Origin: an uncultured Mageeibacillus sp.
Lineage (GTDB): Bacteria > Bacillota > Clostridia > Saccharofermentanales > DTU023
DNA length: 64,000 nt
Assembly: GCA_964346695.1 (NCBI GenBank)
Contig: CAYFVK010000002.1
Location: forward strand, 22,321 to 86,320
Direction: 5' to 3'
Part shown: positions 1 to 64,000 of the stretch, in pieces
Position numbering within the stretch: position 1 is the stretch's first letter
How the letters are laid out: each line of letters starts with the position of its first letter
Translations under genes and position numbers: made by a program
The notes under the pieces: model-generated
The model's database searches: none
Seen by the model: only the letters and a program-made list of their open reading frames with translations
Told to the model about the DNA's origin: nothing

Positions 1-195
<195 letters not shown>

Positions 196-222
196 ATTTA
201 TTTTATCTTTTATCAAAATACC

Positions 223-252
223 GACCCGGCAAAGCTATAACTTTGCCGGGTC
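223..252. terminator. Perfect 12-bp hairpin between convergent serS and the histidine kinase gene (likely bidirectional terminator)
   Basis: GACCCGGCAAAG-ctataa-CTTTGCCGGGTC, flanked by an A/T-rich run on each side. Confidence 0.6.
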
Positions 253-287
253 ATTTCCTATATCTGAATTTTTTATAGACGGAATGA

Positions 288-2057
288 TTATAAATTCGAT
301 TGCTCATTGAACCGTTTTAATGTCAGATCCACGGTGAATAAATCATTCTCAACGTCCAGTCTGAGCGAACCTTGCTGTGCCTCCATCAGACTTTTAGCGA
401 TCGACAATCCGATTCCGCTGCCGCCCTTGGAGCGGGACGTATCACCTTGAACAAAGCGCTCCAATAATTGTTCGGAGCTTACATGCAGGGTATCAGCCGA
501 AACATTTCTGATGCGGATGCCGATTTTGTCCTTTTTCTGGGCTAAGACGTCGATATAGACGCGGGTATCGGGGAGGGCGTATTTTTGAATGTTTTGAAAG
601 AGATTTTCAAACACCCGAATCAGATACTTGGGATCGGCCAAAATTTTAGGAGATGTTTCCGGAAAGGTCAGAACAAGTTTCAGATTTTGCTCGGCGAATT
701 TATCCGTGTAATCGGCATAGATTTGGCTTAAAAACTCTTTGATGTCAAGCGGTATCAGATTCGCCGCGATATTCCCGGTTGAAATCTTGGAGGCTTCGAT
801 TAAATCCTCGATCAGTTTTTTCAGACGATTTGACTGCTTGGTGATGACGGCGATATATTGGCTCGCGTTCTCATTGTTTATTTCTTCACGGGAAAGCAAA
901 TCCGCGTACATGATAATGGAAGTCAGGGGTGTTTTGATATCATGTGACACATTGGTAATCAGTTCCGTTTTGAATAAATTACTTTTATTTTTCTCTTCAA
1001 TGGCTTTGTCGATTCCGCTTTTTAACTGATTAACAGCTTTGCTGATTTCATAAAAATCGGAAGAGATGTTTTCTGCATCGACTGAATCAACCGGCCGACC
1101 TTCAGATAAAGCGATCACCGTCTTTTTTATTTTCTGATAATGAATGCAAAAGCGTAATACCAAAAAAATAACGGCCGCGTTGATCAAGACCAATAATACG
1201 ATCATAAGGATTCGTACGGCAGAGGTTTTAGCACTGATCAGCCGGTAAATTAAAAAAGCGTTCAGCAGGAAGTAGATGATCATAATCAGTAATTCCCGGT
1301 AAACAAGCGGCAGTTTTATAAAAAATAATTTTGCTGTATGCAGGAATTTCTTGAGGGCTTTAGTGCAAAAGCGTAAAAATCTGTAAAGCAGACCGGAGGT
1401 AAACAGAGTTTTTGATTTTATTTGAGCCACGAACGTTAAGAGCAATCCATAGAAAATAATAAAATCCACAGTCCAAAACAGAGCATAAAATAATTGCAGA
1501 TTGGGAAACGCCATACTTTGATAGACAGAGAGAACGGATCCCAAGCTGTAGCCGAGAGCGGCTATACTGTAGATCAGAAGACCCGTGATGACGGTCATTA
1601 GATCAAGCGGCAGAAGATGGATGATCATAAAGGAAGGCCGGTCTGCATTTTTCTGCCAGCCCAGACTGATCGCCTGATAGATAAATCCGCTGAGAATAAT
1701 TAAAAATGCCAAAACGATCCAGAGAAAACTGCCGGCGGGGCTTTCAAGAAAATTCAGCTCTGCCGGGGTCGGTTCGCTCACCGACTGCTGATTTTCCGGC
1801 AGCGGAGCTTCGGCTCCTTTCTTCTTCAGCTCGCTGCCCGGCAGACGCGGATCCGGATTGTTCTTCCGGTTATTGAATATATCGTAGGAATTGCTGCTTG
1901 CCGAGTCTTCGACTTGAAAGCTGCCGCTGCCATATGAATGCTCGGTCAAAGGCCTATAATCCGCCGAGAAATAACTGACGGCAAGAAAAGCGGCATAGAA
2001 AAAAGCGATGCATGACAGAATAAAAGTAATAATTTTTAAAGATAGACTACGGCGCAT
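288..2057 (-). CDS. Sensor histidine kinase with a large polytopic N-terminal membrane domain
   Basis: H-box TNVSHDIKTPLTSI. The C-terminal HATPase region contains RNVS...GGSGIGLSIAKSL. Multiple hydrophobic helices lie in the first ~310 aa. It sits downstream of an OmpR-type regulator. Confidence 0.85.
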   Translation of the reverse strand: MRRSLSLKIITFILSCIAFFYAAFLAVSYFSADYRPLTEHSYGSGSFQVEDSASSNSYDIFNNRKNNPDPRLPGSELKKKGAEAPLPENQQSVSEPTPAELNFLESPAGSFLWIVLAFLIILSGFIYQAISLGWQKNADRPSFMIIHLLPLDLMTVITGLLIYSIAALGYSLGSVLSVYQSMAFPNLQLFYALFWTVDFIIFYGLLLTFVAQIKSKTLFTSGLLYRFLRFCTKALKKFLHTAKLFFIKLPLVYRELLIMIIYFLLNAFLIYRLISAKTSAVRILMIVLLVLINAAVIFLVLRFCIHYQKIKKTVIALSEGRPVDSVDAENISSDFYEISKAVNQLKSGIDKAIEEKNKSNLFKTELITNVSHDIKTPLTSIIMYADLLSREEINNENASQYIAVITKQSNRLKKLIEDLIEASKISTGNIAANLIPLDIKEFLSQIYADYTDKFAEQNLKLVLTFPETSPKILADPKYLIRVFENLFQNIQKYALPDTRVYIDVLAQKKDKIGIRIRNVSADTLHVSSEQLLERFVQGDTSRSKGGSGIGLSIAKSLMEAQQGSLRLDVENDLFTVDLTLKRFNEQSNL

Positions 2058-2139
2058 TTTTTCGATTACAAATTTTGAATTGCTGATTTATTAGGGCAAA
2101 GCCCGTTGAGCGGAAGCTCTCAACAGGAATATGCGATGC

Positions 2140-2859
2140 TTAAAGTTTCTCCAAACGGTAACCCTGACCCCAGATCACGGTGATGAGATGCGGGTCGGCG
2201 GGATCGGTCTCAATCTTCTCACGCAGATGCCGAATGTGTACGGCGACCGTTCCGTCGGCTCCATAGGCCGGTGAATTCCAGACTCTTTCATAAATCTCGG
2301 TTGAGGAAAAAACCTTTCCGGCGTTTTCCAGCAATAATTTCAAGATGAGAAATTCAATCGGCGTCAAAGAGATCATTTTGCCGTCCGCGAAAACTTCCCG
2401 GGTTTCTAAATTCATGCTCAAAGGACCTGAACTGATTACGGTTTCACTCTGTTCGAGGCTTCCCAGTTTGGTATAGCGGCGTAATTGAGAGCGAATTCGG
2501 GCGACAACTTCTATCGGATTGAAAGGTTTGACAATATAATCATCTGCTCCGATATTCAAACCCAGAATTTTATCATAGTCCTCACTTTTCGCTGTCAGGT
2601 GAATGATCGGAATATTCGAAAATTCGCGAATCTTCTTGGTCGCTTCAATCCCGTCCATAACCGGCATCATCAGATCGAGCAGGAGCAAATGCACATCATT
2701 GTTTTTTATCATTTCGATCGCCTCGACGCCGTTATAGGCTGCCAGAACCTGATAGCCTTCGGCAGTCAAATAGATTTTCAGGGCGTTGACGATATCTCTT
2801 TCATCATCGCAAATTAAAATTGTTTTTGTTTCGGACATAATGTTCTCCATCTGTTTCAT
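2140..2859 (-). CDS. OmpR/PhoB-family response regulator
   Basis: Receiver motifs ILICDDE, LLLLDLMMP and LTAK. The C-terminal winged-helix region reads LTPIEFLILKLL...VAVHIRHLREKIE...GQGYRL. Several in-frame Met codons make the exact start uncertain. Confidence 0.9.
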   Translation of the reverse strand: MKQMENIMSETKTILICDDERDIVNALKIYLTAEGYQVLAAYNGVEAIEMIKNNDVHLLLLDLMMPVMDGIEATKKIREFSNIPIIHLTAKSEDYDKILGLNIGADDYIVKPFNPIEVVARIRSQLRRYTKLGSLEQSETVISSGPLSMNLETREVFADGKMISLTPIEFLILKLLLENAGKVFSSTEIYERVWNSPAYGADGTVAVHIRHLREKIETDPADPHLITVIWGQGYRLEKL

Positions 2860-2962
2860 TATTACTATGCTAAAACAAATTAACTTTTGTTGCTATAATG
2901 TTCATTAAGATTTTTTTAGGAATTTCTGAAAAAACACTCAAGAATGGAATCGAGGATTAATT

Positions 2963-3859
2963 TTGTATTTTTCAAAAACATATCAAATCGGAAAAATTCC
3001 GGTTTTGGAAATATCGTCGAAAGACCTGTCCGATAAACCCGCTCCGCTTTTAATTTTCTATCATGGCTGGACCTCCTGCAAAGAGGAGATGGAGAACTTC
3101 GCCCGTATTCTGGTAAAGTCCGGTTTCCGCATTATTTTCCCGGATGTAGCATTTCACGGGGAGCGTTATCCGATCCGACTCAGGATGTGGGATGCTCATT
3201 ATATTTTTCTCAGCGTGATGAGCGCCACGGATGAATTCGCTGAATTGAGCAGGTATTTTTCAGAGCAAAATCTGATAGCCAAAGACTTTATCGCTGTTGC
3301 CGGTGTTTCAATGGGCGGCCTTATTACCAATGCTATATTGCGAAACTATCCGTCCGTCAAAATGGCCGCTTCGATGATGGGAACCGCCATGCTCCAAGAC
3401 TATGCCGATTGGGTTTCCTTAATCGGTCTGGATAATCTTGTGGAGGCTTCTTCTTTCTTCTATCCTGATCGCGCCTTGCCGGACGAGCGGATGCTTGACG
3501 GGATCATTGCCAAAGAGTCCAATCAAATCAGGGAACTGATGCCGCAGCTCAAGTTTTATGATTTGAGCCTTGAGCCGGAGGCCATTGCTTATCGTCCGAT
3601 TTATTATTGGCAGGCGAAGCCGGATCCGTTGATTCCCTGCCATCTGCTGGAGGAATTTATGAAGCGGATGCGGGATCTTGAAGAAGCTGAAAATATTCGT
3701 GCCGTCATCGCGGAAAAGGGAACTCATCTTTTGACTTTGCGGGAATTGAAATTTCTCACTGCTTTTTTCAGTTCAGGCTATCAGGAATTGGCGGATATGA
3801 CAAAAGAGCAGTTGGAGCAGGGGATCCCTGAGTTTTGGCGGCAAATGATCAGAGAATGA
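2963..3859 (+). CDS. Alpha/beta-fold hydrolase (esterase/peptidase-like)
   Basis: Nucleophile elbow GVSMGG, preceded by LLIFYHGW. TTG start in the ORF track. Confidence 0.7.
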   Translation: MYFSKTYQIGKIPVLEISSKDLSDKPAPLLIFYHGWTSCKEEMENFARILVKSGFRIIFPDVAFHGERYPIRLRMWDAHYIFLSVMSATDEFAELSRYFSEQNLIAKDFIAVAGVSMGGLITNAILRNYPSVKMAASMMGTAMLQDYADWVSLIGLDNLVEASSFFYPDRALPDERMLDGIIAKESNQIRELMPQLKFYDLSLEPEAIAYRPIYYWQAKPDPLIPCHLLEEFMKRMRDLEEAENIRAVIAEKGTHLLTLRELKFLTAFFSSGYQELADMTKEQLEQGIPEFWRQMIRE

Positions 3860-4050
3860 ACAATCTTGCTCTCTGATCGGGCGATGATTTATTGATCCGG
3901 TACGAATAATCATCGAGAACGAAAGATTTAGCGAAATTTGTTTCGTACTTTTGATGCTGCTTTAATCAAATCTTAATAAAGAATTTATCTTTTCAGGGTT
4001 GGGAAAAGCTCTGTTTTTGTTAGACTATGTGCGAAGGAAATTAGAGCAAT

Positions 4051-6498
4051 TTGAGTTTTAGAATGCAAAAAGCGGAAAACAAAGAAAAAAAGAGCAGCGA
4101 GTCCGCACAGGATTTGCTGAATACCCCGGCTACAGGTCTGACGGCGACCGAAGTCATGCGGCGCAGAGCGGACGGTCTGGGCAATGAAGCCAGTCAACTC
4201 TCAGTCAAACCGATTCGAAAAATTATCGCTGAACACGTTTTGACTCCGTTTAATTTATTGAACTTAATTTTATTTTTAATCATTATTTTTGTTTCTCTGA
4301 AAAATCCGAAATATTTATTGAACGGTTTCTTTTTCGGGGTTGCCCTCGTCAACACGGCAGGCGGCATTATTCAGGAACTGAAGGCGAGAAAAGAAGTTTT
4401 GCGCCTTTCCATTATCAATCAGCCCTATGTTTATGTGATTCGTGATGCCGAGAAGGAAAAAATTTCCGTTTCTGATCTGGTTGTCGGTGATTTGATCGAG
4501 CTCTATCCGCAAAATCAGATTGCTGTTGATGCCATTTATCTTGAAGGCCTGAATTTTCAGGTTGACGAATCTCATTTAAGCGGGGAGTCGGTTCCGGTTT
4601 TCAAAGCAAAAGGTGATCCTCTTCTTTCCGGTAGTTTTGTTATTTCCGGCAAAGCTAAAGCGATTGTTGAAAAAACGGGTACGGCGACATACTCCGCTAA
4701 ACTGACGGCAGAAGCCTCGGTTATCAAAAAACCGGATTCGGAAATCAAGATTGCCCTTGATCAAATCTCAAGATTCCTCGGCATCGCGATTATTCTGATC
4801 GGAACAGCGATGCTGATCAGCAAATTTTCCGCACGACCTTTCGCGGATTATCCTAATATTTTAACCACGACCGTGGCGGCGATGGTCGGCATGATTCCGG
4901 AAGGGCTTGTGCTGTTGAATACGGTCGCTTTCATTGTCGGGGTGATTAATCTGGCCCGACATCATATTCTGGTGCAACGCATGAATACGATCGAAACTCT
5001 GGCCAGAGTCGATACCATGTGCATGGATAAAACCGGCACCATTACCACGGGCGAGATGCAGGTTCTGGGAATTCACAGCGACGCGCCCCTGACCGCTGAG
5101 CAGGAGTCCGCGATCGTGACGGCTTTCCGAGCACTCGATGACGATAATGCCACGAGCCGCGCTATTCTCAAGCATTATGCTGATTTGGCGGAGGCGCAGG
5201 ACTTTGTGGTCAGCGAGCATTATTCTTTCAAATCCGAGAACAAATGGGCGGGAGTTGCCTTTGAAAAGCAGGGTACATGGCTTTTCGGCGCACCGGAAAT
5301 CCTCCTGTCCGCCCGGCAGTTAGACGCTGAGCAGGCTTATCTTGCCGAAACGACGAGCCGGGGTATTCGTTTATTATGCATCACGTTTACGCCCGAAAAA
5401 TTGCCGGATAAGGATACTTTACCTCAACAGCTGCAGCCGATCGGTTTTTTTGAGATTGAAGATACGATTCGTGAAAATGCCGGTCAATTGTTTAATTATT
5501 TCGCCGCCCAAAATGTGGATGTCAAAATCATCTCCGGTGATAATCCCCTTACCGTGCAGGGCATTGCCCGAAAAGCCAAGATCAGCGGTTTGGAAAAAGC
5601 GGTAGATTTAAGCAGCTTAGAAGCGAGCGGAGCAGCGATCGATTATGCCGAATTGGTTGAAAACTATCAGCTTTTCGGCAGAGTGACGCCTTTTCAGAAA
5701 AAAGAAATTATTCGCCATTTGCAAATGAATAATCATGTTGTGGCGATGACCGGTGACGGGATCAATGATGTTCCCGCATTCAAGGCGGCGGATTGCAGCG
5801 TGGCTATGGTCGAGGGTAGCGACGCTGCCAGGGTTTCCGCAGATCTGGTTTTGATGAAAAATGATTTATCGGCGATGATCCCGGCAGTTTATGAGGGCAG
5901 ACGGATTATCAATAATATTGAGCGGGTAGCCTGCCTGTTTTTAACAAAGACGGTTTATATGTCCATCTTGGCATTTATTTATATTTTCATGGCGGATAAT
6001 TTTCCGCTGTTCCCGATTCAGATGAGCTTGATCGGTTCGGGAACTATCGGCATTCCGGGCTTCTTCCTGTCTTTGATTCCCAATAAAAACAGAGTGAGCG
6101 GCAGATTTTTGGAAAAAACGCTCGGCATGGCGATTCCTTCCGGCTTGACGGCGGTTGTCGCCGTGATGGTTCATCAGCTGCTGGCCCGGGGTTTCGACAT
6201 TCGGCAAAGCCAGAATAATACAATCGTTCTGATCCTGCTTTTGACGGTCAGTATGATTGTTCTGTCCAGAGCCTGTATGCCCTTTACCAAGTATCGATTA
6301 GCCGTTTGGTTATTTTCCTTCGGCATCATCTTATTCGGTTTTTTGGTTATTCCGGACCTCCTGTTTTTAGAAAGACTTTCTCTCGCTTCCCTGAAATATG
6401 TGTTATGTTTTGTAATCGGCATCGTGCTGTTGCATTATATTTTGTATAGATTGAGTCAATACGTCATCGACAAATTTATTGTGAAGAAAAGGATCTGA
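4051..6498 (+). CDS. Cation-transporting P-type ATPase (P2/HAD-IC type, Ca2+/Mg2+-like)
   Basis: DKTGTITTG phosphorylation motif, MTGDGINDVPAFKAAD hinge, N-terminal GLTATEVMRRRADGLGNE cation-ATPase-N motif and about 10 TM segments. The ORF-track start is TTG 4051. ATG 4063 is an alternative. Confidence 0.85.
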   Translation: MSFRMQKAENKEKKSSESAQDLLNTPATGLTATEVMRRRADGLGNEASQLSVKPIRKIIAEHVLTPFNLLNLILFLIIIFVSLKNPKYLLNGFFFGVALVNTAGGIIQELKARKEVLRLSIINQPYVYVIRDAEKEKISVSDLVVGDLIELYPQNQIAVDAIYLEGLNFQVDESHLSGESVPVFKAKGDPLLSGSFVISGKAKAIVEKTGTATYSAKLTAEASVIKKPDSEIKIALDQISRFLGIAIILIGTAMLISKFSARPFADYPNILTTTVAAMVGMIPEGLVLLNTVAFIVGVINLARHHILVQRMNTIETLARVDTMCMDKTGTITTGEMQVLGIHSDAPLTAEQESAIVTAFRALDDDNATSRAILKHYADLAEAQDFVVSEHYSFKSENKWAGVAFEKQGTWLFGAPEILLSARQLDAEQAYLAETTSRGIRLLCITFTPEKLPDKDTLPQQLQPIGFFEIEDTIRENAGQLFNYFAAQNVDVKIISGDNPLTVQGIARKAKISGLEKAVDLSSLEASGAAIDYAELVENYQLFGRVTPFQKKEIIRHLQMNNHVVAMTGDGINDVPAFKAADCSVAMVEGSDAARVSADLVLMKNDLSAMIPAVYEGRRIINNIERVACLFLTKTVYMSILAFIYIFMADNFPLFPIQMSLIGSGTIGIPGFFLSLIPNKNRVSGRFLEKTLGMAIPSGLTAVVAVMVHQLLARGFDIRQSQNNTIVLILLLTVSMIVLSRACMPFTKYRLAVWLFSFGIILFGFLVIPDLLFLERLSLASLKYVLCFVIGIVLLHYILYRLSQYVIDKFIVKKRI

Positions 6499-6499
6499 A

Positions 6500-7267
6500 A
6501 TGTTAAAAGTAAATCAAGTGACCAAACGTTATGGCAAATTAGTAGCCAACGATCATATCAGTTTAGAAATTCCGGCAAAGTCCGTGGCATTGCTGGTCGG
6601 GCCGAACGGCGCCGGCAAATCTACTCTGCTTAAATGCATAACCGGTCTGGCTCGTTATGAGGGAGAAATTACGATTGCGGATTTTCCGAACAAATCTGTT
6701 GAGGCGAAGCGCGTCATCGGCTATGTTCCGGAAATCCCTCATCTGTATCCCTTGCTGACGGTGGCTGAACATCTGGAATTTACGGCGAGGGTCTATAAGC
6801 TGGGCAAAGAGTCTAAAGAGCGTTCGGATCAGTTGCTGAAAATGTTTGAGATGGATGATAAGAAGGATAAGCTGGGCGGCGCGCTGTCTAAGGGGATGCA
6901 GCAGAAGCTCAGTATCTGCAATGCTCTGCTGCCTGATCCGGAATTTGTTATTTTTGATGAGCCGTTGGTCGGACTCGATCCTTATGCCATCAAACAACTC
7001 AAATCAGTCTTTCGGGATCTGGCGGAAAAAGGACATTCCCTGCTCATCAGCACCCATATTTTAGATACGGTGGATGAATTATGGGATCAGGTTTTTATTA
7101 TGGATAAAGGGCGTATCGTAGCGACCGGCAGAAAAACGGAGCTGGATCAGCTGGGTAAGACCTTAGAGGATTTCTTCTTTGACGTGACGGAATATTCAAA
7201 GCAGACTCTGCAGCCGAATCCGTACATTCCTGAGAAAGAGAACTTTTCTCCGGATCAAACTGGGTAG
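6500..7267 (+). CDS. ABC transporter ATP-binding protein
   Basis: Walker A GPNGAGKST, signature LSKGMQQKL, Walker B VIFDEP. The ATG lies 1 nt after the ATPase stop codon. Confidence 0.9.
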   Translation: MLKVNQVTKRYGKLVANDHISLEIPAKSVALLVGPNGAGKSTLLKCITGLARYEGEITIADFPNKSVEAKRVIGYVPEIPHLYPLLTVAEHLEFTARVYKLGKESKERSDQLLKMFEMDDKKDKLGGALSKGMQQKLSICNALLPDPEFVIFDEPLVGLDPYAIKQLKSVFRDLAEKGHSLLISTHILDTVDELWDQVFIMDKGRIVATGRKTELDQLGKTLEDFFFDVTEYSKQTLQPNPYIPEKENFSPDQTG

Positions 7268-7276
7268 TAGATCAAA

Positions 7277-8863
7277 ATGAAAGCATTGCTTTATCTGAAA
7301 TATCGGACCTTTATTAATTCTCTCAAACAGCTAAAAGAAAAGCCGAGCAAATTTATCTCCGTATTGTTTTATCTCGGTTTTTTGGGGATAGCATTTTTAA
7401 ATCTGGGCAATGGCGGGGAAAGTGAATCGCATGTTGCTTCAGAACAAAGTATGCACATTCTCTCTTTGATTTTCTTTGCAATCGTCTTGCTGATTACGAC
7501 TATTTCCTGGCACAGCGGCACCAAAAACGGCATGCGGATTTTTCAGCTGGCGGATACGCAAATGCTGTTTACCGCTCCTTTTAAGCAAGCGACCATCCTC
7601 ATGTACGGTATGCTCGGACAATTGCAGGCTTCAATCCTGAGCTCTATTTTTCTGATCTATCAGATTCCGAACTTAAAAAACTGGGGATTCAGCGCAGGAA
7701 AAATTGCTATTATATTTGCGATCTGGATTTTACTGACTTTCTTCGGCAGCATTCTTTCCGCCTTTGTCTACGCTATGAGTTTCGGCTCGGAACGCAAAAA
7801 GATAATCTCATTAATTATTAATTATGCCATTCTGCTGTCTGTTATCATCATTTTGTTCTTGTTATATCTACGGGAGAAATCTTTCAGCGGCGTTTTGGAA
7901 GCCTTATATGCGACAGATATTTTATATTTCATACCGGTTGCCGGCTGGACGAAAGGACTGCTTGATTTATTTTTATTCGGATTTTCCTGGCTGCGCGTAC
8001 TGGCGGGAGCTTTATTCTTCATTGTACCGACTTTGTTTTTGCTGATTCTCTATCATATTCAGATCGATTTTTATGAGGACGCGTTAAGTATGGTGCAGTC
8101 CAACTTGATTAATGAAGATGATAAAAAAGCGATTGCCGATGCCACTAAGAAAAAAGAGCTGTCGCGGGTGAAGGTCAGAAAGACCGGGATTGGCAAAGGT
8201 TGCGGCGAATCGACCATTTTTTACAGGCGGTGGCTGGAGTACAGAAGAATGAACCGCTTCTTTGTCACACCGCTGATGTGCTTTATGCTGATTGTCCTGG
8301 GGGCTGTCGCTATCGGCACGAAAAAAGCGGGAGAGAACCTTAGTCCGATCGTTTATTGGGGCATCTCGATCGTGTTTGTTTTTATCGGTTCCTTCGAATC
8401 TTCCACGATCCGCTCTCTGAATGAATACCAATTCTATCTCTTGCCCGGCAAAGCCTTGTCAAAAGTATTTTACAGCGGAGCTTTCTCCGTTCTTATCATG
8501 ATTGTCAATGTGATTCCGGCTTATCTTTTTGTTGCTGTTTACGCCCGTTTTAATCCGCTCTTGATTCCGGTCGGAATTTTAATGACACTGAGTATCATCC
8601 TGATTATGAATACAGCCCAGATTGTGGTGTTTCAGATCTTTGGCGAGATACGTTCGGCTTTGAGTATGTTCCTGCTCTTTGTGATCACATTTGTTTTCAT
8701 AGCACCGAGCATGGTTTTATTTATTCTGAGCGGCATCAGCATATCGGCGTTTGACTGGCTGAATTATTTGTTATTGCTGATCGGAATTTTGATCAATGCC
8801 GGCATCGGCTATTTGGGCTTATTCATCGGCAAGAAATATTTGCAACGCGGACCGGAGAAATAA
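7277..8863 (+). CDS. Polytopic membrane protein, putative ABC-exporter permease partner
   Basis: 528 aa with about 10-12 hydrophobic helices. It starts 9 nt after the ABC ATPase gene. No catalytic motif is recognisable. Confidence 0.55.
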   Translation: MKALLYLKYRTFINSLKQLKEKPSKFISVLFYLGFLGIAFLNLGNGGESESHVASEQSMHILSLIFFAIVLLITTISWHSGTKNGMRIFQLADTQMLFTAPFKQATILMYGMLGQLQASILSSIFLIYQIPNLKNWGFSAGKIAIIFAIWILLTFFGSILSAFVYAMSFGSERKKIISLIINYAILLSVIIILFLLYLREKSFSGVLEALYATDILYFIPVAGWTKGLLDLFLFGFSWLRVLAGALFFIVPTLFLLILYHIQIDFYEDALSMVQSNLINEDDKKAIADATKKKELSRVKVRKTGIGKGCGESTIFYRRWLEYRRMNRFFVTPLMCFMLIVLGAVAIGTKKAGENLSPIVYWGISIVFVFIGSFESSTIRSLNEYQFYLLPGKALSKVFYSGAFSVLIMIVNVIPAYLFVAVYARFNPLLIPVGILMTLSIILIMNTAQIVVFQIFGEIRSALSMFLLFVITFVFIAPSMVLFILSGISISAFDWLNYLLLLIGILINAGIGYLGLFIGKKYLQRGPEK

Positions 8864-9085
8864 TTTATCCTGATCAGCTTTTGCCTATCGGTTCGGATGA
8901 TCCGCGGCTTAAACCGGCTGAACGGACGAATTAGCTGAACACGGTGTGATTCGGTGCCGAACGGCAGGTACAGGGAAAACAGACAAAACTTTCTTTTGTT
9001 TCATTGCCTTATTAAAAATTATTATACATAATAGTCACATTATCAAAATTTATGCATTTAGAATGCGGACGTTGAAGAGGGCTTT

Positions 9086-10480
9086 ATGCGAATAGTTGTT
9101 GCCGGAGCGGGCAAGATCGGAACGGCGATCTGTCTGGAGTTGGCGAATGAGGGACATGACCTGATCGTCATCGAAAAAGATGAGGATCTGATCGAAAGGT
9201 TGATTGAGAGAACCGATGTCACGGGAATTTCCGGGAGTGCGGTTGATTATGACGTACTCCTTGAGGCAGATGTTGAAGATTGCGATCTGTTTATCAGCGT
9301 GACCGGCAATGATGAAATCAATCTGATCTCTGCAGTTCTGGCGGCAAGATTAGGCGCCGCCTATACGGTAGCCAGAGTCGGTGATCCGCAATACGGAACA
9401 CATATGAATATCATGCGCCGTGCGCTCGGCGTATCTTTTCTGATCAATCCGAAATTAGAAGCTGCCAGAGAAATTGCCAGAAATATCAGTGCACCATCCT
9501 CCGTGTCGGTTGAAAGTTTTGCCAACAATCGGGTCAATATGCATGAGGTGGTGATCGAGCCCGGCAGCCAGCTGATCAATATGAGATTGACTGAATTCAG
9601 AAACCGCTTTACTTCCATCTTGGTTTGCGCTGTTTCCAGAGAGCGGGAGGTTATTATTCCGAGCGGTGACTTTATTCTGCAGGAAGGCGACATTCTGCAA
9701 ATTACAGGCTTTATCAAAGATTTGGATCAGTTTTATACTTCCATCGGCAAATTCAAGAAAAAAATCAAAAATATTTTAATTATCGGCGGCAGTGAGATCA
9801 CGAACTATCTCTGCCGTATTTTTAAGTCACAGGTTTTTCAACTTAATTTTACCGTGATCGAGCGGAGTGAGCGAATTGCCCGCGAATTGGCTGCGGCATT
9901 CCCGGGGATTACCGTTCTCAAAGGGGATGGCACGGATCATCATGTCTTGGAAGACATTAATTTTGACCTCTATGACGCGGTTATTTCGTTAACCGGCGTC
10001 GATGAGGAAAATATCATGGTAGGCCTCCTCGCTGCACAGCATAATATTCCCAAGATTATAACCAAAGTAAATCGAACGGAAATTTTGCCGATCATCAAGA
10101 AAAATCGTCTGCAGACGGTCATTACGCCGAAGTCCATCGTTTCCGATCTGTTGATCAGACTTGCCAGATCTCATGAGAACGCGATCGGATCCAAAGTGGA
10201 GGCCCTATATCGGATTTTTGACAATGAAGTTGAAATTCTGGAATTTACGGTGAACAAAGACAGTAAAGTCCTGAATACGCCGCTGAAAGATTTGCAGTTA
10301 AAGAAAGATACTCTGATTGTTTTTATCCAAAGACAAAATCAGGTTATTTTCCCATCCGGCAGTGATTCTATTCAGGCGGAAGATCATATTGTCATTATTT
10401 CAAAACAAAAACAATTTGACGATGTGGATGATATTTTATTAAACAAAAAACAGCCGGAACAGAAATCAGCCAGCATGTGA
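9086..10480 (+). CDS. trkA: Trk potassium-uptake system NAD-binding subunit TrkA (tandem RCK)
   Basis: Two Rossmann starts (VVAGAGKIGTAI and ILIIGGSEITNYL), each followed by an RCK_C-like segment. It lies directly upstream of trkH. Confidence 0.85.
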   Translation: MRIVVAGAGKIGTAICLELANEGHDLIVIEKDEDLIERLIERTDVTGISGSAVDYDVLLEADVEDCDLFISVTGNDEINLISAVLAARLGAAYTVARVGDPQYGTHMNIMRRALGVSFLINPKLEAAREIARNISAPSSVSVESFANNRVNMHEVVIEPGSQLINMRLTEFRNRFTSILVCAVSREREVIIPSGDFILQEGDILQITGFIKDLDQFYTSIGKFKKKIKNILIIGGSEITNYLCRIFKSQVFQLNFTVIERSERIARELAAAFPGITVLKGDGTDHHVLEDINFDLYDAVISLTGVDEENIMVGLLAAQHNIPKIITKVNRTEILPIIKKNRLQTVITPKSIVSDLLIRLARSHENAIGSKVEALYRIFDNEVEILEFTVNKDSKVLNTPLKDLQLKKDTLIVFIQRQNQVIFPSGSDSIQAEDHIVIISKQKQFDDVDDILLNKKQPEQKSASM

Positions 10481-10495
10481 TAATGAGGATCGATC

Positions 10496-11953
10496 ATGAA
10501 TTTTAATATTGTTCGACGCAAGATCAGCAAATTATTATTGTTGGAGTCAGCGGTGATGCTTGTTCCGCTCATTGTCGGTTTGCTTTATCGAGAGTCTTTC
10601 CGCATTCTCGGCAGCTTCCTCATCACGATGGCGATTATTCTTCTATTCAGCTTTTTAATTGGTATGAAGTCCGAAAGAAAAGAAACCCTGCATACCAAGG
10701 AAGGCATGGTTATTGTCTCGCTAACCTGGATTTTGTGGTCTGTTTTCGGCGCTTTGCCCTTTGTGTTTGCCGGAGAGATTCCCGGCTTTGTCGATGCTTT
10801 TTTTGAAATGTGTAGCGGATTTACGACTACCGGTGCCACCATTTTGAAAGATGTTGAAATAATGAGTCGCGCTCATCTTTTTTGGCGTTCGTTTACCCAT
10901 CTGATCGGCGGTATGGGTGTATTGGTTTTTGCGCTGGCGGTCTTTCCCAAAGGTTCTTCTGAATCTGTCTATTTGATGCGGGCTGAAGTGCCGGGACCGA
11001 TTTTTGACAAGTTGGTTTCAAGGATTCGCAATACAGCCATGATCTTATATGAAATTTATCTGGTGATGACAGCGATTACGATCGTATTGCTGCTCTTTGG
11101 CGGAATGGATTTATTTGATGCTTCCTGTCATGCTTTCGGCATCGCCGGAACCGGCGGTTTCAGCACCTACAATGCCAGTATGGCTCATTTTCACAGCCCT
11201 TATATCGAATGGGTTTCCGCTCTGATGATGATGTTCTTCGGAATGAATTTTAATCTCTTTTATCTGATTGTTGCCGGCCATTTTGTAGAGGCGATTAAAA
11301 ATGAGGAGTTAAAGATTTACCTGTCTATCATTGGCGTGACAACCGCTTTGGTAATGCTGATCAATGCTTTCAATGAAAATTATACCTTCCTTGAAAATCT
11401 CAGACATAGCTATTTCGCAATTGTTTCTCTGATGACAACATCGGGATTTGTTGCGGAAGATTTTTCCAAATGGGGGCTGGGCACAGCGGTCATCTTTATG
11501 TTTGTTATGTTTGTCGGCGGTATGGCGGGTTCGACCGGCGGCGGCATTAAAGTTGCCCGGGTCGGGGTTCTTGGTAAAACTGCGAAATCCGAGCTGAAGT
11601 CAATAAAAAACCCGCGCCGGATCGGAGTTCTGTCTTTTAACGGCAAACCGATTGATGAGAAACAGGTTACGAAAATCCGTAATTACTTTATTATCTATAT
11701 GATTTGTGTGATCGTGATTTTCTTTTTGATTTCCTTAGAAGATAATCTCGATTTTCGGACAGCCTTTTCATCAACGATGACGACTTTTAATAATATCGGA
11801 GCCGGCTTTGCGACAGGTACACCCGGCGCAAATATGGCGGATTTTTCCGTTTTTTCAAAAATTCTTCTGAGCTTCGCGATGATCGCCGGCAGATTGGAAA
11901 TTTATCCGCTCTTAATCTTGTTCACACCCAGCACTTATTCACTGCGCAGCTAA
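10496..11953 (+). CDS. trkH: Trk/Ktr-family potassium transporter membrane subunit TrkH
   Basis: Repeated selectivity-filter-like motifs CSGFTTTGAT, GIAGTGGFST, MTTSGFV and NNIGAGF, with about 10 TM helices. Confidence 0.85.
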   Translation: MNFNIVRRKISKLLLLESAVMLVPLIVGLLYRESFRILGSFLITMAIILLFSFLIGMKSERKETLHTKEGMVIVSLTWILWSVFGALPFVFAGEIPGFVDAFFEMCSGFTTTGATILKDVEIMSRAHLFWRSFTHLIGGMGVLVFALAVFPKGSSESVYLMRAEVPGPIFDKLVSRIRNTAMILYEIYLVMTAITIVLLLFGGMDLFDASCHAFGIAGTGGFSTYNASMAHFHSPYIEWVSALMMMFFGMNFNLFYLIVAGHFVEAIKNEELKIYLSIIGVTTALVMLINAFNENYTFLENLRHSYFAIVSLMTTSGFVAEDFSKWGLGTAVIFMFVMFVGGMAGSTGGGIKVARVGVLGKTAKSELKSIKNPRRIGVLSFNGKPIDEKQVTKIRNYFIIYMICVIVIFFLISLEDNLDFRTAFSSTMTTFNNIGAGFATGTPGANMADFSVFSKILLSFAMIAGRLEIYPLLILFTPSTYSLRS

Positions 11954-12034
11954 GACGGTTTGGACGGTTTTGCCTAAAGCATCTGCCTTGACTGCCTTGA
12001 AGCTGAAGCTGAAATAACTATTTGTGATCCTCAT

Positions 12035-13156
12035 TTATGATTGTAATAAATCGCAATTCTGAGAGGAAATGCTATAACTGGCGATCAATTGACCGGTCAG
12101 CTGATCGCTGAGCGACTGCAATGCCTGATCCCTCCGCTCAAAACTTTTATAAAAAGCGTATAATGTCGGTCCGCTGCCGGTAAAACCGACAAAACAGGCG
12201 CCGGAATGAAATAATTTTTCTCGTGCAGCGATCAGCTGAGGATAGGTATCGAGAATATAATCTGTAAAATCATTATGCCATTTCGCTTTTTCCGGACAAT
12301 CCGTCATTTTTTGATTATACATTTTGATCTTCGCTTGAACCGAGTTATCAGACCGCTCCGCAGCATTGTGATCTTTGGCATTTAAAGCGGCAAAGGCCTC
12401 TCTGGTATAGATCGGCAGTCCGGGATTATAAAGCAATAAAGGTTGATTTTCAAAATCATTTAAAGGGGTAATCAGCTCCCCTTTGCCCTGACAAATTGCC
12501 GTTCCGCCATGCAGACAGAAGGGTACGTCGGCGCCGAGTTCCTCCGCTAAAGGCAAGAGATCCGCGAAATCAATCCGGCCTTTTTGTTTCCTTCCGTTTT
12601 TGCTTTTGAAAATCCGCCGTGCGAGATGGTTATTATAAAGACGGGCTAAACCGGCCAGAACACCTGCGGCATCTGTGCTGCCGCCTGCCAAACCGGCGGC
12701 GAGCGGAATATTTTTTTGCAGCTGTATGATGACTTTAGCTGTCAATTGAAATTTATCTAAAAAGAGCTTAGCTGCCCGATAAGCGATATTATCTTCGATC
12801 TGATCCCCGATCAGGATATTTGAGGATAATTTGATTTCTGATTTTTCTGCCGGAGCGATTGAAATTTTTAGAAGATCAGACAGGGCAATACTTTGCATGA
12901 CCGTTTCCAGTTCGTGAAAACCATCTTTTCTCTTGCCTAAGATTTTCAAATTCAAATTGATTTTAGCTGCGGCTCTGATCTTCAGTTCGGCTCCAATTTT
13001 CCCCTTTTCGAGCAATGGATACAAAGACTCATCGACCTGACGGCTGAGCAAAGTGGGGGGAAGTTGATTGGCCTGAGCTGATCCCGGAGTTTCGAGAGCA
13101 GAAAATACAATAAATGGCTGTTCCCTGTTAGCTGAAATATTCTGAATCCTTTTCAA
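12035..13156 (-). CDS. ispE: 4-diphosphocytidyl-2-C-methyl-D-erythritol kinase; start codon uncertain
   Basis: AAAKINLNLKILGKRKDGFHELETVMQ, the GHMP motif PLAAGLAGGSTDAAG, and ELGADVPFCL. The ORF-track start is TTG, and no ATG occurs in the first ~85 codons. Confidence 0.8.
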   Translation of the reverse strand: MKRIQNISANREQPFIVFSALETPGSAQANQLPPTLLSRQVDESLYPLLEKGKIGAELKIRAAAKINLNLKILGKRKDGFHELETVMQSIALSDLLKISIAPAEKSEIKLSSNILIGDQIEDNIAYRAAKLFLDKFQLTAKVIIQLQKNIPLAAGLAGGSTDAAGVLAGLARLYNNHLARRIFKSKNGRKQKGRIDFADLLPLAEELGADVPFCLHGGTAICQGKGELITPLNDFENQPLLLYNPGLPIYTREAFAALNAKDHNAAERSDNSVQAKIKMYNQKMTDCPEKAKWHNDFTDYILDTYPQLIAAREKLFHSGACFVGFTGSGPTLYAFYKSFERRDQALQSLSDQLTGQLIASYSISSQNCDLLQS

Positions 13157-14096
13157 AACCTTCTCCTAATACTTCTCTGGCATCGGTCACAATGATAAAT
13201 GCGGCCGGATCAATCAATTTGACAAATTCCTTGAGCTTGGGAACTTGCCTGGCGGAGAGTACGCAGAACAGCATATCCCGCTCCGTATTGCTGTACATGC
13301 CTCTGGCTTTTAAGCCGGTCGCGCCGCGATCCAGCGTTTCAAATATTTGAGCGGAAATCTCATCTTGTTTATCGGAAATAATATAGGCGACCTTGCTGAC
13401 CTGCAAACCTTCCAGTGCAATATCCGTGAATCTGCCGGTCAAATACATGGCGATAAAGGAATACATGGTAATAACCAATACATTCGGTTGAATTTTGAAG
13501 TAAAAAAACAAACTGGAGGAGACAATTCCGACATCGATCATCAAAATGACCCTGCCGATAGACAGGTTCGGAAAACGGCGATGTACGATGACCGCGATAA
13601 TATCCGTGCCGCCTGTCGTATAGCCGCCGCGCAGGATGAGACCTGTTGAAAGACCGAACAGAATACCGCCGAAAAGACAGAAAATTAACGGATCCGGCGT
13701 TTGACCGTGAATCGGGTTGTTAAAGTATTTGTCGAACCATTGCGCCATCGGTTTTTCGGTAATAGCGATGCAGAGAGAATATAGCGTGGAACCGATAATG
13801 CTCTTATAAACAAATTTCCAGCCGATGCGAATCCAGGCCCATAGCAGAAGAGGAACGTTCAAAATGGCGATGATCACACCTAAAGGCAGAAAATCACCCT
13901 GGCCGGTCAACTGATAAATGATTGAGCCGACACCGGAAAGGCCGCCCATCGTCAGCATTGACGGCGTAAAGAAAACATTGATTGAAAATGCGGCGACAAA
14001 AGAGCCGAATACTAAAAAACAGATTGAGCGAATGCTTCTCGCCATTTTAGCTTTTTTGCTCAAATTGGACAAAAAATCGACCATAACCCACTCCAT
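13128..14096 (-). CDS. YitT-family membrane protein (DUF2179 C-terminal domain)
   Basis: Five or six TM helices with a GGYTTGGTDI motif, then a soluble C-terminal domain (VAYIISDKQDEISAQIFETLDRGATGL...FIIVTDAREVLGEGF). Confidence 0.75.
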   Translation of the reverse strand: MEWVMVDFLSNLSKKAKMARSIRSICFLVFGSFVAAFSINVFFTPSMLTMGGLSGVGSIIYQLTGQGDFLPLGVIIAILNVPLLLWAWIRIGWKFVYKSIIGSTLYSLCIAITEKPMAQWFDKYFNNPIHGQTPDPLIFCLFGGILFGLSTGLILRGGYTTGGTDIIAVIVHRRFPNLSIGRVILMIDVGIVSSSLFFYFKIQPNVLVITMYSFIAMYLTGRFTDIALEGLQVSKVAYIISDKQDEISAQIFETLDRGATGLKARGMYSNTERDMLFCVLSARQVPKLKEFVKLIDPAAFIIVTDAREVLGEGFEKDSEYFS

Positions 14097-14447
14097 GATT
14101 CAAAGAAATTTTATGCATTTTCTGTATAATTGAATTTTATCATATCATAAGTACATCTTGTGAACTATATTTTTTTGTAAAAGAATTTTTAAGCGTGAAT
14201 GGCAAGCAAAAGTAATAAGGATGACACTTAATTCAAGGCCTGCGGATTTGTTTTATATAACAATAAGTTTCCGGACAATATGGAATCGGACAGAATGCGC
14301 TTATGCTATGATAAACGTAATAATTTGATCTGGACCGATCGCGAAGCCAAGAAATCCTGAAATCATTTGGGGAAAATGTTTGAAGATTGCAGCTATGGTA
14401 AGGCACAAGTCAATTGCGGAGAAAGGGACTAATTAAGAGGGGGCAGT

Positions 14448-15593
14448 ATGAAACTGAATAAAGCAGACAGGATCATTCTAATTCCGGATTCCTTTAAAGG
14501 TACGATGTCATCATCTGAAATCTGTGAAATCATGCGCAAATCAATCAAAAAGTTTTTGCCAAATTTAGCGGATGAAAAAATTTCCGCGATCCCTATCGCG
14601 GACGGCGGTGAAGGTACGGTAGAGGCTTTGCTGCAGGGTATCGGAGGGGAAAGAATAGAATTGGCGGTGCAAGACCCCCTGGGCCGGCAAATTAAAAGTT
14701 ATTATGCGATCCTGGATAACGATGTGGTAGCCATTGAGATGTCGGCGGCCGCGGGACTTCCCTTACTTGATCATCTGGCGGTCATGGACGCCTCCACTTA
14801 TGGTGTGGGCGAGTTGATCAAAGACGCTTTGGACAAAGGTTATCGTAATTTTATTATCGGACTCGGCGGCAGCGCGACAAATGATGGCGGAGCCGGAGCT
14901 TGTGCCGCCTTAGGTATCGAATTTATCAATCAAGCCGGAGAGAGCTTTGTCCCGGTCGGAAAAACACTAAAAGATATTGAACAGATTAATTTAGACAATA
15001 TTCATCCCGCGATCAAAGAAGCGAACATCAGATTGATGTGTGACGTGACCAATCCTTTATGCGGAAACTCCGGAGCGGCGGCCGTTTTCGGTCCGCAAAA
15101 GGGAGCCGGCGAGAAGGAGATCGCTTTGCTCGATGCAGGTCTTTATCATTTTGCCGAAGTGATTAAACAAGATCTGGGGATTGAGATTTTAGACATTCCC
15201 GGATCCGGCGCGGCAGGCGGAATGGGCGGCGGTCTTTACGCTCTGCTTGGCGGTAAACTTGAAGCAGGCATTGAAATACTGCTCGATACGGTCAGTTTTG
15301 ATGATTTGCTGCAGGATGCCGGGCTGGTCTTTACCGGCGAAGGCAGGCTTGACGCTCAATCTTTAAGCGGCAAAGTGGTTGTGGGTATTGCCCGCAGAGC
15401 CAAAAAACACAATGTTCCGGTCATCGCTGTGGTGGGCGATATCGCTGATCGGATTGAAGATGTTTATGAGGTCGGAGTTTCGGCTGTATATAGCATCAAT
15501 CGGGTCGCGATCCCTTATCAGGAAGCCAAAAAACGTGCGGCGGCAGATCTTGCCTTAAGCATGGATGATCTCATGCGTATACTTTCTCTTTAA
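14448..15593 (+). CDS. Glycerate kinase
   Basis: IPDSFKGTMSSSE, ADGGEGTVEAL, GLGGSATNDGGAG and TGEGRLDAQSLSGK are typical of the glycerate kinase family. Confidence 0.85.
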   Translation: MKLNKADRIILIPDSFKGTMSSSEICEIMRKSIKKFLPNLADEKISAIPIADGGEGTVEALLQGIGGERIELAVQDPLGRQIKSYYAILDNDVVAIEMSAAAGLPLLDHLAVMDASTYGVGELIKDALDKGYRNFIIGLGGSATNDGGAGACAALGIEFINQAGESFVPVGKTLKDIEQINLDNIHPAIKEANIRLMCDVTNPLCGNSGAAAVFGPQKGAGEKEIALLDAGLYHFAEVIKQDLGIEILDIPGSGAAGGMGGGLYALLGGKLEAGIEILLDTVSFDDLLQDAGLVFTGEGRLDAQSLSGKVVVGIARRAKKHNVPVIAVVGDIADRIEDVYEVGVSAVYSINRVAIPYQEAKKRAAADLALSMDDLMRILSL

Positions 15594-15809
15594 AAATTTA
15601 TCTCTATCTCAGGAAAAAACGATTTTAGAGCGGAGCGGAACTTCTAAATCGTGAAAATTGTAGTCAGATTAATTGATTTGCAACATTTTCTTGGCGTTTT
15701 TGTCAGTTTTAATTATTCATCAAAGTGGTATAATTATAAAAATTCCTTATTTTATATTGGTCAAATATGACATAAGGATATAAAAAATCCGAACTTTGGA
15801 GGAGTAACT

Positions 15810-16982
15810 ATGAAAAAGAAAGTATTAAGTATTCTATTAGTCTGTTTCATGCTCTTCTCACTCGTGGCTTGTGGCAATTCAAATAATTCCGAAACAAGTA
15901 AAGGTGAGGAAGCGACAAGCGGAGACACCATTAAGATCGGCGAGATCGGGCCGCAAACCGGTGAAGTTGCGGTATATGGTTTAACTACTTTACAGGGAAT
16001 TGAATTGGCCATTAAAGAGATTAATGCAGCCGGAGGTGTTTTGGATAAAAAACTGGAACTTATTGCGGAAGATGATAAAGCTGATCCGTCAGAAGCTGTG
16101 ACAGTTTATAATCGCTTAAAAAATGAAAATGTTGCTGCAATTATCGGCTCTATTACCTCGAAGCCGACGGACGCCGTTGCTACCAATTCGACAGAAGACG
16201 GCATTCCGATCATTACCCCGACAGGAACGATGGCGGCTATCACGGAAGGTAAAGAGAATGTTTTCCGCACTTGCTATATCGATCCTTATCAGGGCAAGGT
16301 TCTGGCAGCTTTTGCGGCTGATAAATTAGGCGTCAAAACCGCGGCGGTCGTAAGAAATACGTCTGACGACTATTCGAACGGCGTTGCTGACGCTTTTATC
16401 GCAAAGGCCAAGGAATTAGGCATCGAAATCGTGGCGGATGAAGGTTATGGCGCGAATGACGTTGATTTCTCCGCTCAATTAACCAATATTTCACAAAAAA
16501 ATCCTGAGCTGCTGTTAGTTCCGGAATATTATGAAAAAGATCTTTTGATCGCCAAACAGGTAAAGGATTTGGGTATGGACGTGCAGATCATCGGTCCTGA
16601 CGGCTGGGACGGCGTTCTGGATATCGTCAATGAAGATTCGCTGAACTGTCTCGAAGGCGTTTATTTTGCGAATCACTATGCGATCGACGACAAGTCTGAA
16701 ATCGTACAAAATTTTGTGAAAAACTATCATGATGAATATGATGCGAATCCGTCCGCTTTCGCCGCTTTGGGCTACGATACGGTTTATCTTCTGAAAGCCG
16801 CCTGGGAAAAGGCCGGAACGACAGATTATGCTGCGACGATCGCGGCTTTAAAGGATATTGATGTTCAAGGTGTTACCGGTAATCTGACTTTTGGTGAGAA
16901 TAACAATCCGATTAAGACATCCTCAATCATCGTTATTGAAAATGGCGCTTATAAATTCTATGATAGTATTGCGGTTGAATAA
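15810..16982 (+). CDS. Branched-chain amino-acid ABC transporter substrate-binding lipoprotein (LivJ/LivK-like)
   Basis: Signal peptide with lipobox LVAC-G, then IKIGEIGPQTGEVAVYG, typical of the Leu/Ile/Val-binding family. It is the first gene of a livHMGF-type operon. Confidence 0.85.
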   Translation: MKKKVLSILLVCFMLFSLVACGNSNNSETSKGEEATSGDTIKIGEIGPQTGEVAVYGLTTLQGIELAIKEINAAGGVLDKKLELIAEDDKADPSEAVTVYNRLKNENVAAIIGSITSKPTDAVATNSTEDGIPIITPTGTMAAITEGKENVFRTCYIDPYQGKVLAAFAADKLGVKTAAVVRNTSDDYSNGVADAFIAKAKELGIEIVADEGYGANDVDFSAQLTNISQKNPELLLVPEYYEKDLLIAKQVKDLGMDVQIIGPDGWDGVLDIVNEDSLNCLEGVYFANHYAIDDKSEIVQNFVKNYHDEYDANPSAFAALGYDTVYLLKAAWEKAGTTDYAATIAALKDIDVQGVTGNLTFGENNNPIKTSSIIVIENGAYKFYDSIAVE

Positions 16983-17067
16983 TTAATAATTAGATTACAG
17001 CCAATAAATTACATAAAATTTACAAGAAATCTTTAATATAATTAATTTAACCTATTATCATTCAATA

Positions 17068-17095
17068 TTAGTAGCAGGTTTATACCTGCTACTAA
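17068..17095 (+). terminator. Perfect 12-bp hairpin between the binding-protein gene and the permease genes (attenuator or mRNA-stabilising hairpin)
   Basis: TTAGTAGCAGGT-ttat-ACCTGCTACTAA. No clean U-run follows, so it is probably a partial terminator or a processing barrier. Confidence 0.4.
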
Positions 17096-17119
17096 AACTA
17101 TTATTAGGGGAGCGTCGAT

Positions 17120-18007
17120 TTGAACTTTATACTTCAATTATTAAACGGACTGCAAATCGGTTCAATTTATGCTCTGGTGGCACTCGGATATACGATGGTA
17201 TACGGGATCGCCTTGTTGATTAATTTTGCTCACGGTGAGATTATAATGATCGGCGCCTATACCACGGTGTTTACGATTCAACTGCTTTTGGCAAATTCGG
17301 ATTTGCCCTATATTCTTGCCATTATTCCCACCATTATCATCTGTACGCTGGTCGGCATACTGATTGAGCGTCTGGCTTACAAGCCGCTCCGCAACAGTCC
17401 CCGTATTTCCAATTTAATTACAGCAATCGGTGTTTCATTATTATTGCAGAATTTGATGATGAAAATTTTTGGCGCACAGCCAAGATCCGTACCTAAAATT
17501 TTTGACGCGAAGCCATTAAACTTTTTTGGTGCCAACATCGCTGTGACAACAGTCGTAACGATTATTGTGACGACTGTTTTGACCATTTCATTACATTTCT
17601 TTATTAAAAAGACAAAATATGGCAAAGCGATGGTAGCGACCAGCGAAGATTATGGCGCGGCCGCTTTGGTCGGAATCAATGTCAACAGTACGCTGACTAT
17701 GACTTTCGCGATCGGATCCGCTTTGGCAGGTGTCGCGTCGATTCTTTATGTTTCTTCCTATCCGCAGGCGCAGCCTCTGATGGGTTCCATGCTCGGCATC
17801 AAAGCATTTACGGCGGCTGTTGTGGGAGGTATCGGCTTAATTCCCGGAGCAGTGCTGGGCGGTCTTGTTTTAGGAATTGTCGAAGTTTTGACCAAAGCCT
17901 ATATTTCAAGTCGTTTGACAGACGCGATCGTCTTCGGCTTACTGATTTTGGTCTTGTTGATTAAACCGGGCGGATTGCTCGGTGAGGATCGCAAAGAGAA
18001 AGTGTAG
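17120..18007 (+). CDS. livH: Branched-chain amino-acid ABC permease LivH
   Basis: LLNGLQIGSIYALVALGYTMVYG...INFAHGE is the typical LivH N-terminus. About 8 TM helices. TTG start. Confidence 0.85.
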   Translation: MNFILQLLNGLQIGSIYALVALGYTMVYGIALLINFAHGEIIMIGAYTTVFTIQLLLANSDLPYILAIIPTIIICTLVGILIERLAYKPLRNSPRISNLITAIGVSLLLQNLMMKIFGAQPRSVPKIFDAKPLNFFGANIAVTTVVTIIVTTVLTISLHFFIKKTKYGKAMVATSEDYGAAALVGINVNSTLTMTFAIGSALAGVASILYVSSYPQAQPLMGSMLGIKAFTAAVVGGIGLIPGAVLGGLVLGIVEVLTKAYISSRLTDAIVFGLLILVLLIKPGGLLGEDRKEKV

Positions 18008-18014
18008 GTTATCT

Positions 18015-19001
18015 ATGCCACGAGAAAAAAGAATTATTTATTTGATTAATCTCGGCTTGCTGATCGTTCTCTTTGCCCTGTTGACCATTCTGGAAGCCGC
18101 CGGTGTCTTTACCGGTTATTCTATGTCGGTCTTGCGTCTGGTCTGTATCAATGTGATTCTGGCAACCAGCCTTAATATCACAGTGGGCAACTTAGGCCAG
18201 ATTACTTTGGGCCATGCCGGTTTTATGTCGATCGGGGCTTATACAGCGGCCTTATTCGCGAAATCTTTTAATCCCGGGGCGACGATCGGCGGTTATTTTA
18301 TCGGCTTATTGCTGGCCGGCATTTGCGCCGCGATTTTCGGCGTTGCGATCGGTATTCCGGTTCTCCGTCTGAAAGGCGATTATTTGGCCATCGTCACTTT
18401 GGCATTCGGCGAAATTATCCGGGTATTGATCGAGTATTTTGATTTTACGGGCGGAGCGCAGGGCTTAAACGGGATTCCCAGAATGCAGAATTTCAGCATT
18501 ATGTTTCTCATCGCCGTCGTCTGCATTACCTTGATGTATTCAGTGATGACTTCAAGGCACGGCAGGGCGGTTCTTGCGATTCGTGAAGATGAGATCGCGG
18601 CTCAGAGTTCCGGTATCAACGTCACCTATTATAAAACTTTCGCTTTTACTTTATCCTCTTTCTTTGCCGGCATAGCCGGCGCTATGCACGCTCATAATAT
18701 CGGCACGATCGGAGCCGGTGATTTCGGTTACAACCGATCCTTTGACATTCTGGTCATGGTTGTTCTGGGCGGCATGGGTTCCTTTACCGGGGCAATTTTG
18801 GCGACGACAGTCCTGACCATCGTGCCGGAATTGTTAAGAGGATTTGCTGATTATCGCATGATCATTTATTCTTTATTATTAATCATCATCATGATTTTCA
18901 GACCGGAAGGACTTTTAGGCAGAAAAGAATTTCAGATCAGCAAAGTATTGGACTGGTTTAAAAACAGATCATCCGCGAAATCGAAGAAAAGAGGTGTCTG
19001 A
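18015..19001 (+). CDS. livM: Branched-chain amino-acid ABC permease LivM
   Basis: GQITLGHAGFMSIGAYTAA motif. I prefer ATG 18015 (MPREKR...) to the overlapping ORF-track start at 17982. Confidence 0.8.
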   Translation: MPREKRIIYLINLGLLIVLFALLTILEAAGVFTGYSMSVLRLVCINVILATSLNITVGNLGQITLGHAGFMSIGAYTAALFAKSFNPGATIGGYFIGLLLAGICAAIFGVAIGIPVLRLKGDYLAIVTLAFGEIIRVLIEYFDFTGGAQGLNGIPRMQNFSIMFLIAVVCITLMYSVMTSRHGRAVLAIREDEIAAQSSGINVTYYKTFAFTLSSFFAGIAGAMHAHNIGTIGAGDFGYNRSFDILVMVVLGGMGSFTGAILATTVLTIVPELLRGFADYRMIIYSLLLIIIMIFRPEGLLGRKEFQISKVLDWFKNRSSAKSKKRGV

Positions 19002-19780
19002 TGGCAAAACATGTATTATCCTGTGAAAATGTCGGAATCTCTTTTGGCGGATTGAAGGCGGTTCATAATTTCAATTTGACAATTGATGAGGGAGAATTGA
19101 TCGGTTTGATCGGTCCGAACGGAGCCGGCAAAACAACGGTCTTCAACTTGATCACAGGCGTTTACACGCCGACAGAAGGACAAATTAAGCTCGCCGGCAT
19201 CCCGATTAACGGGCAAAAGCCGCATCAGATTGTGAAGCAGGGCATTGCCAGAACATTTCAGAATATTCGCCTGTTTGATCATTTAACTGTTCTGGAAAAT
19301 CTCAAAGTTGCTCAGAATAAGGATATGAACTATTCCATTTTCAGCGGTATGTTCCGTTTGGGCCGCTACTGGAAAGAAGAGGCGGAGGAAACGGATAAGG
19401 CCATTGAGATATTGGATATTTTCGATATGGCAAAATTCGCCTATCACAGAGCTGCCTCGCTGCCTTACGGCGCGCAGCGCAAGCTGGAAATCGCCAGAGC
19501 GATGGCTACGAAGCCCAAACTGCTGTTACTTGACGAGCCGGCAGCAGGCATGAACCCGACCGAAACAGATGAATTAATGGATACGATTATGAATATCCGC
19601 AATGAATTCGGCATCACAACCTTATTAATCGAACATGATATGCGGCTTGTTTTAGGTATCTGCGAACGCTTAACTGTCCTTAATTACGGAGAAATTCTGG
19701 CGGAAGGCAATCCTCATACTATCATCAATGACGCCAAAGTTATCGAAGCGTATCTCGGAAAGGGTAAACAGAAATCCTGA
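19001..19780 (+). CDS. livG: Branched-chain amino-acid ABC ATP-binding protein LivG
   Basis: Walker A GPNGAGKTT, LPYGAQRKLEIARA, Walker B LLLLDEPAAG and the C-terminal VIEAYLG. The ATG overlaps the livM stop (ATGA). Confidence 0.9.
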   Translation: MAKHVLSCENVGISFGGLKAVHNFNLTIDEGELIGLIGPNGAGKTTVFNLITGVYTPTEGQIKLAGIPINGQKPHQIVKQGIARTFQNIRLFDHLTVLENLKVAQNKDMNYSIFSGMFRLGRYWKEEAEETDKAIEILDIFDMAKFAYHRAASLPYGAQRKLEIARAMATKPKLLLLDEPAAGMNPTETDELMDTIMNIRNEFGITTLLIEHDMRLVLGICERLTVLNYGEILAEGNPHTIINDAKVIEAYLGKGKQKS

Positions 19781-19864
19781 AGATCGGATTAAAAAATCAC
19801 TTTTTTAAGCGCAATCCGCTGCCCACGAATGAGGATTCTGCTCGATTGCAAAAAGGAGAAAAGG

Positions 19865-20575
19865 ATGCTTTTAGAAGTAAAAAATCTAAATGTTTATTAT
19901 GATAATATTCATGCCATCAAAGATTTGAGCGTTGAAGTAGACGAGGGTGAAACGGTTTGCCTGATCGGAGCGAACGGAGCCGGTAAAACAACCACTTTAC
20001 AAAGCATTTCCGGTTTAATTCCGATTCGTTCCGGCGAGGTGTTATTTCGTGGTCATAAAATTCAAAAGGGCAAACCTCATCTGATTACCAAGTCCGGCAT
20101 CGCACAAGTACCGGAAGGCAGACGTGTATTCACCAATCTCAGCGTTCTCGATAATCTGCGTCTCGGTTCCTATGCGGTTAAGGATTCCGTGCAAAATAAA
20201 CAAAAAGAGATAGAACGCATTTATGAACGTTTCCCGATTCTCAAAGAGCGTTCCGAGCAAAGAGCAGGAACTTTGTCCGGCGGGGAACAGCAGATGCTGG
20301 CCATCGGCAGAGCCTTGATGAGCCGGCCTTCCTTGTTGCTGCTGGATGAGCCCTCTATGGGTTTGTCGCCCATTTATGTGGAGAAGATTTTTGATGTTAT
20401 CAGCAAGCTGCATCAAGACGGCGTGACCATTTTGCTGGTTGAGCAAAACGCCAGTATCGCGCTGGATATAGCAGACAGGGCTTATGTTCTGGAAACCGGT
20501 AAAATCGTTAAAGAGGGGTCTGCCAAAGAATTATTAAATGACCCTGATGTTAAAGCGGCGTATCTGGGCGCCTGA
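19865..20575 (+). CDS. livF: Branched-chain amino-acid ABC ATP-binding protein LivF
   Basis: GANGAGKTT, LSGGEQQMLAIGRAL, LLLLDEPSMGL and the C-terminal VKAAYLGA. ATG 19865 follows an AAGGAG RBS. The ORF-track start at 19829 is probably too far upstream. Confidence 0.9.
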   Translation: MLLEVKNLNVYYDNIHAIKDLSVEVDEGETVCLIGANGAGKTTTLQSISGLIPIRSGEVLFRGHKIQKGKPHLITKSGIAQVPEGRRVFTNLSVLDNLRLGSYAVKDSVQNKQKEIERIYERFPILKERSEQRAGTLSGGEQQMLAIGRALMSRPSLLLLDEPSMGLSPIYVEKIFDVISKLHQDGVTILLVEQNASIALDIADRAYVLETGKIVKEGSAKELLNDPDVKAAYLGA

Positions 20576-20592
20576 TATCTCATAAAATTGTT

Positions 20593-21972
20593 TTATTCCG
20601 TATCGGATAGTTTGATTTCAGCGGCGATTTTTTTCAGCTCGGGCAGAAGCATTGACCGCTGATTTTTTATTTTTTCTTCCAGGACGAGGCTGAAAATCCG
20701 AGTCAGAGCAAGGCCGATTTGTTCCTTTTTTAGACCTATGGCCATGGCATCATAGCCGTTTATTTCCAAATCACGTACGGTAAAAGCCGGTTTTTCCGCC
20801 TCGATTTCGGCAAGCAATGCCCGGATTGTTTGAGTATAGGTTAAGCGCTCTTCAAATAAGTCCGGATTCTGTCCCAGACTGTCGGCAAGCTGTAATTCCA
20901 CCAGCTCTTTGACTGTACTCAGGCCGATTTTGGAAATGCGCCTGCGCAGAAATTTCTTTTCGGCTTTCAGAGGCTCGATATGATATTTGACTAATTGATA
21001 CACTCGCTCAATAGTTTTTTTATCAAAACGTAAATTTTCCAAACTTTGTTTGGCGATTTCAGCGGATAGCGGAGCATGTCCGTAAAAATGTCCCTGCTTA
21101 TTTTCATCTAAATGAAAGGTTAAAGGCTTGGCGATGTCATGATAAAGGGCGGCGAGTCTTAAAGTCAGCTGCCCGGGCGATCGGGCGACGACTTCCGCGG
21201 TATGGCGGTAGACGTCATAGATATGAAAGGAACAATGCTGATCAAAATCGAAGGAGGCGGCGATTTCCGGGATAAAAACGGCAAAGATCTCACGATAATC
21301 CAACAGAACCGGTTTGACAAAATTACCGGTTATGAGACGGGAAAATTCCTGATTGATCCGTTCCGGAGCAATTTTATTTAAGTTTTCAGCTTTCCTCAGA
21401 ATAGAGGCTCCGGTTTCCGGTTCGATTGCGAAGCCCAGCACGGCGGCGAAACGTAGAGCGCGCAGGATGCGCAGAGCGTCTTCTGAAAAGCGCTGATCGG
21501 GATTGCCGACGCAGCGAATGATCTTGTTACGGATATCGGCTAAGCCGCCGTAAAGATCGATCAGGCCTCTTTGCGGATGCCAGGCCAGTGCATTGATTGT
21601 GAAATCGCGGCGCGCCAAATCTTCCTCGATCTCAGACGAGAAGGTGACAGCACTGGGTCTGCGCCCGTCAAGATATTCCTGATCCCTGCGAAAAGTCGTA
21701 ACTTCGAAAGGTACTCTGTCAAAAAGGACGCTGACCGTACCGTACTTGATTCCGGTCGGAATAACCGTTTGATCCTTGAAAATACGAAGGACTTGTTCCG
21801 GTTTCGCGGCTGTCGTGATATCGAAATCATGCGCCGCATTTCCCATCAGCAAATCGCGTACGGAGCCGCCCACCAAATAAGCGGCGAAGCCTGCCTGTTC
21901 GAGTCGGCGGAGGATTTCGTAAACGGGTTCAGGAATCAGATCAGGATTGATTAGGGGCGTGACATTGTACAT
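20593..21972 (-). CDS. cca: CCA-adding tRNA nucleotidyltransferase with HD domain
   Basis: YLVGGSVRDLLMG, DFDITT and RRD..Y..GRRP head-domain motifs, plus the C-terminal HD segment LAALYHDIAKP. Confidence 0.85.
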   Translation of the reverse strand: MYNVTPLINPDLIPEPVYEILRRLEQAGFAAYLVGGSVRDLLMGNAAHDFDITTAAKPEQVLRIFKDQTVIPTGIKYGTVSVLFDRVPFEVTTFRRDQEYLDGRRPSAVTFSSEIEEDLARRDFTINALAWHPQRGLIDLYGGLADIRNKIIRCVGNPDQRFSEDALRILRALRFAAVLGFAIEPETGASILRKAENLNKIAPERINQEFSRLITGNFVKPVLLDYREIFAVFIPEIAASFDFDQHCSFHIYDVYRHTAEVVARSPGQLTLRLAALYHDIAKPLTFHLDENKQGHFYGHAPLSAEIAKQSLENLRFDKKTIERVYQLVKYHIEPLKAEKKFLRRRISKIGLSTVKELVELQLADSLGQNPDLFEERLTYTQTIRALLAEIEAEKPAFTVRDLEINGYDAMAIGLKKEQIGLALTRIFSLVLEEKIKNQRSMLLPELKKIAAEIKLSDTE

Positions 21973-22678
21973 GGGAATCGGCTTCCTCGACTAAACATTT
22001 GACTACATGATAAGCGCAAAGCAATCCGCAGACGGACGGCACATAGGACAGGGATGAAATCATGCCCGGACTTTTGAAGGCAGGTTTTTCGGGCGAAAAA
22101 ACGACTGTATGCTTCTTGATATTTGCCTTTTTTAAGCGGCCGCGCATAACTTTGGCGAGAGGATCATTGCAGGTTTTGAAAATGTCCGTGATCTGAAAAG
22201 CGGTCGGATCATATTTATTTCCCGCACCCATCGCCGAGACGATCGGAATGTTTTCTGCCTGCGCGTTGACGATTAAGTCGACTTTGGCGTTGACGTCGTC
22301 AATCGCATCGACAATAAAGGTCGGAGTTTCTACCAGAAAAGAAAGTCCTGAATTTGCCTGATAGAGCAAATGGTGACTGATTACGGCGGCTTCCGGATTG
22401 ATATCTTTCAGGCGAGCGGAGATTACGTCGACTTTCGGTTGCCCGATTGTGGAGTGAAGCGCGCATAGCTGGCGGTTCAAATTGGAGGCTTCCACGATGT
22501 CCTTGTCAATTAATTCTAAATGGCCGATGCCCGCGCGGGCTAATGCTTCGGCTGCGTAGGAACCGACTCCGCCGAGTCCGAAAATGGCGACCTTGGCGTT
22601 TTTCAGCGCTCTGATTCCGCTCTCTTTGAGTAAAGGCAGAGAGCGTTCGAAAAGTGGATTGTTTAGAGTTTCGGACAT
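21941..22678 (-). CDS. tcdA: tRNA threonylcarbamoyladenosine dehydratase (ThiF/E1-like)
   Basis: VAIFGLGGVGSYAAEALARAGIGHLELIDKDIVEASNLNRQ. Its size and motifs fit TcdA/CsdL. It overlaps the cca start by 32 nt. Confidence 0.75.
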   Translation of the reverse strand: MSETLNNPLFERSLPLLKESGIRALKNAKVAIFGLGGVGSYAAEALARAGIGHLELIDKDIVEASNLNRQLCALHSTIGQPKVDVISARLKDINPEAAVISHHLLYQANSGLSFLVETPTFIVDAIDDVNAKVDLIVNAQAENIPIVSAMGAGNKYDPTAFQITDIFKTCNDPLAKVMRGRLKKANIKKHTVVFSPEKPAFKSPGMISSLSYVPSVCGLLCAYHVVKCLVEEADSHVQCHAPNQS

Positions 22679-22687
22679 TTTTTCAGC

Positions 22688-23677
22688 TTAATTATCGGTA
22701 AAATAATTTTCCAGAGCTTCCAGTGAATCTTCCGGCAGCGGTTTAAATTGTTTGATCGGCAAAGGCGCTAAAAAGCCCCAGTCCTTAAAGCGGATCTGCT
22801 CGTCTCTGGTTGTCAGCACGGCTTGAATCAAGCCGGTAGTCTGACTTTCCAACGTATCAATATAATGCACAATCGCCGCGGTGACCGTGGTCGGACGATC
22901 GGCGTAGTCGCCGTGATGTCCGGCGATCACGCTTTGCACATGACGATAAAAAGTTTCGCCGTATAAATCGACGATTTCGTCATAATATTTGGCGATCAAC
23001 TCAATGCCCCTGACCCGATGATTAGCGTACCAGAATTCGGCGGGAGCTAAATTATCATATTCAAAGACTTTGCCGATATCGTGTACAACGATTGAGAAAG
23101 CAAGCAGATCAGCGCATTCCGATAGTTCTTTATTGTTTTCCAGCATTGCGGCGAGTATGTTCAGCATTTTGCTGGTGTGATTGACCAGCCCGCCGATTTT
23201 ATTGTCATGGTAAAAAACAGCGGCTCCCTCAACGCTGAAACGGCCGTTAACCTCTTCGTCAGCGAGAATTTTCTGCACCAATTGCCAGCATTGATCGCTC
23301 ACGCCTCTTTCTTTCAATTTCAGGGTTACATCCCGCCATTGTTTGTTGATATAATCTCTCGGAATGCGAGGTAAAAAATCAGCTTTTGAGATGGAGGTAT
23401 CGCGGCTGGGCTCAATATTTTTCACCGTGAAATAGAAGCCGTTAAATTCAGCGCCGATGACTTCGGCATCATATAAGCCGGTGCCGTTCGCCTGTACGAT
23501 GGAAAAGATTTCTTCTTCCCAAATTTTGAATTCAAATTCCTCATCCAGCTGCAAAAATTTACCGACCATATAATCATTCTTTTTGCCGGAGCGTATATTG
23601 GGCGGGGTATTGATCAAAACCGTTCCCTGCGATAATTTTCCGTTTTCGGCGGCAGCCTTTAAATTTAAAATTGCCAT
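22688..23677 (-). CDS. OB-fold plus HD-domain protein, YhaM-like 3'-5' exoribonuclease
   Basis: The N-terminal OB-like segment reads NDYMVGKFLQLDEEFEFKIWEE. HD motifs are IVVHDIGKV and IAGHHGDY, followed by VHYIDTLES. The architecture matches B. subtilis YhaM. Confidence 0.6.
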   Translation of the reverse strand: MAILNLKAAAENGKLSQGTVLINTPPNIRSGKKNDYMVGKFLQLDEEFEFKIWEEEIFSIVQANGTGLYDAEVIGAEFNGFYFTVKNIEPSRDTSISKADFLPRIPRDYINKQWRDVTLKLKERGVSDQCWQLVQKILADEEVNGRFSVEGAAVFYHDNKIGGLVNHTSKMLNILAAMLENNKELSECADLLAFSIVVHDIGKVFEYDNLAPAEFWYANHRVRGIELIAKYYDEIVDLYGETFYRHVQSVIAGHHGDYADRPTTVTAAIVHYIDTLESQTTGLIQAVLTTRDEQIRFKDWGFLAPLPIKQFKPLPEDSLEALENYFTDN

Positions 23678-23836
23678 TTTATTACCTCGAAAGTCTATGA
23701 TAAAGCATATTTATTTTCTATTAGTTTACAATGAAAAATATAGCAATACAAACGCGGATAAAAATCGCTATAATAAATATATCGATCAGGAAAGCTGAAT
23801 GATTCAGATCTTTTTGCGAGTAGGTTAGAGGGAAAT

Positions 23837-24943
23837 ATGCGAACATTAAAAATAGCTCTTATCGGCTGCGGTGTGGTTTCGAGAAAGCACCTGAAAGCGA
23901 TTCGTTATTATAGCCGTAAACGGAAAAATGCGGACTTTAGATTGTCTTTATCCGCCCTGATCGATCCGAATCAGAAGGCGGCAGAAGGCTTGTTGGCGGA
24001 TTACTCTCTTTCCGATAGCGAAACTCCGGTCCGGATTTTTCCTGCTACGGACATCTTCTACGCCGCTGTGCGTGAGGGAACGATCGAAAAACCGGATATC
24101 GTGGCGATTACGACTCCGTCCGGTTTGCATTATGAGCAGGTCCTTGAGGCTCTGCGAAATGATTGTCATGTTTTCGTGGAAAAACCGATCACGCTTTGCC
24201 TGAAACAGGCAAAGGAGTTGCTGGAGCTGGCTTCGACCAAGCATCTTAAGATCGCAGTAGGGCATATTTACCGGTATTTTCCGGTCGTTTCATTATTGGA
24301 GCGGGAATTGTCAGCCGGACAATTCGGCAAAGCGCTGTATGGCAATGTGGTCATTCGCTGGGGACATGATCAGGCTTATTATGACTCGGCGGCTTGGCGC
24401 GGTACCCGGAACATGGATGGCGGCGCGATTATGAATCAGAGCATTCACGGGCTGGATTTGATGCATTGGCTTCTCGGAACACCGGAATTTCGCTCGGCAA
24501 AAGGGTCTGTGACAAGACAGCTGCATGAGATGGAAGCCGAGGATTTGGGTTTTGGAATTTTTGAATTTGCGGACAATATCTGGCTGAGCCTTGAGGGTAC
24601 GACCAATACGAATCCGAAGCGTCAGGAAGCGAGTTTTTTCGTAAAATATGAGAAGGCTGAAATCAGAGCGTCAATTATCAATAAAAAAATCAGTTTCTCA
24701 ATTCGTGATCAAGCCGGCAATGAGCTTAAAAATAAATACTTTCGCCGCTATTTTACAGCTTTGATCCGGGAATGCGGACTTTCTTATCTCAAGCAAATCG
24801 GCAATCCGCACAGTGCAATTTATTTTGACTTAACGCAGGCAATTTTATATGATGAAATTCCGTTGGCGGATGGTCAAAGCGGTTTTCGGGCGTTGCAGCT
24901 CGTAACAGCGCTTTATCAGAATGCCGGAGTTTCGACAGAATAA
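23837..24943 (+). CDS. Gfo/Idh/MocA-family NAD(P)-dependent oxidoreductase
   Basis: N-terminal Rossmann motif IALIGCGVVSRKH, then VFVEKPITL, typical of the family. Confidence 0.8.
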   Translation: MRTLKIALIGCGVVSRKHLKAIRYYSRKRKNADFRLSLSALIDPNQKAAEGLLADYSLSDSETPVRIFPATDIFYAAVREGTIEKPDIVAITTPSGLHYEQVLEALRNDCHVFVEKPITLCLKQAKELLELASTKHLKIAVGHIYRYFPVVSLLERELSAGQFGKALYGNVVIRWGHDQAYYDSAAWRGTRNMDGGAIMNQSIHGLDLMHWLLGTPEFRSAKGSVTRQLHEMEAEDLGFGIFEFADNIWLSLEGTTNTNPKRQEASFFVKYEKAEIRASIINKKISFSIRDQAGNELKNKYFRRYFTALIRECGLSYLKQIGNPHSAIYFDLTQAILYDEIPLADGQSGFRALQLVTALYQNAGVSTE

Positions 24944-24980
24944 AAGGTACGAACTGCCGACACTGAAAAGAAAAAAAGAC

Positions 24981-25055
24981 GCCTCCTTAGTTAAATGGAT
25001 ATAACAAACCCCTCCTAAGGGTTAGTTGTGAGTTCGATTCTCGCAGGGGGTACCA
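24981..25055 (+). tRNA. tRNA-Arg (anticodon CCT), CCA encoded
   Basis: Manual cloverleaf: acceptor GCCTCCT/AGGGGGT (2 G-U pairs), D arm GTTA-AATGGATA-TAAC, anticodon arm AACCC-CTCCTAA-GGGTT, T arm GTGAG-TTCGATT-CTCGC, discriminator A plus CCA. Confidence 0.9.
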
Positions 25056-25064
25056 AGCCGGAAA

Positions 25065-25107
25065 GCGGTTATTGATACAATTTCGTGTATCGATAACTGC
25101 TTTTTTT
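25065..25107 (+). terminator. Rho-independent terminator of the tRNA-Arg(CCT) gene
   Basis: A 15-bp stem GCGGTTATTGATACA-atttcg-TGTATCGATAACTGC (2 G-U pairs) followed by TTTTTTT. Confidence 0.75.
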
Positions 25108-25216
25108 GTTTTGATTCTATTTTTGTCCGGAATGGAAAATGTGATTTCGTTTGTATGGATGATTTCACGCAGGGATGATAAAACAGCCTCAGTTTTCAAG
25201 GACTAAAAGGAATAGC

Positions 25217-25321
25217 ATGGGAGTTTCCTATGATAAACTTTTACATTTATTGATTGAACGACAAGTAAGTAATTCAGAGCTTATTAAAAAACTGGTTTTT
25301 CTGAAATGGTGCGTATACTAA
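25217..25321 (+). pseudogene. Remnant of a small XRE-type HTH regulator gene
   Basis: MGVSYDKLLHLLIERQVSNSELIKK resembles the N-terminus of short Cro/C1-type HTH proteins. The frame then runs into LVFLKWCVY*, and the expected recognition helix is missing. Confidence 0.3.
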
Positions 25322-25350
25322 AGGTTGTTTTATGGAACAATAAGAGAATA

Positions 25351-26167
25351 ATGAAAAAGACAATAGATTGGGGTGATAAATATACTCTTACCTGAACAGT
25401 TAATTGAAAAGCTCAAAAGCAAAGGTGTAAAATTTGAATTGTATTCAGAAGAGGATGCGATTGATTTTATAAATTATCACAACTATTAGGTAAAGTTAAC
25501 TGCTTATAGATCGAATTTCAGTAAACATAATAATCAATATGTAGGCTTAGACTTTCTATCTTTGAAAGATTTATCTACTATTGATATGCATTTAAAGCAT
25601 CTAATTTTGAAGGCCACACTAGGCATTGAACATTCTCTCAAAGTGAACGTTCTTAAAGATATTCAAGAAAGAAACATAGATGAGTTTCAGCTGGTTCGTG
25701 ATTATTTATCTCGGTTTAACAGGGTTCTAGATGTACTAAATGAAAGACGGAATAGTAGCTATGTGAAGAATTTATTATCTAAATATCCACACCCGGATTA
25801 TCCGATTTGGGTATTTCTTGAAGTAATTTCTTTTGGTGAATTTGTTAACTTTTATAGATTTTATTGTGAAACATATAACTGTGGCTCTTTGGATTATAAA
25901 ATTCTATATAGTGTTCGTGATATTCGTAATGCTGCTGCTCATAATAACTGTATTATTCACAATTTTCTTGATAAGAGTGGTTATTATAAAAAAGAAGTTG
26001 TATCTAAAGTACAAGTTCTTGTACCAGGGCTAAGATTAGGAACAATACGAGATAGATTAAAGAATCAGTCTGTGCAGGATTTTGTTTCAATTTTGATTGC
26101 ATTGGATACAGTTGTTATGAGCAAGGAATTTAAAAAGCAACTCTTGAGCGAATTTGCTACACTATAA
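25351..26167 (+). pseudogene. Abi-like (Abi_2/AbiD-F type abortive-infection family) gene, disrupted by one frameshift and one in-frame stop
   Basis: ATG 25351 gives MKKTIDWGDKYTLT*. The reading continues in another frame as LPEQLIEKLKSKGVKFELYSEEDAIDFINYHNY, then an in-frame TAG (25487-25489), then VKLTAYRSNF... The intact 3' part (ORF 25562-26167) carries SVRDIRNAAAHNN, the conserved Abi_2 core. Confidence 0.6.
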
Positions 26168-26259
26168 CCTACAAAAACGTTACACGATAAGGTATGGCAA
26201 GCTTTACAACAGCCTTAGCGGGTGCAGCGTCCGCAAGTACAAATTGCTCTTGATTTTCG

Positions 26260-26892
26260 CTATTTTTTGCTTTCATACTCATATCCTCCTTGAATGACAC
26301 CATAGAGTAATATATTTAATGCTTTCAAACTGCTTTCCTCCCTTTCAGCAAAAGCATGACCGTCCGGATCCGTCATGTGCCAACGGGCGTTGATAAAATC
26401 CTGAAACTGACGAAAAACTTCAATCACTTCTTCAATTGACATGTCAGGACGCAGCGACGCGGAAGATAGCAGATTGCGCAATATTTGAATGTTCAGTTGA
26501 TCAAATTTCTGTTTGCTTGTCTGAATTGCGGTGCTCAGATGAGATGGAGGAGAAATGACCGCTTCGCAGAAAATCCTTCTATATACGGGTGATTCCCGGA
26601 AAAAAGATGTGCGCAGTCTAAAATAATTTTTCAACTGATTTTCAATGGAAGTATCTGTGTCGGAAATATTATTTTGTATATATTCTGTCAGCCGATGAAA
26701 GCATTCGTCCACACAGGCCAGATACAAGGCATCTTTCGTTTCGAAATAGTGATAGACAATGCCCTTGGAAAGATTCTGAGCAGTGCAGATTGTATTGATT
26801 GAGCTCGCTCCGTAACCCCGGCTCGAAAACTCAGCCAGAGCACTGTCCATAATTTTTCGTTTCATTTTTTGACTTTTTTCAGAACGTTCCAT
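26260..26892 (-). CDS. TetR/AcrR-family transcriptional regulator
   Basis: N-terminal HTH region: KIMDSALAEFSSRGYGASSINTICTAQNLSKGIVYHYFETKDALY. I prefer ATG 26892 (MERSEKS), preceded by a GGAGGG RBS. Confidence 0.85.
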   Translation of the reverse strand: MERSEKSQKMKRKIMDSALAEFSSRGYGASSINTICTAQNLSKGIVYHYFETKDALYLACVDECFHRLTEYIQNNISDTDTSIENQLKNYFRLRTSFFRESPVYRRIFCEAVISPPSHLSTAIQTSKQKFDQLNIQILRNLLSSASLRPDMSIEEVIEVFRQFQDFINARWHMTDPDGHAFAEREESSLKALNILLYGVIQGGYEYESKK

Positions 26893-26946
26893 ATTTTTCC
26901 CTCCTATAAAATAGACCACTAAGTTAATCCTGAACGAATTTAGGAC

Positions 26947-26963
26947 AAATAGACCAGGTGGTC
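26947..26963. promoter_or_regulatory. Candidate TetR operator in the tetR-hppA divergent region
   Basis: Inverted repeat GACCA-gg-TGGTC. The 10-mer AAATAGACCA occurs twice (26909-26918 and 26947-26956). Confidence 0.3.
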
Positions 26964-27270
26964 AATTATCTTTTTGATAAATTTTTTTGTTAATTAAGTC
27001 TTGGATAGTGCATTTTATCTACCTTAGTCAGATTGCAAAACTTTATGTAAATCTACTGTTTTTCACTGTGGATTTTTTGATTATGGGATGGTTTTTACAG
27101 CAAGAAAAAATTGTTATATAAGTTTGTGATTTTTGGCTTTCTTGATATACTAACTTATGTTTGCTTGTGGTAAAAATGGTATGAATCCATTGATGATTTA
27201 TCTTAAAATAAACAAGCTGCGCTCAAAAGAGCGTAAATATGTGTAGATCCATTGTATGAGGAGGTTTATA

Positions 27271-29385
27271 ATGGAATTTTATATTGTCTTAGGTGTGGTT
27301 GTATTAACTGTCATCTATATTATCTACAATTATTTTCGTACTAAAAAATTAGAAGAAGGTACGGAAGAGATGAAAGAAATGGCACAGATCATTCGTGATG
27401 GCGCTATAACTTTCATGAAAACGGAATACAGGGTGATTTTTATTGTCACTCTGGTATTAGCCGTCGTTTTTTCTTTGTTTATTGAAAAAAGCAGCGGCTT
27501 AACTTTTTTATTCGGCGCATTAATGAGCAGTGCGGCTTGTATTATAGGCATGAGCAGTGCTACCTATGCCAATGTGCGAACTGCCAATCAAGCCAAAAAG
27601 ACTTTGTCTGTTGCGGAGACTGTTCGAGTCGCTTTGCGCGGCGGCAGTATTTGTGGCTTGGGTGTGCAGGCGTTCGGTATTTTGGGCGTGGTCATCATCT
27701 TATTAGTCACAGGCGTAGACCCTGAAGCAAGAGGCACGGGTTTTATTTCCAATTTAACCTGCAACCCGGATTTGATGCGCATTACAACTTATTCCTTAGG
27801 CTGTTCAGTAGTTGCCATGTTCAATCGTGTAGCAGGCGGCAACTATACCAAAGCAGCGGATATTTCGTCTGACATTTTGGCGAAAATCCGACATGACCTG
27901 CCGGAAGACGATAGCCGTATTCCGAATGTTGTCGCTGATTTTATCGGTGACAATGTAAATGATGTGGCAGGCAACTGTTCTGATTTGCTGGAAAGCTTTG
28001 TGGCCACTATTTCCGCAAGCATGATGATCGCGGTCACGATCTATAGCGGATCAGTCGCCAAGATTACAGAAGCTACTTTTAACGCGACCATCCTATTCCC
28101 GGTAGTATTGGCGGGAGCCGGCTTACTCAGCTGCTTGATCGGGCTCTTTATTTCGCTACAAAGAAAAATGAGCAATAATCCTTCCCGAAACCTGGATTTC
28201 GCTAATTGGGTTTCGGCGGGCTTAACCATTATTATCGGATGTTTTGTATCATATATTTTCTTCAAAGATGTTCCGCTCTATGATGAGTTTATTCTTGGCT
28301 GGATCAGCCCTTGGCTGTCCGCTGTGATGGGTATTATCAGCGGTATCGCGATTGGCGTTATTACGGAATACTACACCAGCAGCGACTATAAACCGACCAG
28401 AGAATTGGCGGAAATCGCGCATGAAGGCGAGGCTTTTATTGTTACGAAGGGTGACGCGATCGGTTCAAGATCCGCACTGTTACCGGTTCTTGTGATCGGT
28501 GTGGCTCTGTTTATTTCCGGTAAAATTTGCGGTACGTATGGAATCGCTATTTCAGCTTTAGGTATGCTGTCATTTGTCGGCGTAACGGTTACAATCGATG
28601 CTTTCGGTCCGATTGCCGATAATGCCGGCGGAATCGCGGAGTCTTGTCATTTATCTGAAGAAGTTCGTGAGATTACTGATAAACTCGACGCGGTAGGCAA
28701 TACTACTGCCGCGATCGGCAAAGGTTTCGCTATCGGTTCAGCGGCTTTTGCCACGGTTTCATTAATTGTCGCTTATGTCGGAAACTATACGACGATAGGT
28801 GAAATGCCGGTTTTGAATATCGCTTCTTTCGTAGTCATCGCAGGTGGTATTATCGGCGGCGCTCTGATTGAATATTTCTCAGCATTGCTGACCGATAATA
28901 CGATTGAATCGGCACGTCTGATGGCGGATCAGGGAGATGAAATGATGTCCGTGCCTGGTGTTTTGGAAGGAACGGTCAAACCGGATTACAATAAAGCGAT
29001 TGAAATGGCGGCAAAACAAGCCCTGCGCAAGATGCTGTTACCCTCAGTTTTAGCCATCTTTATCCCGATCGTCGGAGGATTCCTATTCGGCGTCGAATTT
29101 GTGGGCGGATTATTAATCGGCGCGACCATTGTCGCTATCCCGAGAGCGATCTTTATGGGCAATTCCGGAGGTGCTTTTGATAACGCCAAGAAATATATAG
29201 AAGCTGAGAATATCGAGGGACAAGGCAAAGGCTCACCCGCTCATAAGGCTTCCGTTACGGGAGATACCGTTGGCGATACGAGAAAAGATGTGGTCGGCGT
29301 GGCGCTTGATATCTTTATAAAAACGATGTCTACGGTCGCTAATACCTTAGCTCCGATCATCAGTAAGTTTACATTGATTAAATAA
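27271..29385 (+). CDS. hppA: Membrane-bound ion-translocating pyrophosphatase (H+/Na+-PPase)
   Basis: GGNYTKAADISSD, DFIGDNVNDVAGNCSDL, DAFGPIADNAGGIAE, GNTTAAIGKGFAIGSAA, NSGGAFDNAKKYIE and TGDTVGDTRKD are diagnostic M-PPase motifs. ATG 27271 follows a GAGGAGG RBS. Confidence 0.92.
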   Translation: MEFYIVLGVVVLTVIYIIYNYFRTKKLEEGTEEMKEMAQIIRDGAITFMKTEYRVIFIVTLVLAVVFSLFIEKSSGLTFLFGALMSSAACIIGMSSATYANVRTANQAKKTLSVAETVRVALRGGSICGLGVQAFGILGVVIILLVTGVDPEARGTGFISNLTCNPDLMRITTYSLGCSVVAMFNRVAGGNYTKAADISSDILAKIRHDLPEDDSRIPNVVADFIGDNVNDVAGNCSDLLESFVATISASMMIAVTIYSGSVAKITEATFNATILFPVVLAGAGLLSCLIGLFISLQRKMSNNPSRNLDFANWVSAGLTIIIGCFVSYIFFKDVPLYDEFILGWISPWLSAVMGIISGIAIGVITEYYTSSDYKPTRELAEIAHEGEAFIVTKGDAIGSRSALLPVLVIGVALFISGKICGTYGIAISALGMLSFVGVTVTIDAFGPIADNAGGIAESCHLSEEVREITDKLDAVGNTTAAIGKGFAIGSAAFATVSLIVAYVGNYTTIGEMPVLNIASFVVIAGGIIGGALIEYFSALLTDNTIESARLMADQGDEMMSVPGVLEGTVKPDYNKAIEMAAKQALRKMLLPSVLAIFIPIVGGFLFGVEFVGGLLIGATIVAIPRAIFMGNSGGAFDNAKKYIEAENIEGQGKGSPAHKASVTGDTVGDTRKDVVGVALDIFIKTMSTVANTLAPIISKFTLIK

Positions 29386-29478
29386 GTAAAAAAATCCATA
29401 ATTGAATAAACAGCAACCCGAACGAAACATTACTTCTCTTAAGGGTGGTAACTGAAGTTCAAAATAAAAAATGCCGTG

Positions 29479-29571
29479 ATGGAGCAGAATTTGCAAGGAA
29501 ATCAGTCCTGTAAAACTGATCAGAACATGTCAACTCAGACTTTTGATCTTTTCCTTGCGGTTTTGCTCCAT
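29479..29571. repeat. Long imperfect inverted repeat (~22-nt arms, 48-nt spacer) downstream of hppA
   Basis: The left arm is ATGGAGCAGAATTTGCAAGGAAA. The right arm TTTCCTTGCGGTTTTGCTCCAT is the reverse complement except for the central 5-6 nt. The spacer contains nested hairpins (ATCAGT..ACTGAT, GATCA..TGATC). Confidence 0.5.
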
Positions 29572-29724
29572 TCTTGAAATTAGAAAACGCCGTATTCTGC
29601 TTTCCGAAAGGATCCTGTTCCTGATCATGATAATCTGATTGATTACTTAATATAAGAGCGATCCGCTTTCATCAATTTGTATAATGTCGAAACTCCGGGA
29701 TTTCAAAGACAAAGGGGGACTCGT

Positions 29725-30729
29725 ATGGCAGCCAAAGAGCGTAAAGGTGAGAATCAAAAGCTGAAGATGCTGTATCTGGTCAAGATTTTTCTTGAAGAAA
29801 CGGATGATCAGCATGCTCTGACAATGAAGGAAATCATCGAAAAGCTGGAAAGCTATGGTGTCAGCGCAGACCGAAAAACCTTATATCTTGATTTTGCGGA
29901 ACTCAGAAATTTCGGTTTGGATATTGTCGCTGAAAAAGAGGGGAGAAATTGCTACTACTCGCTTGTCGGCCGTCGTTTTGAACTGCCTGAGCTCAAACTC
30001 TTAGTCGATTCCGTCCAATCTTCCAAATTTATCACAAATAAAAAATCTAAAGAATTAATTAAAAAGTTGGAGTCTTTGGTAAGCAAGCATGAAGCTAAAC
30101 AATTACAGCGTCAGGTCGTGATTTCCGGCCGTATCAAATCGATGAATGAGAGCATTTATTATAATGTCGATAGGATTCATGAGGCGATCGGATCCGATGC
30201 CAAAATTCGTTTCCGCTATTTTCAGTGGAATCTCAAAAAAGAAATGCAATTGCGCCGCAAAGGCGCATTTTATGAAGTCAGTCCTTGGGCGCTGATGTGG
30301 GAAGATGAAAATTATTATCTGATCGCCTATGACAGCAGAGATGATAAAATCAAACATTATCGTGTCGATAAAATGCTGCAAATCTCGGTTCTGAAGCAAA
30401 AGAGAGAAGGGCTGGAACAGATCAAGACCTTCGATATGCCCCGCTATACCAATCGCCTTTTCGGCATGTACGGTGGCGAAGAAACGAATGTCACATTGCG
30501 GGTCAAAAATGAATTGATCGGGGTCATGATCGACCGCTTCGGCAAAGATATTCTCATCATGCCTGTTGATGAAAATTATTTTCAAACAGTCGTTCATGTT
30601 TTTCTGAGCAATCAATTCTTGGGTTGGATTTTAGCTTTAGGCGAGGGCATGAAAATTATCGGTCCGGAAAAAGTTGTTCAAAGTATGCGTTCCGAATTGC
30701 AAAAACTTGCGCAGCTTTATCAAATATAA
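29725..30729 (+). CDS. WYL-domain transcriptional regulator (N-terminal wHTH, central WYL, C-terminal extension)
   Basis: The wHTH region reads LKMLYLVKIFLEETDDQHALTMKEIIEKLESYGVSADRKTLYLDFAELRNFGLDI. The WYL-type core reads IRFRYFQW...YEVSPWALMWEDENYYLIAYDSRDDKIKHYRVDKM. ATG 29725 follows an AAGGGGGA RBS and a TTGTATAAT extended -10. Confidence 0.8.
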   Translation: MAAKERKGENQKLKMLYLVKIFLEETDDQHALTMKEIIEKLESYGVSADRKTLYLDFAELRNFGLDIVAEKEGRNCYYSLVGRRFELPELKLLVDSVQSSKFITNKKSKELIKKLESLVSKHEAKQLQRQVVISGRIKSMNESIYYNVDRIHEAIGSDAKIRFRYFQWNLKKEMQLRRKGAFYEVSPWALMWEDENYYLIAYDSRDDKIKHYRVDKMLQISVLKQKREGLEQIKTFDMPRYTNRLFGMYGGEETNVTLRVKNELIGVMIDRFGKDILIMPVDENYFQTVVHVFLSNQFLGWILALGEGMKIIGPEKVVQSMRSELQKLAQLYQI

Positions 30730-30872
30730 TCTCGCAAATACCGGATTTTTCCTATATAAAATGCCATATTCCTATGTATATTTCAGCTTTTGCTGCCCAC
30801 TCATTAAGTCTGTTTTTTGGGACTAATGCTCCTCTATAATAAAAGTATCAAAGAGTAAAGGAGTGTAAGCCA

Positions 30873-31268
30873 ATGGATATGATTTATTTTACAATCGCGG
30901 GTACTTGCCATTATTATGGAGCGGAATTTTTGGAACCGAAGATGCAGGTTTGTCTGGTTAAGGAACCTGACAATGAAGCTGATAAGGAAGCCATAAAAGT
31001 AGAATTGCCGGGGCTTGGTCTAATCGGCTATGTCGCGAACAGTCCCTATACCGTTCTCGGTGAAAGTTACAGTGCCGGCAGACTATATGACAAATTCGGC
31101 GACAATGCTCAAGGAACAGTTCTCTATGTCACCGATAAAGGTGTGCTTTGTACACTCAATCTCGAAAATTTATCTGAAACAGACGAAACTGAAGCGGTTA
31201 ATCTCAATGAGTCTGATCAGGAAAATGAGTCTGATCAGGAAAATGAGTCTGATCAGGAGACAGATTAA
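30873..31268 (+). CDS. Stand-alone HIRAN-domain protein with an acidic repeat tail
   Basis: FTIAGTCHYYGAEFLEPKMQVCLVKEPDNEADKEAIKVELPGLGLIGYVAN matches the HIRAN pattern (G..yY.G...l..g..v.L.rEPdN..D.nAI.V...g..iGYv). The C-terminus is NESDQE x3. Confidence 0.75.
   Translation: MDMIYFTIAGTCHYYGAEFLEPKMQVCLVKEPDNEADKEAIKVELPGLGLIGYVANSPYTVLGESYSAGRLYDKFGDNAQGTVLYVTDKGVLCTLNLENLSETDETEAVNLNESDQENESDQENESDQETD
31206..31259 (+). repeat. 18-bp tandem repeat x3 inside the HIRAN gene 3' end
   Basis: AATGAGTCTGATCAGGAA occurs three times in a row (last base A>G in copy 3) and encodes NESDQE x3. Confidence 0.95.
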
Positions 31269-31373
31269 ATTCAGTCAAGACAAATTTTATGCTAAAATTG
31301 AATTCAGATTTTGTTGATTGTTCCGCTTATTAAAGAAAGCATTGAACGGTTCTTAGCTGAGGAGTGTGAAATA

Positions 31374-31739
31374 ATGACCTTGTTTGAATTCATAAAAAGC
31401 ATAGCCCGATTGCCGATCGATAAAGCTTTTGCATCTATTAAAAATCATCAGGATTATTCAGATCACCTGAAAAGCGAAGCTCCGCATTTTCTGCAGCCGG
31501 AAGGCAAGACGTTTACCCTCTATTCAGATGATTTCATTTTTAAAAACGGAGATGTTATTTCCTATACGGCACAGGAGGATCCGAAAAATCACCAGCCTTT
31601 GCCGAATGGCTTCTGGGATTATTATCTTTCGAGCAAACGTTTATGGTATCGCTATGAAGTGGAGGAAGAAGCATTCGTCTTTCATGACACCAGCAAAGAT
31701 CATCGTGAAGTTAAACCTAAATTTGCCAAACATGGTTGA
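31374..31739 (+). CDS. Hypothetical 121-aa protein, no recognisable motif
   Basis: ATG 31374 (MTLFEFIKSIARL...) follows a GAGGAG RBS. The stop codon lies 3-6 nt before the next gene's start. I recognise no family. Confidence 0.5.
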   Translation: MTLFEFIKSIARLPIDKAFASIKNHQDYSDHLKSEAPHFLQPEGKTFTLYSDDFIFKNGDVISYTAQEDPKNHQPLPNGFWDYYLSSKRLWYRYEVEEEAFVFHDTSKDHREVKPKFAKHG

Positions 31740-31745
31740 AGCGTG

Positions 31746-33044
31746 ATGACGGGGAATCAATTTCAAAACATTATTCTTCCCACTCTCTTCGGGGTCGAAT
31801 CGGTCACCGCGCAGGAACTGAAGGAGTTGGGATTTGCCAAATCTTCGATCACGGTCAAAGACGCGGAAGTGATTTTACATGTTGCTGATCCGAAAGAAAT
31901 TCCGACATTTATTGCCAGATTAAACTTCGGGCTGAGAACAGCCGAACGAGTTCTGCTCGAGTTGGCGGAGTTTCAGGTAGCTAGCTTTGACGAACTGTTT
32001 GATCAGGTTCAGGCTTTACCGTGGCATCAATGGTTGGATAAGGGTTATTTTATCGAAATTACAGGATACAGCCGCAAGTCGCGGCTGACCAGCATTCCCG
32101 CCTGCCAGAGTATCATTAAGAAGGCGATTACGGGGCAGCTCAATTCAATTTATCATTATCAAGATGGTCAAGTCCCGGAACAACGCCGACAAGGCGTCAA
32201 TACCATTCGTTTTTCGATTGTTGATGATCGGATCCGTTTGATGCTGGATACAACAGGAGATCCGCTGCATAAGCGCGGCTATCGCCCGACTGTTCATGAG
32301 GCTCCTTTACGAGAAACCTTAGCGGCGGCGATTTTGATTCTTTCTTTCTATCAGCGGAATATAAAAAACGGGGAGTCGCTCTGGGATCCTTTTTGCGGCA
32401 GCGGAACTTTTTTGATCGAGGCTGCGCTCATGGCAACCGGTACGGCGCCGGGGCTTCTGCGCCATTTCCTTGCGGAAAAGTATCAGCTTATCGGAAAAAC
32501 TTTTTTTGATCGTGAACGCGAATTGGCGAAAAATAAATCTTTACTTTATTTTCCTGAAAGAGCGCGTCAATTCAAGCCGGAACAAAGGGCAAATAATCAT
32601 TTCATGCTGAAGCCGCCTTATATCTTACCGGATCACTCGCCCCGGATTTTTGGTACGGATATTGACCATGAATCTGTTGAAGCGGCGCAAAAGAACGCGG
32701 CGCGGGCAGGGGTTCTGGAAATGATTGACTTTCAGGTACAAGACATTCGAAATTTGAGCCATGCTCAGATGGTCAAAAGAGCCGGTATCGACCGCTTGCT
32801 GATCGTGACAAATCCGCCTTATGGCGAAAGACTGGCTGATGCTGAGCAGACAAGAATGTTGGAAAAGGAAATCAAACGCTGTTGCTTTGCAAAGAATAAC
32901 TTATGCCAAGGAATTCGGCTTTCCGTCCTGACTTCCGATCGGGATTTTGAAAAAAATATTAATCAGCGGGCGGATAAGCACCGTAAATTATATAATGGCG
33001 GCTTGCGTTGTACTTTATATCACTTTTTTCGCGATAAGCAGTAA
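31746..33044 (+). CDS. THUMP-domain class I SAM-dependent RNA methyltransferase (RlmL/YpsC-like, COG0116)
   Basis: The N-terminal ferredoxin-like/THUMP region reads LFGVESVTAQELKELGF...RTAERVLLELAEF. Methyltransferase motifs are DPFCGSGTFLIEAA and VTNPPYGERL. GTG 31743 and ATG 31746 are both possible starts. Confidence 0.8.
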   Translation: MTGNQFQNIILPTLFGVESVTAQELKELGFAKSSITVKDAEVILHVADPKEIPTFIARLNFGLRTAERVLLELAEFQVASFDELFDQVQALPWHQWLDKGYFIEITGYSRKSRLTSIPACQSIIKKAITGQLNSIYHYQDGQVPEQRRQGVNTIRFSIVDDRIRLMLDTTGDPLHKRGYRPTVHEAPLRETLAAAILILSFYQRNIKNGESLWDPFCGSGTFLIEAALMATGTAPGLLRHFLAEKYQLIGKTFFDRERELAKNKSLLYFPERARQFKPEQRANNHFMLKPPYILPDHSPRIFGTDIDHESVEAAQKNAARAGVLEMIDFQVQDIRNLSHAQMVKRAGIDRLLIVTNPPYGERLADAEQTRMLEKEIKRCCFAKNNLCQGIRLSVLTSDRDFEKNINQRADKHRKLYNGGLRCTLYHFFRDKQ

Positions 33045-33328
33045 ATCTCTGTTCACGGTTTTTTACTTTCAACCTTTCATTTGGAGAATTTGTCAAGGAC
33101 GATATCACTTTTCGGTTTGTATGTAATTATTTTTAATTCTGTATTGTCCGTGAGCTGTGTACATATAAATTAAATAATAAATGAGAGAATCTGGTAAACG
33201 TTGGAAACACGGGTGTTTAGAGTTATTTTGAATATATGTTTGTTTTCAGAAAATCTATATGTATAAAATAATTGACTATCAAACAAGGCTTTAAGCAAGC
33301 TCAATTCCTGTAAAGGTTGTCATGATAG

Positions 33329-33371
33329 TTATACACAAAGTTATTAACATTATTCACATTTCTGTGGATAA
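33329..33371. promoter_or_regulatory. Array of four DnaA-box-like 9-mers in an AT-rich intergenic region
   Basis: TTATACACA (33329-33337, 1 mismatch), TTATTAACA (33341-33349, 2 mismatches), TTATTCACA (33350-33358, 1 mismatch) and TGTGGATAA (33363-33371, a perfect box in inverted orientation). The consensus used is TTATCCACA. Confidence 0.4.
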
Positions 33372-33515
33372 GCACTTGAAAGAGCTGAGTACAAGGCTTC
33401 TTCGCGAATTATGCATAAAATATTATCAATTTGGAGATAAATTTAATTCAAAATACTTATTGTTTGAATATAGTAAATTCTGTAGAATAAAAAAAGTAAA
33501 ATTTAGGAGGCGAAA

Positions 33516-34145
33516 ATGGACAACGTTTTTATTTTTGATCACCCGTTAATTCAGCACAAAATTACGTTAATGCGCGATAAGAACGCAACGACAAAGGACT
33601 TCAGGGAACTGGTACGAGAAGTATCCCGCCTGATGGCGTATGAAGTTACGCGCGACTTGCCGCTGCAGGACGTTGATGTAGAAACCCCTGTTGCCATGGC
33701 TCACGCGAAAGTGATCGCGGGCAGAAGTCTTGCTTTAGTCCCGATCTTAAGAGCAGGTTTGGGAATGGTTGACGGGATGTTGGATTTAATTCCGATGGCA
33801 AAGGTAGGACATATCGGTCTATACAGAGATCCTGAAACCTTAGAAGCGGTCGAATATTATTGTAAATTGCCGGCAGATGTTGAAGATCGCGACGTTATTT
33901 TACTGGATCCGATGCTGGCGACCGGTGTTTCAGCCATTGACGCGGTCAATCAATTAAAGAAGAGAAAAATCACTTCAATAAAATTTATGTGCATTATCGC
34001 TGCGCCGGAAGGTATTGAGAATTTACACAGAGAGCATCCTGACGTTCCGATTTTCTGTGCTGCGAAAGATCAAGGCTTAAATGATCATGCGTACATAGTT
34101 CCGGGACTCGGAGACGCGGGGGATCGTTTATTCGGTACCAAATAA
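33516..34145 (+). CDS. upp: Uracil phosphoribosyltransferase
   Basis: [21 protein letters not shown]-type N-terminus, [13 protein letters not shown], the PRPP loop [10 protein letters not shown], and the C-terminal [17 protein letters not shown]. Confidence 0.95.
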
Positions 34146-34212
34146 CAGTTCTGATTAAGCGGATTTTATTTGCTGAAGGATTTCAATCCTTTTCCTGTAA
34201 TAAGGCTGAATT

Positions 34213-35361
34213 TTAATCAACTGTAAAGTAAAACGGAAGCTCGGCAAACTTCAAACGGCAAAAATCCTTTAAGGGATAAGTTTGATGCTTGTTGAGCTTT
34301 TTTCCATCGACAAAAGTGCCGTTCGCGGATCCTAAATCCTGAATGAAATAATGGCTGCCATGTCTTGAAATCCTGGCATGGACTCTGCCTATGGATTTTT
34401 CATTTAAAATTAAATCGCAGATCGCCTTATCGCGACCGATCAAAAATTCATCGATCAGAATAAATACCCGCAGCCCCTCATTTTCTTCCAAGGTGCCGGG
34501 TTGTCCTTCTGAAATCATAGCCAGACGATATAATTCATCTTGCGGCGATAAGGGAACGGTAGTCTCATCTTTAGCAGTCTTTTTTCTGTAAAAAAAGGAT
34601 TTGATTTTATCACTTAAACTTGTTTTATCCCGCTTGTAAACAGCTTGATTTGTTCCGGAAGATGTTGATCGAACGGAGTCTTCTTTTTCCTGCTCTCTCT
34701 GTTCTGAATCCTGAGAAGATTTTTGTTCGCTTATTTCCGAAGTATTGAGTAAATCTCTTTGATGTTGCAAGAGTTCCGGAATTTCTGCAAATTTTGCCTG
34801 TGTGATCAATGTGCCAAACCTTTCATAGAATGTTTTGTGATCCGGATCAAGCTTTGAAAATTCATGCCAAATCAATGAGTTTTCTTCGTCATCCGATTTT
34901 TCTCTCTTTTCTATAAATTGCGGAATCGTAAACCATCTTAGACAAGCAGATATTTCCGATGAATTTTTACCCCTGATGATCTGCTCAAGAGAAAAAGCAT
35001 TTAACAATTCTTGCAAATCTCGGGAAACTTCAAGGTATTCAGTTGTTAGGAAAGAAAAATTGAGAGAAAAAAGATTCTCTTCTAAATATAATAACTGGCG
35101 GTACAGGATCAATAATATTTTGATAAAATCATTGTTTTCACTTCCTGAATTCAAATTTTTCTCAGCCGCGTTTTCCAGCCAGTCACTTAAACTTGTTTGA
35201 TTTTCTGTTTGAACCAAAAGCAAATAAAACTGATCGCTCGTTTCATCATAAAAAGCGGAATATTTTCTTGAAAAAGGAAATGGATGTTGAATGATATGCA
35301 GAAGCTCCAACTTCTGCATATCGCTCAATTTGTTGATTTCTACTCGCCGCAGCTTTCCCAT
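34213..35361 (-). CDS. FHA-domain protein with an uncharacterised N-terminal domain; last gene of the Tad-like operon
   Basis: The C-terminal FHA reads FLIGRDKAICDLILNEKSIGRVHARISRHGSHYFIQDLGSANGTFVDGKKL. The middle is low-complexity and Ser/Glu/Gln-rich. No TM segment. Confidence 0.75.
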   Translation of the reverse strand: MGKLRRVEINKLSDMQKLELLHIIQHPFPFSRKYSAFYDETSDQFYLLLVQTENQTSLSDWLENAAEKNLNSGSENNDFIKILLILYRQLLYLEENLFSLNFSFLTTEYLEVSRDLQELLNAFSLEQIIRGKNSSEISACLRWFTIPQFIEKREKSDDEENSLIWHEFSKLDPDHKTFYERFGTLITQAKFAEIPELLQHQRDLLNTSEISEQKSSQDSEQREQEKEDSVRSTSSGTNQAVYKRDKTSLSDKIKSFFYRKKTAKDETTVPLSPQDELYRLAMISEGQPGTLEENEGLRVFILIDEFLIGRDKAICDLILNEKSIGRVHARISRHGSHYFIQDLGSANGTFVDGKKLNKHQTYPLKDFCRLKFAELPFYFTVD

Positions 35362-35369
35362 TTTGACTC

Positions 35370-35555
35370 CTAATATGAAATACCGTCAATAATCGAATGA
35401 TCAAAGACCTTGTTGATTAAGCTGTTGGCAAAACTTGTCAATTCCGCTCTGAATATCAAAGCTACTGCCACTAATACTGCGATAATCAATACGATCTCCA
35501 ATGTTCCCAAGCCGCTTTCATCATTGATTTTTCTTTTGAATTTTTCGTTGTTCAT
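35370..35555 (-). CDS. Flp-family type IVb pilin-like prepilin (61 aa)
   Basis: A charged leader (MNNEKFKRKINDESGLG) is followed by TLEIVLIIAVLVAVALIF. This is a Gly followed by an acidic residue and a hydrophobic helix, typical of Gram-positive Flp-like pilins. It lies directly downstream of the TadB/C gene. Confidence 0.6.
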   Translation of the reverse strand: MNNEKFKRKINDESGLGTLEIVLIIAVLVAVALIFRAELTSFANSLINKVFDHSIIDGISY

Positions 35556-35573
35556 CGTAAGCCTCCTTAATTT

Positions 35574-37085
35574 TTAAATAGTAATATTTCCTAAACTAGC
35601 GACGGCAGGTAACATGGCCATGATAATGACTAAAAACAAATCAATCGTCATAGGAAATAGCAGAATCAGATTTTTTGCCTGTAGTCTTTTACGCATGGCG
35701 TTTCTGCATAATTGCCAACTAGCATTAGCCTGAATATCTAAAATGTCTAAAATTTCCTGACCGCCGTCGCGATCATATCTTGCCATCAGCTGCAAAATAG
35801 AAGCGATCTCTTCCTGAGGTAAATTTTCAGTGATATTGAGTAAAGCAAAAGCCGCGCTTTCGCCGACGCTGAGTGCATGATTTATTTTGGATAAGTCGTT
35901 TTTTAACTGAGAATGTAAATTTCCCTGATAGGAGCTGATCATCAAACGCAGACTTTTTTCCAAACTTAAACCGCTTCTTAATAAAATGACCATGGAATTA
36001 AGAAAGTTTGGATACTCGATTCGGATTTGCTGTTTTAATTTATTTTCTCTTTGAATAATATCGAAATCCTGAATCAGCCAAATGAAAAGCAGCGGCAGTA
36101 TAAAGATCTTCCAGCTAATGATTCGCAAAGCGATCAGAATTGCGCAGATTATTGCGCTGAAAAGTGTCAGCAGAAGTTTGCGGCGAATATAAATGAGCCA
36201 TGCCTGAGGCTGATTTTTGCTTAGAATCCGCACGCTTTCAGAAAGATTATAACCGAATTTTACGGGTAAATGGCTGATCAGAAATTGACTGATAAAAACC
36301 AGCAGCTTGCTCTGCGGGATACGCTTCGGCAAGGTAATATAGATATCTCTTTTGTTCAGCTGCAAAGGATTTTTGGACATGATCAGAAGTACTAAGAAAA
36401 TCGAAAAATGCGACAGTACAAAGATGATTGCCAGGAGGAACAAACTCCATGGTGCGGTGAGCAAAGATTCGGAATATACCGTATCCTGCCTGATCAGGAC
36501 AAAGGAAAACAGAAACGGTAAAAAGAGCAAGATCAGGGCTTCGCTTTTTTGCGCGTTCTGTTCTGATTCAATATCCTTTTGCATTTGAATTTCTGAATTT
36601 AAAGTACGATAAGTCTGTTTGACAAAAATATCCAATCGTCCGCCATAATGATTCAAGTAAGGCAATACGTCAAAGAAGGCATTGCTGGTCTGACAATTAA
36701 ATTTATCTTTGAGCATTTTTAGAGAGCGATCCAGATCAAGATGTGCCTGCATAGATTGTTCTAACTGTTTTAACGATTTTGCCAAAACGCTTTTGTAACC
36801 CAGTTCATTTTTCAATCTTGAAAAGGATTCCAGCAATATGGATTCCAGAGTATGACCGGCAGATAAACGGCTGCTCAAATATTCTAAAAAGATTCGATAT
36901 TGTTCAATTTTGGCGGAGTTCTGACGACCTGCCATATATTTTGTAAAAGCTAAATTGATCAAGATCGTGCAGAGAATCAGAATCATCAGACTATAATGGT
37001 CCAGATCCAGCCATGTTAAATAGGTCAGGTAGATAAAAAGAAATGAGGGGATGATATTTTTACTGAAATTTTTTATAAATGACAT
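35574..37085 (-). CDS. Fused TadB/TadC-like type II secretion system F-family membrane platform protein
   Basis: 503 aa with two T2SS-F-like repeats (..LSSRLSAGHTLESILLE.. and ..MVILLRSGLSLEKSLRLM..), each followed by TM helices. It overlaps the CpaF gene by 13 nt. Confidence 0.7.
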   Translation of the reverse strand: MSFIKNFSKNIIPSFLFIYLTYLTWLDLDHYSLMILILCTILINLAFTKYMAGRQNSAKIEQYRIFLEYLSSRLSAGHTLESILLESFSRLKNELGYKSVLAKSLKQLEQSMQAHLDLDRSLKMLKDKFNCQTSNAFFDVLPYLNHYGGRLDIFVKQTYRTLNSEIQMQKDIESEQNAQKSEALILLFLPFLFSFVLIRQDTVYSESLLTAPWSLFLLAIIFVLSHFSIFLVLLIMSKNPLQLNKRDIYITLPKRIPQSKLLVFISQFLISHLPVKFGYNLSESVRILSKNQPQAWLIYIRRKLLLTLFSAIICAILIALRIISWKIFILPLLFIWLIQDFDIIQRENKLKQQIRIEYPNFLNSMVILLRSGLSLEKSLRLMISSYQGNLHSQLKNDLSKINHALSVGESAAFALLNITENLPQEEIASILQLMARYDRDGGQEILDILDIQANASWQLCRNAMRKRLQAKNLILLFPMTIDLFLVIIMAMLPAVASLGNITI

Positions 37086-38317
37086 CGTAATTCTTCTCCC
37101 TCTCTTTTGAATAGTACTTTGGTGATAAATTTTTGCTCTTGATATCCGATGATCCTGACAATTTCATCTACTACTCTTTTGCCGTCGGGCAGACGAATTA
37201 AATGAATATTCAAATCAAGAGCGGAGGCGACTAATCTGCGAATAGCCTCCCACGGCAAACTGGAAGCCATCAGAATCATCAGACAAATGCGATCCAGCAT
37301 TTCTAAACTGTTGTTACCGTGACCGGTCGACATGGAGCCGGGGTGGCCGGTGCTCATCGCCTGAATCATCTCAAAAGCCTCTTCGCCCCGGATTTCTCCC
37401 ACGATGATGCGATCCGGGCGCAAACGCAGGGAAGAGCGGATTAAGCGTTCCAAAGTGATAGCACCTTGCCCGTCCGGCCCCGCCTCTCTTGATTCAAGAC
37501 GCACCAGATTATCAATGCCCTGCAGATCCAGTTCCAGAGAATCCTCTATCGTCACAATGCGTTCATCCTTGGCGATAAAGGATGATAATGCGTTGAGAAA
37601 AGTGGTCTTGCCTGTACCTGTACCACCTGAAATAAAAATATTCTTCTTTTGTCGCACCATCTCGATCAAAAATTCGGCGGCTTGTTCACTTAAAGTCTGA
37701 TGTTCAATCAAAGAATCGAGGCGCGGCTTAATCCCGGTAAACCTTCTGATACTCATGATCGGACCTTCCGGCGCAGACGGAGGCAAGATTGCGTGAATCC
37801 GCGAGCCGTCCGGCAGACGCATACCGTTAATCGGATTCTGTTCATTGATCAGACGATTCGCTTTGCCGAAAAATCTGGTGATGATATAAGTCAGATGCTC
37901 GGCATGATCAAAGACAATCGGCGTTTTATAGATTTTGCCCTCGCGTTCAATAAAGACATGATCAAAGCCGTTGACCATGATTTCTGTGATGGAATCATCG
38001 TTTAATAAAGGCTGAAGCAAATCCAAACCGCGCATGGAATTAAACAATTGATTGACCAGATTTCTGCGTTCCGGCAAACTGAGTTCCGCCAAATCATGAT
38101 ATTCCGCTAATAATTTGGTCAACAACTGTTTCAGCTCCTGATCACTCAAAGCGTCAATATTTTCATAGCGGGAAACGAGATGTTCGATAAAATTCTGCCG
38201 TTCTCGATGGGAAAGCATTTTTCGTTGATTTGCAGGGTATGAGATATTATTTTGTTTATACATATGATTTTTCTTCATTCCTATCACCTGAATCAAATAT
38301 TTTATCCGGTTTGTCAA
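37073..38317 (-). CDS. CpaF/TadA-family secretion ATPase
   Basis: Walker A ISGGTGTGKTTFLNAL, TIEDSLEL, RPDRIIVGEIRGEEA (Walker B/Asp box) and the His box GHPGSMSTGHGNS. The exact start is uncertain because of several Met codons. Confidence 0.88.
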   Translation of the reverse strand: MTNRIKYLIQVIGMKKNHMYKQNNISYPANQRKMLSHRERQNFIEHLVSRYENIDALSDQELKQLLTKLLAEYHDLAELSLPERRNLVNQLFNSMRGLDLLQPLLNDDSITEIMVNGFDHVFIEREGKIYKTPIVFDHAEHLTYIITRFFGKANRLINEQNPINGMRLPDGSRIHAILPPSAPEGPIMSIRRFTGIKPRLDSLIEHQTLSEQAAEFLIEMVRQKKNIFISGGTGTGKTTFLNALSSFIAKDERIVTIEDSLELDLQGIDNLVRLESREAGPDGQGAITLERLIRSSLRLRPDRIIVGEIRGEEAFEMIQAMSTGHPGSMSTGHGNNSLEMLDRICLMILMASSLPWEAIRRLVASALDLNIHLIRLPDGKRVVDEIVRIIGYQEQKFITKVLFKREGEELRCHL

Positions 38318-39220
38318 TTAACTGTGGAGAGCAATAAAAGCGGTGCTATCCGGTTTTTCCGCCAACCACTCGGCGATCAATTCTTTGATCTTTCGATCGG
38401 CAAATGTTTTTTCTTCGGGGATGCGCATATAGCAGCTATCTGTCTGAAAAGAGATATTTTTTATCATTTGAAACGGCAAGGTGGCGGCGTCAATGATACC
38501 CTGAGCATCCGAGCCGCTGTATTCGAGGAAGTTTCTAAATGTTGCGACGAGATGATCTATTGTCTCGGCGGAACAATTTGCAATATCGTCACTGTTTTTA
38601 CCCGGCCGCGGCAAAAAATAGCCGGCTTTTTGCTTTTCAAAGAGATGACCGAATTCTTTCAGCACGGGTTCAATCCCCGCTTCGAGTTCTAATAAACAGT
38701 CGGATAAGCTGACTCCTTGATGGAATACGGCTTCATAACGCCACTGATAAAGGGGCTTTAAGGGTAATATAAAAATTCTTTTGCCTGATTTTTTCTGTCG
38801 GTTTATGATTTGCCGAAAATCTGTTTCGTTTTGATCTTGAAAGCAATAGTAGAGCAAAAGACGATGCTCCGTTCTATTATTGTCAGAACTGTCGGCATGT
38901 AAAGCGACGATTATTTTTTTTCGCCATTCAGCCGGAGAATCCAGACGCGAAAAATCATCCGCAGAACTCAGCGAGCTCTCGGATAACAGACGAACGGCAG
39001 AAGAATTTTTCAACTGGGCGATATCTTTCACAAAACTTTCATGAATAATAAATAAATCGAAGCCGGAATGAAGCCGGTCAAAATTCCTTATGCTGCTGAT
39101 TTGGAATAATGGCTTCGGCAAAGTGTTAAGATAATTTTCAATCCTTTTTGAGTAGTCGGTATTCGGATCGACCAGCAAAACTTGTTTCATGATTTTGGTC
39201 CTCGCATTTCTCGTCATCAT
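38318..39220 (-). CDS. Hypothetical 300-aa protein in the position normally held by TadZ/CpaE; no Walker A visible
   Basis: It is the first gene of the operon, and its stop abuts the CpaF start. The N-terminus looks receiver-like (VLLVDPN...FDLFIIHESF). No GxxGxGK[ST] motif occurs anywhere in the 300 aa. Confidence 0.4.
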   Translation of the reverse strand: MMTRNARTKIMKQVLLVDPNTDYSKRIENYLNTLPKPLFQISSIRNFDRLHSGFDLFIIHESFVKDIAQLKNSSAVRLLSESSLSSADDFSRLDSPAEWRKKIIVALHADSSDNNRTEHRLLLYYCFQDQNETDFRQIINRQKKSGKRIFILPLKPLYQWRYEAVFHQGVSLSDCLLELEAGIEPVLKEFGHLFEKQKAGYFLPRPGKNSDDIANCSAETIDHLVATFRNFLEYSGSDAQGIIDAATLPFQMIKNISFQTDSCYMRIPEEKTFADRKIKELIAEWLAEKPDSTAFIALHS

Positions 39221-39511
39221 GATTCTACGGCGCCGGATGAATCTGTACGTCCGGCAAAAAATTCTTGTATTGACAGCTTATTGTTTTTAGCCAATGATTT
39301 TTGGACTTTAATTTTGAAAAACAGATAAAAATAAGAAAACAATATTCGGGGAGAACTGAAAGACTGTAAAACCGGCATAGCGGCGATAGAACCGTGATGA
39401 ATAATTTTTGACTTGAACTTTTGGCTGTGCTAATTTTTATTCAACTCAAATTCACTAATATCATTTCCGGACATTTTCAATAAACATAGCTTAAAGCGAG
39501 AGGTGGCTGAG

Positions 39512-40288
39512 ATGATATTTGGCGGGGAGTTTTTACGTAGTAATATTTGTCTGATCTGTCAGAAACCGACTGAGAACAATTTGATGCGGCAGGCTTTTTT
39601 GTTAAGGCAGGGTGTGCTTGATCCTACCGCCGGTCCTCTGCGGATCAACCGCTATTTATGCCGTAAATGCCTGATCCGGCTGCCCGTATTATTCAGGGAA
39701 GAAGCCCGTCGGGTTGAAAATCCGACGGTAGAAATTAAATCCGCTTTCGCTTTCAGTCATCCGATTGATTTTCTGATCAGAGCTTTGAAATTTCAACAAA
39801 AATGCCATTATGCCGAAATTCTTGCTGATTTAATGTATCTTGTTTTAGCGAAGGAATTTTTGCCGGCGGACTCTGTCTGCCGACTGCAGCCGATCCTGAT
39901 ACCCGTACCTCTGGCTGCCGGTAGAAAGAAAGAACGGGGCTATAATCAGGCGGAACTGATCGCGCAGCGCCTCGCGGACAATCTCTCCTTTACCTGCCGC
40001 AGTGATCTTTTACAGCGTGGCAGAGACACGAAGCGCCAGACAGAAACCAAAAACCGGGCGGAACGCGTCAGAAATGTGCAAAATGCCTTTTCTCTTGTAA
40101 AAAACTCCGATACGGCAAACGAACTGCTTTGCCAAATCAAAGCCGAACATCAGAAAGTTTTCTTGATTGACGATGTGACAACCTCCGGCATGACATTAAA
40201 AGAAGCGGCTCTGCCATTATTAAGGCAGGGCATAGAGGTTTCCTGCTTTACGGCGGCAAAAGAAATGATACTTTCTAACAATAAATAA
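39512..40288 (+). CDS. comFC: ComF-family protein (ComFC-like phosphoribosyltransferase fold)
   Basis: N-terminal Cys pairs (CLICQKP...CRKC), RGYNQAELIA, RQTETKNRAERVRNV and the PRT motif VFLIDDVTTSGMTL. ATG 39512 follows a GAGGTGG RBS. Confidence 0.8.
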   Translation: MIFGGEFLRSNICLICQKPTENNLMRQAFLLRQGVLDPTAGPLRINRYLCRKCLIRLPVLFREEARRVENPTVEIKSAFAFSHPIDFLIRALKFQQKCHYAEILADLMYLVLAKEFLPADSVCRLQPILIPVPLAAGRKKERGYNQAELIAQRLADNLSFTCRSDLLQRGRDTKRQTETKNRAERVRNVQNAFSLVKNSDTANELLCQIKAEHQKVFLIDDVTTSGMTLKEAALPLLRQGIEVSCFTAAKEMILSNNK

Positions 40289-40544
40289 ACAAAATAGTTG
40301 CTCGTAATTTATATGATAACGGAATATAATGGACAAAAAATAGAGGGGCACATATAAATTAGCATAATAGTGCAGCATAAATCACAAATTTTAACCGGTG
40401 TTCAGATTAATCTGATTGCTTATTTTATCAAGTTAAAGTTGAGGAATTCCCGTTCGATCAATCGTGATTTATGATTTTTGAACAGAGAGTTTCGTTATAA
40501 CAGCTTTTTTGTTTTATGAACTGGAAATTAAGGAGATATGAATT

Positions 40545-41568
40545 ATGAGAAAAACAGGCAAACTCGTTGCCCTCTTTTTGGGACTTTTGCTGATCTTAGG
40601 GGCTTTTCCCATGGGAATTGTCTCTGCCTAAGCAGGAGATGTTGCAATCAATGAAACCAATTTCCCGGACGAGATTTTTAGAAACTATGTGCGGGAAAAC
40701 TTTGATGCCGATGGTAATGGTTTGCTCTCTTTAGCAGAACGGGAGGCTGTAACGGAAATTGATGTTGAGAGGGAACAAATTCATGATGATTCGGATCCGG
40801 GTATCTGCAGTCTAAAAGGTGTGGAGTATTTTTCGAAACTCGAGAAGCTTAATTGTCACAATAACTCTCTGACTTCGTTAAATGTGAGGCGGAATACGGA
40901 ATATCCAATTTTGATTGTTCTGAGAATCTGTTGAGCTCATTAGATTTGAGCCGGAATTCAGATTTATTAGGTCTTGAGTGTTCTAACAACAATCTGACCA
41001 CATTAGATGTGAGTAATATTTTGTATCTTGTAACCTTGTCGTGCAATGGGAACCGGCTGACCAGTTTGGATTTGAGCAACAATTCCGAATTGTTTAGCTT
41101 TGAAGGAGATGACCAAAATTACGATATCAACGTTAATCAAGCCGACTTGACTTTTGATCTCAACAACTTGCCCGGCAGCTTTGATCCTGTTAAGGCAAGT
41201 AATTGGGTCGGCGGAACAGTCAACGGCACAACCCTGACCCTTGATTCTACCTTGGTTGGCACAGTGACCTATCATTATCAAGCAAGGCAAGACAGGAACT
41301 TTGATGTTACTCTGCATATTGCGAATGCTCAAGCATTGGTGAAGCCGCAGGGAATCTATACCATTGAGCAGGCAAATATCCCGGTGAAAGAATTTACGGT
41401 GTCTGGATAGGAAATTATTACCGTTATTATGACAACGGCGTCAAAGTCATCGGGACGAAAGCGAAAGGGGCGAAAATCTACGCGGTCGACTTAGGAGCGA
41501 AATCCTCTTATTACCGATTCTATGAGAACGGCAGAGTCAAACTGATTCACGAATCCTGTGTGCAATAA
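40545..41568 (+). pseudogene. Secreted leucine-rich-repeat surface protein gene carrying one nonsense codon and two frameshifts
   Basis: The signal peptide MRKTGKLVALFLGLLLILGAFPMGIVSA is followed immediately by an in-frame TAA (40629-40631), then AGDVAINETNFPDEIFRNYV... The 22-aa LRR units (LEKLNCHNNSLTSLNV.., CSENLLSSLDLSRNSDLL, GLECSNNNLTTLDVSN.., LSCNGNRLTSLDLSNNSEL) continue only after a frame change near 40895-40908. A second frame change near 41400-41412 leads to YYRYYDNG/YYRFYENG repeats that end at TAA 41566-41568. Confidence 0.65.
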
Positions 41569-41625
41569 GGGTTGGCGTAGAAGAAGTAAATAAAATAACC
41601 CGAGACCGCGGAGTTTCGGCAAGAT

Positions 41626-41661
41626 AAAAAAGACCGCTGAGAGTGATTCCCGGCGGTCTTT
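41626..41661. terminator. Hairpin flanked by A-run and short T-run downstream of the LRR pseudogene
   Basis: AAAAA-AGACCGCTG...CGGCGGTCT-TT. This is a 9-bp stem (one G-U pair) with a loop of about 11 nt. Confidence 0.4.
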
Positions 41662-42036
41662 GACAATGAACTTACGGAAAAAATCAGAAGCTGCAAATGA
41701 AACTATAAGAGTCGGCAACAATTTGTTTTTAACTCTTGAATGTAATGTTTTCTTCGGCAATTAACCCAAAAATAAATGTTCCTGCATTGATAAATGTTAT
41801 CTTGAGATATTGAAAACTTTTTTGTATAGTATAGATGCCCTTGGATTGTCAGACGCTTCAATTTGAACCTTCATGATATTTAGGGGAGCCCGGAGTCGAA
41901 GTGGAATACGATTAGGCCTTAAATGGACAATCAAAGACCGCCGCAGGGCACCCACCTAGTCGACAGTGCTAGGTATCAAACGAAGTGCTTTTTCAGGGGT
42001 ATTTTTTAATGCCATCACGCCGGCAGGAGGCACTCA

Positions 42037-43458
42037 ATGCGTGTTTATAATGATTTAAGCAGAAAAAAAGAAGAACTGATTCCATTAAAAGACAATCATT
42101 TTACCATCTATGTCTGCGGCCCGACCGTCTATGATTTATTTCATTTGGGGAATGCCAGACCTTTCATTATCTATGATACTTTACGCAGATATTTGCTCTA
42201 TAAAGGCTACAAAGTGACCTATGTGCAGAATTTCACGGATATAGATGACAAAATGATTAATCGTGCTCAATCCAGAAATATTTCGGTGCAGGATCTGGCC
42301 GAGGAAATGATCGCGGAATATTATCATGATGCCGATCAGCTGCATATCATGCGGGCGGATAATCATCCCAGAGCAACCGAAACGATAAATGAGATTATCG
42401 ACATGATCAAGACGTTGGAGGAAAAAGGCTATACCTATACCTTAGAAGACGGTGTCTACTATGATACGTCGAAGTTTAAAGATTATGGGAAATTATCGAA
42501 GCGGGATTTGGAAGAGCAGGAAGCCGGAGCTTCTGCCAGAATAGATTTAGATATTGAAAAGCACAATATCAGCGACTTTGTATTATGGAAATTTAAAAAA
42601 GAGAATGAGCCGTTTTGGCCGTCCCCATGGGGTGACGGCAGACCCGGATGGCATATCGAATGTTCAGCCATGAGCAAAAAATATCTGGGCAATACAGTCG
42701 ATATTCATGCCGGCGGTATGGATTTAATTTTCCCCCACCATGAAAATGAAATAGCGCAAAGTGAAGCCGCCAACGGAGAGCAGTTCGTGCGCTACTGGAT
42801 GCATAACGGATTTGTCAATGTGGATAATGTCAAAATGGCGAAATCCGGCGGGAACTTCTTTCTCGTTCGCGAATTAGCCGCTGACTACAGCTATGATATC
42901 TTGCGTTTCTTTATGCTGCAGGCTCATTATCGCATGCCTATAAACTTTGAGGAAGAACCGCTGGAAGCGGCCAGCAACGGCTGGCAGCGGATTAAAAACT
43001 GTACGCAGAACTTGGATTTCCTCTTAAGTAAGAAAGAGCAGGATGTGAGCATTGAATCCTCTCAGGAATTAGAAAAATTCTGCGAACAGACCGTAAAAGA
43101 TTTTGAGCTGGCGATGGATGATGATCTCAATACGCCGGATGCCTTTGCTGCGATTTTTAATCTTGTTCGCTATGTCAATACCTTGACGGCGGAACAGGAG
43201 CTGACAAGGCAAAGTCTCAGCAAAACTCTGGATTGCATTGTCCATCTCTGTTCAGTTTTAGGACTGGATCCGGTAGATCAAGAAGAATTGGCAATCCCTG
43301 AAGAAATTCTGAAAAAAGTGGAATTGCGCAGCCGGGCGAAAGCCGAGCGGGATTTTGCCAAAGCGGATCAGCTGCGAGAAGAAATTCAGCAAGCGGGCTA
43401 CCGTATCGAAGACACGGCGCAGGGACCAAAAGTTATCAGAGAAGAGCCGGAAAATTGA
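42037..43458 (+). CDS. cysS: Cysteinyl-tRNA synthetase
   Basis: HIGH-type motif CGPTVYDLFHLGNARP, GRPGWHIECSAMS, PHHENEIAQSEA, and the KMSKS variant KMAKSGGN. Confidence 0.95.
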   Translation: MRVYNDLSRKKEELIPLKDNHFTIYVCGPTVYDLFHLGNARPFIIYDTLRRYLLYKGYKVTYVQNFTDIDDKMINRAQSRNISVQDLAEEMIAEYYHDADQLHIMRADNHPRATETINEIIDMIKTLEEKGYTYTLEDGVYYDTSKFKDYGKLSKRDLEEQEAGASARIDLDIEKHNISDFVLWKFKKENEPFWPSPWGDGRPGWHIECSAMSKKYLGNTVDIHAGGMDLIFPHHENEIAQSEAANGEQFVRYWMHNGFVNVDNVKMAKSGGNFFLVRELAADYSYDILRFFMLQAHYRMPINFEEEPLEAASNGWQRIKNCTQNLDFLLSKKEQDVSIESSQELEKFCEQTVKDFELAMDDDLNTPDAFAAIFNLVRYVNTLTAEQELTRQSLSKTLDCIVHLCSVLGLDPVDQEELAIPEEILKKVELRSRAKAERDFAKADQLREEIQQAGYRIEDTAQGPKVIREEPEN

Positions 43459-43838
43459 AATTTCAAGAATTACCCATTTCCACTTTAGCTTATATCGGTG
43501 ACGCCGTTTATGAACTGGCGATTCGCAGAGCGGTTCTGAGAACCCTGACAGCAAAATCAGGGTCGATGCACAGTGAAGTTATTCATCTGGTCAACGCTTC
43601 CGCTCAAGCACAGGCTTTGAACAGAATCGAGTCCGAATTGAGCGAAACAGAGCGCAATCTGGTCAAGCGGGCCAGCAATCATTCCGTGCCGGCGGCGAGA
43701 CAGGTCGATCCGGCAGAATACCGCAGGGCGACGGGCTTTGAGGCTTTACTCGGATTCCTTTATCTGAGCGAGGAGCGCACTCGGCTTTATGAATTGTTAA
43801 TGAAAGCGGAACCGACTTTACAATTTGAGGATCCGTGA
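43455..43838 (+). CDS. mrnC: Mini-ribonuclease III
   Basis: LAYIGDAVYELAIR and YRRATGFEALLGFLYL, at about 127 aa. It follows cysS as in Bacillus (cysS-mrnC-rlmB-sigH), and the two genes overlap by 4 nt. Confidence 0.85.
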   Translation: MKFQELPISTLAYIGDAVYELAIRRAVLRTLTAKSGSMHSEVIHLVNASAQAQALNRIESELSETERNLVKRASNHSVPAARQVDPAEYRRATGFEALLGFLYLSEERTRLYELLMKAEPTLQFEDP

Positions 43839-43846
43839 GGTGACCA

Positions 43847-44620
43847 TTGAAAAAGAATAATACTTATCTCGACCGTATCGCGGGCAGAAATCCGATTAAT
43901 GAAGCCCTGCGCGCCGGACGGACAATAAATAAAATCTGGATTGTCAAAAATCAGCAGAATAGAGATCAGCGCCTTGAAAAACTGATCTGCGACTGCAAAG
44001 CCGCCGGAGCGGTTGTTATGGAGGTCGAGAAAGACTATCTTGATCAGATGGTAGAAACTCCGACCAATCATCAGGGTATTGTCGCGCAGGTCGCCGCCAA
44101 AGATTATATCGATCCTTATCCCTATTTGGAAAATTTGCGGGAGCAGGGCAAGAATCCTTTTATTCTCATACTTGATCATTTGCAGGACGGCTATAATTTC
44201 GGCTCGATCATCCGGATCGCAGAAGCTGCGGATCTTGATTTAATTGTCATTCCGGATCGTCGCTCCGTAGCTCTTGACGCTCATGTAGCCAAGGCGTCCG
44301 CGGGTGCGGTGGAGTTTGTGCCGATTGCTCGGGTGACCAATTTGGCAACCTTCATCGATCGCATTAAAGAACAAAACTTCTGGGTTTTCGGCACGGAAGT
44401 GGCGCAGGCTGAAGCCTATGACAAGGTTAATTATCAAGGCTCAATCGCTCTTGTGATCGGCAATGAAGGACATGGCATGACTGAAAATATTAAAAAGCGA
44501 TGCGATTTTTTGATTACGATTCCGATGCAGGGTGAAATTAATTCTTTAAATGCCGCGGTGGCTACCGGAATTTTGGTTTTTGAAGCCGTCAAACAAAGAA
44601 ATAGCCAAAGACAAGATTGA
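43847..44620 (+). CDS. rlmB: 23S rRNA (Gm2251) 2'-O-methyltransferase, SpoU/TrmH family
   Basis: The SpoU substrate-binding N-terminus reads GRNPINEAL. SPOUT motifs are LDHLQDGYNFGSIIR, VIGNEGHGM and IPMQGEINSLNAAVA. TTG start follows a GAGGTG RBS. Confidence 0.85.
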   Translation: MKKNNTYLDRIAGRNPINEALRAGRTINKIWIVKNQQNRDQRLEKLICDCKAAGAVVMEVEKDYLDQMVETPTNHQGIVAQVAAKDYIDPYPYLENLREQGKNPFILILDHLQDGYNFGSIIRIAEAADLDLIVIPDRRSVALDAHVAKASAGAVEFVPIARVTNLATFIDRIKEQNFWVFGTEVAQAEAYDKVNYQGSIALVIGNEGHGMTENIKKRCDFLITIPMQGEINSLNAAVATGILVFEAVKQRNSQRQD

Positions 44621-44702
44621 AATTCGTCAGTCGACGGATGAACAAGGTGAATGAAACGCTTTCAGCTCAAGACGTAAGCTCGATCAAGCGAAAACTCCGG
44701 AA

Positions 44703-45323
44703 ATGGATATGAAGAATAACACATCATCAGATCAGCAGGACAGAGAACTGCTTGAAAAAGTCAGAAATGGCGATGATCGTGCCATGGAAAAGATTCTCGA
44801 GAAATATAAGAATATGGTCGCGGCCAAAGCCAGACGTCTGTATTTGCAGGGCGGCGATCAGGAGGATCTGATTCAGGAAGGGATGATCGGCCTGTATCAG
44901 GCAATCTCTCTCTTTGATTTTCAAAAAAGTGACTCTTTTGCCGGTTTCGCGGGTCAAGTAGTCAATTCCAGACTTTATGATGCGATCCGGACAGCTGCAC
45001 GGAAAAAACACGATCCGCTCAATCAAAGCCTATCTCTTGATTTTCCGATTGATCAGGAAAAAACCTCACTATCCGAATTGATCTCGGACGACGATAATCC
45101 CGACCCGGAGGATTCTCTCCTGCACAATGAGCGCATACAAGCTCTGTCCTCGTTTATTGAGAACGAATTGAGTGATTATGAAAAAAAAGTTACGACTTTA
45201 TATTTGCAGGGAAAAAAGTATAATGAAATAGCAGAGAGTTTGGGCGTTTCCTATAAAAGCGTGGATGGAGCTCTGCAGAGAACAAGACGAAAAATTACTG
45301 CCTTTCGCAATCAGCAGCAATGA
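44703..45323 (+). CDS. sigH: RNA polymerase sporulation-type sigma factor SigH
   Basis: It is collinear with B. subtilis SigH: DLIQEGMIGLYQAI (region 2), RKKHDPLNQSLSLD, LSDYEKKVTTLYLQGKKYNEIAESLGVSYKSVDGALQRTRRKI (region 4). It also holds the conserved position after rlmB. Confidence 0.85.
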   Translation: MDMKNNTSSDQQDRELLEKVRNGDDRAMEKILEKYKNMVAAKARRLYLQGGDQEDLIQEGMIGLYQAISLFDFQKSDSFAGFAGQVVNSRLYDAIRTAARKKHDPLNQSLSLDFPIDQEKTSLSELISDDDNPDPEDSLLHNERIQALSSFIENELSDYEKKVTTLYLQGKKYNEIAESLGVSYKSVDGALQRTRRKITAFRNQQQ

Positions 45324-45391
45324 TAATCAGTCTGTCAGCAGGGCGGTTGCCGTCAAGGCGTACTTGATCAGTTAGGGCAAAGGGATCTGAA

Positions 45392-46768
45392 TTGACCGGA
45401 CAAAGCAAAAAATCCTATTTAGTGATTAGTTTAAGCATACTTCTATGTTTGCTCATGTCATCCTGCTCTAATTTCGGTATATCAATGAATAATCACAAAT
45501 CAATTTTTCAGCATGAAGAGTCCGAATATGTTTTGAAAAAAGATCAGAATAATAAAATAACGGATATTTCTCTGATCCTTGCTTTCTTAGATGTCGCCAA
45601 TCAAAATGCCACGATAGAAGAAGTCTGTTCGGCGATCCCGCAGTCGATCAAAGAGGATATTTCTCTGCATGATTTTACTATTTTCGCGAATTCGTTATAT
45701 GCTCCGCAAAATTATCATCTGACTAAATTCAATAGAGTTTCAGGGAAACTTAAAAGTGCTTTGGTTCTGGAGATTGTCAAAGATCAGCCGAATCTCTTAA
45801 CCCTGGCGGAAAACAGCGAATATTACGAGCTCTATTATGAGAATAATGAAAATCCGCAAGAATCTTTTTCAAGGACGCTGGCGATTCAGCATGATGCGGA
45901 AGGCAATGCTTATTTATCCGGTGAATGGATGCGTCTCTTAAATAAAATCTTGGAATTTTCAAAATTATATTTTGAGGCACTTGATAATCACGATCAGGAA
46001 ATGCTGTCTTGGCTTCTGGCTCAGGGCGACGGCGAAGAAGCTGACGATAAAATTCGCAGCATTGAAGCTAATAAAGCGACCCTGCTGATCGATTATTATC
46101 GTTTGGAGGTAAAAACCGATCCGCTTGCCAGTATTCCTCTGGCTTTATTGCCGAATAAAATTGTCTATTTGCAGGAGCTGGAAAATTCGGAAGATCTCAG
46201 CTATTCACAGCGCAACTGTACTTTTCGTCAAAATAATCAAAACATCTCGGTGACTGATCCCTATCCGCAAAAATTGAAAAAGCAGCATCTCAATATCTAT
46301 TATAAAGATAATTTCCTTTTGTCCTGGTCCAGCAACGGTATTCGCCAGATCTATTACGGCAAGGTTTTGAACAGTATTTTGGGCGAACCCCTGATCATCA
46401 AATCTAATTTACAGGATCCGCTCAGCGAAGGTTCGGATTTTTATCGGATTACCTATCCGGAGGTTTCATTTTTGATTAAAGGCGAGGGCAATAATCTGAC
46501 CAAAAACTGGCAGGGTCGGATCGAACGGATTGAAATTAATGAGAATTCAAAAAATATTTCGCTCGGCAATTCCTTGGCTTCTGAAAATTCAATTTATTAT
46601 AATATGCCGGTTCTCGATTTTTACAAGCAATATCCTTTTTCTCCCGAAGCGGATTTCATCATTCAAGGGAATGATCAGGACGAGAAAATGGAGATGATTG
46701 TACAGGTCGATAGTCAAAATGTCAAAAATATCATTTTGCGAGCGGTATATGACAGCAGAACCCGATAA
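45392..46768 (+). CDS. Hypothetical lipoprotein (458 aa), AT-rich gene
   Basis: Signal peptide with lipobox-like LLMSSC-S. I recognise no family. TTG start in the ORF track. Confidence 0.5.
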   Translation: MTGQSKKSYLVISLSILLCLLMSSCSNFGISMNNHKSIFQHEESEYVLKKDQNNKITDISLILAFLDVANQNATIEEVCSAIPQSIKEDISLHDFTIFANSLYAPQNYHLTKFNRVSGKLKSALVLEIVKDQPNLLTLAENSEYYELYYENNENPQESFSRTLAIQHDAEGNAYLSGEWMRLLNKILEFSKLYFEALDNHDQEMLSWLLAQGDGEEADDKIRSIEANKATLLIDYYRLEVKTDPLASIPLALLPNKIVYLQELENSEDLSYSQRNCTFRQNNQNISVTDPYPQKLKKQHLNIYYKDNFLLSWSSNGIRQIYYGKVLNSILGEPLIIKSNLQDPLSEGSDFYRITYPEVSFLIKGEGNNLTKNWQGRIERIEINENSKNISLGNSLASENSIYYNMPVLDFYKQYPFSPEADFIIQGNDQDEKMEMIVQVDSQNVKNIILRAVYDSRTR

Positions 46769-46923
46769 TAGTAAAAAAACGACGAGCCGCAAAAGCCCGC
46801 TGCTTTTGATCCGAACAGCCCCTTACGGAGTCTAACTGTTAAGCAGAAAAGCCGTTGAATTGTTGTTGATTGTGCAGGGCGAAAAATGAGAATAAAAAAG
46901 CATTGAACGAATTCAATGCTTTA

Positions 46924-47000
<77 letters not shown>

Positions 47001-47165
47001 AAAATTCAGACAGCGTGGCTGTGATTGCTTAACAATTCTATGAGAATACAGTTATATTGTCAAGGAGCATTTTTATGATTTAACGTTCGCCTGATCATCC
47101 GCATTTTATTTTGTTTCGGCGGAGGACAATTTGCGGCAAAACAACGTGAAAGAGAAGAGATTCAT

Positions 47166-47543
47166 ATGGAACAGCATTTACCACATCAACATAGCCGGAA
47201 AACCGAGAAAATTTTGGAGAAGATGCCTCCGGAAGAGGATTTTATCGACGCGGCAAATTTATTTAAGCAATTAGCTGACGGCAGCAGGCTCAAAATACTC
47301 TGGTTTCTCTGTCATACCGAGGAATGCGGTATTAATATCGCCGCGGCGGTCGGCATGAGTCAGGCTGCCGTATCGCATCATTTGAAAAGTCTGAAATTGA
47401 ACAGTTTGATTGTCAGCCGGCGGAAAGGCAAAGAAGTCTACTATAAATTAGCGGATAGTGAACTGACCGCCCTGATTCATAAAACGATTGAGAGCTATTT
47501 CTCGAAGATCTGCCCGAGTGATGAAATAGAAGACGAAGATTAG
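47166..47543 (+). CDS. ArsR/SmtB-family metal-responsive repressor
   Basis: LFKQLADGSRLKILWFLCHTEECGINIAAAVGMSQAAVSHHLKSLKLNSLIVSRRKGKEVYYKL is the canonical ArsR wHTH, with Cys residues in the alpha3 region. Confidence 0.85.
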   Translation: MEQHLPHQHSRKTEKILEKMPPEEDFIDAANLFKQLADGSRLKILWFLCHTEECGINIAAAVGMSQAAVSHHLKSLKLNSLIVSRRKGKEVYYKLADSELTALIHKTIESYFSKICPSDEIEDED

Positions 47544-47621
47544 CATTGACAGCTAAAGATGGGCGTGAACGCAGATCGAATAAGATAAAATGTGCGCGGG
47601 GTTTCGACCTGAAAAGAGGGC

Positions 47622-49544
47622 TCAGGTCATACGAAAAACACGCAGAGCGTTAAAAACGGCCAGTATTGTCACGCCGACGTCTCCGAACACGGCCAGCCAT
47701 AAATCGGCAAAGCCGAAACTTGCCAAAATCAGAATCGCGATTTTGACAAAGAGTGACAGTACAATATTCTGTTTGGCTATTGCCAGTGTCTTTTTGCTGA
47801 TTTTGATGGCTTCGATGATGCCGGAAAGCTGATCGTTCAGCAAAACAATATCCGCTGATTCAATAGCGGCGTCGGATCCCAAGCCGCCCATGGCGATTCC
47901 CACATCAGCCAGAGCCAAGGCCGGTGCGTCATTCACGCCGTCGCCGACAAAAGCGATCAGCTGATTTTCATTTTCTTTTTCGGACAGCAGTTTTTCCAGC
48001 TGTTCAAACTTTTGATCCGGAAGCAAGCCGGATAGATATTGATTGATTCCCAGCTGTTCGGCGGTTCCCGCAGCGATCGCTTCCCTGTCGCCGGTCAGCA
48101 TGATCTGTTCTGAAATTCCCATTTCGCGCAGAATCTGAAGGCTTTTTACAGCATCGTCTTTGAGCTTGTCGGCGATCAGAAGATAACCTGAATACTGCTC
48201 CTCTTCAGCGATGTAAATGATGGTTCCGTTTGCCTTGATCTCCGGACAGGCAATTTGATATTGCGCGAGCAGCTTCCTGTTGCCGGCTAAAATTCGCTTG
48301 CCGTCCAGCAGAATTTTCATGCCTTTGCCGGGAATTTCTTCCGCCTGCCCGATCAAATCGGGATTCAACTCCTGATCGTATTCCTTGATCACGCTTTTGG
48401 CGATCGGGTGATTCGAATAGAATTCGGCGTACGCGGCTTTCTTGAGCAGATCTTCTTTATTGCCATTCAGGGCGATGATATCCTGAACGCTGAACTTGCC
48501 GCGGGTTAAAGTACCGGTTTTGTCAAAAATAATGGTCTTGACGTTGGCAAGATATTCCAAATAATTGCTTCCCTTGACCAGAACCCCTTTTTTGGAAGAA
48601 ACACCGATTCCGCAAAAATAAACCAGAGGAATCGATACAACCAAAGCGCAGGGGCAGGAGACAACCAAAAAAATCAAGGCTTTATTCAGCCAGAAGGCAA
48701 AATCCTGACCTAAAAAGAGAACCGGTATCAGCACCAAGGCCAAAGCTGAAAGCACAACGACAGGTGTATAGTAACGGGCGAATTTGGTTGAAAAGACTTC
48801 CAGATCAGCCTTTTTATCAGTTGCGTTTTCAACCAGATCCAGAATACGCGAGACCGTCGAATCCTCAAATTCTTTGCTGACTTCGACGATCAGCCTGCCC
48901 GAACCGTTGACCGATCCGCTGATCACGGGATCTCCCTTCTCAACATAAACCGGCATGGATTCACCGGTTAGAGCGGCGGTGTCAAGAGTGGAGCTGCCCT
49001 CGATTACCACGCCGTCAAGCGGAATTTTTTCACCGGCTAAAATGATAATCTGATCATGAATCTTGATTTCGTAAGGATCAACCTGTACCAATTTTCCGTT
49101 TTCTAAAATATTGGCGTAATCAGGCGCGATTTGCATCAGATCGGCAATAGATTTTCGCGACTGATTGACGGCATAAGACTGAAAAAATTCGCCGACCTGA
49201 TAGAACAGCATGACCGCCACCGCCTCCGTATATTCCCCGATCAAAAAGGCGCCGATTGTAGCGATACTCATCAGAAAATTCTCATTGAAAATCAATCCGT
49301 GAACGAGATCATGCAGCGCGTTTTTCAAAACATCCCGGCCGATATAGAGATATGTCAGAAAAAAGCCGATCAGCAGGAGCAAGTTCTCAGTATAAAGCGG
49401 ATCACGCAAATTAAAGATTGTCAGATTATGCTCCGGGTCAATCCGCAGCAGGAAACGGAGCACAAGCAAACAGGTCGCGGCAGAAAAAGTGACCGCGATG
49501 CGCCGCAATACAGCCTTATCATTTGGGGAAAAGCGTGCGAACAT
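47622..49544 (-). CDS. Heavy-metal-translocating P1B-type ATPase core (Cd/Zn/Co-type), lacking its own HMA domain
   Basis: The TM6 motif is SCPCALVVSIP. Other motifs are DKTGTLT, GDGVNDAPALALADVGIAMG and TGES. The ATG lies 3 codons after an in-frame TGA that ends the HMA ORF. Confidence 0.9.
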   Translation of the reverse strand: MFARFSPNDKAVLRRIAVTFSAATCLLVLRFLLRIDPEHNLTIFNLRDPLYTENLLLLIGFFLTYLYIGRDVLKNALHDLVHGLIFNENFLMSIATIGAFLIGEYTEAVAVMLFYQVGEFFQSYAVNQSRKSIADLMQIAPDYANILENGKLVQVDPYEIKIHDQIIILAGEKIPLDGVVIEGSSTLDTAALTGESMPVYVEKGDPVISGSVNGSGRLIVEVSKEFEDSTVSRILDLVENATDKKADLEVFSTKFARYYTPVVVLSALALVLIPVLFLGQDFAFWLNKALIFLVVSCPCALVVSIPLVYFCGIGVSSKKGVLVKGSNYLEYLANVKTIIFDKTGTLTRGKFSVQDIIALNGNKEDLLKKAAYAEFYSNHPIAKSVIKEYDQELNPDLIGQAEEIPGKGMKILLDGKRILAGNRKLLAQYQIACPEIKANGTIIYIAEEEQYSGYLLIADKLKDDAVKSLQILREMGISEQIMLTGDREAIAAGTAEQLGINQYLSGLLPDQKFEQLEKLLSEKENENQLIAFVGDGVNDAPALALADVGIAMGGLGSDAAIESADIVLLNDQLSGIIEAIKISKKTLAIAKQNIVLSLFVKIAILILASFGFADLWLAVFGDVGVTILAVFNALRVFRMT

Positions 49545-49553
49545 ATGCTTATG

Positions 49554-49775
49554 TCATCTCACTATGATTTTAAGATCCGGCTCATATTTATTCGCGATCT
49601 TTTGCGACTGCTCTAAAATTTCATGCCATTGGTCCTCTTCCGCGTCCAGAATCAGTTTCGACATCATGAAATTAATGCTTGCTTTATGCACGCCCGGAAG
49701 TTTATTCATTTCTCTTTCGATCTTCGCCGCGCAATTGGCGCAACCCAGATTTTCCAATTTAAATGATTTTTTCAT
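49554..49775 (-). CDS. Heavy-metal-associated (HMA) domain protein, in frame with the downstream ATPase
   Basis: MKKSFKLENLGCANCAAKIEREMNKLPGVHKASINF contains a CxxC metal-binding loop. ATG 49775 follows an AAGGAG RBS. The ORF-track start at 49823 is probably too long. Confidence 0.8.
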   Translation of the reverse strand: MKKSFKLENLGCANCAAKIEREMNKLPGVHKASINFMMSKLILDAEEDQWHEILEQSQKIANKYEPDLKIIVR

Positions 49776-49810
49776 AAAAAGCTCCTTTGCGTCCTTCTTG
49801 TTTGTTTCAT

Positions 49811-49844
49811 AACAATCAAACAATCAAACAATCATTTGATTATT
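49811..49844 (-). promoter_or_regulatory. Tandem 8-mers plus an inverted repeat just downstream of a TATAAT, upstream of the HMA/ATPase genes (candidate ArsR-family operator)
   Basis: On the plus strand, AACAATCA occurs three times perfectly (49811-49834). The last copy forms a 7/8 inverted repeat, AACAATCA-tt-TGATTATT (49827-49844). On the coding (minus) strand this reads TATACTATAATAATCAAATGATTGTTTGATTGTTTGATTGTT. Confidence 0.4.
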
Positions 49845-50158
49845 ATAGTATAATCCTCTTCTAATAAAAAGTAAATCAATATTCCTTTATCCTTTTATCC
49901 TGTCGAAACTCCGATCCGGAGCATACATAATCATTTTTTCATCTCCGCCAAACCGGATTTTCTCGGGGGATACGGTCAATCGTGAAGTAATGTGGAAAAT
50001 ATCCGAAGAAAAAGCGAAATAACGCTTTGCGCATTGCAGAAAAAGGTTTGATATGTTAGGATTTTTAATCGGACAATAGCGCCAAGATGCTGTATTACTA
50101 TGGTTTTAGTAAAAAATAATTTATAAATAGAAAGCAAGTTTAGCTGGCAGGAGGAAAT

Positions 50159-51616
50159 ATGGCCGCTCAAATCGAACAATTACAAAACAATATGGTAAAA
50201 ATAACCGTTGAGGTTCCGCAAGAAGATTTCAAAAATGCTTTAAATCAGTCTTTTCGGAAGAACGCAAAACGTTTTTCTATTCCGGGTTTCCGCAAAGGAC
50301 ATGCGCCGATGAGAATGGTGACGAATTATTACGGTGAATCTATCTTATATGATGATGCGATAGATATCTCCGTTCAACCGGCTTATGAGAAAGCCCTGGA
50401 AGAATTGAAAATTGATCCTTTTTCCAGACCGCAAATGGAAATTTCTGAAATCGGTTCGGATAAGGGTTTGACCTTTACTTGCACGTTTGCCGTTAAACCG
50501 GAAGTTACCTTGGGCGAATATAAAGGAGTTACCGCTTATAAGCCGCAGACTACGGTCGAGGAAGATGAAATCGAGCGGGAAATTAAACGCGCCAGAGAAC
50601 AATTATCGCGTTTGGTTCCGGTAGAAGATCGACCGGTTGAAGACGGAGATACGGTTACCATCGATTATGAAGGAACTCGTGACGGTGTTCCGTTTGAAGG
50701 CGGAAAAGCCGAAAATTATGACCTCGTGATCGGAAGTCATAGTTTTATTCCCGGTTTTGAAGAAAAATTAATCGGCCATGAAGTCGGTGAGGAATTCTCG
50801 ATTGATCTTACCTTCCCGGAAGAATATCATGCCGAAGAACTTGCCGGTGCCGACGTTGTCTTCGCTATCAAGCTGAAAGATATTAAGGTTCGTGAAGTTC
50901 CTGAACTGGACGAAGACTTTGTTAAAGATGTGACAGAAGACTGCGATACCGTTGAAGAATATAAAGAAAGCATCAAAAAGCGTTTATCTGAGAACAAAGA
51001 GAAGATGGCTGATGAAACGTTCATGAACAATGCGATTAAAGAAGTTGTCAAAAATGCCGAGATGGATTTACCGCATGTTGTGATCCATGAAGAGATGGAA
51101 AATATGTATCAGGATCAGGCGAGACAGATGCAGAGTCAAGGCTTCAGCATGGAGCAATATATGCAAATGTTAGGTCTTGATCAACAAACGATCATGATGC
51201 AGCTGCATGGGCCGGCGGAAGAGAAAATTAAAACCGAATTGGTGCTTGATACGATAATTGAGCAAGAAAATATTGAAGCTACTGATGAGGACAGAGATGA
51301 GCAAATCAAACAGTTCGCCGAATCCTATCAGATGGAATTTGAAGACTTGAAGAAGACATTCGAAGGCGAACATTCACGTGCCATGCTGGATTCCGATATT
51401 AAACGGAAAAAAGCGATGGAGCTGATCAAAGAAAATGCGGTGGCAACCGATGTAAAACCTGAGCCTGAACATGAACATGATCACGATCATGAGCATGATC
51501 ACGACCATGAGGCTGATCACGATCAGGAACATGAGGAAACCGTTGCGGAAGAAAATTCAAAAGAAGAAACAACAGAAATAGAAAATAAGGAAGATTCAGC
51601 AGATTCTGCTGAATAG
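50159..51616 (+). CDS. tig: Trigger factor with a C-terminal His/Asp/Glu-rich extension
   Basis: The N-terminus has GFRKGHAP. A central FKBP-type PPIase region reads DGDTVTIDYEGTRDGVPFEGGKAENYDLVIGSHSFIPGFEE. The last ~50 aa are PEPEHEHDHDHEHDHDHEADHDQEHEE... Confidence 0.9.
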   Translation: MAAQIEQLQNNMVKITVEVPQEDFKNALNQSFRKNAKRFSIPGFRKGHAPMRMVTNYYGESILYDDAIDISVQPAYEKALEELKIDPFSRPQMEISEIGSDKGLTFTCTFAVKPEVTLGEYKGVTAYKPQTTVEEDEIEREIKRAREQLSRLVPVEDRPVEDGDTVTIDYEGTRDGVPFEGGKAENYDLVIGSHSFIPGFEEKLIGHEVGEEFSIDLTFPEEYHAEELAGADVVFAIKLKDIKVREVPELDEDFVKDVTEDCDTVEEYKESIKKRLSENKEKMADETFMNNAIKEVVKNAEMDLPHVVIHEEMENMYQDQARQMQSQGFSMEQYMQMLGLDQQTIMMQLHGPAEEKIKTELVLDTIIEQENIEATDEDRDEQIKQFAESYQMEFEDLKKTFEGEHSRAMLDSDIKRKKAMELIKENAVATDVKPEPEHEHDHDHEHDHDHEADHDQEHEETVAEENSKEETTEIENKEDSADSAE

Positions 51617-51649
51617 TCAATAATAGCTGATAGGAGGGATTTAGTTAGA

Positions 51650-52264
51650 ATGAGAAGAAGATCAGTTAGTAGATTTAGAAATAATTTAGTCCCGATGGTT
51701 ATTGAGCAAACCAATCGCGGTGAACGTTCATATGATATTTTTTCCAGATTATTAAAAGAAAGAATTATCATTCTTTCTAATCAGGTGGATTCCGCTTCCG
51801 CCAGTTTAATCATGGCACAATTGTTATTTTTGGAAGCGGAAGATCCGTCTAAAGATATTCAGTTTTATATCAACAGCCCGGGCGGCGATGTGTCTTCCGG
51901 TTTGATGATCTATGATACGATCCAGTATATTAAACCGGACGTGCAGACAATCTGCATGGGTATGGCGGCAAGTATGGGCGCCGTATTATTGGCGGCCGGC
52001 ACAAAAGGCAAGCGCTTTATTTTGCCGAATGCCGAAGTGATGATCCATCAGCCGTTGGGCGGCGTGCAGGGTCAGGCTGCCGATATTGAAATCACAGCCA
52101 ATCATATCATTAAAATGCGCAAAAGATTGAATGAAATTCTTGCGGAAAGAACCGGTCAGCCGTTTGAAGTGATTGAGAAAGATACGGATCGCGATCGCTG
52201 GCTGGACGCCAAAGAAGCCGTTGAATACGGCATTGTCGATAAAATTATGGAAAAGAGAGGATAA
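51650..52264 (+). CDS. clpP: ATP-dependent Clp protease proteolytic subunit
   Basis: [31 protein letters not shown] (catalytic Ser) and MIHQPLGG (His). There is a short basic N-terminal extension if ATG 51650 is used. Confidence 0.9.
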
Positions 52265-52267
52265 GCC

Positions 52268-53557
52268 ATGGCAAAGCAGGGGGGGAACAAATCAGACTCA
52301 AAGGGTGATAATTTCTCCGGCTTGAGATGTTCTTTTTGCGGAAAAAGCGAGCATGAAGTCAATCGCTTGATAGCAGGCCCCGGAGTTTTTATCTGTAATG
52401 AATGCGTCAGCTTATGCGATGAAATTCTGAGCGAAGAAGTTTTCAGCTATGATGAGGAACAGCATTCAGATCAGGAAGAATATAATTTGCTCAGCCCTGA
52501 TGAAATCAAAAAAGAGCTCGATAAATATGTGATCGGTCAGGAGGCCGCTAAAAAAACGCTGGCTGTATCCGTATATAATCATTATAAAAGAGTGTTCAAT
52601 CCAATGGATATCGATGATGATGTCGAGCTTTCCAAGAGTAATATTTTGCTTTTGGGACCGACCGGCTGCGGCAAAACTCTTTTGGCACAGACATTGGCTA
52701 AAATTCTGGATGTACCGTTTGCGATAACTGACGCGACGGCTCTGACAGAGGCCGGCTATGTCGGCGAAGATGTGGAGAATATTCTTCTGCGCTTAATACA
52801 AAATGCTGATTTTGATATTGAAAGAGCGGAAAAAGGCATTGTTTATATTGATGAAATCGATAAAATTACCAGACGCGCCGATAATCCTTCCATTACCAGA
52901 GATGTCAGCGGCGAGGGGGTTCAGCAGTCCTTGCTGAAAATCCTGGAAAGTACGATTGCCAATGTTCCTCCGCAAGGCGGCAGAAAGCATCCGCATCAGG
53001 AATTTATCCAGATCGACACAACGCATATTCTGTTTATTTTGGGCGGCGCTTTTGAAGGACTGGACAAGACGATCCTGCATCGTATCGATCAAAAATCGAT
53101 CGGGTTCGGCGCCAATATTGAAGACGTTGAAGCCAAAGGCAGAGATAAAATATTAAAGCAGGTGCTGCCGGAAGATTTGTTAAAATTCGGTTTGATTCCG
53201 GAATTTGTCGGACGAGTTCCTGTCATTGTTACACTGGACGCGCTTGATGAGGAAGCTCTGATTCGCATTCTCAAGGAACCGAAAAACGCGCTGATCAAGC
53301 AATACCAAAAATTATTAAAATATGACGGAGCGAGTCTTGAGTTTACCGATGAAGCGATTAAAGCGATTGCCAAAAAGGCAATTGAATTAAAAACCGGCGC
53401 CAGAGGTTTGCGTTCTGTCATGGAATCCATGATGCTTGACATTATGTACGAAGTGCCCTCTGAAGGGAATATTGAAAAAGTGATTATCGATCGGGATACA
53501 GTCCTGAAAGGACATAAGCCGCGTTATGAGAAGCAGCAGGAGGAGCCGATCGCATAG
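52268..53557 (+). CDS. clpX: ATP-dependent Clp protease ATP-binding subunit ClpX
   Basis: Zinc-binding N-terminus CSFCGK...CNEC, Walker [12 protein letters not shown], Walker [10 protein letters not shown], and GFG/IPEFVGR motifs. Confidence 0.95.
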
Positions 53558-53587
53558 TGATTACCGAACAATAGCAAATAAAATTTG

Positions 53588-53616
53588 AAAAAGGGAGAAG
53601 CGTTTCTCCCTTTTTC
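53588..53616 (+). terminator. Rho-independent terminator after clpX
   Basis: AAAAA-GGGAGAA-gcgt-TTCTCCC-TTTTT. Confidence 0.85.
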
Positions 53617-53687
53617 TCTGTTTTTCCCAAAAATTGATTCGATAAGCATTTACCTGTTTTTCTATAATGTAAAGAAAAACGGAGCGG

Positions 53688-54539
53688 ATGATGGAATTAA
53701 AAAATTATCAGGTATACGCCTTAAAATCTTTGGGCAGGAATTCATTTCAAGGTTATTTGCAGGAAAACGGGCAAAAAATAGTCTTGAAGCCGGCGGAGCA
53801 TTATGTCGATCAAAAGGTTGTCTGCCTGCTTCATGCTCTGATCATGCCGGGGCTGCCGCATATTATCGGAACGGCTCAATATCAGGATAAACGTTGGATA
53901 ATACAAAACTGGCTGGAGGGAGAATCTCTGTTCGCGAAAGTTCATAGCGGTCCGGAAGTAGAATCCTTTTTAGACCAATTGCTTAGCCTGATCGACCATT
54001 TGGAGAGTATTAGCGGTCTGAACTGGTTTTTTATGGACTTGAAAACGGAGCATTTGCTGCTCAATCCGTATCATCAAATCTGCCTCATCGATTTTGAGCA
54101 TGTTGTCTTATCGACAAAAACATCTGTTCCCTGGCAGGAGCTGGCGCAGATCGGCGTTACCCCGGGATACTGTTCGCCCGCGATCAGATCGGATTTTCTC
54201 ACGAAAAAACATCAGAATTATGCGCTGGCAATGATTGGTCTGAGTTTGCTGTCCGGCAAGCAGGTCAGCGAGCTGGATCAGTCGACCAAAGAAGCTGCGC
54301 TGGCAGAACTTTCTTCCGGCTGGCAGGAAAGGTTTAGAAATGCCATGTTGACGTGCGGTTTTCAAAATGAACCGGATCAAAATCAGCCTGCCCTGGGAGA
54401 TGATTTATCCTTGGAGGCGGAGATTCCCCGGCTCAAAGTGAAGGCCGAACAAATGCGAAAGGGGAAACCGGATTTAATTATTGAAAAAGCCGGAGAGAAG
54501 ATTGAAAATCCTTATACAATCAATATCTATTTGCCTTAA
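53688..54539 (+). CDS. Stand-alone protein-kinase-like protein with degenerate catalytic motifs
   Basis: Collinear kinase subdomains are LGRNSFQG (G-loop-like), IVLKP (VAIK-like), WLEGESL (hinge), FFMDLKTEHLLL (HRDLKPxN-like), LIDFEH (DFG-like) and GVTPGYCSPA (TPxYxAPE-like). ATG 53688 or 53691. Confidence 0.5.
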   Translation: MMELKNYQVYALKSLGRNSFQGYLQENGQKIVLKPAEHYVDQKVVCLLHALIMPGLPHIIGTAQYQDKRWIIQNWLEGESLFAKVHSGPEVESFLDQLLSLIDHLESISGLNWFFMDLKTEHLLLNPYHQICLIDFEHVVLSTKTSVPWQELAQIGVTPGYCSPAIRSDFLTKKHQNYALAMIGLSLLSGKQVSELDQSTKEAALAELSSGWQERFRNAMLTCGFQNEPDQNQPALGDDLSLEAEIPRLKVKAEQMRKGKPDLIIEKAGEKIENPYTINIYLP

Positions 54540-54652
54540 TTAAACGAGTTTGCTGTAATCATTGACTATCGGAATAAGTCCTTTTATAGTGAAAAGCGAT
54601 TATTAATTATTCCGGCTTTGCCGCACGGCGAAAGACCGGAAAAGAGGTCATT

Positions 54653-55429
54653 ATGCATCAAATCATTTTAAAAGATTTAGTTTTTTATTCTCATATCGGA
54701 GTTTTTGATTTTGAAAAAACAGAGGGACAGGAATTCAGATTGGATTTGGTTCTGGAATTCGGATATATCGAAGCGGCGGATCAGGATGATTTGCAAAAAA
54801 CCTGCAATTATGCGGAGATTTATCAATTACTAACAGAATATTTTGCCAAGTCCAGAGTTAATTTGCTGGAGTATGCCTGTTCGGAAATAATCGATCTGCT
54901 CCTTGATTATGATGCTTCCATCGTTTCCGCAGATCTTACCTTGAAGAAGCCCGAAGCACCGATTGAAGGACAGTTCGCCTATATGGCGGTGCGCGAAAAA
55001 CGCAAACGCAATAATCTGGTTTATCTGAGTCTGGGAAGCAATCTGGGCGATTCGGCAGCGATTCTGAAACAGGCGATTGAGCGGATAGAAGTTCTGCCGG
55101 AAGTCAGCCATTTGCGTGCGTCCGAATTTATTCAAACGATGCCGTGGGGGAAAACAGATCAGCCGAATTTCGTCAACGCGGCAGTAGAACTTATTTATCG
55201 GGGCTCGCCGTTCAAGCTGCTCAGACAATGTCAGAAAATCGAATCGGATTTGGGCAGAAAGCGCTTAGTCAAATGGGGACCGCGTTTAATTGATATCGAT
55301 ATTATTTTCTTTGATGATTTGGAAATTAACAGTCCGGAGCTGATCATACCTCATCCTTATTTCAGGGAGAGGGATTTTGTGATGGAACCGATCATGGAAT
55401 TAAAACGCCAATTCCCTTTAAGTAAATAG
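54653..55429 (+). CDS. Bifunctional dihydroneopterin aldolase / 6-hydroxymethyl-dihydropterin pyrophosphokinase (FolB-FolK fusion)
   Basis: The N-terminal half reads LKDLVFYSHIGVFDFEKTEGQEF (FolB). The C-terminal half reads VYLSLGSNLGD...WGPRLIDIDIIFF...IIPHPYFRERDFV (FolK). Confidence 0.85.
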   Translation: MHQIILKDLVFYSHIGVFDFEKTEGQEFRLDLVLEFGYIEAADQDDLQKTCNYAEIYQLLTEYFAKSRVNLLEYACSEIIDLLLDYDASIVSADLTLKKPEAPIEGQFAYMAVREKRKRNNLVYLSLGSNLGDSAAILKQAIERIEVLPEVSHLRASEFIQTMPWGKTDQPNFVNAAVELIYRGSPFKLLRQCQKIESDLGRKRLVKWGPRLIDIDIIFFDDLEINSPELIIPHPYFRERDFVMEPIMELKRQFPLSK

Positions 55430-55491
55430 GATAATTCAGAAAAATATTCTATAATAATTATTTGCGAGAAGATTTGAAAGCGGAGGTTTTT

Positions 55492-57489
55492 GTGAAACAG
55501 GAAACATATTATATTACGACACCGATCTATTATCCGAGCGGTCGTTTGACCATCGGAAATTCCTATACAACGGTAGCGGCGGATGCTTTAGCGAGATATC
55601 ATCGACTGCAGGGTAAAAAAGTCAAGTTTCTTACAGGTACTGATGAGCATGGACAAAAGCTGCAATTAGCGGCGCAGGAAGCCGGACTGAAACCGCAGCA
55701 ATACGTTGATCATATGGCCGGGGAAATTAAAGATTTATGGCGGCTTTTAAATATCTCCTATGATCAGTTTATCAGGACAACGGATCCGAATCATATGGCA
55801 GCGGTACAAAAGATTTTTCAAAAGCTCTATGATCAAGGCGATATCTATCTTGGCGAATATGAAGGAAACTACTGTACGCCCTGTGAAGCGTTCTGGACGG
55901 ACTCGCAATTGGTAGACGGCAAATGCCCCGATTGTAACCGTGAAGTCCATAAAATGAAAGAGGAATCCTATTTCTTCCGGATGTCCAAATATCAGGATAT
56001 ATTGCTCGATTATATTGAAACTCATCCTGATTTCATACAGCCTGCCAGCCGAACCAAAGAAATGATCAATAATTTTTTGAAGCCGGGTCTTGATGATTTA
56101 GCGGTTTCCCGTACGTCCTTCGATTGGGGCATTCCGGTTCCTTTCGATCAAAAGCATGTCATCTATGTTTGGTTTGACGCGGTCTGCAACTACCTGACCG
56201 CCTTGGGTTATCCGGAGAACACGGAAGAAGTTCAGCAATTCTGGCCGGCAGATGTGCACTTGGTCGGAAAAGATATTGTCCGTTTTCACACCATTATCTG
56301 GCCGATTATTCTTTTAGCCCTGGATCTTCCTTTGCCGAAGCAGGTATTCGGGCATGGCTGGCTCTTGATGAAGGGCGGCAAATTATCAAAATCGAAACTC
56401 AGCAACAGCGAAGAGAAATATATTGTTGATCCTGTGGTATTAAGTGAACTGTACGGCGTAGACGCGATCCGTTATTTCCTGCTGCGCGAAATTACTTTCG
56501 GTCAGGACGGCGTTTTCTCCAATGAAGCGATGCAAAGCAGGATTAATTCCGATTTAGCCAATGATCTGGGCAATTTGCTGTCCAGAACCGTCAGCATGAT
56601 CGCCAAGTATTTCCCGGAAGGATTACCGGAGTCAAGAGTACGCGAGCCGCTCGACACGGAAATTAATGATTTCACTCTTCAAGTTGTGACAACGGTGGAA
56701 GAAAAGTTCAGCAAGCTCTATCTTTCAGATGCCCTGACTGCGATTTGGGAGCTTGTCGGCAGATTAAATAAATATATTGATCAGACAATGCCGTGGGCTT
56801 TGGCGAAAGATCCGGAAAAACAGGTCCGCTTGGCTGAGGTGCTCTATGTTCTGGCTGATACGTTAGAGAGAATCGCGGTCATGATTGCCCCGTTTATGCC
56901 CTCGACAGCGGACAGAATGTTAGAGAGTTTAGGGCTTGATTTTATTTATCAGAATAATAACTCTCTACACTGGGATATGACGAAAAATTCAAACCGTTAT
57001 CCGGTTCGGACAAAAGTCAAAAAGATTCCGGCACTTTTCCCCCGTATCGATGAAAAGGAAAGCCTGGAAAAATTCAGAAAATTAAGCGAAGAGATGGATC
57101 GAAAATTGTATGGCGTTGACGCGGGCAAGAATCGGGATACCGATGCCGGAGTTTCGCTAAAAAAAGATATTGAATTCGCCGGTTTTGAAGCGATAGACTT
57201 ACGCGTCGGACGAATTTCGGATTGCCGAAAAGTCGAGAAGGCAGATAAATTATTGCAATTCAGAATTGATCTTGGGAAAGAGCAAAGAACCATTATTTCA
57301 GGGGTGGCAAAATATTATGAGCCTTCTGAATTGATCGGCAAAAATGTCGCTCTGATAGCTAATTTGGCGCCTCGCAAAATTTTCGGGATTGAGTCACATG
57401 GCATGTTGCTGTCAGCTTTGAATTCAGATCAGTCCTTAAAATTGCTGCTTTTGGATGACGCAATAGAAGCAGGTGCGGAAATTGGCTGA
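55492..57489 (+). CDS. metG: Methionyl-tRNA synthetase with C-terminal tRNA-binding (EMAP/Trbp111-like) domain
   Basis: YYITTPIYYPSGRLTIGN (HIGH-type), the Zn knuckle CTPCEAFW...CPDCN, KLSKSKLSN (KMSKS) and the C-terminal DLRVGRI...ISGVAKYY. I prefer GTG 55492 after a GGAGG RBS to the ORF-track TTG 55462. Confidence 0.9.
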   Translation: MKQETYYITTPIYYPSGRLTIGNSYTTVAADALARYHRLQGKKVKFLTGTDEHGQKLQLAAQEAGLKPQQYVDHMAGEIKDLWRLLNISYDQFIRTTDPNHMAAVQKIFQKLYDQGDIYLGEYEGNYCTPCEAFWTDSQLVDGKCPDCNREVHKMKEESYFFRMSKYQDILLDYIETHPDFIQPASRTKEMINNFLKPGLDDLAVSRTSFDWGIPVPFDQKHVIYVWFDAVCNYLTALGYPENTEEVQQFWPADVHLVGKDIVRFHTIIWPIILLALDLPLPKQVFGHGWLLMKGGKLSKSKLSNSEEKYIVDPVVLSELYGVDAIRYFLLREITFGQDGVFSNEAMQSRINSDLANDLGNLLSRTVSMIAKYFPEGLPESRVREPLDTEINDFTLQVVTTVEEKFSKLYLSDALTAIWELVGRLNKYIDQTMPWALAKDPEKQVRLAEVLYVLADTLERIAVMIAPFMPSTADRMLESLGLDFIYQNNNSLHWDMTKNSNRYPVRTKVKKIPALFPRIDEKESLEKFRKLSEEMDRKLYGVDAGKNRDTDAGVSLKKDIEFAGFEAIDLRVGRISDCRKVEKADKLLQFRIDLGKEQRTIISGVAKYYEPSELIGKNVALIANLAPRKIFGIESHGMLLSALNSDQSLKLLLLDDAIEAGAEIG

Positions 57490-58306
57490 TTTGATTTGGT
57501 TTGACACGCATTGTCATCTGCAGGACGAAGCCTTTCAGGATGATCGATCCGAGGTCTTTAACAGGGCACGGGCGAATGGTGTTAGCTATATCCTCTTAGC
57601 CGCCTCCAATCTGGAGGATTCGAAAGAGGCTTTAGAGCTGGCTTTGGCGCATGAGAATGTTTATTGCGCCATGGGTTATCATCCTCAGGACGCTTTGGCG
57701 TGGGATGAAAATTCCAAAGAAAATTTGCTGAAACTCTATCGGCAGGCGGAAAAAAGAGCCAAAGAACTTAAGCGGGATAATCCGATCCGGGCAATCGGTG
57801 AAATCGGGCTTGATTATCACTGGGACACCACGCCGCGGGATTTGCAAAAATATATTTATGAGGAGCAGATCCGTTTGGCGGCAGAACTGCATTTGCCGTT
57901 GATTATCCATGAGAGAGATGCCTTTGCCGATAGTTTCGCCATCTTAAAAAACGCTTCCGAGAATCAATTGCTCTTAGAAGAATCCGGTGTTTGCCACTGC
58001 TTTTCCGGAAGTTCGGAAAGTGCCGCGGAAGTTATTAAATTAGGATTTCTGATCGGACTGGACGGCCCGGTAACTTTTAAAAATGCTAAAAAATCAAAAC
58101 AAATTGCGAAAGAAATCGATCTGAGCAAACTTTTACTGGAAACGGATTCGCCATACTTAACTCCGGAACCGCATCGCGGGAAAAGGAATGAAAGTTCTTA
58201 TCTTCCCTATATCGGCAAAGTAATCGCCGAACTGCGCGGGCAGGATCCGGCGGAAATTGCGAAACAAACAACGGAAAACGCAAAGCGTTTGTTTTCTATC
58301 AGGTAG
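57473..58306 (+). CDS. tatD: TatD-family metal-dependent hydrolase/DNase
   Basis: FDTHCHL, GEIGLDYHW, PLIIHERDA, HCFSGS and LLLETDSPYLTP. The start is uncertain (GTG 57473 overlaps the metG end; TTG 57491 is an alternative). Confidence 0.85.
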   Translation: MRKLADLIWFDTHCHLQDEAFQDDRSEVFNRARANGVSYILLAASNLEDSKEALELALAHENVYCAMGYHPQDALAWDENSKENLLKLYRQAEKRAKELKRDNPIRAIGEIGLDYHWDTTPRDLQKYIYEEQIRLAAELHLPLIIHERDAFADSFAILKNASENQLLLEESGVCHCFSGSSESAAEVIKLGFLIGLDGPVTFKNAKKSKQIAKEIDLSKLLLETDSPYLTPEPHRGKRNESSYLPYIGKVIAELRGQDPAEIAKQTTENAKRLFSIR

Positions 58307-58342
58307 AAAAAACGATCGCCTGATGAATAAAGGAGAAATGCG

Positions 58343-58660
58343 ATGAGTGCAGCGGAACGGCAAACGAAAAACAAATCCAATAATAACCGGAAAAGAACCA
58401 AACAATATACAATCGGTAATCAATCGAAAAATAACAGTGCGGATCGGGGACAGAATCAACCGATGCAAAAGGAACTGAATGGCGAGCCGAATAGAAAACA
58501 GCGCAATCGATCCAATCGAAATCGCAAGAAAAAATATAATAAAGTTGAAACGGTTATCAGTTCTCCGAAAACGGCGGCCGAGTTAAAGAAATATAATGAG
58601 CGGCTGGAGAAGGAGATTTTACTGGATATCAATTCCATCTCGCAAATAGAAATAGATTGA
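58343..58660 (+). CDS. Hypothetical highly basic low-complexity protein (105 aa)
   Basis: AAGGAG RBS before the ATG. The N-terminal ~70 aa are rich in K/R/N/Q (NKSNNNRKRTKQ...NRKQRNRSNRNRKKKYNK). The C-terminal ~35 aa are predicted helical (AAELKKYNERLEKEILLDI). Confidence 0.5.
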   Translation: MSAAERQTKNKSNNNRKRTKQYTIGNQSKNNSADRGQNQPMQKELNGEPNRKQRNRSNRNRKKKYNKVETVISSPKTAAELKKYNERLEKEILLDINSISQIEID

Positions 58661-58671
58661 AACGATATGAT

Positions 58672-58702
58672 TTTTCGAGATAGCGGTATCGCTTCTCGAA
58701 AA
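58672..58702. repeat. 13-bp inverted repeat/hairpin between the basic-protein gene and the rpmH promoter
   Basis: TTTTCGAGA(t)AGCG-gtat-CGCTTCTCGAAAA. No U-tail follows on either strand, so it is not a canonical intrinsic terminator. Confidence 0.45.
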
Positions 58703-58721
58703 CACTGATAATAAAGGGTAT

Positions 58722-58750
58722 TTGACTTGCCCTGTTTCAGCTTGTATAAT
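58722..58750 (+). promoter_or_regulatory. Near-consensus sigma-A promoter of rpmH
   Basis: TTGACT, a 17-nt spacer, then TATAAT (58745-58750), about 40 nt upstream of the rpmH start. Confidence 0.65.
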
Positions 58751-58789
58751 CGAAAAGCTGAAAGAATAAGACTTTGGGAGGTGATGAAG

Positions 58790-58927
58790 ATGCCGAAAAG
58801 AACTTATCAGCCCAAAAAGAGACAACGTCAAAAAGTACATGGTTTTCGTAAACGCATGTTAACCGCAGGTGGCCGTCAAGTATTAAAACGCAGACGGGCA
58901 AAAGGCAGAAAAAGACTCTCAGCATAG
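58790..58927 (+). CDS. rpmH: 50S ribosomal protein L34
   Basis: [54 protein letters not shown] lies 8 nt upstream. The longer ORF-track start at 58727 is not supported. Confidence 0.95.
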
Positions 58928-59001
58928 GACCTGTCAAATTGGTCTTTCTTCTTTCTCTTATGGATGAAGACAGTCCAATTTTATTTTAACAAGGGAGCAG
59001 C

Positions 59002-59361
59002 ATGGAACGAACAGAAATGTTGTGCAAGAACTATGAGTTCGAAAGGGTCTTTCGCAAAGGTCGGTATTATAATTCGAAACACTTGACACTATATGTACGT
59101 TCGAGACAAGATCATCGTTTAATGCTGGGGATTACCGTTTCAAAGCAAGTAAAAGGCAGTGTCAGACGCAATCAGGTGAAAAGATGGTTGAGGGAAGTTT
59201 ATCGAAGTACGGAACAAGATATATCTTCCGGTTATGATTTAATTCTATTCGGACGTAAAGGTCCCGAGGAAACGAATTATCATGAACTTTTGGCAGCATG
59301 GCAAAAATTGAGCAAAGATGCGCGTATTATTGCGGATAAAGCGGATACTCCTGATGAATAA
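59002..59361 (+). CDS. rnpA: Ribonuclease P protein component
   Basis: [12 protein letters not shown]...[24 protein letters not shown] contains the RNR motif. It holds the conserved position after rpmH. Confidence 0.9.
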
Positions 59362-59363
59362 AG

Positions 59364-59606
59364 ATGTTAAGTAAATTAGCGATAAAGCTGATCCGATACT
59401 ATCAGAAGAATATTTCAACGCTATCAGGCCCCAGATGTAAGTATTATCCTACCTGTTCGCAGTATGCGATTGAAGCTATCGAAACATGGGGACTAATCAG
59501 AGGAATATTCTTAGCTGCATGGCGAATCTTAAGATGCAATCCCTTTAGTAAAGGCGGATACGATCCTGTGCCGGAAAGAAAAAGAAAAGAAAAAAGGAGC
59601 ATGTAA
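59364..59606 (+). CDS. yidD: Membrane protein insertion efficiency factor YidD
   Basis: [10 protein letters not shown]...[20 protein letters not shown]...[17 protein letters not shown]. Confidence 0.9.
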
Positions 59607-60590
59607 ATGCCTACATTACCAGTAATCATGGGGTTGATGGATCCATTGTATAACCTCTTTGGCTGGATTTTACGCAATATGTATATCTGGCTCGAAAACT
59701 ATGGTCTGGTTATTATCGTTTTTACGGTTTTACTGAATGTTCTGTTATTACCTTTTGGCATTAAATCGCAAAAGGGTATGTTAAAGCAGCAGGGCCTGCA
59801 GGATGAAATCAATGAGATCAAAAGATTATACCCTGATGATCCGCAGCAACAGCAGCAATTACAACAGGAATTATTTAAAAAGAACGGGATTTCTCTGACT
59901 TCAGGTTGTTTGCCTTCGCTATTAAGATTGATTTTGATTATTCCGGTATTCCGAATTTTCCAACAGCCGCTGCAATATATCGGCGGTGTTTCCGCGGAAA
60001 ATATCGCCAATATCAAAACTTATTTGGTGGATAACGGTTTAATAGCCGAAGCGGCGCAAAAACAACTGCTCAGGATGGATATTCCTGTGATTTCTGCATT
60101 GCGGGAGAATGCCAGTGCACTCGGCTCAGTCGTTGAAAAAGGCTGGTTGAAATTAAATCAGTTAATCGATTTGGACTTTCTGGGAATTAATCTGGGCAGA
60201 ATACCATCCTGGAAACCGGCGGACATTTTCGGAGAACAATCGAACATCTATTTGCCGCTTCTGATTTTACCGATATTAACGCTCATTTCGATGATTATTC
60301 AAATGCGTTTAATGAACAAAATTTCGCAAACGAAAAAATTCGATAAAGAAGAAGATGACAGAGCAAAAAGAAATCCTGCGAAAAAAGATCAGACAGTGAA
60401 AAATCAGGCTGCCGGAACCATGAGAACGATGAACATTTTTATGATCGTTTTGATGGTTTGGACCGTTTTCGCTTTACCGTCCGCAATGGGTATTTACTGG
60501 GTGGTCAACACGGTAATGGGTATACTTCAGTCCTTGTTTATATACAAATTCTACACCAAACCATTCCGTGAAGCTTTGGAAGCAAAATAG
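59607..60590 (+). CDS. yidC: YidC/Oxa1-family membrane protein insertase
   Basis: GLVIIVFTVLLNVLLLPF, QQELFKKNGISLTSGCLP and LPSAMGIYWVVNTVMGILQ. The ATG overlaps the yidD stop. Confidence 0.9.
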   Translation: MPTLPVIMGLMDPLYNLFGWILRNMYIWLENYGLVIIVFTVLLNVLLLPFGIKSQKGMLKQQGLQDEINEIKRLYPDDPQQQQQLQQELFKKNGISLTSGCLPSLLRLILIIPVFRIFQQPLQYIGGVSAENIANIKTYLVDNGLIAEAAQKQLLRMDIPVISALRENASALGSVVEKGWLKLNQLIDLDFLGINLGRIPSWKPADIFGEQSNIYLPLLILPILTLISMIIQMRLMNKISQTKKFDKEEDDRAKRNPAKKDQTVKNQAAGTMRTMNIFMIVLMVWTVFALPSAMGIYWVVNTVMGILQSLFIYKFYTKPFREALEAK

Positions 60591-60619
60591 GCCAGTTACA
60601 ATTAAAGGAGAAATATAAA

Positions 60620-61348
60620 ATGACACAAACCTTGGAAGTTTCGGCGCGAACAGTTGAAGATGCCATAGAAAAAGGTTTACAAGAGCTGCAGTTAGAAAAA
60701 GAGGATGTTGAAATCGAAATCGTTGATCAGGGAGACAGCGGCGGTTTATTCGGATTCGGCAGAAAGGATGCGATTGTCCGCTTAACCTATACGGTTCAGG
60801 AAGCCTCTGAAACGGCTGAGGAGCCTGAGACTGCTCCGACTGAATCGGCTGACAGCAAAGAAGAACCTGAAATTATCAATACGGAAGAACAAGAAGAAAT
60901 TGAACAGCAAGCGGTAAAATTTGTCGCGAGCGTGATGCAAAGTTTGGATATTCATGGCAAAATGTCCTCTTATTTTGATGAAGAGGGCACGTTACATTTA
61001 AATATTATCGGCGATAATCTGGGTGCTGCCATCGGCAGAAGAGGCGAAACCTTAGACGCATTGGAATATCTGACAATTTTAGCCATCAATAAATATCGTG
61101 AAAGCTATACCAGAGTTTTTCTGGATATTGGCGGTTATCGTGAGAGAAGAATCAAATCAGTAGCGCAAAATGCCAGAAAATCAGCGGAAAGAGTAATCAA
61201 GACGGGTAAAAAATATACCCTGAAGCCGATGTCGTCCGCTGAACGTCGTCAGGTGCATCTCGCTCTGCAGGATTATCAAGGCGTTAGAACATATAGCGAG
61301 GGAAGAGAACCGGATCGCTGTGTTGTGATTTTCCCCGAAAATTCATAA
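60620..61348 (+). CDS. jag: Jag/KhpB RNA-binding protein (Jag_N, KH, R3H)
   Basis: The N-terminus reads TVEDAIEKGLQELQLEKEDVEIEIV. The KH-like segment reads GAAIGRRGETLDALEYL. The R3H segment reads LKPMSSAERRQVHLAL. Confidence 0.85.
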   Translation: MTQTLEVSARTVEDAIEKGLQELQLEKEDVEIEIVDQGDSGGLFGFGRKDAIVRLTYTVQEASETAEEPETAPTESADSKEEPEIINTEEQEEIEQQAVKFVASVMQSLDIHGKMSSYFDEEGTLHLNIIGDNLGAAIGRRGETLDALEYLTILAINKYRESYTRVFLDIGGYRERRIKSVAQNARKSAERVIKTGKKYTLKPMSSAERRQVHLALQDYQGVRTYSEGREPDRCVVIFPENS

Positions 61349-61350
61349 AT

Positions 61351-62817
61351 ATGACTCGGTTGACAGAAAACAACTTATCGACAGCGGCTACTATAGCCGC
61401 TGTTTCTACACCGGCGGGTATTTCCGGCATTGCCGTGATTCGTGTCAGCGGATCACGGGCGGGTTTTATCTGCGATCAATTATTCAGACCTCTAAATCAG
61501 CATTTTCAAAAGCCGAGCCGGATGAAGCCCTATACTGTGGGAGTCGGCTATTGGTATAGTTTTGATCCGCTTTCTCCGAAGCAGGAACAGCAACCGGATT
61601 TTGAACATCGGGAAATGCTGGATAAGGTTGTTTTGACCTTTTATAAAGCACCGCATTCTTATACCGGCGAAGATGTTTACGAGATTTCTTGTCATGGCGG
61701 CCCTTATATCAAGCAAAGCATACTGCAGAGCCTGTTTGACGCAGGCGCAGTTGCCGCGGGTCCGGGTGAATTTTCACGCAGGGCATTTATCAACGGGAAG
61801 CTCGATCTGGCTGAAGCGGAAGCGGTCATGGATATGATTGCCGCAGAGTCCAATCGTCAGAATCAGGTGGCTCTGCGTCAGCTGCGCGGTCAATTATCGA
61901 AACAAATCAGCGAATTGCGCGGTGATCTGTATCAGGTGCTCGCTCAAATTGAAATGATTATCGAGTTCCCGGAACATGAAGACACCGAAGCGAAGAGAAC
62001 AGGGCTGATCAAACAGGTTCAATCTATTGTCCGTATATTGGAAGCGGCGATTGCCGGTTTTGAGCAGGGCAAAATTATCCGCGAAGGTTTTCATGTTGTG
62101 ATCGCAGGCAGACCGAATGTCGGCAAATCCTCTTTGCTGAATGCCTTGTTGGGCGAGGAAAAAGCGATTGTCACGGAAATTCCCGGTACTACACGCGACA
62201 TGATTGAAGCCCACCTGATCATTCACGGTTTATCCGTGCATTTGACGGATACGGCAGGTCTGCGTGTAACTTCGGATATTGTGGAAAAAGAAGGGATAGA
62301 TCGTGCCCGTCAAGCGATTGACCGCTCCGATCTGATTCTCTATATGTTTTCACCGGATAGTCCCGCTAACTGGCAGGAGGATCTGCGGGAAATTGAACTC
62401 TTAAATAATAAGGGAAAGCAGGTAGCCGTTATCTCCGGCAAACAAGATCTGCCTAACGCGGAACAGTTGAATGAATTTTTAGCCGAAAACTTGCCGGAAA
62501 TGTCAAGAATTGAATTTTCTAAATTTCAGTCGCAGAATGCGGCAGGCGTTAAAGATTATATCTTGAAAGTATTTGAAAGTCTTGGCAGCTCGGAAAGTGA
62601 CGCTATCTTAATCACGCATTTACGGCATCGTCAGATTTTAGAAAAAACCTGTCAATATTGCCGTGAAGCATTACAAGCCATTGACGACCGGATACCTTTG
62701 GATCTGGTTTCCGGGTTATTGTTGGCGGCTGCGGAGGCACTCGCTGAAATTACGGGGGATCAAGTTTCGGAAGAATTAATCGAAACGATCTTCTCACAAT
62801 TTTGCGTCGGAAAATAA
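61351..62817 (+). CDS. mnmE: tRNA modification GTPase MnmE
   Basis: G1 is GRPNVGKSSLLNAL, followed by TEIPGTTRD and the G3 motif DTAG. The C-terminus ends with CVGK. Confidence 0.95.
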   Translation: MTRLTENNLSTAATIAAVSTPAGISGIAVIRVSGSRAGFICDQLFRPLNQHFQKPSRMKPYTVGVGYWYSFDPLSPKQEQQPDFEHREMLDKVVLTFYKAPHSYTGEDVYEISCHGGPYIKQSILQSLFDAGAVAAGPGEFSRRAFINGKLDLAEAEAVMDMIAAESNRQNQVALRQLRGQLSKQISELRGDLYQVLAQIEMIIEFPEHEDTEAKRTGLIKQVQSIVRILEAAIAGFEQGKIIREGFHVVIAGRPNVGKSSLLNALLGEEKAIVTEIPGTTRDMIEAHLIIHGLSVHLTDTAGLRVTSDIVEKEGIDRARQAIDRSDLILYMFSPDSPANWQEDLREIELLNNKGKQVAVISGKQDLPNAEQLNEFLAENLPEMSRIEFSKFQSQNAAGVKDYILKVFESLGSSESDAILITHLRHRQILEKTCQYCREALQAIDDRIPLDLVSGLLLAAAEALAEITGDQVSEELIETIFSQFCVGK

Positions 62818-62862
62818 TGACAAAAATTTTCTATTAACACGAAGAACATTTATAATTTTACT

Positions 62863-64000
62863 ATGAATATTAACGAGCAAAAAATCAACTATGCGGCGGA
62901 ATATGACGTGATCGTGATCGGCGCCGGCCATGCCGGGACCGAAGCGGCTTTTGCCGCGGCGCGGCTGGGTCATAAAACCGCTCTTTTCACCATAACCTTA
63001 GAGAGTATTGTCAATTTGCCCTGCAATCCGAATATCGGAGGTACGGCAAAAGGGCAGCTGGTCAGGGAAATTGATGCCTTGGGCGGTGAAATGGGAAAAG
63101 CGGCGGATCAGCAGACCATTCAGTTTCGCATGCTCAATTCATCCAAAGGTCCGGCGGTAATTTCGCCTAGAGCGCAAATCGACCGCAAAGCCTATCAGGC
63201 GGAGATGAAACAGCGCCTCGAACAGCAGGAAAATCTATTTTTAATTCAATCAGAAATAATCGATTTGCTTGTCGAAACGCCGGCATCCTCGAAACCTGCC
63301 GTCGTCGGCGTCGTCGCCAAAGACGGCATGATTTATCGGGCACAAAAAGTTATTCTGGCGACCGGTACCTTCTTGGAGAGTAAAGTGATTATCGGAGATG
63401 CGGTGATGGACAGCGGACCTGACGGTTTTGCTCCCTCAAAGGGCTTGTCCGCCGCCTTGAAAAATCTGGGCATTCCGCTCAAACGTTTCAAGACGGGAAC
63501 CCCGGTACGAATCAATGGCCGCTCACTTGATTTTTCAAAATGCGAAATTCAAAACTCGGATGAGATCGCCGTTCCTTTCAGCTTTGAAAATGATGAAGAC
63601 ATCACCTGGCAGATCAAAGCGAAATTGCCCTGCTATATGACATGGACTAGCGAAGCCACCAAAAAACTGATTTTGGATAATATTGATCGTTCCCCGCTTT
63701 ACAGCGGCGTGATCAAAGGCATCGGGCCAAGATATTGTCCCTCAATCGAAGACAAATATGTCAAATTTCCTACGCATGAGAGCCATCATGTTTTTCTGGA
63801 ACCGACCGGTCTCAATACCGGTGAGTATTATGCCAGCGGCTTATCCAGTTCTATGCCGCAGGACGTGCAGAGAGCGATGCTGAAAACCATTCCCGGTTTG
63901 GAAAATGCTGAAATAATGCGTATCGGTTATGCCATAGAATACGATCTGATTGATCCGACGACATTGAAGTTATCCCTGGAATCACGCCTTGTCGACAATC
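62863..64000 (+). CDS. mnmG: tRNA uridine 5-carboxymethylaminomethyl modification enzyme MnmG (GidA), 5' part; runs off the window
   Basis: ATG 62863 gives MNINEQKINYAAEYDVIVIGAGHAGTEAAFAAARLG...NPNIGGTAKGQLVREIDALGG..., the canonical GidA N-terminus. There is no stop before the window end, which is why it is absent from the ORF track. Confidence 0.95.
   Translation, partial: MNINEQKINYAAEYDVIVIGAGHAGTEAAFAAARLGHKTALFTITLESIVNLPCNPNIGGTAKGQLVREIDALGGEMGKAADQQTIQFRMLNSSKGPAVISPRAQIDRKAYQAEMKQRLEQQENLFLIQSEIIDLLVETPASSKPAVVGVVAKDGMIYRAQKVILATGTFLESKVIIGDAVMDSGPDGFAPSKGLSAALKNLGIPLKRFKTGTPVRINGRSLDFSKCEIQNSDEIAVPFSFENDEDITWQIKAKLPCYMTWTSEATKKLILDNIDRSPLYSGVIKGIGPRYCPSIEDKYVKFPTHESHHVFLEPTGLNTGEYYASGLSSSMPQDVQRAMLKTIPGLENAEIMRIGYAIEYDLIDPTTLKLSLESRLVDN

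What the first reader, a model, noticed from the sequence alone, without database searches (positions are those of the whole stretch)
29725..31739. WYL regulator + stand-alone HIRAN protein + unknown 121-aa protein: candidate ssDNA/DNA-end sensing module
Three same-strand genes sit between hppA and a housekeeping RNA methyltransferase. They are a 334-aa wHTH-WYL regulator, a 131-aa protein that is essentially a bare HIRAN domain with an acidic NESDQE x3 tail, and a 121-aa protein with no motif I can recognise. Established knowledge supports a DNA-end link on both sides. WYL regulators of this architecture (PafBC, DriD, BrxR/CapW) switch on DNA-damage or anti-phage genes, and for DriD/PafBC the WYL ligand is ssDNA. 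The HIRAN domain of HLTF binds free 3' ssDNA ends. Pairing a putative ssDNA-sensing regulator with a putative 3'-end binding effector suggests a LexA-independent damage- or phage-responsive unit whose output is not described. This is inference from domain logic only.
Basis: partly seen in the sequence, partly recalled or inferred. Interest (0 to 1): 0.6.

Follow-up and report, generated by a model that had tools for sequence, protein, structure and literature searches.

The report
DriD-like WYL regulator controlling a HIRAN gene
Two of the three genes form a real pair, a DriD/PafBC-type WYL transcription factor and its likely direct target, a small DNA-end-binding HIRAN protein. The pair exposes an undescribed regulon signal in gut and rumen Clostridia that phage- and plasmid-like DNA also carries, while the third gene belongs to the neighbouring methyltransferase.

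Summary
The region has a 334-aa WYL+WCX regulator (29725-30729), a 131-aa HIRAN protein with an NESDQE x3 tail (30873-31268) and an unannotatable 121-aa ORF (31374-31739).

WYL and HIRAN are linked. They are adjacent in about 10% of loci starting from either gene, in several gene orders.

A conserved promoter connects them. It is an inverted repeat GTCC-N8-GGAC, exactly 11 nt, then TAnnnT, with no -35. It lies upstream of 64% of HIRAN genes and directly flanks 36% of WYL orthologues, whatever gene follows, against about 0.3% expected per flanking window. The window holds one copy (30808-30840), in front of HIRAN.

The regulator is closest in sequence and fold to the ssDNA-sensing activators DriD and PafBC, and the promoter layout matches published DriD promoters.

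Elsewhere the same promoter precedes Cas9, Cas3, Ogt, ADP-ribose hydrolases and, on virus-classified contigs without a WYL gene, ImmA/IrrE proteases and DNA methylases.

The 121-aa gene is not part of the unit. All its rare homologues sit upstream of the RlmL-type methyltransferase, without WYL or HIRAN.

Binding, activation, the ssDNA signal and HIRAN's role remain inferred.

The parts
29682..29687 (+). TATAAT hexamer preceded by TG, the likely -10 of the regulator's own promoter. No copy of the WYL-linked inverted repeat lies here.
   Evidence: Sequence read. The PWM scan found no hit of 10 or more in 29386-29724. The promoter assignment is inference.
29725..30729 (+). Gene for a 334-aa wHTH / three-helix linker / WYL / WCX transcription factor of the DriD/PafBC class.
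   Evidence: Pfam WYL 1.8e-11 and WCX 9.5e-7. The closest solved sequences are DriD at 1.6e-7 and PafBC at 0.028. The AF2 model has wHTH 8-80, helices 88-135, WYL 142-235 and WCX 253-331. Foldseek gives DriD 1.4e-12, PafBC 1.3e-11, BrxR 8e-7 and CapW 6.6e-6.
30808..30823 (+). Putative operator: inverted repeat GTCT-GTTTTTTG-GGAC (family consensus GTCC-N8-GGAC), sitting where a -35 element would be.
   Evidence: It is the only strong PWM hit in the 64-kb window (30806-30841, score 29.8; the next best is 11.7 and the shuffle maximum is 13.9). The same element is found upstream of 56 of 88 HIRAN genes and flanking 29 of 80 WYL orthologues.
30835..30840 (+). -10 hexamer TATAAT, exactly 11 nt after the right half-site. 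There is no -35 hexamer.
   Evidence: The fixed N11 spacing holds in 49 of 91 HIRAN upstream regions. It also holds in 72 of 100 viral-contig sites chosen by the repeat alone. None of 131 unique promoters reaches 4 of 6 matches to TTGACA.
30873..31268 (+). Gene for a 131-aa stand-alone HIRAN protein: HIRAN fold in residues 1-96 and a disordered acidic tail in 100-131.
   Evidence: Pfam HIRAN 5.4e-11. AF2 model with pLDDT 73.7 and tail below 50. Foldseek top hits are HLTF HIRAN 4S0N/4XZF and L. plantarum lp_0118 3K2Y at probability 1.00. There are 2569 homologues.
31185..31256 (+). 18-bp tandem repeat encoding the NESDQE x3 acidic tail, a lineage-specific extension.
   Evidence: the repeat finder family D1. 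Other homologues carry unrelated acidic tails (alignment A1). Four public contigs end inside this repeat.

Best explanation
The gene at 29725-30729 encodes a homodimeric wHTH-WYL-WCX transcription factor of the DriD/PafBC class. It probably binds the 16-bp inverted repeat at 30808-30823. That repeat replaces the -35 element of the HIRAN promoter and sits 11 bp upstream of the -10 hexamer (30835-30840).

On binding a nucleic-acid ligand in its WYL pocket, most likely ssDNA made by DNA damage or by invading DNA, it recruits RNA polymerase and switches on the HIRAN gene (30873-31268).

HIRAN is the commonest member of a dispersed regulon that uses this promoter in gut and rumen Clostridia. Other members include Cas9, Cas3, Ogt, ADP-ribose hydrolases and an Ada-zinc-like protein. 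On virus-classified contigs without their own WYL gene, the promoter precedes ImmA/IrrE proteases and DNA methylases.

The induced HIRAN protein probably binds free DNA 3' ends.

Shown here: the domain and fold assignments, the synteny, the motif with its fixed register, and its linkage to both genes. Inferred: binding of this protein to the motif, activation rather than repression, ssDNA as the signal, and HIRAN's biochemical role.
For: Linkage of the two genes:
- HIRAN is adjacent to 8 (plus 1 fragment) of 80 WYL orthologue loci from different species.
- A WYL gene is adjacent to 10 of 86 HIRAN loci.
- Gene orders differ: WYL then HIRAN, HIRAN then acidic protein then WYL (L001), and divergent (L025).
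- No other HIRAN copy occurs in the rest of those loci.

The promoter motif:
- GKAC-N11-TAnnnT occurs in 49 of 91 unique HIRAN upstream regions, against about 3% expected by chance.
- At PWM score 16 or more, it lies within 1.5 kb upstream of 56 of 88 HIRAN genes.
- In WYL loci chosen only by protein similarity, the motif lies within 400 nt after the WYL stop in 21 of 79 loci, and 14 of these have no HIRAN. It lies within 300 nt before the WYL start in 8 more. The background is 13 hits in 973 kb, or 0.003 per window.

Regulator and operator vary together:
- The orthologue group uses GTCC-N8-GGAC.
- The 27-30%-identical WYLs on Butyrivibrio plasmid pCY186 use GTGC-N8-GTAC/GCAC.
- A 25%-identical WYL in L141 is paired with GATGC-N12-GCATC.
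- All three are next to HIRAN and are followed by a TAnnnT -10 hexamer, 11 nt away in the first two classes and 6-7 nt away in the third.

Activator-type layout:
- None of 131 unique promoters has a usable -35.
- Spacing is fixed even in sites selected without reference to the -10 (72 of 100).
- Published DriD promoters have the same layout: no -35, with the site over the -35 position at a constant distance from the -10 (PMC13004042).
- The regulator carries the three-helix linker found in DriD. It ranks with DriD and PafBC five to six orders of magnitude better than with the repressors BrxR and CapW.

Ligand: six of nine DriD ssDNA-contact residues are kept or conservatively replaced, namely Y198, R213, K210, K208, Y212 and Y249 (residue list from PMC9186387).

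Signal: the genes behind the motif fit a DNA-damage or foreign-DNA response. They include Ogt, a UDG-like protein, a microbial PARG, ADP_ribosyl_GH, Cas9 and Cas3. On viral contigs they include Peptidase_M78 ImmA/IrrE in 27 loci. None of the 120 viral loci encodes a WYL homologue.
Against: - No experiment or binding data exist. The link between protein and motif rests on adjacency and covariation.
- Only about 10% of WYL orthologues sit next to HIRAN and only 36% are flanked by the motif, so other regulators cannot be excluded for the rest.
- Of the 131 promoters, 47% have a TG extended -10. Such promoters can fire without a -35, which fits a repressor equally well. The window's own promoter has no TG.
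- Three DriD ssDNA contacts are not kept: R176 is Ala, R178 is Tyr and R288 is Gln.
- Identity to DriD is only 17-19%, and the AF2 model is of moderate quality (pLDDT 68.6).
- In HIRAN, the equivalent of HLTF Tyr93 is Ala in the window protein and Tyr72 is His, so 3'-end binding is not assured.
- No classical repair genes such as recA or uvr were seen behind the motif, but only gene neighbourhoods could be scanned, not whole genomes.
Confidence: 0.5

Rival explanations
1. Same protein and same operator, but the regulator is a repressor like CapW or BrxR. It sits on the inverted repeat over the -35 position, blocks RNA polymerase, and leaves when its WYL domain binds ssDNA.
For: CapW and BrxR share the wHTH-WYL-WCX architecture and also appear in the fold search at E 8e-7 to 1e-4. 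The operator overlaps the core promoter. Of 131 promoters, 47% have a TG extended -10 that could work without a -35. CapW is published as an ssDNA-released repressor (PMC11662680, listed).
Against: DriD and PafBC match five to six orders of magnitude better, and only they are found by sequence. The protein has the DriD-type three-helix linker and length, 334 aa against 266-290 aa for BrxR and CapW. The operator is not in the regulator's own promoter: absent in the window and on the + strand upstream of WYL in only 1 of 80 loci. The strict 11-nt register with the -10, and the total lack of a -35, are what published DriD promoters show.
Confidence: 0.22
2. The WYL domain senses ADP-ribose or a nucleotide-derived ligand rather than ssDNA. 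The regulon would then answer to ADP-ribosylation conflicts with phages, as proposed for ARG-centred systems with WYL regulators.
For: ADP_ribosyl_GH, a microbial PARG and a ThsA-type Macro protein lie behind the motif. ADP-ribosylglycohydrolase is a recurrent WYL neighbour, in 5 loci. PMC9503650 describes ARG-centred systems with WYL regulators, and a protein (ARPP) paired with either HIRAN or a WYL regulator. R176 and R178 of the DriD ssDNA site are not kept.
Against: Six of nine ssDNA contacts are conserved, including the invariant Tyr and Arg. Every WYL regulator of this architecture with a determined ligand named in the papers found (DriD, PafBC, CapW) binds ssDNA (abstracts). Most regulon members (HIRAN, Cas9, Cas3, Ogt, ImmA, methylases) concern DNA rather than ADP-ribose.
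Confidence: 0.1
3. The motif is read by some other factor, such as another transcription factor or a special sigma factor. The WYL gene merely travels in the same variable regions as motif-bearing genes.
For: No binding data exist. About 64% of WYL orthologue loci show no flanking motif. The motif works in trans on viral contigs that lack WYL.
Against: Enrichment right next to WYL is about 100-fold and does not depend on the neighbouring gene. Distant WYL subfamilies come with different repeats in the same position. An inverted repeat with half-sites 12 bp centre to centre suits a dimeric wHTH, compared with DriD CGAC-N7-GTCG and DdaA CGWCA-N5-TGWCG. An element ending 11 nt from the -10 is too close to be a sigma -35.
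Confidence: 0.08
4. One reading: a closed three-gene module of WYL, HIRAN and the 121-aa protein.
For: The three genes share a strand. No terminator-like site was found between HIRAN and the 121-aa gene, so read-through is possible.
Against: The 121-aa family has only 6 other members at E 0.001 or better among 1.84 billion representatives. In every locus recovered (L179, L180, L181-183) the homologue lies directly upstream of the methyltransferase orthologue (55-59% identity), with no WYL or HIRAN. No 121-aa homologue occurs in any of about 170 WYL or HIRAN loci.
Confidence: 0.03

Closest known systems
DriD (Caulobacter crescentus), an SOS-independent DNA-damage activator
   Same: Architecture wHTH / three-helix linker / WYL / WCX and about 330 aa. 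It is the best match by sequence (E 1.6e-7) and by fold (1.4e-12). Its operator is an inverted repeat over the -35 position at a fixed distance from the -10, and its promoters lack a -35 (PMC13004042). Most ssDNA-contact residues are kept.
   Different: Only 17-19% identical, and from a different phylum. The operator is GTCC-N8-GGAC rather than CGAC-N7-GTCG. Three ssDNA contacts are replaced. The regulon differs, with HIRAN as the main target and no didA or bapE. The gene is often adjacent to a target, and virus-classified contigs carry the promoter.
PafBC (mycobacteria) and its -26 element promoters
   Same: A WYL activator that binds ssDNA. Its promoters have a fixed upstream element in place of the -35. 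It is the second-best fold match (9FND, 1.3e-11).
   Different: PafBC is a heterodimer or fusion of two WYL chains, whereas this is a single 334-aa chain, presumably a homodimer. The sequence match is marginal (E 0.028). The promoter element has a different sequence.
DdaA (Acinetobacter/Moraxellaceae)
   Same: A WYL activator whose motif precedes both DNA-repair genes and anti-phage genes such as CRISPR-Cas and restriction-modification (PMC12392091). This matches the mix seen here: Ogt, Cas9, Cas3 and HsdM.
   Different: The motif is CGWCA-N5-TGWCG, placed about 50 bp upstream of the start site. DdaA replaces LexA in that clade, which is unknown here. No HIRAN is reported, and that paper contains no occurrence of the word.
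CapW / BrxR defence-island repressors
   Same: wHTH-WYL-WCX architecture. CapW binds ssDNA. They are associated with CRISPR or defence genes.
   Different: They are shorter (266-290 aa) and much weaker matches (E 8e-7 to 1e-4, with none by sequence). They repress from an operator in their own promoter at the head of the defence operon. Here the operator follows the regulator gene and is missing from its own promoter.
HLTF HIRAN domain and L. plantarum lp_0118 (PDB 3K2Y)
   Same: The same fold (Foldseek probability 1.00, TM 0.5-0.62). The Asp equivalent to HLTF D94 is invariant (D37). lp_0118 is likewise a stand-alone bacterial HIRAN of about 100 aa.
   Different: No helicase or RING partner. 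The stacking residue Tyr72 is His, and Tyr93 is variable (Ala here). A family-specific invariant block GYVANSPYTV.GES.SAGRLYD has no HLTF counterpart. An acidic tail is present. Function is untested.
ARG-centred systems with WYL regulators, and ARPP-HIRAN / ARPP-WYL gene pairs (PMC9503650)
   Same: This is the only paper found that mentions both domains. ADP-ribosylglycohydrolase occurs next to WYL regulators, as seen in 5 loci here.
   Different: That work proposes negative regulation by an ADP-ribose ligand. It describes neither a direct WYL-HIRAN pair nor the operator. Whether the 205-aa Cys-rich partner of HIRAN found here is ARPP could not be checked.

Membership tests
WYL-domain transcription factors (wHTH-WYL-WCX, class A) | WYL domain (PF13280) followed by WCX domain (PF25583) | tested here: met
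   WYL 1.8e-11 over residues 148-221 and WCX 9.5e-7 over residues 254-329, both above the gathering scores.
WYL-domain transcription factors (wHTH-WYL-WCX, class A) | N-terminal winged helix-turn-helix | tested here: met
   No Pfam HTH model passes. The AF2 model shows three helices plus a beta hairpin in residues 8-80 at pLDDT 75-89. The full-length alignment to DriD covers 335-349 columns.
DriD/PafBC-type ssDNA-activated activators | Closest sequence and structural similarity to DriD/PafBC rather than to the repressor clade | tested here: met
   Profile against PDB: DriD 1.6e-7, PafBC 0.028, and no CapW or BrxR. Foldseek: DriD 1.4e-12, PafBC 1.3e-11, BrxR 8e-7, CapW 6.6e-6.
DriD/PafBC-type ssDNA-activated activators | Target promoters lack a -35 and carry the binding site at that position, at a fixed distance from the -10 | tested here: met
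   Fixed N11 spacing. None of 131 promoters reaches 4 of 6 matches to TTGACA. Published description of DriD promoters in PMC13004042.
DriD/PafBC-type ssDNA-activated activators | ssDNA-binding pocket residues in WYL, linker and WCX | tested here: inconclusive
   Six of nine DriD contacts are kept or conservatively replaced: Y192=Y198, R207=R213, R204=K210, K202=K208, W206=Y212, Y240=Y249. Three are not: R176 is A, R178 is Y, R288 is Q.
DriD/PafBC-type ssDNA-activated activators | Binds ssDNA and activates transcription after DNA damage | not testable with these tools
   Needs binding assays, in-vitro transcription or expression data.
DriD orthologue | Orthology-level sequence identity and the CGAC-N7-GTCG operator | tested here: not met
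   17-19% identity. The operator is GTCC-N8-GGAC. It works like DriD but is a separate clade.
CapW/BrxR defence-island repressors | Regulator heads a defence operon and binds an operator in its own promoter (autoregulation) | tested here: not met
   No motif lies upstream of the window's WYL gene. It is on the + strand upstream of WYL in 1 of 80 loci, and downstream in 21 of 79. The adjacent genes in the window match no complete PADLOC system.
HIRAN domain (PF08797) | Profile match and HIRAN fold | tested here: met
   Pfam 5.4e-11. Foldseek top hits are HLTF HIRAN and lp_0118 at probability 1.00.
HIRAN domain (PF08797) | 3'-end pocket residues of HLTF (Tyr72 and Tyr93 stacking; Asp94 to the 3'-OH) | tested here: inconclusive
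   The profile alignment to 4XZF/4XZG maps Y72 to H13 (nearly invariant), Y93 to A36 (variable in the family) and D94 to D37 (invariant). The roles of Y72 and Y93 come from PMC4666394. The role of D94 is from my own knowledge.
   All recovered homologue loci pair it with the RlmL-type methyltransferase and lack WYL and HIRAN.
Known anti-phage defence systems (PADLOC-DB) | Match to the component models of one defined system | tested here: not met
   WYL matches only the generic 'WYL, CAS-associated signalling' models (2.6e-30). HIRAN matches part of candidate PDC-M03B weakly (7e-6, 50 residues). The 121-aa protein matches nothing.

The most novel reading that the evidence does not exclude
Gut and rumen Clostridia have a DriD-like, ssDNA-triggered WYL regulon marked by one portable promoter cassette (GTCC-N8-GGAC, 11 nt, then -10). 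Mobile elements use the host regulator through that cassette. Prophages place it before their ImmA/IrrE protease, which would time induction. Phage-like and conjugative elements place it before HIRAN, DNA methylases and HsdM, so these would be made once incoming or damaged DNA yields ssDNA. The stand-alone HIRAN protein, with its acidic tail or acidic partner, would then cap free 3' ends. That could protect the ends, or it could mop up the ssDNA signal and damp the host response, which includes Cas9 and Cas3.
Probability: 0.25. Interest if true: 0.85.

Novelty: new variant of a known kind. Interest (0 to 1): 0.62.

Why it matters
WYL activators that sense ssDNA are an alternative to the LexA SOS switch. 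So far they are known in Actinobacteria (PafBC), Caulobacter (DriD) and Moraxellaceae (DdaA). This locus points to a counterpart in the Clostridia that dominate gut and rumen communities.

The counterpart has a readable operator. Its regulon can therefore be predicted from sequence in thousands of uncultured genomes and in their phage- and plasmid-like DNA.

The motif precedes ImmA/IrrE proteases on virus-classified contigs and precedes Cas9, Cas3 and restriction-modification genes. If that reflects real control, the signal would link DNA damage, prophage induction and immunity in the microbiome. That is relevant to how antibiotics and other genotoxic drugs could trigger phage release.

It also gives the first regulatory context for the abundant bacterial stand-alone HIRAN proteins, whose function is unknown. 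Butyrivibrio proteoclasticus B316 is a cultured organism in which to test this.

Tried and rejected
- Three-gene module: rejected on synteny of the 121-aa family.
- Inverted repeat as the terminator of the WYL gene: rejected. The stem is only 4 bp and the T-run lies in the loop. The element also occurs where no WYL gene lies upstream, and it keeps a fixed register with a -10.
- Known RNA element in the intergenic regions: none. No Rfam match at E of 1 or less in 29300-31800.
- Further motif copies in the window, to define a local regulon: none above shuffle level.
- Generic sigma-70 and terminator scan: uninformative, with counts equal to shuffles. It missed the HIRAN promoter because there is no -35.
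- NCBIfam and PHROGs: no informative names for WYL, HIRAN or the 121-aa protein.
- PADLOC: no system-level match.
- Literature: 'HIRAN domain' plus 'WYL domain' gave a single paper (PMC9503650). A search combining 'WYL domain' with Clostridia, Lachnospiraceae, Bacillota, Firmicutes and mitomycin listed no paper containing 'WYL domain' among its top results. The first HIRAN/WYL search was swamped by surnames.
- Source organism: not recoverable. The cluster look-up gave no names, and the exact-protein look-up of the regulator found nothing.
- Annotated phages and plasmids: one unannotated faecal phage record and one Butyrivibrio plasmid carry HIRAN.
- Identity of the 205-209-aa Cys-rich HIRAN partner: only a sub-threshold Ada_Zn_binding hit (22.5 bits against a cut-off of 23). 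Whether it is the 'ARPP' of PMC9503650 could not be checked.
Full report
**What is there.**

The three ORFs exist as described, all on the + strand.
- The regulator runs from the ATG at 29725, which follows an RBS, to 30729 and is 334 aa. This is the modal length of its homologues.
- It carries Pfam WYL (1.8e-11) and WCX (9.5e-7).
- The second protein (30873-31268, 131 aa) matches Pfam HIRAN (5.4e-11). It ends in NESDQE x3, encoded by an 18-bp tandem repeat.
- The third ORF (31374-31739, 121 aa) matches nothing in Pfam, NCBIfam, PADLOC or PHROGs.
- The flanks are hppA (H_PPase, 6.6e-194) and an RlmL/THUMP-type RNA methyltransferase.
- Base composition is unremarkable across the three genes.

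**The 121-aa gene belongs to the methyltransferase, not to WYL-HIRAN.**
- A word-indexed search of 5.8 billion clusters found only the protein itself.
- A full HMMER pass over 1.84 billion representatives found six others at E of 0.001 or less. The five best are 34-41% identical.
- Every locus recovered for them (L179, L180, L181-183) has the homologue directly upstream of the methyltransferase orthologue, often overlapping it. That orthologue is 55-59% identical by tblastn.
- Upstream of these homologues lie a subtilase or an ABC transporter, never WYL or HIRAN.
- None of about 170 WYL or HIRAN loci contains a 121-aa homologue.
- In the window the 121-aa stop lies 3 nt before the methyltransferase start.
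- The conserved unit is therefore 121-aa plus rlmL. WYL-HIRAN is a two-gene unit sitting upstream of it.

**WYL and HIRAN are linked, but not obligately.**
- A scan of one genome per species found at least 549 relatives of the regulator. The best 80 (55-72% identity) come from Lachnospiraceae, other Clostridia, Mogibacterium/Anaerovoracaceae and even Acidaminococcaceae, with no shared flanking genes.
- HIRAN is adjacent in 8 of these 80 loci, plus one fragment. No HIRAN occurs elsewhere in the roughly 1 Mb of flanks.
- HIRAN is the largest cluster among all neighbours. Other recurrent neighbours are ADP-ribosylglycohydrolase, Macro proteins, a metallophosphatase and small HTH proteins.
- Starting from HIRAN, 10 of 86 metagenomic and viral loci have a WYL gene adjacent. 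Two of those WYL genes are only 25% identical to the window's.
- Gene orders differ: WYL then HIRAN, WYL then another gene then HIRAN, divergent, and HIRAN then acidic protein then WYL next to sbcCD (L001).
- HIRAN also occurs without WYL on mobilisable elements, next to relaxase, MobC and SAM synthetase, and on IMG/VR contigs.

**A shared promoter connects them.**
- Aligning HIRAN upstream regions by eye showed a conserved block.
- The block is an inverted repeat GTCC-N8(T-rich)-GGAC(A), exactly 11 nt, then TAnnnT.
- The regex GKAC-N11-TAnnnT hits 49 of 91 unique upstream regions, 47-94 nt from the start codon in nearly all of them, where about 3% would be expected.
- A 36-column matrix built from these finds a site within 1.5 kb upstream of 56 of 88 HIRAN genes. 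The distal sites lie in front of a first gene of a HIRAN operon.
- In the 64-kb window the matrix gives one strong hit, 30806-30841 (score 29.8). It lies 32 nt upstream of the HIRAN start codon. Everything else is at shuffle level.
- Window coordinates are GTCT 30808-30811, GGAC 30820-30823 and TATAAT 30835-30840.

**The motif tracks the regulator gene independently of HIRAN.**
- The 80 WYL loci were chosen by protein similarity alone.
- The motif lies on the + strand within 400 nt after the WYL stop in 21 of 79 loci, and 14 of these lack HIRAN.
- It lies within 300 nt upstream of the WYL start in 8 more. Seven of these face a divergent gene.
- The rest of those loci hold 13 hits in 973 kb, which gives 0.003 expected per window.

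**What follows the motif differs from locus to locus.**
- HIRAN follows the motif in 53 loci.
- A 205-209-aa Cys-rich protein with a sub-threshold Ada_Zn_binding hit follows it in others.
- Further targets are Cas9 (L069, L072), Cas3 (L063, L073) and ADP_ribosyl_GH.
- Others are a microbial PARG, a ThsA-type Macro protein and Ogt.
- The remainder include a UDG-like protein, an R2K ATP-grasp protein, DUF6847 and small acidic proteins.

**Distant WYL subfamilies next to HIRAN carry different repeats in the same place.**
- On Butyrivibrio proteoclasticus plasmid pCY186 the repeat is GTGC-N8-GTAC/GCAC.
- In L141 and six other HIRAN promoters it is GGATGC-N12-GCATCC.
- This covariation is the best available argument that the WYL protein reads the repeat.

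**Independent check of the promoter geometry.**
- A scan of IMG/VR with only the repeat core (AGTCCGTTTTWTNGKACA) returned at least 120 stretches.
- The -10 was not part of the pattern, yet 72 of 100 sites have TAnnnT at exactly +11, and 22 are TATAAT.
- Among 131 unique promoters, none reaches 4 of 6 matches to TTGACA at 16-18 nt spacing. TG in the extended -10 position is present in 47%. The window's promoter has no TG.

**Genes behind the motif on these viral contigs.**
- Peptidase_M78 ImmA/IrrE proteases form four clusters across 27 loci.
- HsdM follows the motif in 10 loci.
- Also found are C5 and MmeI-like DNA methylases, an AraC-type regulator and the Ada-zinc-like protein.
- None of the 120 loci encodes a WYL homologue. 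The element therefore acts in trans, through a factor supplied by the host.

**What kind of regulator it is.**
- By sequence the only solved relatives are DriD (5e-5 alone, 1.6e-7 with a family profile) and, marginally, PafBC (0.028).
- The AF2 model (pLDDT 68.6) has a winged HTH (8-80), three helices of low confidence (88-135), the WYL domain (142-235) and WCX (253-331).
- Foldseek ranks DriD (1.4e-12) and PafBC bound to RNA polymerase (1.3e-11) far ahead of BrxR (8e-7) and CapW (6.6e-6).
- Published work on DriD reports promoters with no recognisable -35. The binding site overlaps that position at a constant distance from the -10, and the three-helix bundles contact RNA polymerase (PMC13004042).
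- The geometry of the repeat (half-site centres 12 bp apart) resembles DriD CGAC-N7-GTCG and DdaA CGWCA-N5-TGWCG (PMC12392091).
- Six of the nine DriD ssDNA contacts listed in PMC9186387 are kept or conservatively replaced across the family: Y198, R213, K210, K208, Y212 and Y249. Three are not: A181, Y183 and Q297.
- I therefore favour an ssDNA-responsive activator at about 0.5 for the whole chain of inference.
- A CapW-like repressor remains a real alternative (0.22), mainly because an operator over the core promoter, together with the frequent extended -10, would also suit occlusion.

**HIRAN.**
- The family is large, with 2569 hits at about 70-80% identity over the domain.
- It is highly conserved and has an invariant block GYVANSPYTV.GES.SAGRLYD.
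- The model (pLDDT 73.7, tail disordered) matches HLTF HIRAN (4S0N, 4XZF) and the uncharacterised L. plantarum lp_0118 (3K2Y) at probability 1.00.
- In the profile alignment to HLTF, Tyr72 corresponds to a nearly invariant His and Tyr93 to a variable position (Ala here).
- Asp94, which to my knowledge contacts the 3'-OH, corresponds to the invariant Asp37. The stacking roles of Y72 and Y93 are from PMC4666394.
- Binding of 3' ends is thus plausible but not assured.
- Acidic tails of unrelated sequence recur in homologues. Elsewhere a separate small acidic protein follows HIRAN (L001, L131). An acidic appendage is therefore a family trait rather than an oddity of this genome.

**Comparison with what is known.**
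- The regulatory logic is that of DriD, PafBC and DdaA. The protein is not an orthologue of any of them.
- The operator, the leading target (a stand-alone HIRAN) and the presence of the promoter on virus-classified contigs appear in none of the papers I could find.
- The only paper naming both domains links them indirectly, through ARG-centred systems and a protein called ARPP, and proposes negative regulation by ADP-ribose (PMC9503650).
- I file it as a new variant of a known kind.

**Limits.**
- Only neighbourhoods could be scanned, not whole genomes. Regulon membership is therefore biased, and genome-level co-occurrence of regulator and motif is untested.
- The matrix was trained on HIRAN promoters that include eight WYL-adjacent loci. 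The 14 WYL loci without HIRAN and the viral sites are independent of that training set.
- No expression or binding evidence exists.

Noticed in passing
window 31374-33044; L179, L180, L181-L183: The 121-aa ORF and the RlmL/THUMP-type methyltransferase form a conserved, translationally coupled pair. The small protein's family is extremely rare: six other members at E 0.001 or better among 1.84 billion representative proteins. Its function is unknown. It may be a methyltransferase partner.
   Followed up: partly
window 29479-29571: A long imperfect hairpin lies downstream of hppA (GGAGCAGAATTTGCAAGGAAA ... TTTCCTTGCGGTTTTGCTCC, about 90 nt). It has no Rfam match. It is probably the hppA terminator or another structured element that separates hppA from the WYL gene.
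   Followed up: partly
window 25000-26250 (ORF 25562-26167): A patch of about 30% G+C holds an Abi_2/AbiD-like ORF (Pfam 4.2e-17, PADLOC AbiD 3.2e-11). The ORF matches only profile positions 36-183, so it is probably truncated at the N-terminus. It may be a remnant of an abortive-infection gene, 3.5 kb upstream of the WYL gene.
   Followed up: no
window 31185-31256; L175-L178: Four independent public contigs that carry the identical 121-aa gene all end 145 nt upstream of it, inside the 18-bp tandem repeat of the HIRAN tail. This suggests repeat-number variation or assembly breakage at that point.
   Followed up: partly
L107, L115, L116, L126, L141, L146, L152 (HIRAN upstream regions): A second promoter class precedes HIRAN: GGATGC-N12(A-rich)-GCATCC, then 6-7 nt, then TAnnnT. 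In L141 it lies between HIRAN and an adjacent WYL+WCX gene only 25% identical to the window's. This suggests a second regulator-operator pair with the same target.
   Followed up: partly
L184 (Butyrivibrio proteoclasticus B316 plasmid pCY186, NC_014390.1 132986-143261): A cultured organism carries McrBC - WYL - two unknown genes - HIRAN - replication initiator, plus a second WYL 3 kb away. Both WYL genes are flanked by a variant element: GTGC-N8-GTAC after the first WYL and GTGC-N8-GCAC before the second, each followed by 11 nt and TATTAT. This is a practical test system.
   Followed up: partly
L069 1306-, L072 2577-, L063, L073: In four species the WYL orthologue is followed or preceded by the motif, and the motif by a CRISPR nuclease gene: Cas9 in L069 and L072, Cas3 in L063 and L073. 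This suggests CRISPR-Cas expression is under this regulator.
   Followed up: partly
L185-L305 (IMG/VR contigs found with the repeat core), e.g. L207, L251, L213, L295, L270: On virus-classified contigs the commonest genes behind the motif are ImmA/IrrE-type Peptidase_M78 proteases (27 loci) and HsdM (10 loci), with no WYL gene nearby. This suggests prophage induction switches and methylases are wired to a host-encoded factor.
   Followed up: partly
L169-L174, L123, L143, L079, L080, L202: A 205-209-aa Cys-rich protein (HRPECRYA...GYRPCKCC; Ada_Zn_binding at 22.5 bits, just under the cut-off) is the second most frequent gene behind the motif. It often forms a two-gene operon with HIRAN. It may be the 'ARPP' reported as a HIRAN partner in PMC9503650, but this was not verified.
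   Followed up: partly
L003-L008 (about 4935-5650): On mobilisable elements, HIRAN with a weaker copy of the motif (GTAC-N8-GGAC, -10 TACGCT) and a 95-aa membrane protein sit divergently from SAM synthetase, MobC and relaxase. That is near the transfer origin, where early-expressed genes of conjugative elements are usually found.
   Followed up: no
L001 5338-5598; L131/L132 about 5129-; alignment A1: Highly acidic tails on HIRAN, or separate small acidic proteins just downstream (one with its own copy of the motif), recur across the family with unrelated sequences.
   Followed up: no
locus titles (L017, L020, L026, L051): Orthologues of the regulator at 62-66% identity occur in Negativicutes (Succiniclasticum, Acidaminococcaceae) and in a MAG labelled Chloroflexi, with no conserved flanks. 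This points to horizontal spread of the regulator, or to mis-binning.
   Followed up: no

What the first reader, a model, noticed from the sequence alone, without database searches (positions are those of the whole stretch)
34213..39220. Minimal five-gene Tad/Flp-like pilus locus ending in an FHA-domain gene, with no prepilin peptidase or minor pilins, divergent from comFC
The minus-strand operon runs as follows: 300-aa unknown protein, CpaF/TadA ATPase, fused TadB/C platform (503 aa, two T2SS-F repeats), 61-aa Flp-like prepilin, and a 382-aa protein with a C-terminal FHA domain. Genes abut or overlap (13-nt overlap, 9- and 18-nt gaps), so they are probably co-translated. Compared with described Tad systems, several parts are missing: TadV/CpaA prepilin peptidase, TadE/F/G-type pseudopilins and a recognisable TadZ ATPase. 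An FHA (phospho-Thr binding) protein is present instead. The locus also looks more AT-rich than its neighbours. It is divergently adjacent to comFC, and Flp/Tad pili are required for natural transformation in Micrococcus luteus. A phospho-regulated, DNA-uptake-related or adhesion pilus is therefore possible. The function of this compact Firmicute variant is, to my knowledge, not experimentally defined.
Basis: partly seen in the sequence, partly recalled or inferred. Interest (0 to 1): 0.6.

Follow-up and report, generated by a model that had tools for sequence, protein, structure and literature searches.

The report
Minimal Tad pilus operon with FHA adaptor
This is a real, strongly conserved five-gene Tad/Flp-type pilus operon of uncultured anaerobic-digester Clostridia; its 'unknown' first gene is a TadZ relative without an ATP-binding loop, and its last gene encodes a pseudokinase-like/FHA adaptor that always travels with the machine.

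Summary

New results:
1. The 300-aa "unknown" is a TadZ homologue. Its best structural and profile hit is E. rectale TadZ (3fkq). Its Walker A loop is lost in the whole family.
2. The FHA protein has a divergent DUF6382 N-domain with a kinase-like fold closest to EssB. An invariant T-x-x-L/I motif lies just upstream of the FHA domain. In the FHA domain the canonical phosphate-binding Ser is usually Gly.
3. The gene order TadZ-like, TadA, TadBC, Flp, FHA is the same in every sufficiently long related contig, about 50 loci from Saccharofermentanales-type MAGs and digester metagenomes. The operon sits among housekeeping genes (upp, metK, cysS). It is therefore vertically inherited and not an island.
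4. No prepilin peptidase or minor pilin was detected in the 64-kb window or the relatives' flanks. A fuller Clostridial Tad operon, with two A24 peptidases and TadE-like genes, also ends in a DUF6382-FHA gene.

The comFC link is shared synteny only. Verdict: a new variant of a known kind, never tested experimentally, of moderate interest.

The parts
38318..39220 (-). TadZ-like scaffold protein. It has an N-terminal atypical receiver-like domain and a C-terminal ParA/MinD-like domain without a Walker A loop. The likely true start is M11 at 39190 (290 aa).
   Evidence: There is no Pfam hit. The AF2 model has pLDDT 91.8. The Foldseek top hit is 3fkq, E. rectale TadZ, E 2e-11, followed by Wzc/ParA/MinD-type ATPases. 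A family profile hits 3fkq at E 2.7e-9, and the GGVGTST P-loop of TadZ is replaced. None of 89 family members has a P-loop at that position. The gene always lies directly upstream of TadA.
37073..38317 (-). TadA/CpaF-type secretion ATPase. The probable start is the ATG at 38278 (RBS AGGTGA) or at 38218 (381 aa, as in homologues).
   Evidence: Pfam T2SSE, E 1.4e-51. The best NCBIfam match is the TadA-family model TIGR03819, 261 bits, below its 373 cut-off. Walker A GGTGTGKTT, the Asp box, Walker B DRIIVGEIRGEE and the His box are read directly from the translation. Identity to cassette orthologues is 52-79%.
35574..37085 (-). Fused TadB-TadC inner-membrane platform (503 aa, about 6 hydrophobic segments, two T2SSF repeats).
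   Evidence: Pfam T2SSF, two stretches. Hydropathy was computed. The separate TadB (246 aa) and TadC (404 aa) of locus L064 match its N- and C-halves respectively. It overlaps the TadA gene by 13 nt.
35370..35555 (-). Flp-like prepilin (61 aa). The predicted class III signal peptide is cleaved after G15 (codon 35511-35513), which puts E20 at +5. The mature pilin would be about 46 aa.
   Evidence: Flp1_like PF16982 is above its cut-off, and Flp_Fap is below its cut-off. An alignment of about 30 orthologues shows that conservation begins at (G/A)|[LFIVA]GT[LI]E. It is the only ORF in the window with such an N-terminus. Identity to cassette orthologues is 42-88%.
34213..35361 (-). Cytoplasmic adaptor protein. 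[quoted passage not shown]
   Evidence: FHA, E 6.8e-19. The AF2 N-domain has pLDDT 80-92. The Foldseek top hit is the S. aureus EssB pseudokinase 4ann, followed by Ser/Thr kinases (prob 0.97, E about 1e-2). Relatives hit PF19909 DUF6382 above its cut-off. hhalign of the N-domain profile against those relatives gives 95% probability, E 3.6e-8. The Ser-to-Gly change at the SxxH position is shown. The Thr is present in all 44 cassette proteins whose upstream segment was extracted. No transmembrane segment is predicted.
39221..39502 (.). Divergent intergenic region between the operon and comFC. It presumably holds the operon promoter.
   Evidence: A weak sigma-70-like match, TTTACA-18-AATATT, lies at 39370-39341 on the minus strand. 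This is a consensus match only.

Best explanation
This is a complete, vertically inherited, streamlined type IVc (Tad/Flp-like) filament machine of monoderm Clostridia, in the Saccharofermentanales / 'Mageeibacillus'-type lineages of anaerobic digesters.

Proposed mechanism:
1. The hexameric TadA ATPase powers a single-chain TadB-TadC platform.
2. The platform extracts a roughly 46-residue Flp-like pilin from the membrane and polymerises it.
3. The pilin must first be cleaved at G15|L16 by an A24 prepilin peptidase encoded elsewhere in the genome and shared with another type IV filament system.
4. A TadZ-like protein that can no longer bind ATP through a P-loop acts as a passive docking or localisation scaffold.
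5. The fifth subunit is a soluble pseudokinase-like (DUF6382) plus FHA protein. It acts as a cytoplasmic adaptor or regulator of the motor.
6. Its invariant T-x-x-L/I motif, just upstream of the FHA domain, is a candidate target of a Hanks-type kinase. Once phosphorylated, it could be bound by the FHA domain in cis (GarA/OdhI-like switch) or in trans (oligomerisation), gating assembly.

Shown here: gene content, homologies, synteny, loss of the P-loop, conservation of the motif and absence of local peptidase or minor-pilin genes. Inferred: pilin processing in trans, filament formation, the phospho-switch, and adhesion as the most likely output.
For: - Domain and fold assignments for all five proteins.
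- Catalytic motifs of TadA are intact.
- The pilin has G/A at -1 and E at +5, and conservation starts exactly at the predicted cleavage site.
- Gene order is identical in every related contig long enough to hold all five genes: about 30 species-level genomes and about 20 of 35 metagenome contigs. TadA keeps 52-79% identity and the pilin 42-88%.
- All flanking genes are housekeeping and lie on the opposite strand.
- A canonical DUF6382-FHA protein also closes a fuller Clostridial Tad operon that does carry two A24 peptidases and TadE-like genes.
- T-x-x-[LI] is present in all 44 family members whose upstream segment was extracted.
- Literature precedents: prepilin peptidases are shared between systems (PMC6668835); Bdellovibrio PilD processes the Tad pilin (bioRxiv 10.64898/2026.07.08.737194); a fused TadC/TadB platform exists in Clostridia TANB77 (PMC11680825); FHA proteins occur in the Myxococcus Kil Tad-like system (PMC8460266); DUF6382-FHA proteins are predicted T7SSe/f components (PMC11217815).
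Against: - No prepilin peptidase could be shown, because only the window and ±10 kb flanks could be searched.
- No minor pilins were found, and these normally prime Tad pilus assembly.
- The FHA Ser that contacts the phosphate is Gly here and in 36 of 46 relatives, so canonical pThr binding may be weakened or lost.
- AF2 modelled the FHA domain poorly (pLDDT below 70).
- The kinase-like fold match is weak (E about 1e-2).
- No kinase or phosphatase is linked to the operon.
- The unusually high pilin conservation and the housekeeping context would also fit a non-exposed pseudopilus.
- No isolate, expression data or phenotype exists.
Confidence: 0.7

Rival explanations
1. It is a DNA-uptake (competence) pilus. 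The Flp filament would capture DNA that is handed to ComEC/ComFA/ComFC, as in the Tad-dependent transformation of Micrococcus luteus.
For: A ComF-family gene is divergently adjacent. A comFC-like gene lies within about 3.5 kb upstream in 26 related loci, and recD2 in 13.
Against: The same neighbourhood also holds metK (28 loci), cysS, upp and rlmL. This is shared ancestry within one lineage, not specific coupling. In most relatives metK and other genes separate comFC from the operon. No comEA, comEC or comG genes are in the window. The ATPase scores far better as TadA than as ComGA (261 against 64 bits).
Confidence: 0.12
2. It is not a surface pilus but a short, non-exposed pseudopilus or piston. 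It would be a T2SS-like or signalling device that serves a housekeeping envelope function.
For: The pilin is as conserved as the ATPase. There is no tip or minor pilin and no adhesin. The locus has core-genome synteny. The DUF6382-FHA partner family is otherwise predicted to belong to a secretion system, T7SSe/f (PMC11217815).
Against: No candidate substrates are linked to the operon. Flp pilins are always short and largely a buried helix, which in itself explains the conservation. No such function is known for any Tad system in monoderms.
Confidence: 0.13
3. It is a decaying remnant of a larger Tad operon (like L064) and no longer assembles anything, because TadV, the TadE-like pilins and the TadZ P-loop are gone.
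For: The fuller Clostridial operon has peptidases, TadE-like genes and DUF5702 that are absent here. The P-loop is lost.
Against: All five ORFs are intact and in the same order in about 50 independent loci, at up to about 50% divergence in TadA and about 75% in the TadZ-like protein. The ATPase motifs are intact. This pattern is purifying selection, not decay.
Confidence: 0.04

Closest known systems
Tad/Flp (type IVc) pili: A. actinomycetemcomitans tad, C. crescentus cpa, and the monoderm Bifidobacterium breve tad2003 locus
   Same: It shares the TadA/CpaF ATPase, TadB/TadC platform domains, a short Flp-type pilin with a class III signal peptide and E+5, and a TadZ-type protein upstream of TadA.
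   Different: The platform is one fused polypeptide. The TadZ-like protein lacks Walker A. No TadV or TadE/F/G was detected in or near the locus. The pilin lacks Y+6 and belongs to Pfam Flp1_like, not Flp_Fap. A DUF6382-FHA protein is an obligatory fifth gene.
Eubacterium rectale TadZ (PDB 3fkq; Xu et al. 2012, cited in PMC11217815 and PMC10499894)
   Same: It has the same two-domain architecture, an atypical receiver domain plus a MinD/ParA-like domain. It is the best fold hit and the best profile hit.
   Different: E. rectale TadZ keeps a GGVGTST nucleotide-binding loop. The family found here has none.
Full-size Clostridial Tad operon ending in a canonical DUF6382-FHA gene (locus L064/L065, unnamed metagenome organism)
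   Same: It has the same order, TadZ-like, TadA, platform, Flp1_like, then a DUF6382-FHA gene at the end. Its TadA matches at E 1e-130.
   Different: L064 has two A24 peptidases, separate TadB and TadC, DUF5702 and two TadE-like proteins. Its FHA domain keeps the canonical Ser.
TseJ/TsfJ of the predicted T7SSe/T7SSf systems of Bacillota (PMC11217815)
   Same: They have the same DUF6382-N / FHA-C architecture and the same split into soluble forms and forms with two transmembrane helices.
   Different: They are encoded with EssC-type ATPases and WXG100 proteins, not with Tad genes. Neither system has been tested experimentally.
Myxococcus xanthus Kil Tad-like apparatus, and FHA proteins of T6SS (Fha1/TagH), T3SS (YscD) and T7SSb (EssC FHA plus EssB pseudokinase)
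   Same: FHA modules are attached to the cytoplasmic face of an envelope nanomachine. In Kil they are attached to a Tad-type machine (PMC8460266). The EssB pseudokinase is the top fold hit for the N-domain.
   Different: Kil is a diderm system with a secretin and an FHA fused to the ATPase. There is no sequence relationship beyond the FHA domain, and no linked kinase or phosphatase here.
GarA/OdhI-type FHA phospho-switch
   Same: A conserved Thr motif with a hydrophobic residue at +3 lies about 35 residues N-terminal to the FHA core. OdhI is a weak NCBIfam hit for the FHA core.
   Different: This is a resemblance only. No kinase is known, the partner domains differ, and the phosphate-binding Ser is Gly in most members.

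Membership tests
Tad/Flp type IVc pilus system | TadA/CpaF-clade secretion ATPase with intact Walker A/B, Asp and His boxes | tested here: met
   T2SSE, E 1.4e-51. The best NCBIfam model is the TadA-family TIGR03819, 261 bits, below its strict 373 cut-off. The motifs were read from the translation.
Tad/Flp type IVc pilus system | TadB and TadC platform proteins (one T2SSF domain each) | tested here: met
   Both are present as one fused 503-aa protein with two T2SSF stretches. The halves match the separate TadB and TadC of L064.
Tad/Flp type IVc pilus system | Short Flp pilin with a class III signal peptide, G at -1, E at +5 and Y at +6 (Flp motif) | tested here: inconclusive
   Flp1_like PF16982 is above its cut-off, and G15|L16 with E+5 is conserved. 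Flp_Fap PF04964 is below its cut-off (16.6 against 32.2 bits), and Y+6 is replaced by I/V. This matches the 'Flp-like' class of Gram-positives in PMC3244431.
Tad/Flp type IVc pilus system | TadZ (atypical receiver domain plus MinD/ParA-like ATPase domain that binds nucleotide) | tested here: inconclusive
   Fold and profile homology to TadZ 3fkq are met. The nucleotide-binding Walker A is absent from all 89 family members.
Tad/Flp type IVc pilus system | Dedicated TadV/CpaA prepilin peptidase (Peptidase_A24) | tested here: not met
   No small multi-TM ORF was found in the window. phmmer with two A24 peptidases from L064 gave no hit in the window or in the 63 loci held at that point (L001-L063). 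No Pfam A24 hit appeared among the annotated window genes. The rest of the genome could not be searched.
Tad/Flp type IVc pilus system | TadE/TadF-type pseudopilins | tested here: not met
   The Flp gene is the only ORF in the window with a class III signal-peptide-like N-terminus. The TadE-like proteins of L064 have no homologue in the window or in loci L001-L063. No conserved extra gene flanks the cassette.
Tad/Flp type IVc pilus system | Assembled extracellular filament | not testable with these tools
   This needs EM or cryo-ET of an expressing organism. All carriers found are uncultured MAGs.
FHA domain (phosphothreonine-binding module) | FHA fold and sequence family | tested here: met
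   PF00498, 68.5 bits against a cut-off of 20.7. The profile hits solved FHA domains.
FHA domain (phosphothreonine-binding module) | Canonical pThr-contact residues: GR, SxxH, and (S/T)xNG | tested here: not met
   G309-R310, H328 and S345-x-N347-G348 are present. The Ser is G325 ('iGRvHA' aligned to 'iSRqHA'). It is Gly in 36, Ser in 9 and unresolved in 1 of 46 family members. Binding itself was not tested.
DUF6382 (PF19909) - FHA proteins (TseJ/TsfJ-like) | N-terminal DUF6382 domain | tested here: inconclusive
   The window protein has no direct Pfam hit at E<=1. Cassette orthologues score above the cut-off (L024 46.1, L026 33.3, L020 30.6 bits). Profile-profile hhalign gives 95% probability, E 3.6e-8, over 162 columns.
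Protein-kinase-like fold / pseudokinase (EssB-like) | Bilobal kinase fold; catalytic Lys, HRD and DFG for an active kinase | tested here: inconclusive
   The top Foldseek hits are the EssB pseudokinase and many Ser/Thr kinases, but at E about 1e-2 and TM 0.2-0.4. No invariant Lys, Asp or Asn occurs in the N-domain, so if it is kinase-like it is catalytically dead.
Competence (ComG-type) pilus of monoderms | ComGA ATPase, ComGB platform and ComGC-type pilins | tested here: not met
   The ComGA model scores 64 bits against a cut-off of 300. The pilin is Flp1_like. No ComG-type pilin N-terminus occurs in the window.
Type VII secretion system e/f | EssC/FtsK-type ATPase and WXG100 protein next to the DUF6382-FHA gene | tested here: not met
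   Neither appears among the annotated window ORFs (short WXG100-size ORFs were not scanned) or among the conserved flank genes.

The most novel reading that the evidence does not exclude
DUF6382-FHA proteins are a portable, catalytically dead kinase-like/FHA adaptor. Bacillota plug this adaptor into unrelated envelope nanomachines, namely Tad-type filaments here and T7SSe/f elsewhere. In this minimal operon it would take over the gating role that an ATP-binding TadZ normally plays. It would switch pilus assembly on or off through phosphorylation of its invariant T268-x-x-L motif, which is then read by its own atypical (Ser-to-Gly) FHA domain.
Probability: 0.25. Interest if true: 0.7.

Novelty: new variant of a known kind. 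Interest (0 to 1): 0.5.

Why it matters
Tad pili are studied almost entirely in diderm Proteobacteria. How a monoderm builds one, and with how few parts, is an open question. This cassette defines a naturally minimised set that has been kept intact across a whole lineage: a TadZ-like scaffold, an ATPase, a single-chain platform, one pilin and one adaptor. That makes it an attractive target for reconstitution and structural work.

It also links a pseudokinase-like/FHA protein family, so far only predicted for T7SS variants, to a second and unrelated machine. This points to a common regulatory plug-in in Bacillota. The carriers are abundant but uncultured members of anaerobic digesters, where cell-cell and cell-particle attachment matters for syntrophy and fibre degradation.

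Tried and rejected
- **Acquired AT-rich island: rejected.** GC is only about 1.8 sd below the window mean. The locus sits in the same housekeeping synteny in about 30 genomes.
- **FHA gene as a chance neighbour: rejected** by strict synteny.
- **Peptidase and minor-pilin search.** I used a hydropathy screen, phmmer with the L064 A24 peptidases, TadE-like proteins and DUF5702, a regex for class III signal peptides, and Pfam on about 37 window ORFs. Nothing was found. Sensitivity is limited for very divergent A24 enzymes, and the rest of the genome was out of reach.
- **Third homologous-protein search,** with the 89-sequence TadZ-like profile. It returned only 4 proteins because of word-index limits.
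- **AF2 of the FHA domain** gave low confidence, so the geometry of the Gly-substituted pocket could not be examined.
- **Promoter and terminator scan** was uninformative.
- **Rfam** found only two tRNAs in the window.
- **X-family HMM** did not detect the 344-aa protein upstream of TadA in L064. Its TadZ identity there is inferred from position only.
- **The 283-aa kinase-like ORF at 53688-54539** was considered as the partner kinase. It lies 14 kb away, and I have no evidence of linkage.

Full report
**1. Observation**

The region 34213-39220 carries five co-directional minus-strand ORFs of 300, 414, 503, 61 and 382 aa.
- The ATPase hits T2SSE at E 1.4e-51. Its best NCBIfam model is the TadA-family TIGR03819.
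- The 503-aa protein has two T2SSF stretches.
- The 61-aa protein hits Flp1_like PF16982 at E 1.4e-15, above the cut-off.
- The 382-aa protein has an FHA domain at residues 307-372, E 6.8e-19.

Gene junctions:
- TadA and TadBC overlap by 13 nt.
- The TadBC-to-Flp gap is 18 nt.
- The Flp-to-FHA gap is 8 nt.
- The TTG start listed for TadA is probably too far upstream. An AGGTGA ribosome-binding site precedes the ATG at 38278, and homologues are 381-385 aa.

The first gene probably starts at M11, since the database protein is 290 aa. GC content is 40.1% against 43.2% for the window, and about 8% of 5-kb windows are as low. The 'AT-rich' remark is therefore marginal.

**2. The 'unknown' first gene is a TadZ homologue without a P-loop**

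The protein has no Pfam hit. A whole-library HMMER search found 101 representatives of a family of about 300-390 aa, and none of them has a Pfam match either.

An AF2 model built on 89 of these sequences is confident (pLDDT 91.8). It shows an N-terminal receiver-like α/β domain and a C-terminal ParA/MinD-like domain. The best Foldseek hit, spanning both domains, is PDB 3fkq (E 2e-11), followed by Wzc, ParA and MinD-type ATPases. 3fkq is the Eubacterium rectale TadZ structure (PMC10499894; Xu et al. 2012 as cited in PMC11217815). The family profile also hits 3fkq by sequence alone (E 2.7e-9).

In that alignment the GGVGTST nucleotide-binding loop of TadZ is replaced by unrelated residues. None of the 89 members has a Walker A at that position. 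What is missing is the ATP-binding loop, not the protein.

**3. The FHA protein**

No transmembrane segment is predicted. AF2 models residues 1-210 with pLDDT 80-92. The linker is disordered, and the FHA domain is, oddly, modelled poorly.

*N-domain.* The top Foldseek hit is the cytoplasmic pseudokinase fragment of S. aureus EssB (4ann), followed by dozens of Ser/Thr kinase domains (probability up to 0.98, but E about 1e-2). The window protein does not hit Pfam DUF6382 directly. Orthologues in the same cassette do, above the gathering score. A profile-profile comparison of the two groups gives 95% probability and E 3.6e-8 over 162 columns. No Lys, Asp or Asn is invariant in the N-domain. I therefore read it as a divergent, catalytically dead, kinase-like DUF6382 domain.

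*FHA core.* GR, His and S-x-N-G are kept, but the Ser of the SxxH motif is Gly ('iGRvHA' aligned with 'iSRqHA'). Among 46 distinct cassette proteins, 36 have Gly, 9 have Ser and 1 could not be scored.

*Upstream motif.* About 35 residues upstream of the FHA core, a Thr followed by Leu or Ile at +3 (T268-V-P-L271 here) is present in all 44 proteins whose upstream segment was extracted. It is also invariant in an alignment that includes a canonical DUF6382-FHA protein. From general knowledge of FHA specificity, pT-x-x-(I/L/V) is a typical ligand. The layout recalls the ETTS phospho-switch of GarA/OdhI. This is an inference, not a result.

*Membrane forms.* 14 of the 46 proteins carry predicted transmembrane segments between the two domains, two in most cases.

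**4. The cassette is conserved as a unit**

Exact-sequence look-ups and a scan of one genome per species returned about 32 Bacillota loci. They are labelled Mageeibacillus sp., Fastidiosipila sp., Saccharofermentanales, Oscillospiraceae or 'Clostridiaceae' MAGs, mostly from digesters. A metagenome scan returned 35 more contigs, about 20 of them long enough to hold all five genes.

Mapping five HMMs onto all ORFs shows the order TadZ-like, TadA, TadBC, Flp, FHA in every contig long enough to contain it. Hits outside Bacillota share only a generic FHA domain. Identity to the window proteins is as follows:

| Protein | Identity to window |
|---|---|
| TadA | 52-79% |
| Flp pilin | 42-88% |
| TadBC | 24-67% |
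| TadZ-like | 22-40% |
| FHA protein | 33-55% |

This is purifying selection on the whole unit. No cultured isolate is among the carriers.

**5. Surroundings**

Clustering of flank ORFs shows only housekeeping genes, all on the opposite strand.
- Upstream: metK (28 loci, absent in this window), a comFC-like gene (26 loci, including the window), recD2 (13) and cysS (10).
- Downstream: upp (24) and an RlmL-type methyltransferase (22).

The locus is therefore an old chromosomal resident. The comFC adjacency in the window results from loss of the intervening metK. It is shared ancestry and not specific coupling.

The rest of the window is housekeeping and lies near the replication origin, with rnpA-yidC-jag-mnmE at 59-63 kb. 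I found no com genes other than comFC, no PP2C phosphatase and no secretin.

**6. What is missing, and the fuller relative**

Three searches found nothing:
- No small multi-TM ORF occurs in the window.
- phmmer with two A24 peptidases, two TadE-like proteins and DUF5702 from locus L064 finds nothing in the window or in the 63 loci held at that point (L001-L063).
- The Flp gene is the only ORF in the window with a class III signal-peptide-like N-terminus.

Locus L064/L065 carries a canonical DUF6382-FHA protein (P0022). It shows what the fuller system looks like: Peptidase_A24, a 344-aa protein in the TadZ position, TadA, TadB, TadC, Flp1_like, DUF5702, a TadE-like protein, a second Peptidase_A24, a second TadE-like protein, and finally DUF6382-FHA. 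The FHA adaptor is therefore also present in this larger Clostridial Tad system. The window cassette is a streamlined version that has fused TadB with TadC and lacks the peptidase and the minor pilins.

Each peculiarity has a precedent:
- Peptidases shared between systems: PMC6668835, and Bdellovibrio PilD processing the Tad pilin (bioRxiv 10.64898/2026.07.08.737194).
- A fused TadC/TadB platform in the Clostridial clade TANB77: PMC11680825.
- Flp-like pilins without Y+6 in Gram-positives: PMC3244431.
- FHA proteins in the Myxococcus Kil Tad-like system: PMC8460266.
- DUF6382-FHA proteins (TseJ/TsfJ, soluble or with two TM helices) predicted as T7SSe/f components: PMC11217815.

I found no paper describing a DUF6382-FHA protein as a Tad component, or this cassette.

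**7. Mechanism**

My best reading, at about 0.7, is a working minimal type IVc filament machine.
- TadA energises the single-chain TadBC platform to polymerise the roughly 46-residue pilin. The pilin is first cleaved at G15|L16 by a peptidase encoded elsewhere.
- The P-loop-less TadZ-like protein acts as a passive scaffold.
- The DUF6382-FHA protein acts as a cytoplasmic adaptor or regulator, possibly switched by phosphorylation of the T-x-x-L motif.
- Adhesion to particles or partner cells is the most likely output, by analogy with other Tad pili.

Rivals and their probabilities:
- A competence pilus, about 0.12. It is supported only by neighbourhood.
- A non-exposed pseudopilus or secretion device, about 0.13. 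It is suggested by the very conserved pilin and the lack of minor pilins.
- A decaying remnant, about 0.04. It is contradicted by the conservation pattern.

**8. Verdict**

This is a new variant of a known kind, a minimal Tad-type operon with a conserved pseudokinase-like/FHA subunit and an ATP-blind TadZ. Interest is moderate, and a clear experimental path exists.

Noticed in passing
window 24981-26919: A tRNA-Arg(CCT) gene at 24981-25055 is followed at once by the lowest-GC kilobase of the window (31.8%). That patch carries an Abi_2 (abortive-infection-like) gene at 25562-26167 and a TetR regulator at 26260-26919. It looks like a small element or defence islet inserted at the tRNA.
   Followed up: no
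window 53688-54539: A small soluble protein with a divergent protein-kinase domain (Pkinase 34.8 bits, just above the cut-off) lies downstream of tig-clpP-clpX. Its catalytic loop reads FMDLKTEHLLL, and DFG is DFE. It is the only kinase-like gene in the window. It could be a partner for the FHA protein, but it lies 14 kb away and linkage is untested.
   Followed up: partly
window 40689-41410: Two overlapping ORFs in different frames (40689-40934 and 40931-41410) encode leucine-rich-repeat-like sequence between comFC and cysS. The second ORF, the only one scanned, has no Pfam hit at 1e-5. This is probably a frameshifted or truncated LRR surface-protein gene.
   Followed up: no
window 39221-39502, compared with L003-L040: metK lies about 430 nt upstream of the cassette, in divergent orientation, in 28 related loci. 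It is absent from this position in the window, which is what brings comFC next to the operon.
   Followed up: partly
window 29677-31739: A WYL/WCX-domain regulator (29677-30729), a HIRAN-domain protein (30873-31268) and a 142-aa protein with no family (31311-31739) sit next to the RlmL-type methyltransferase. The 142-aa protein recurs downstream of the cassette in 11 related loci.
   Followed up: no
L064 2130-11125 (and L065): A full Clostridial Tad operon has two separate Peptidase_A24 genes, DUF5702 and two TadE-like proteins (N-termini RGSYTVEAAL and RGSLTVETAL), and ends in a canonical DUF6382-FHA gene. It lies next to the flagellin/FliS and BofA genes of a flagellated organism that carries a sporulation-associated gene.
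   Followed up: partly
L020, L022, L024-L027, L075, L077-L079, L084, L100 (FHA genes): In one sub-clade of the cassette, the FHA protein carries two predicted transmembrane helices between the DUF6382 and FHA domains. This mirrors the soluble TseJ and membrane TsfJ forms described for T7SSe/f (PMC11217815).
   Followed up: partly
window 59002-62817: The genes rnpA, yidC, jag and mnmE lie in the usual origin-proximal order. Cumulative GC skew rises almost monotonically across the window, so the window lies on one replichore close to oriC (yidC, jag and mnmE are named from gene order and were not scanned).
   Followed up: no
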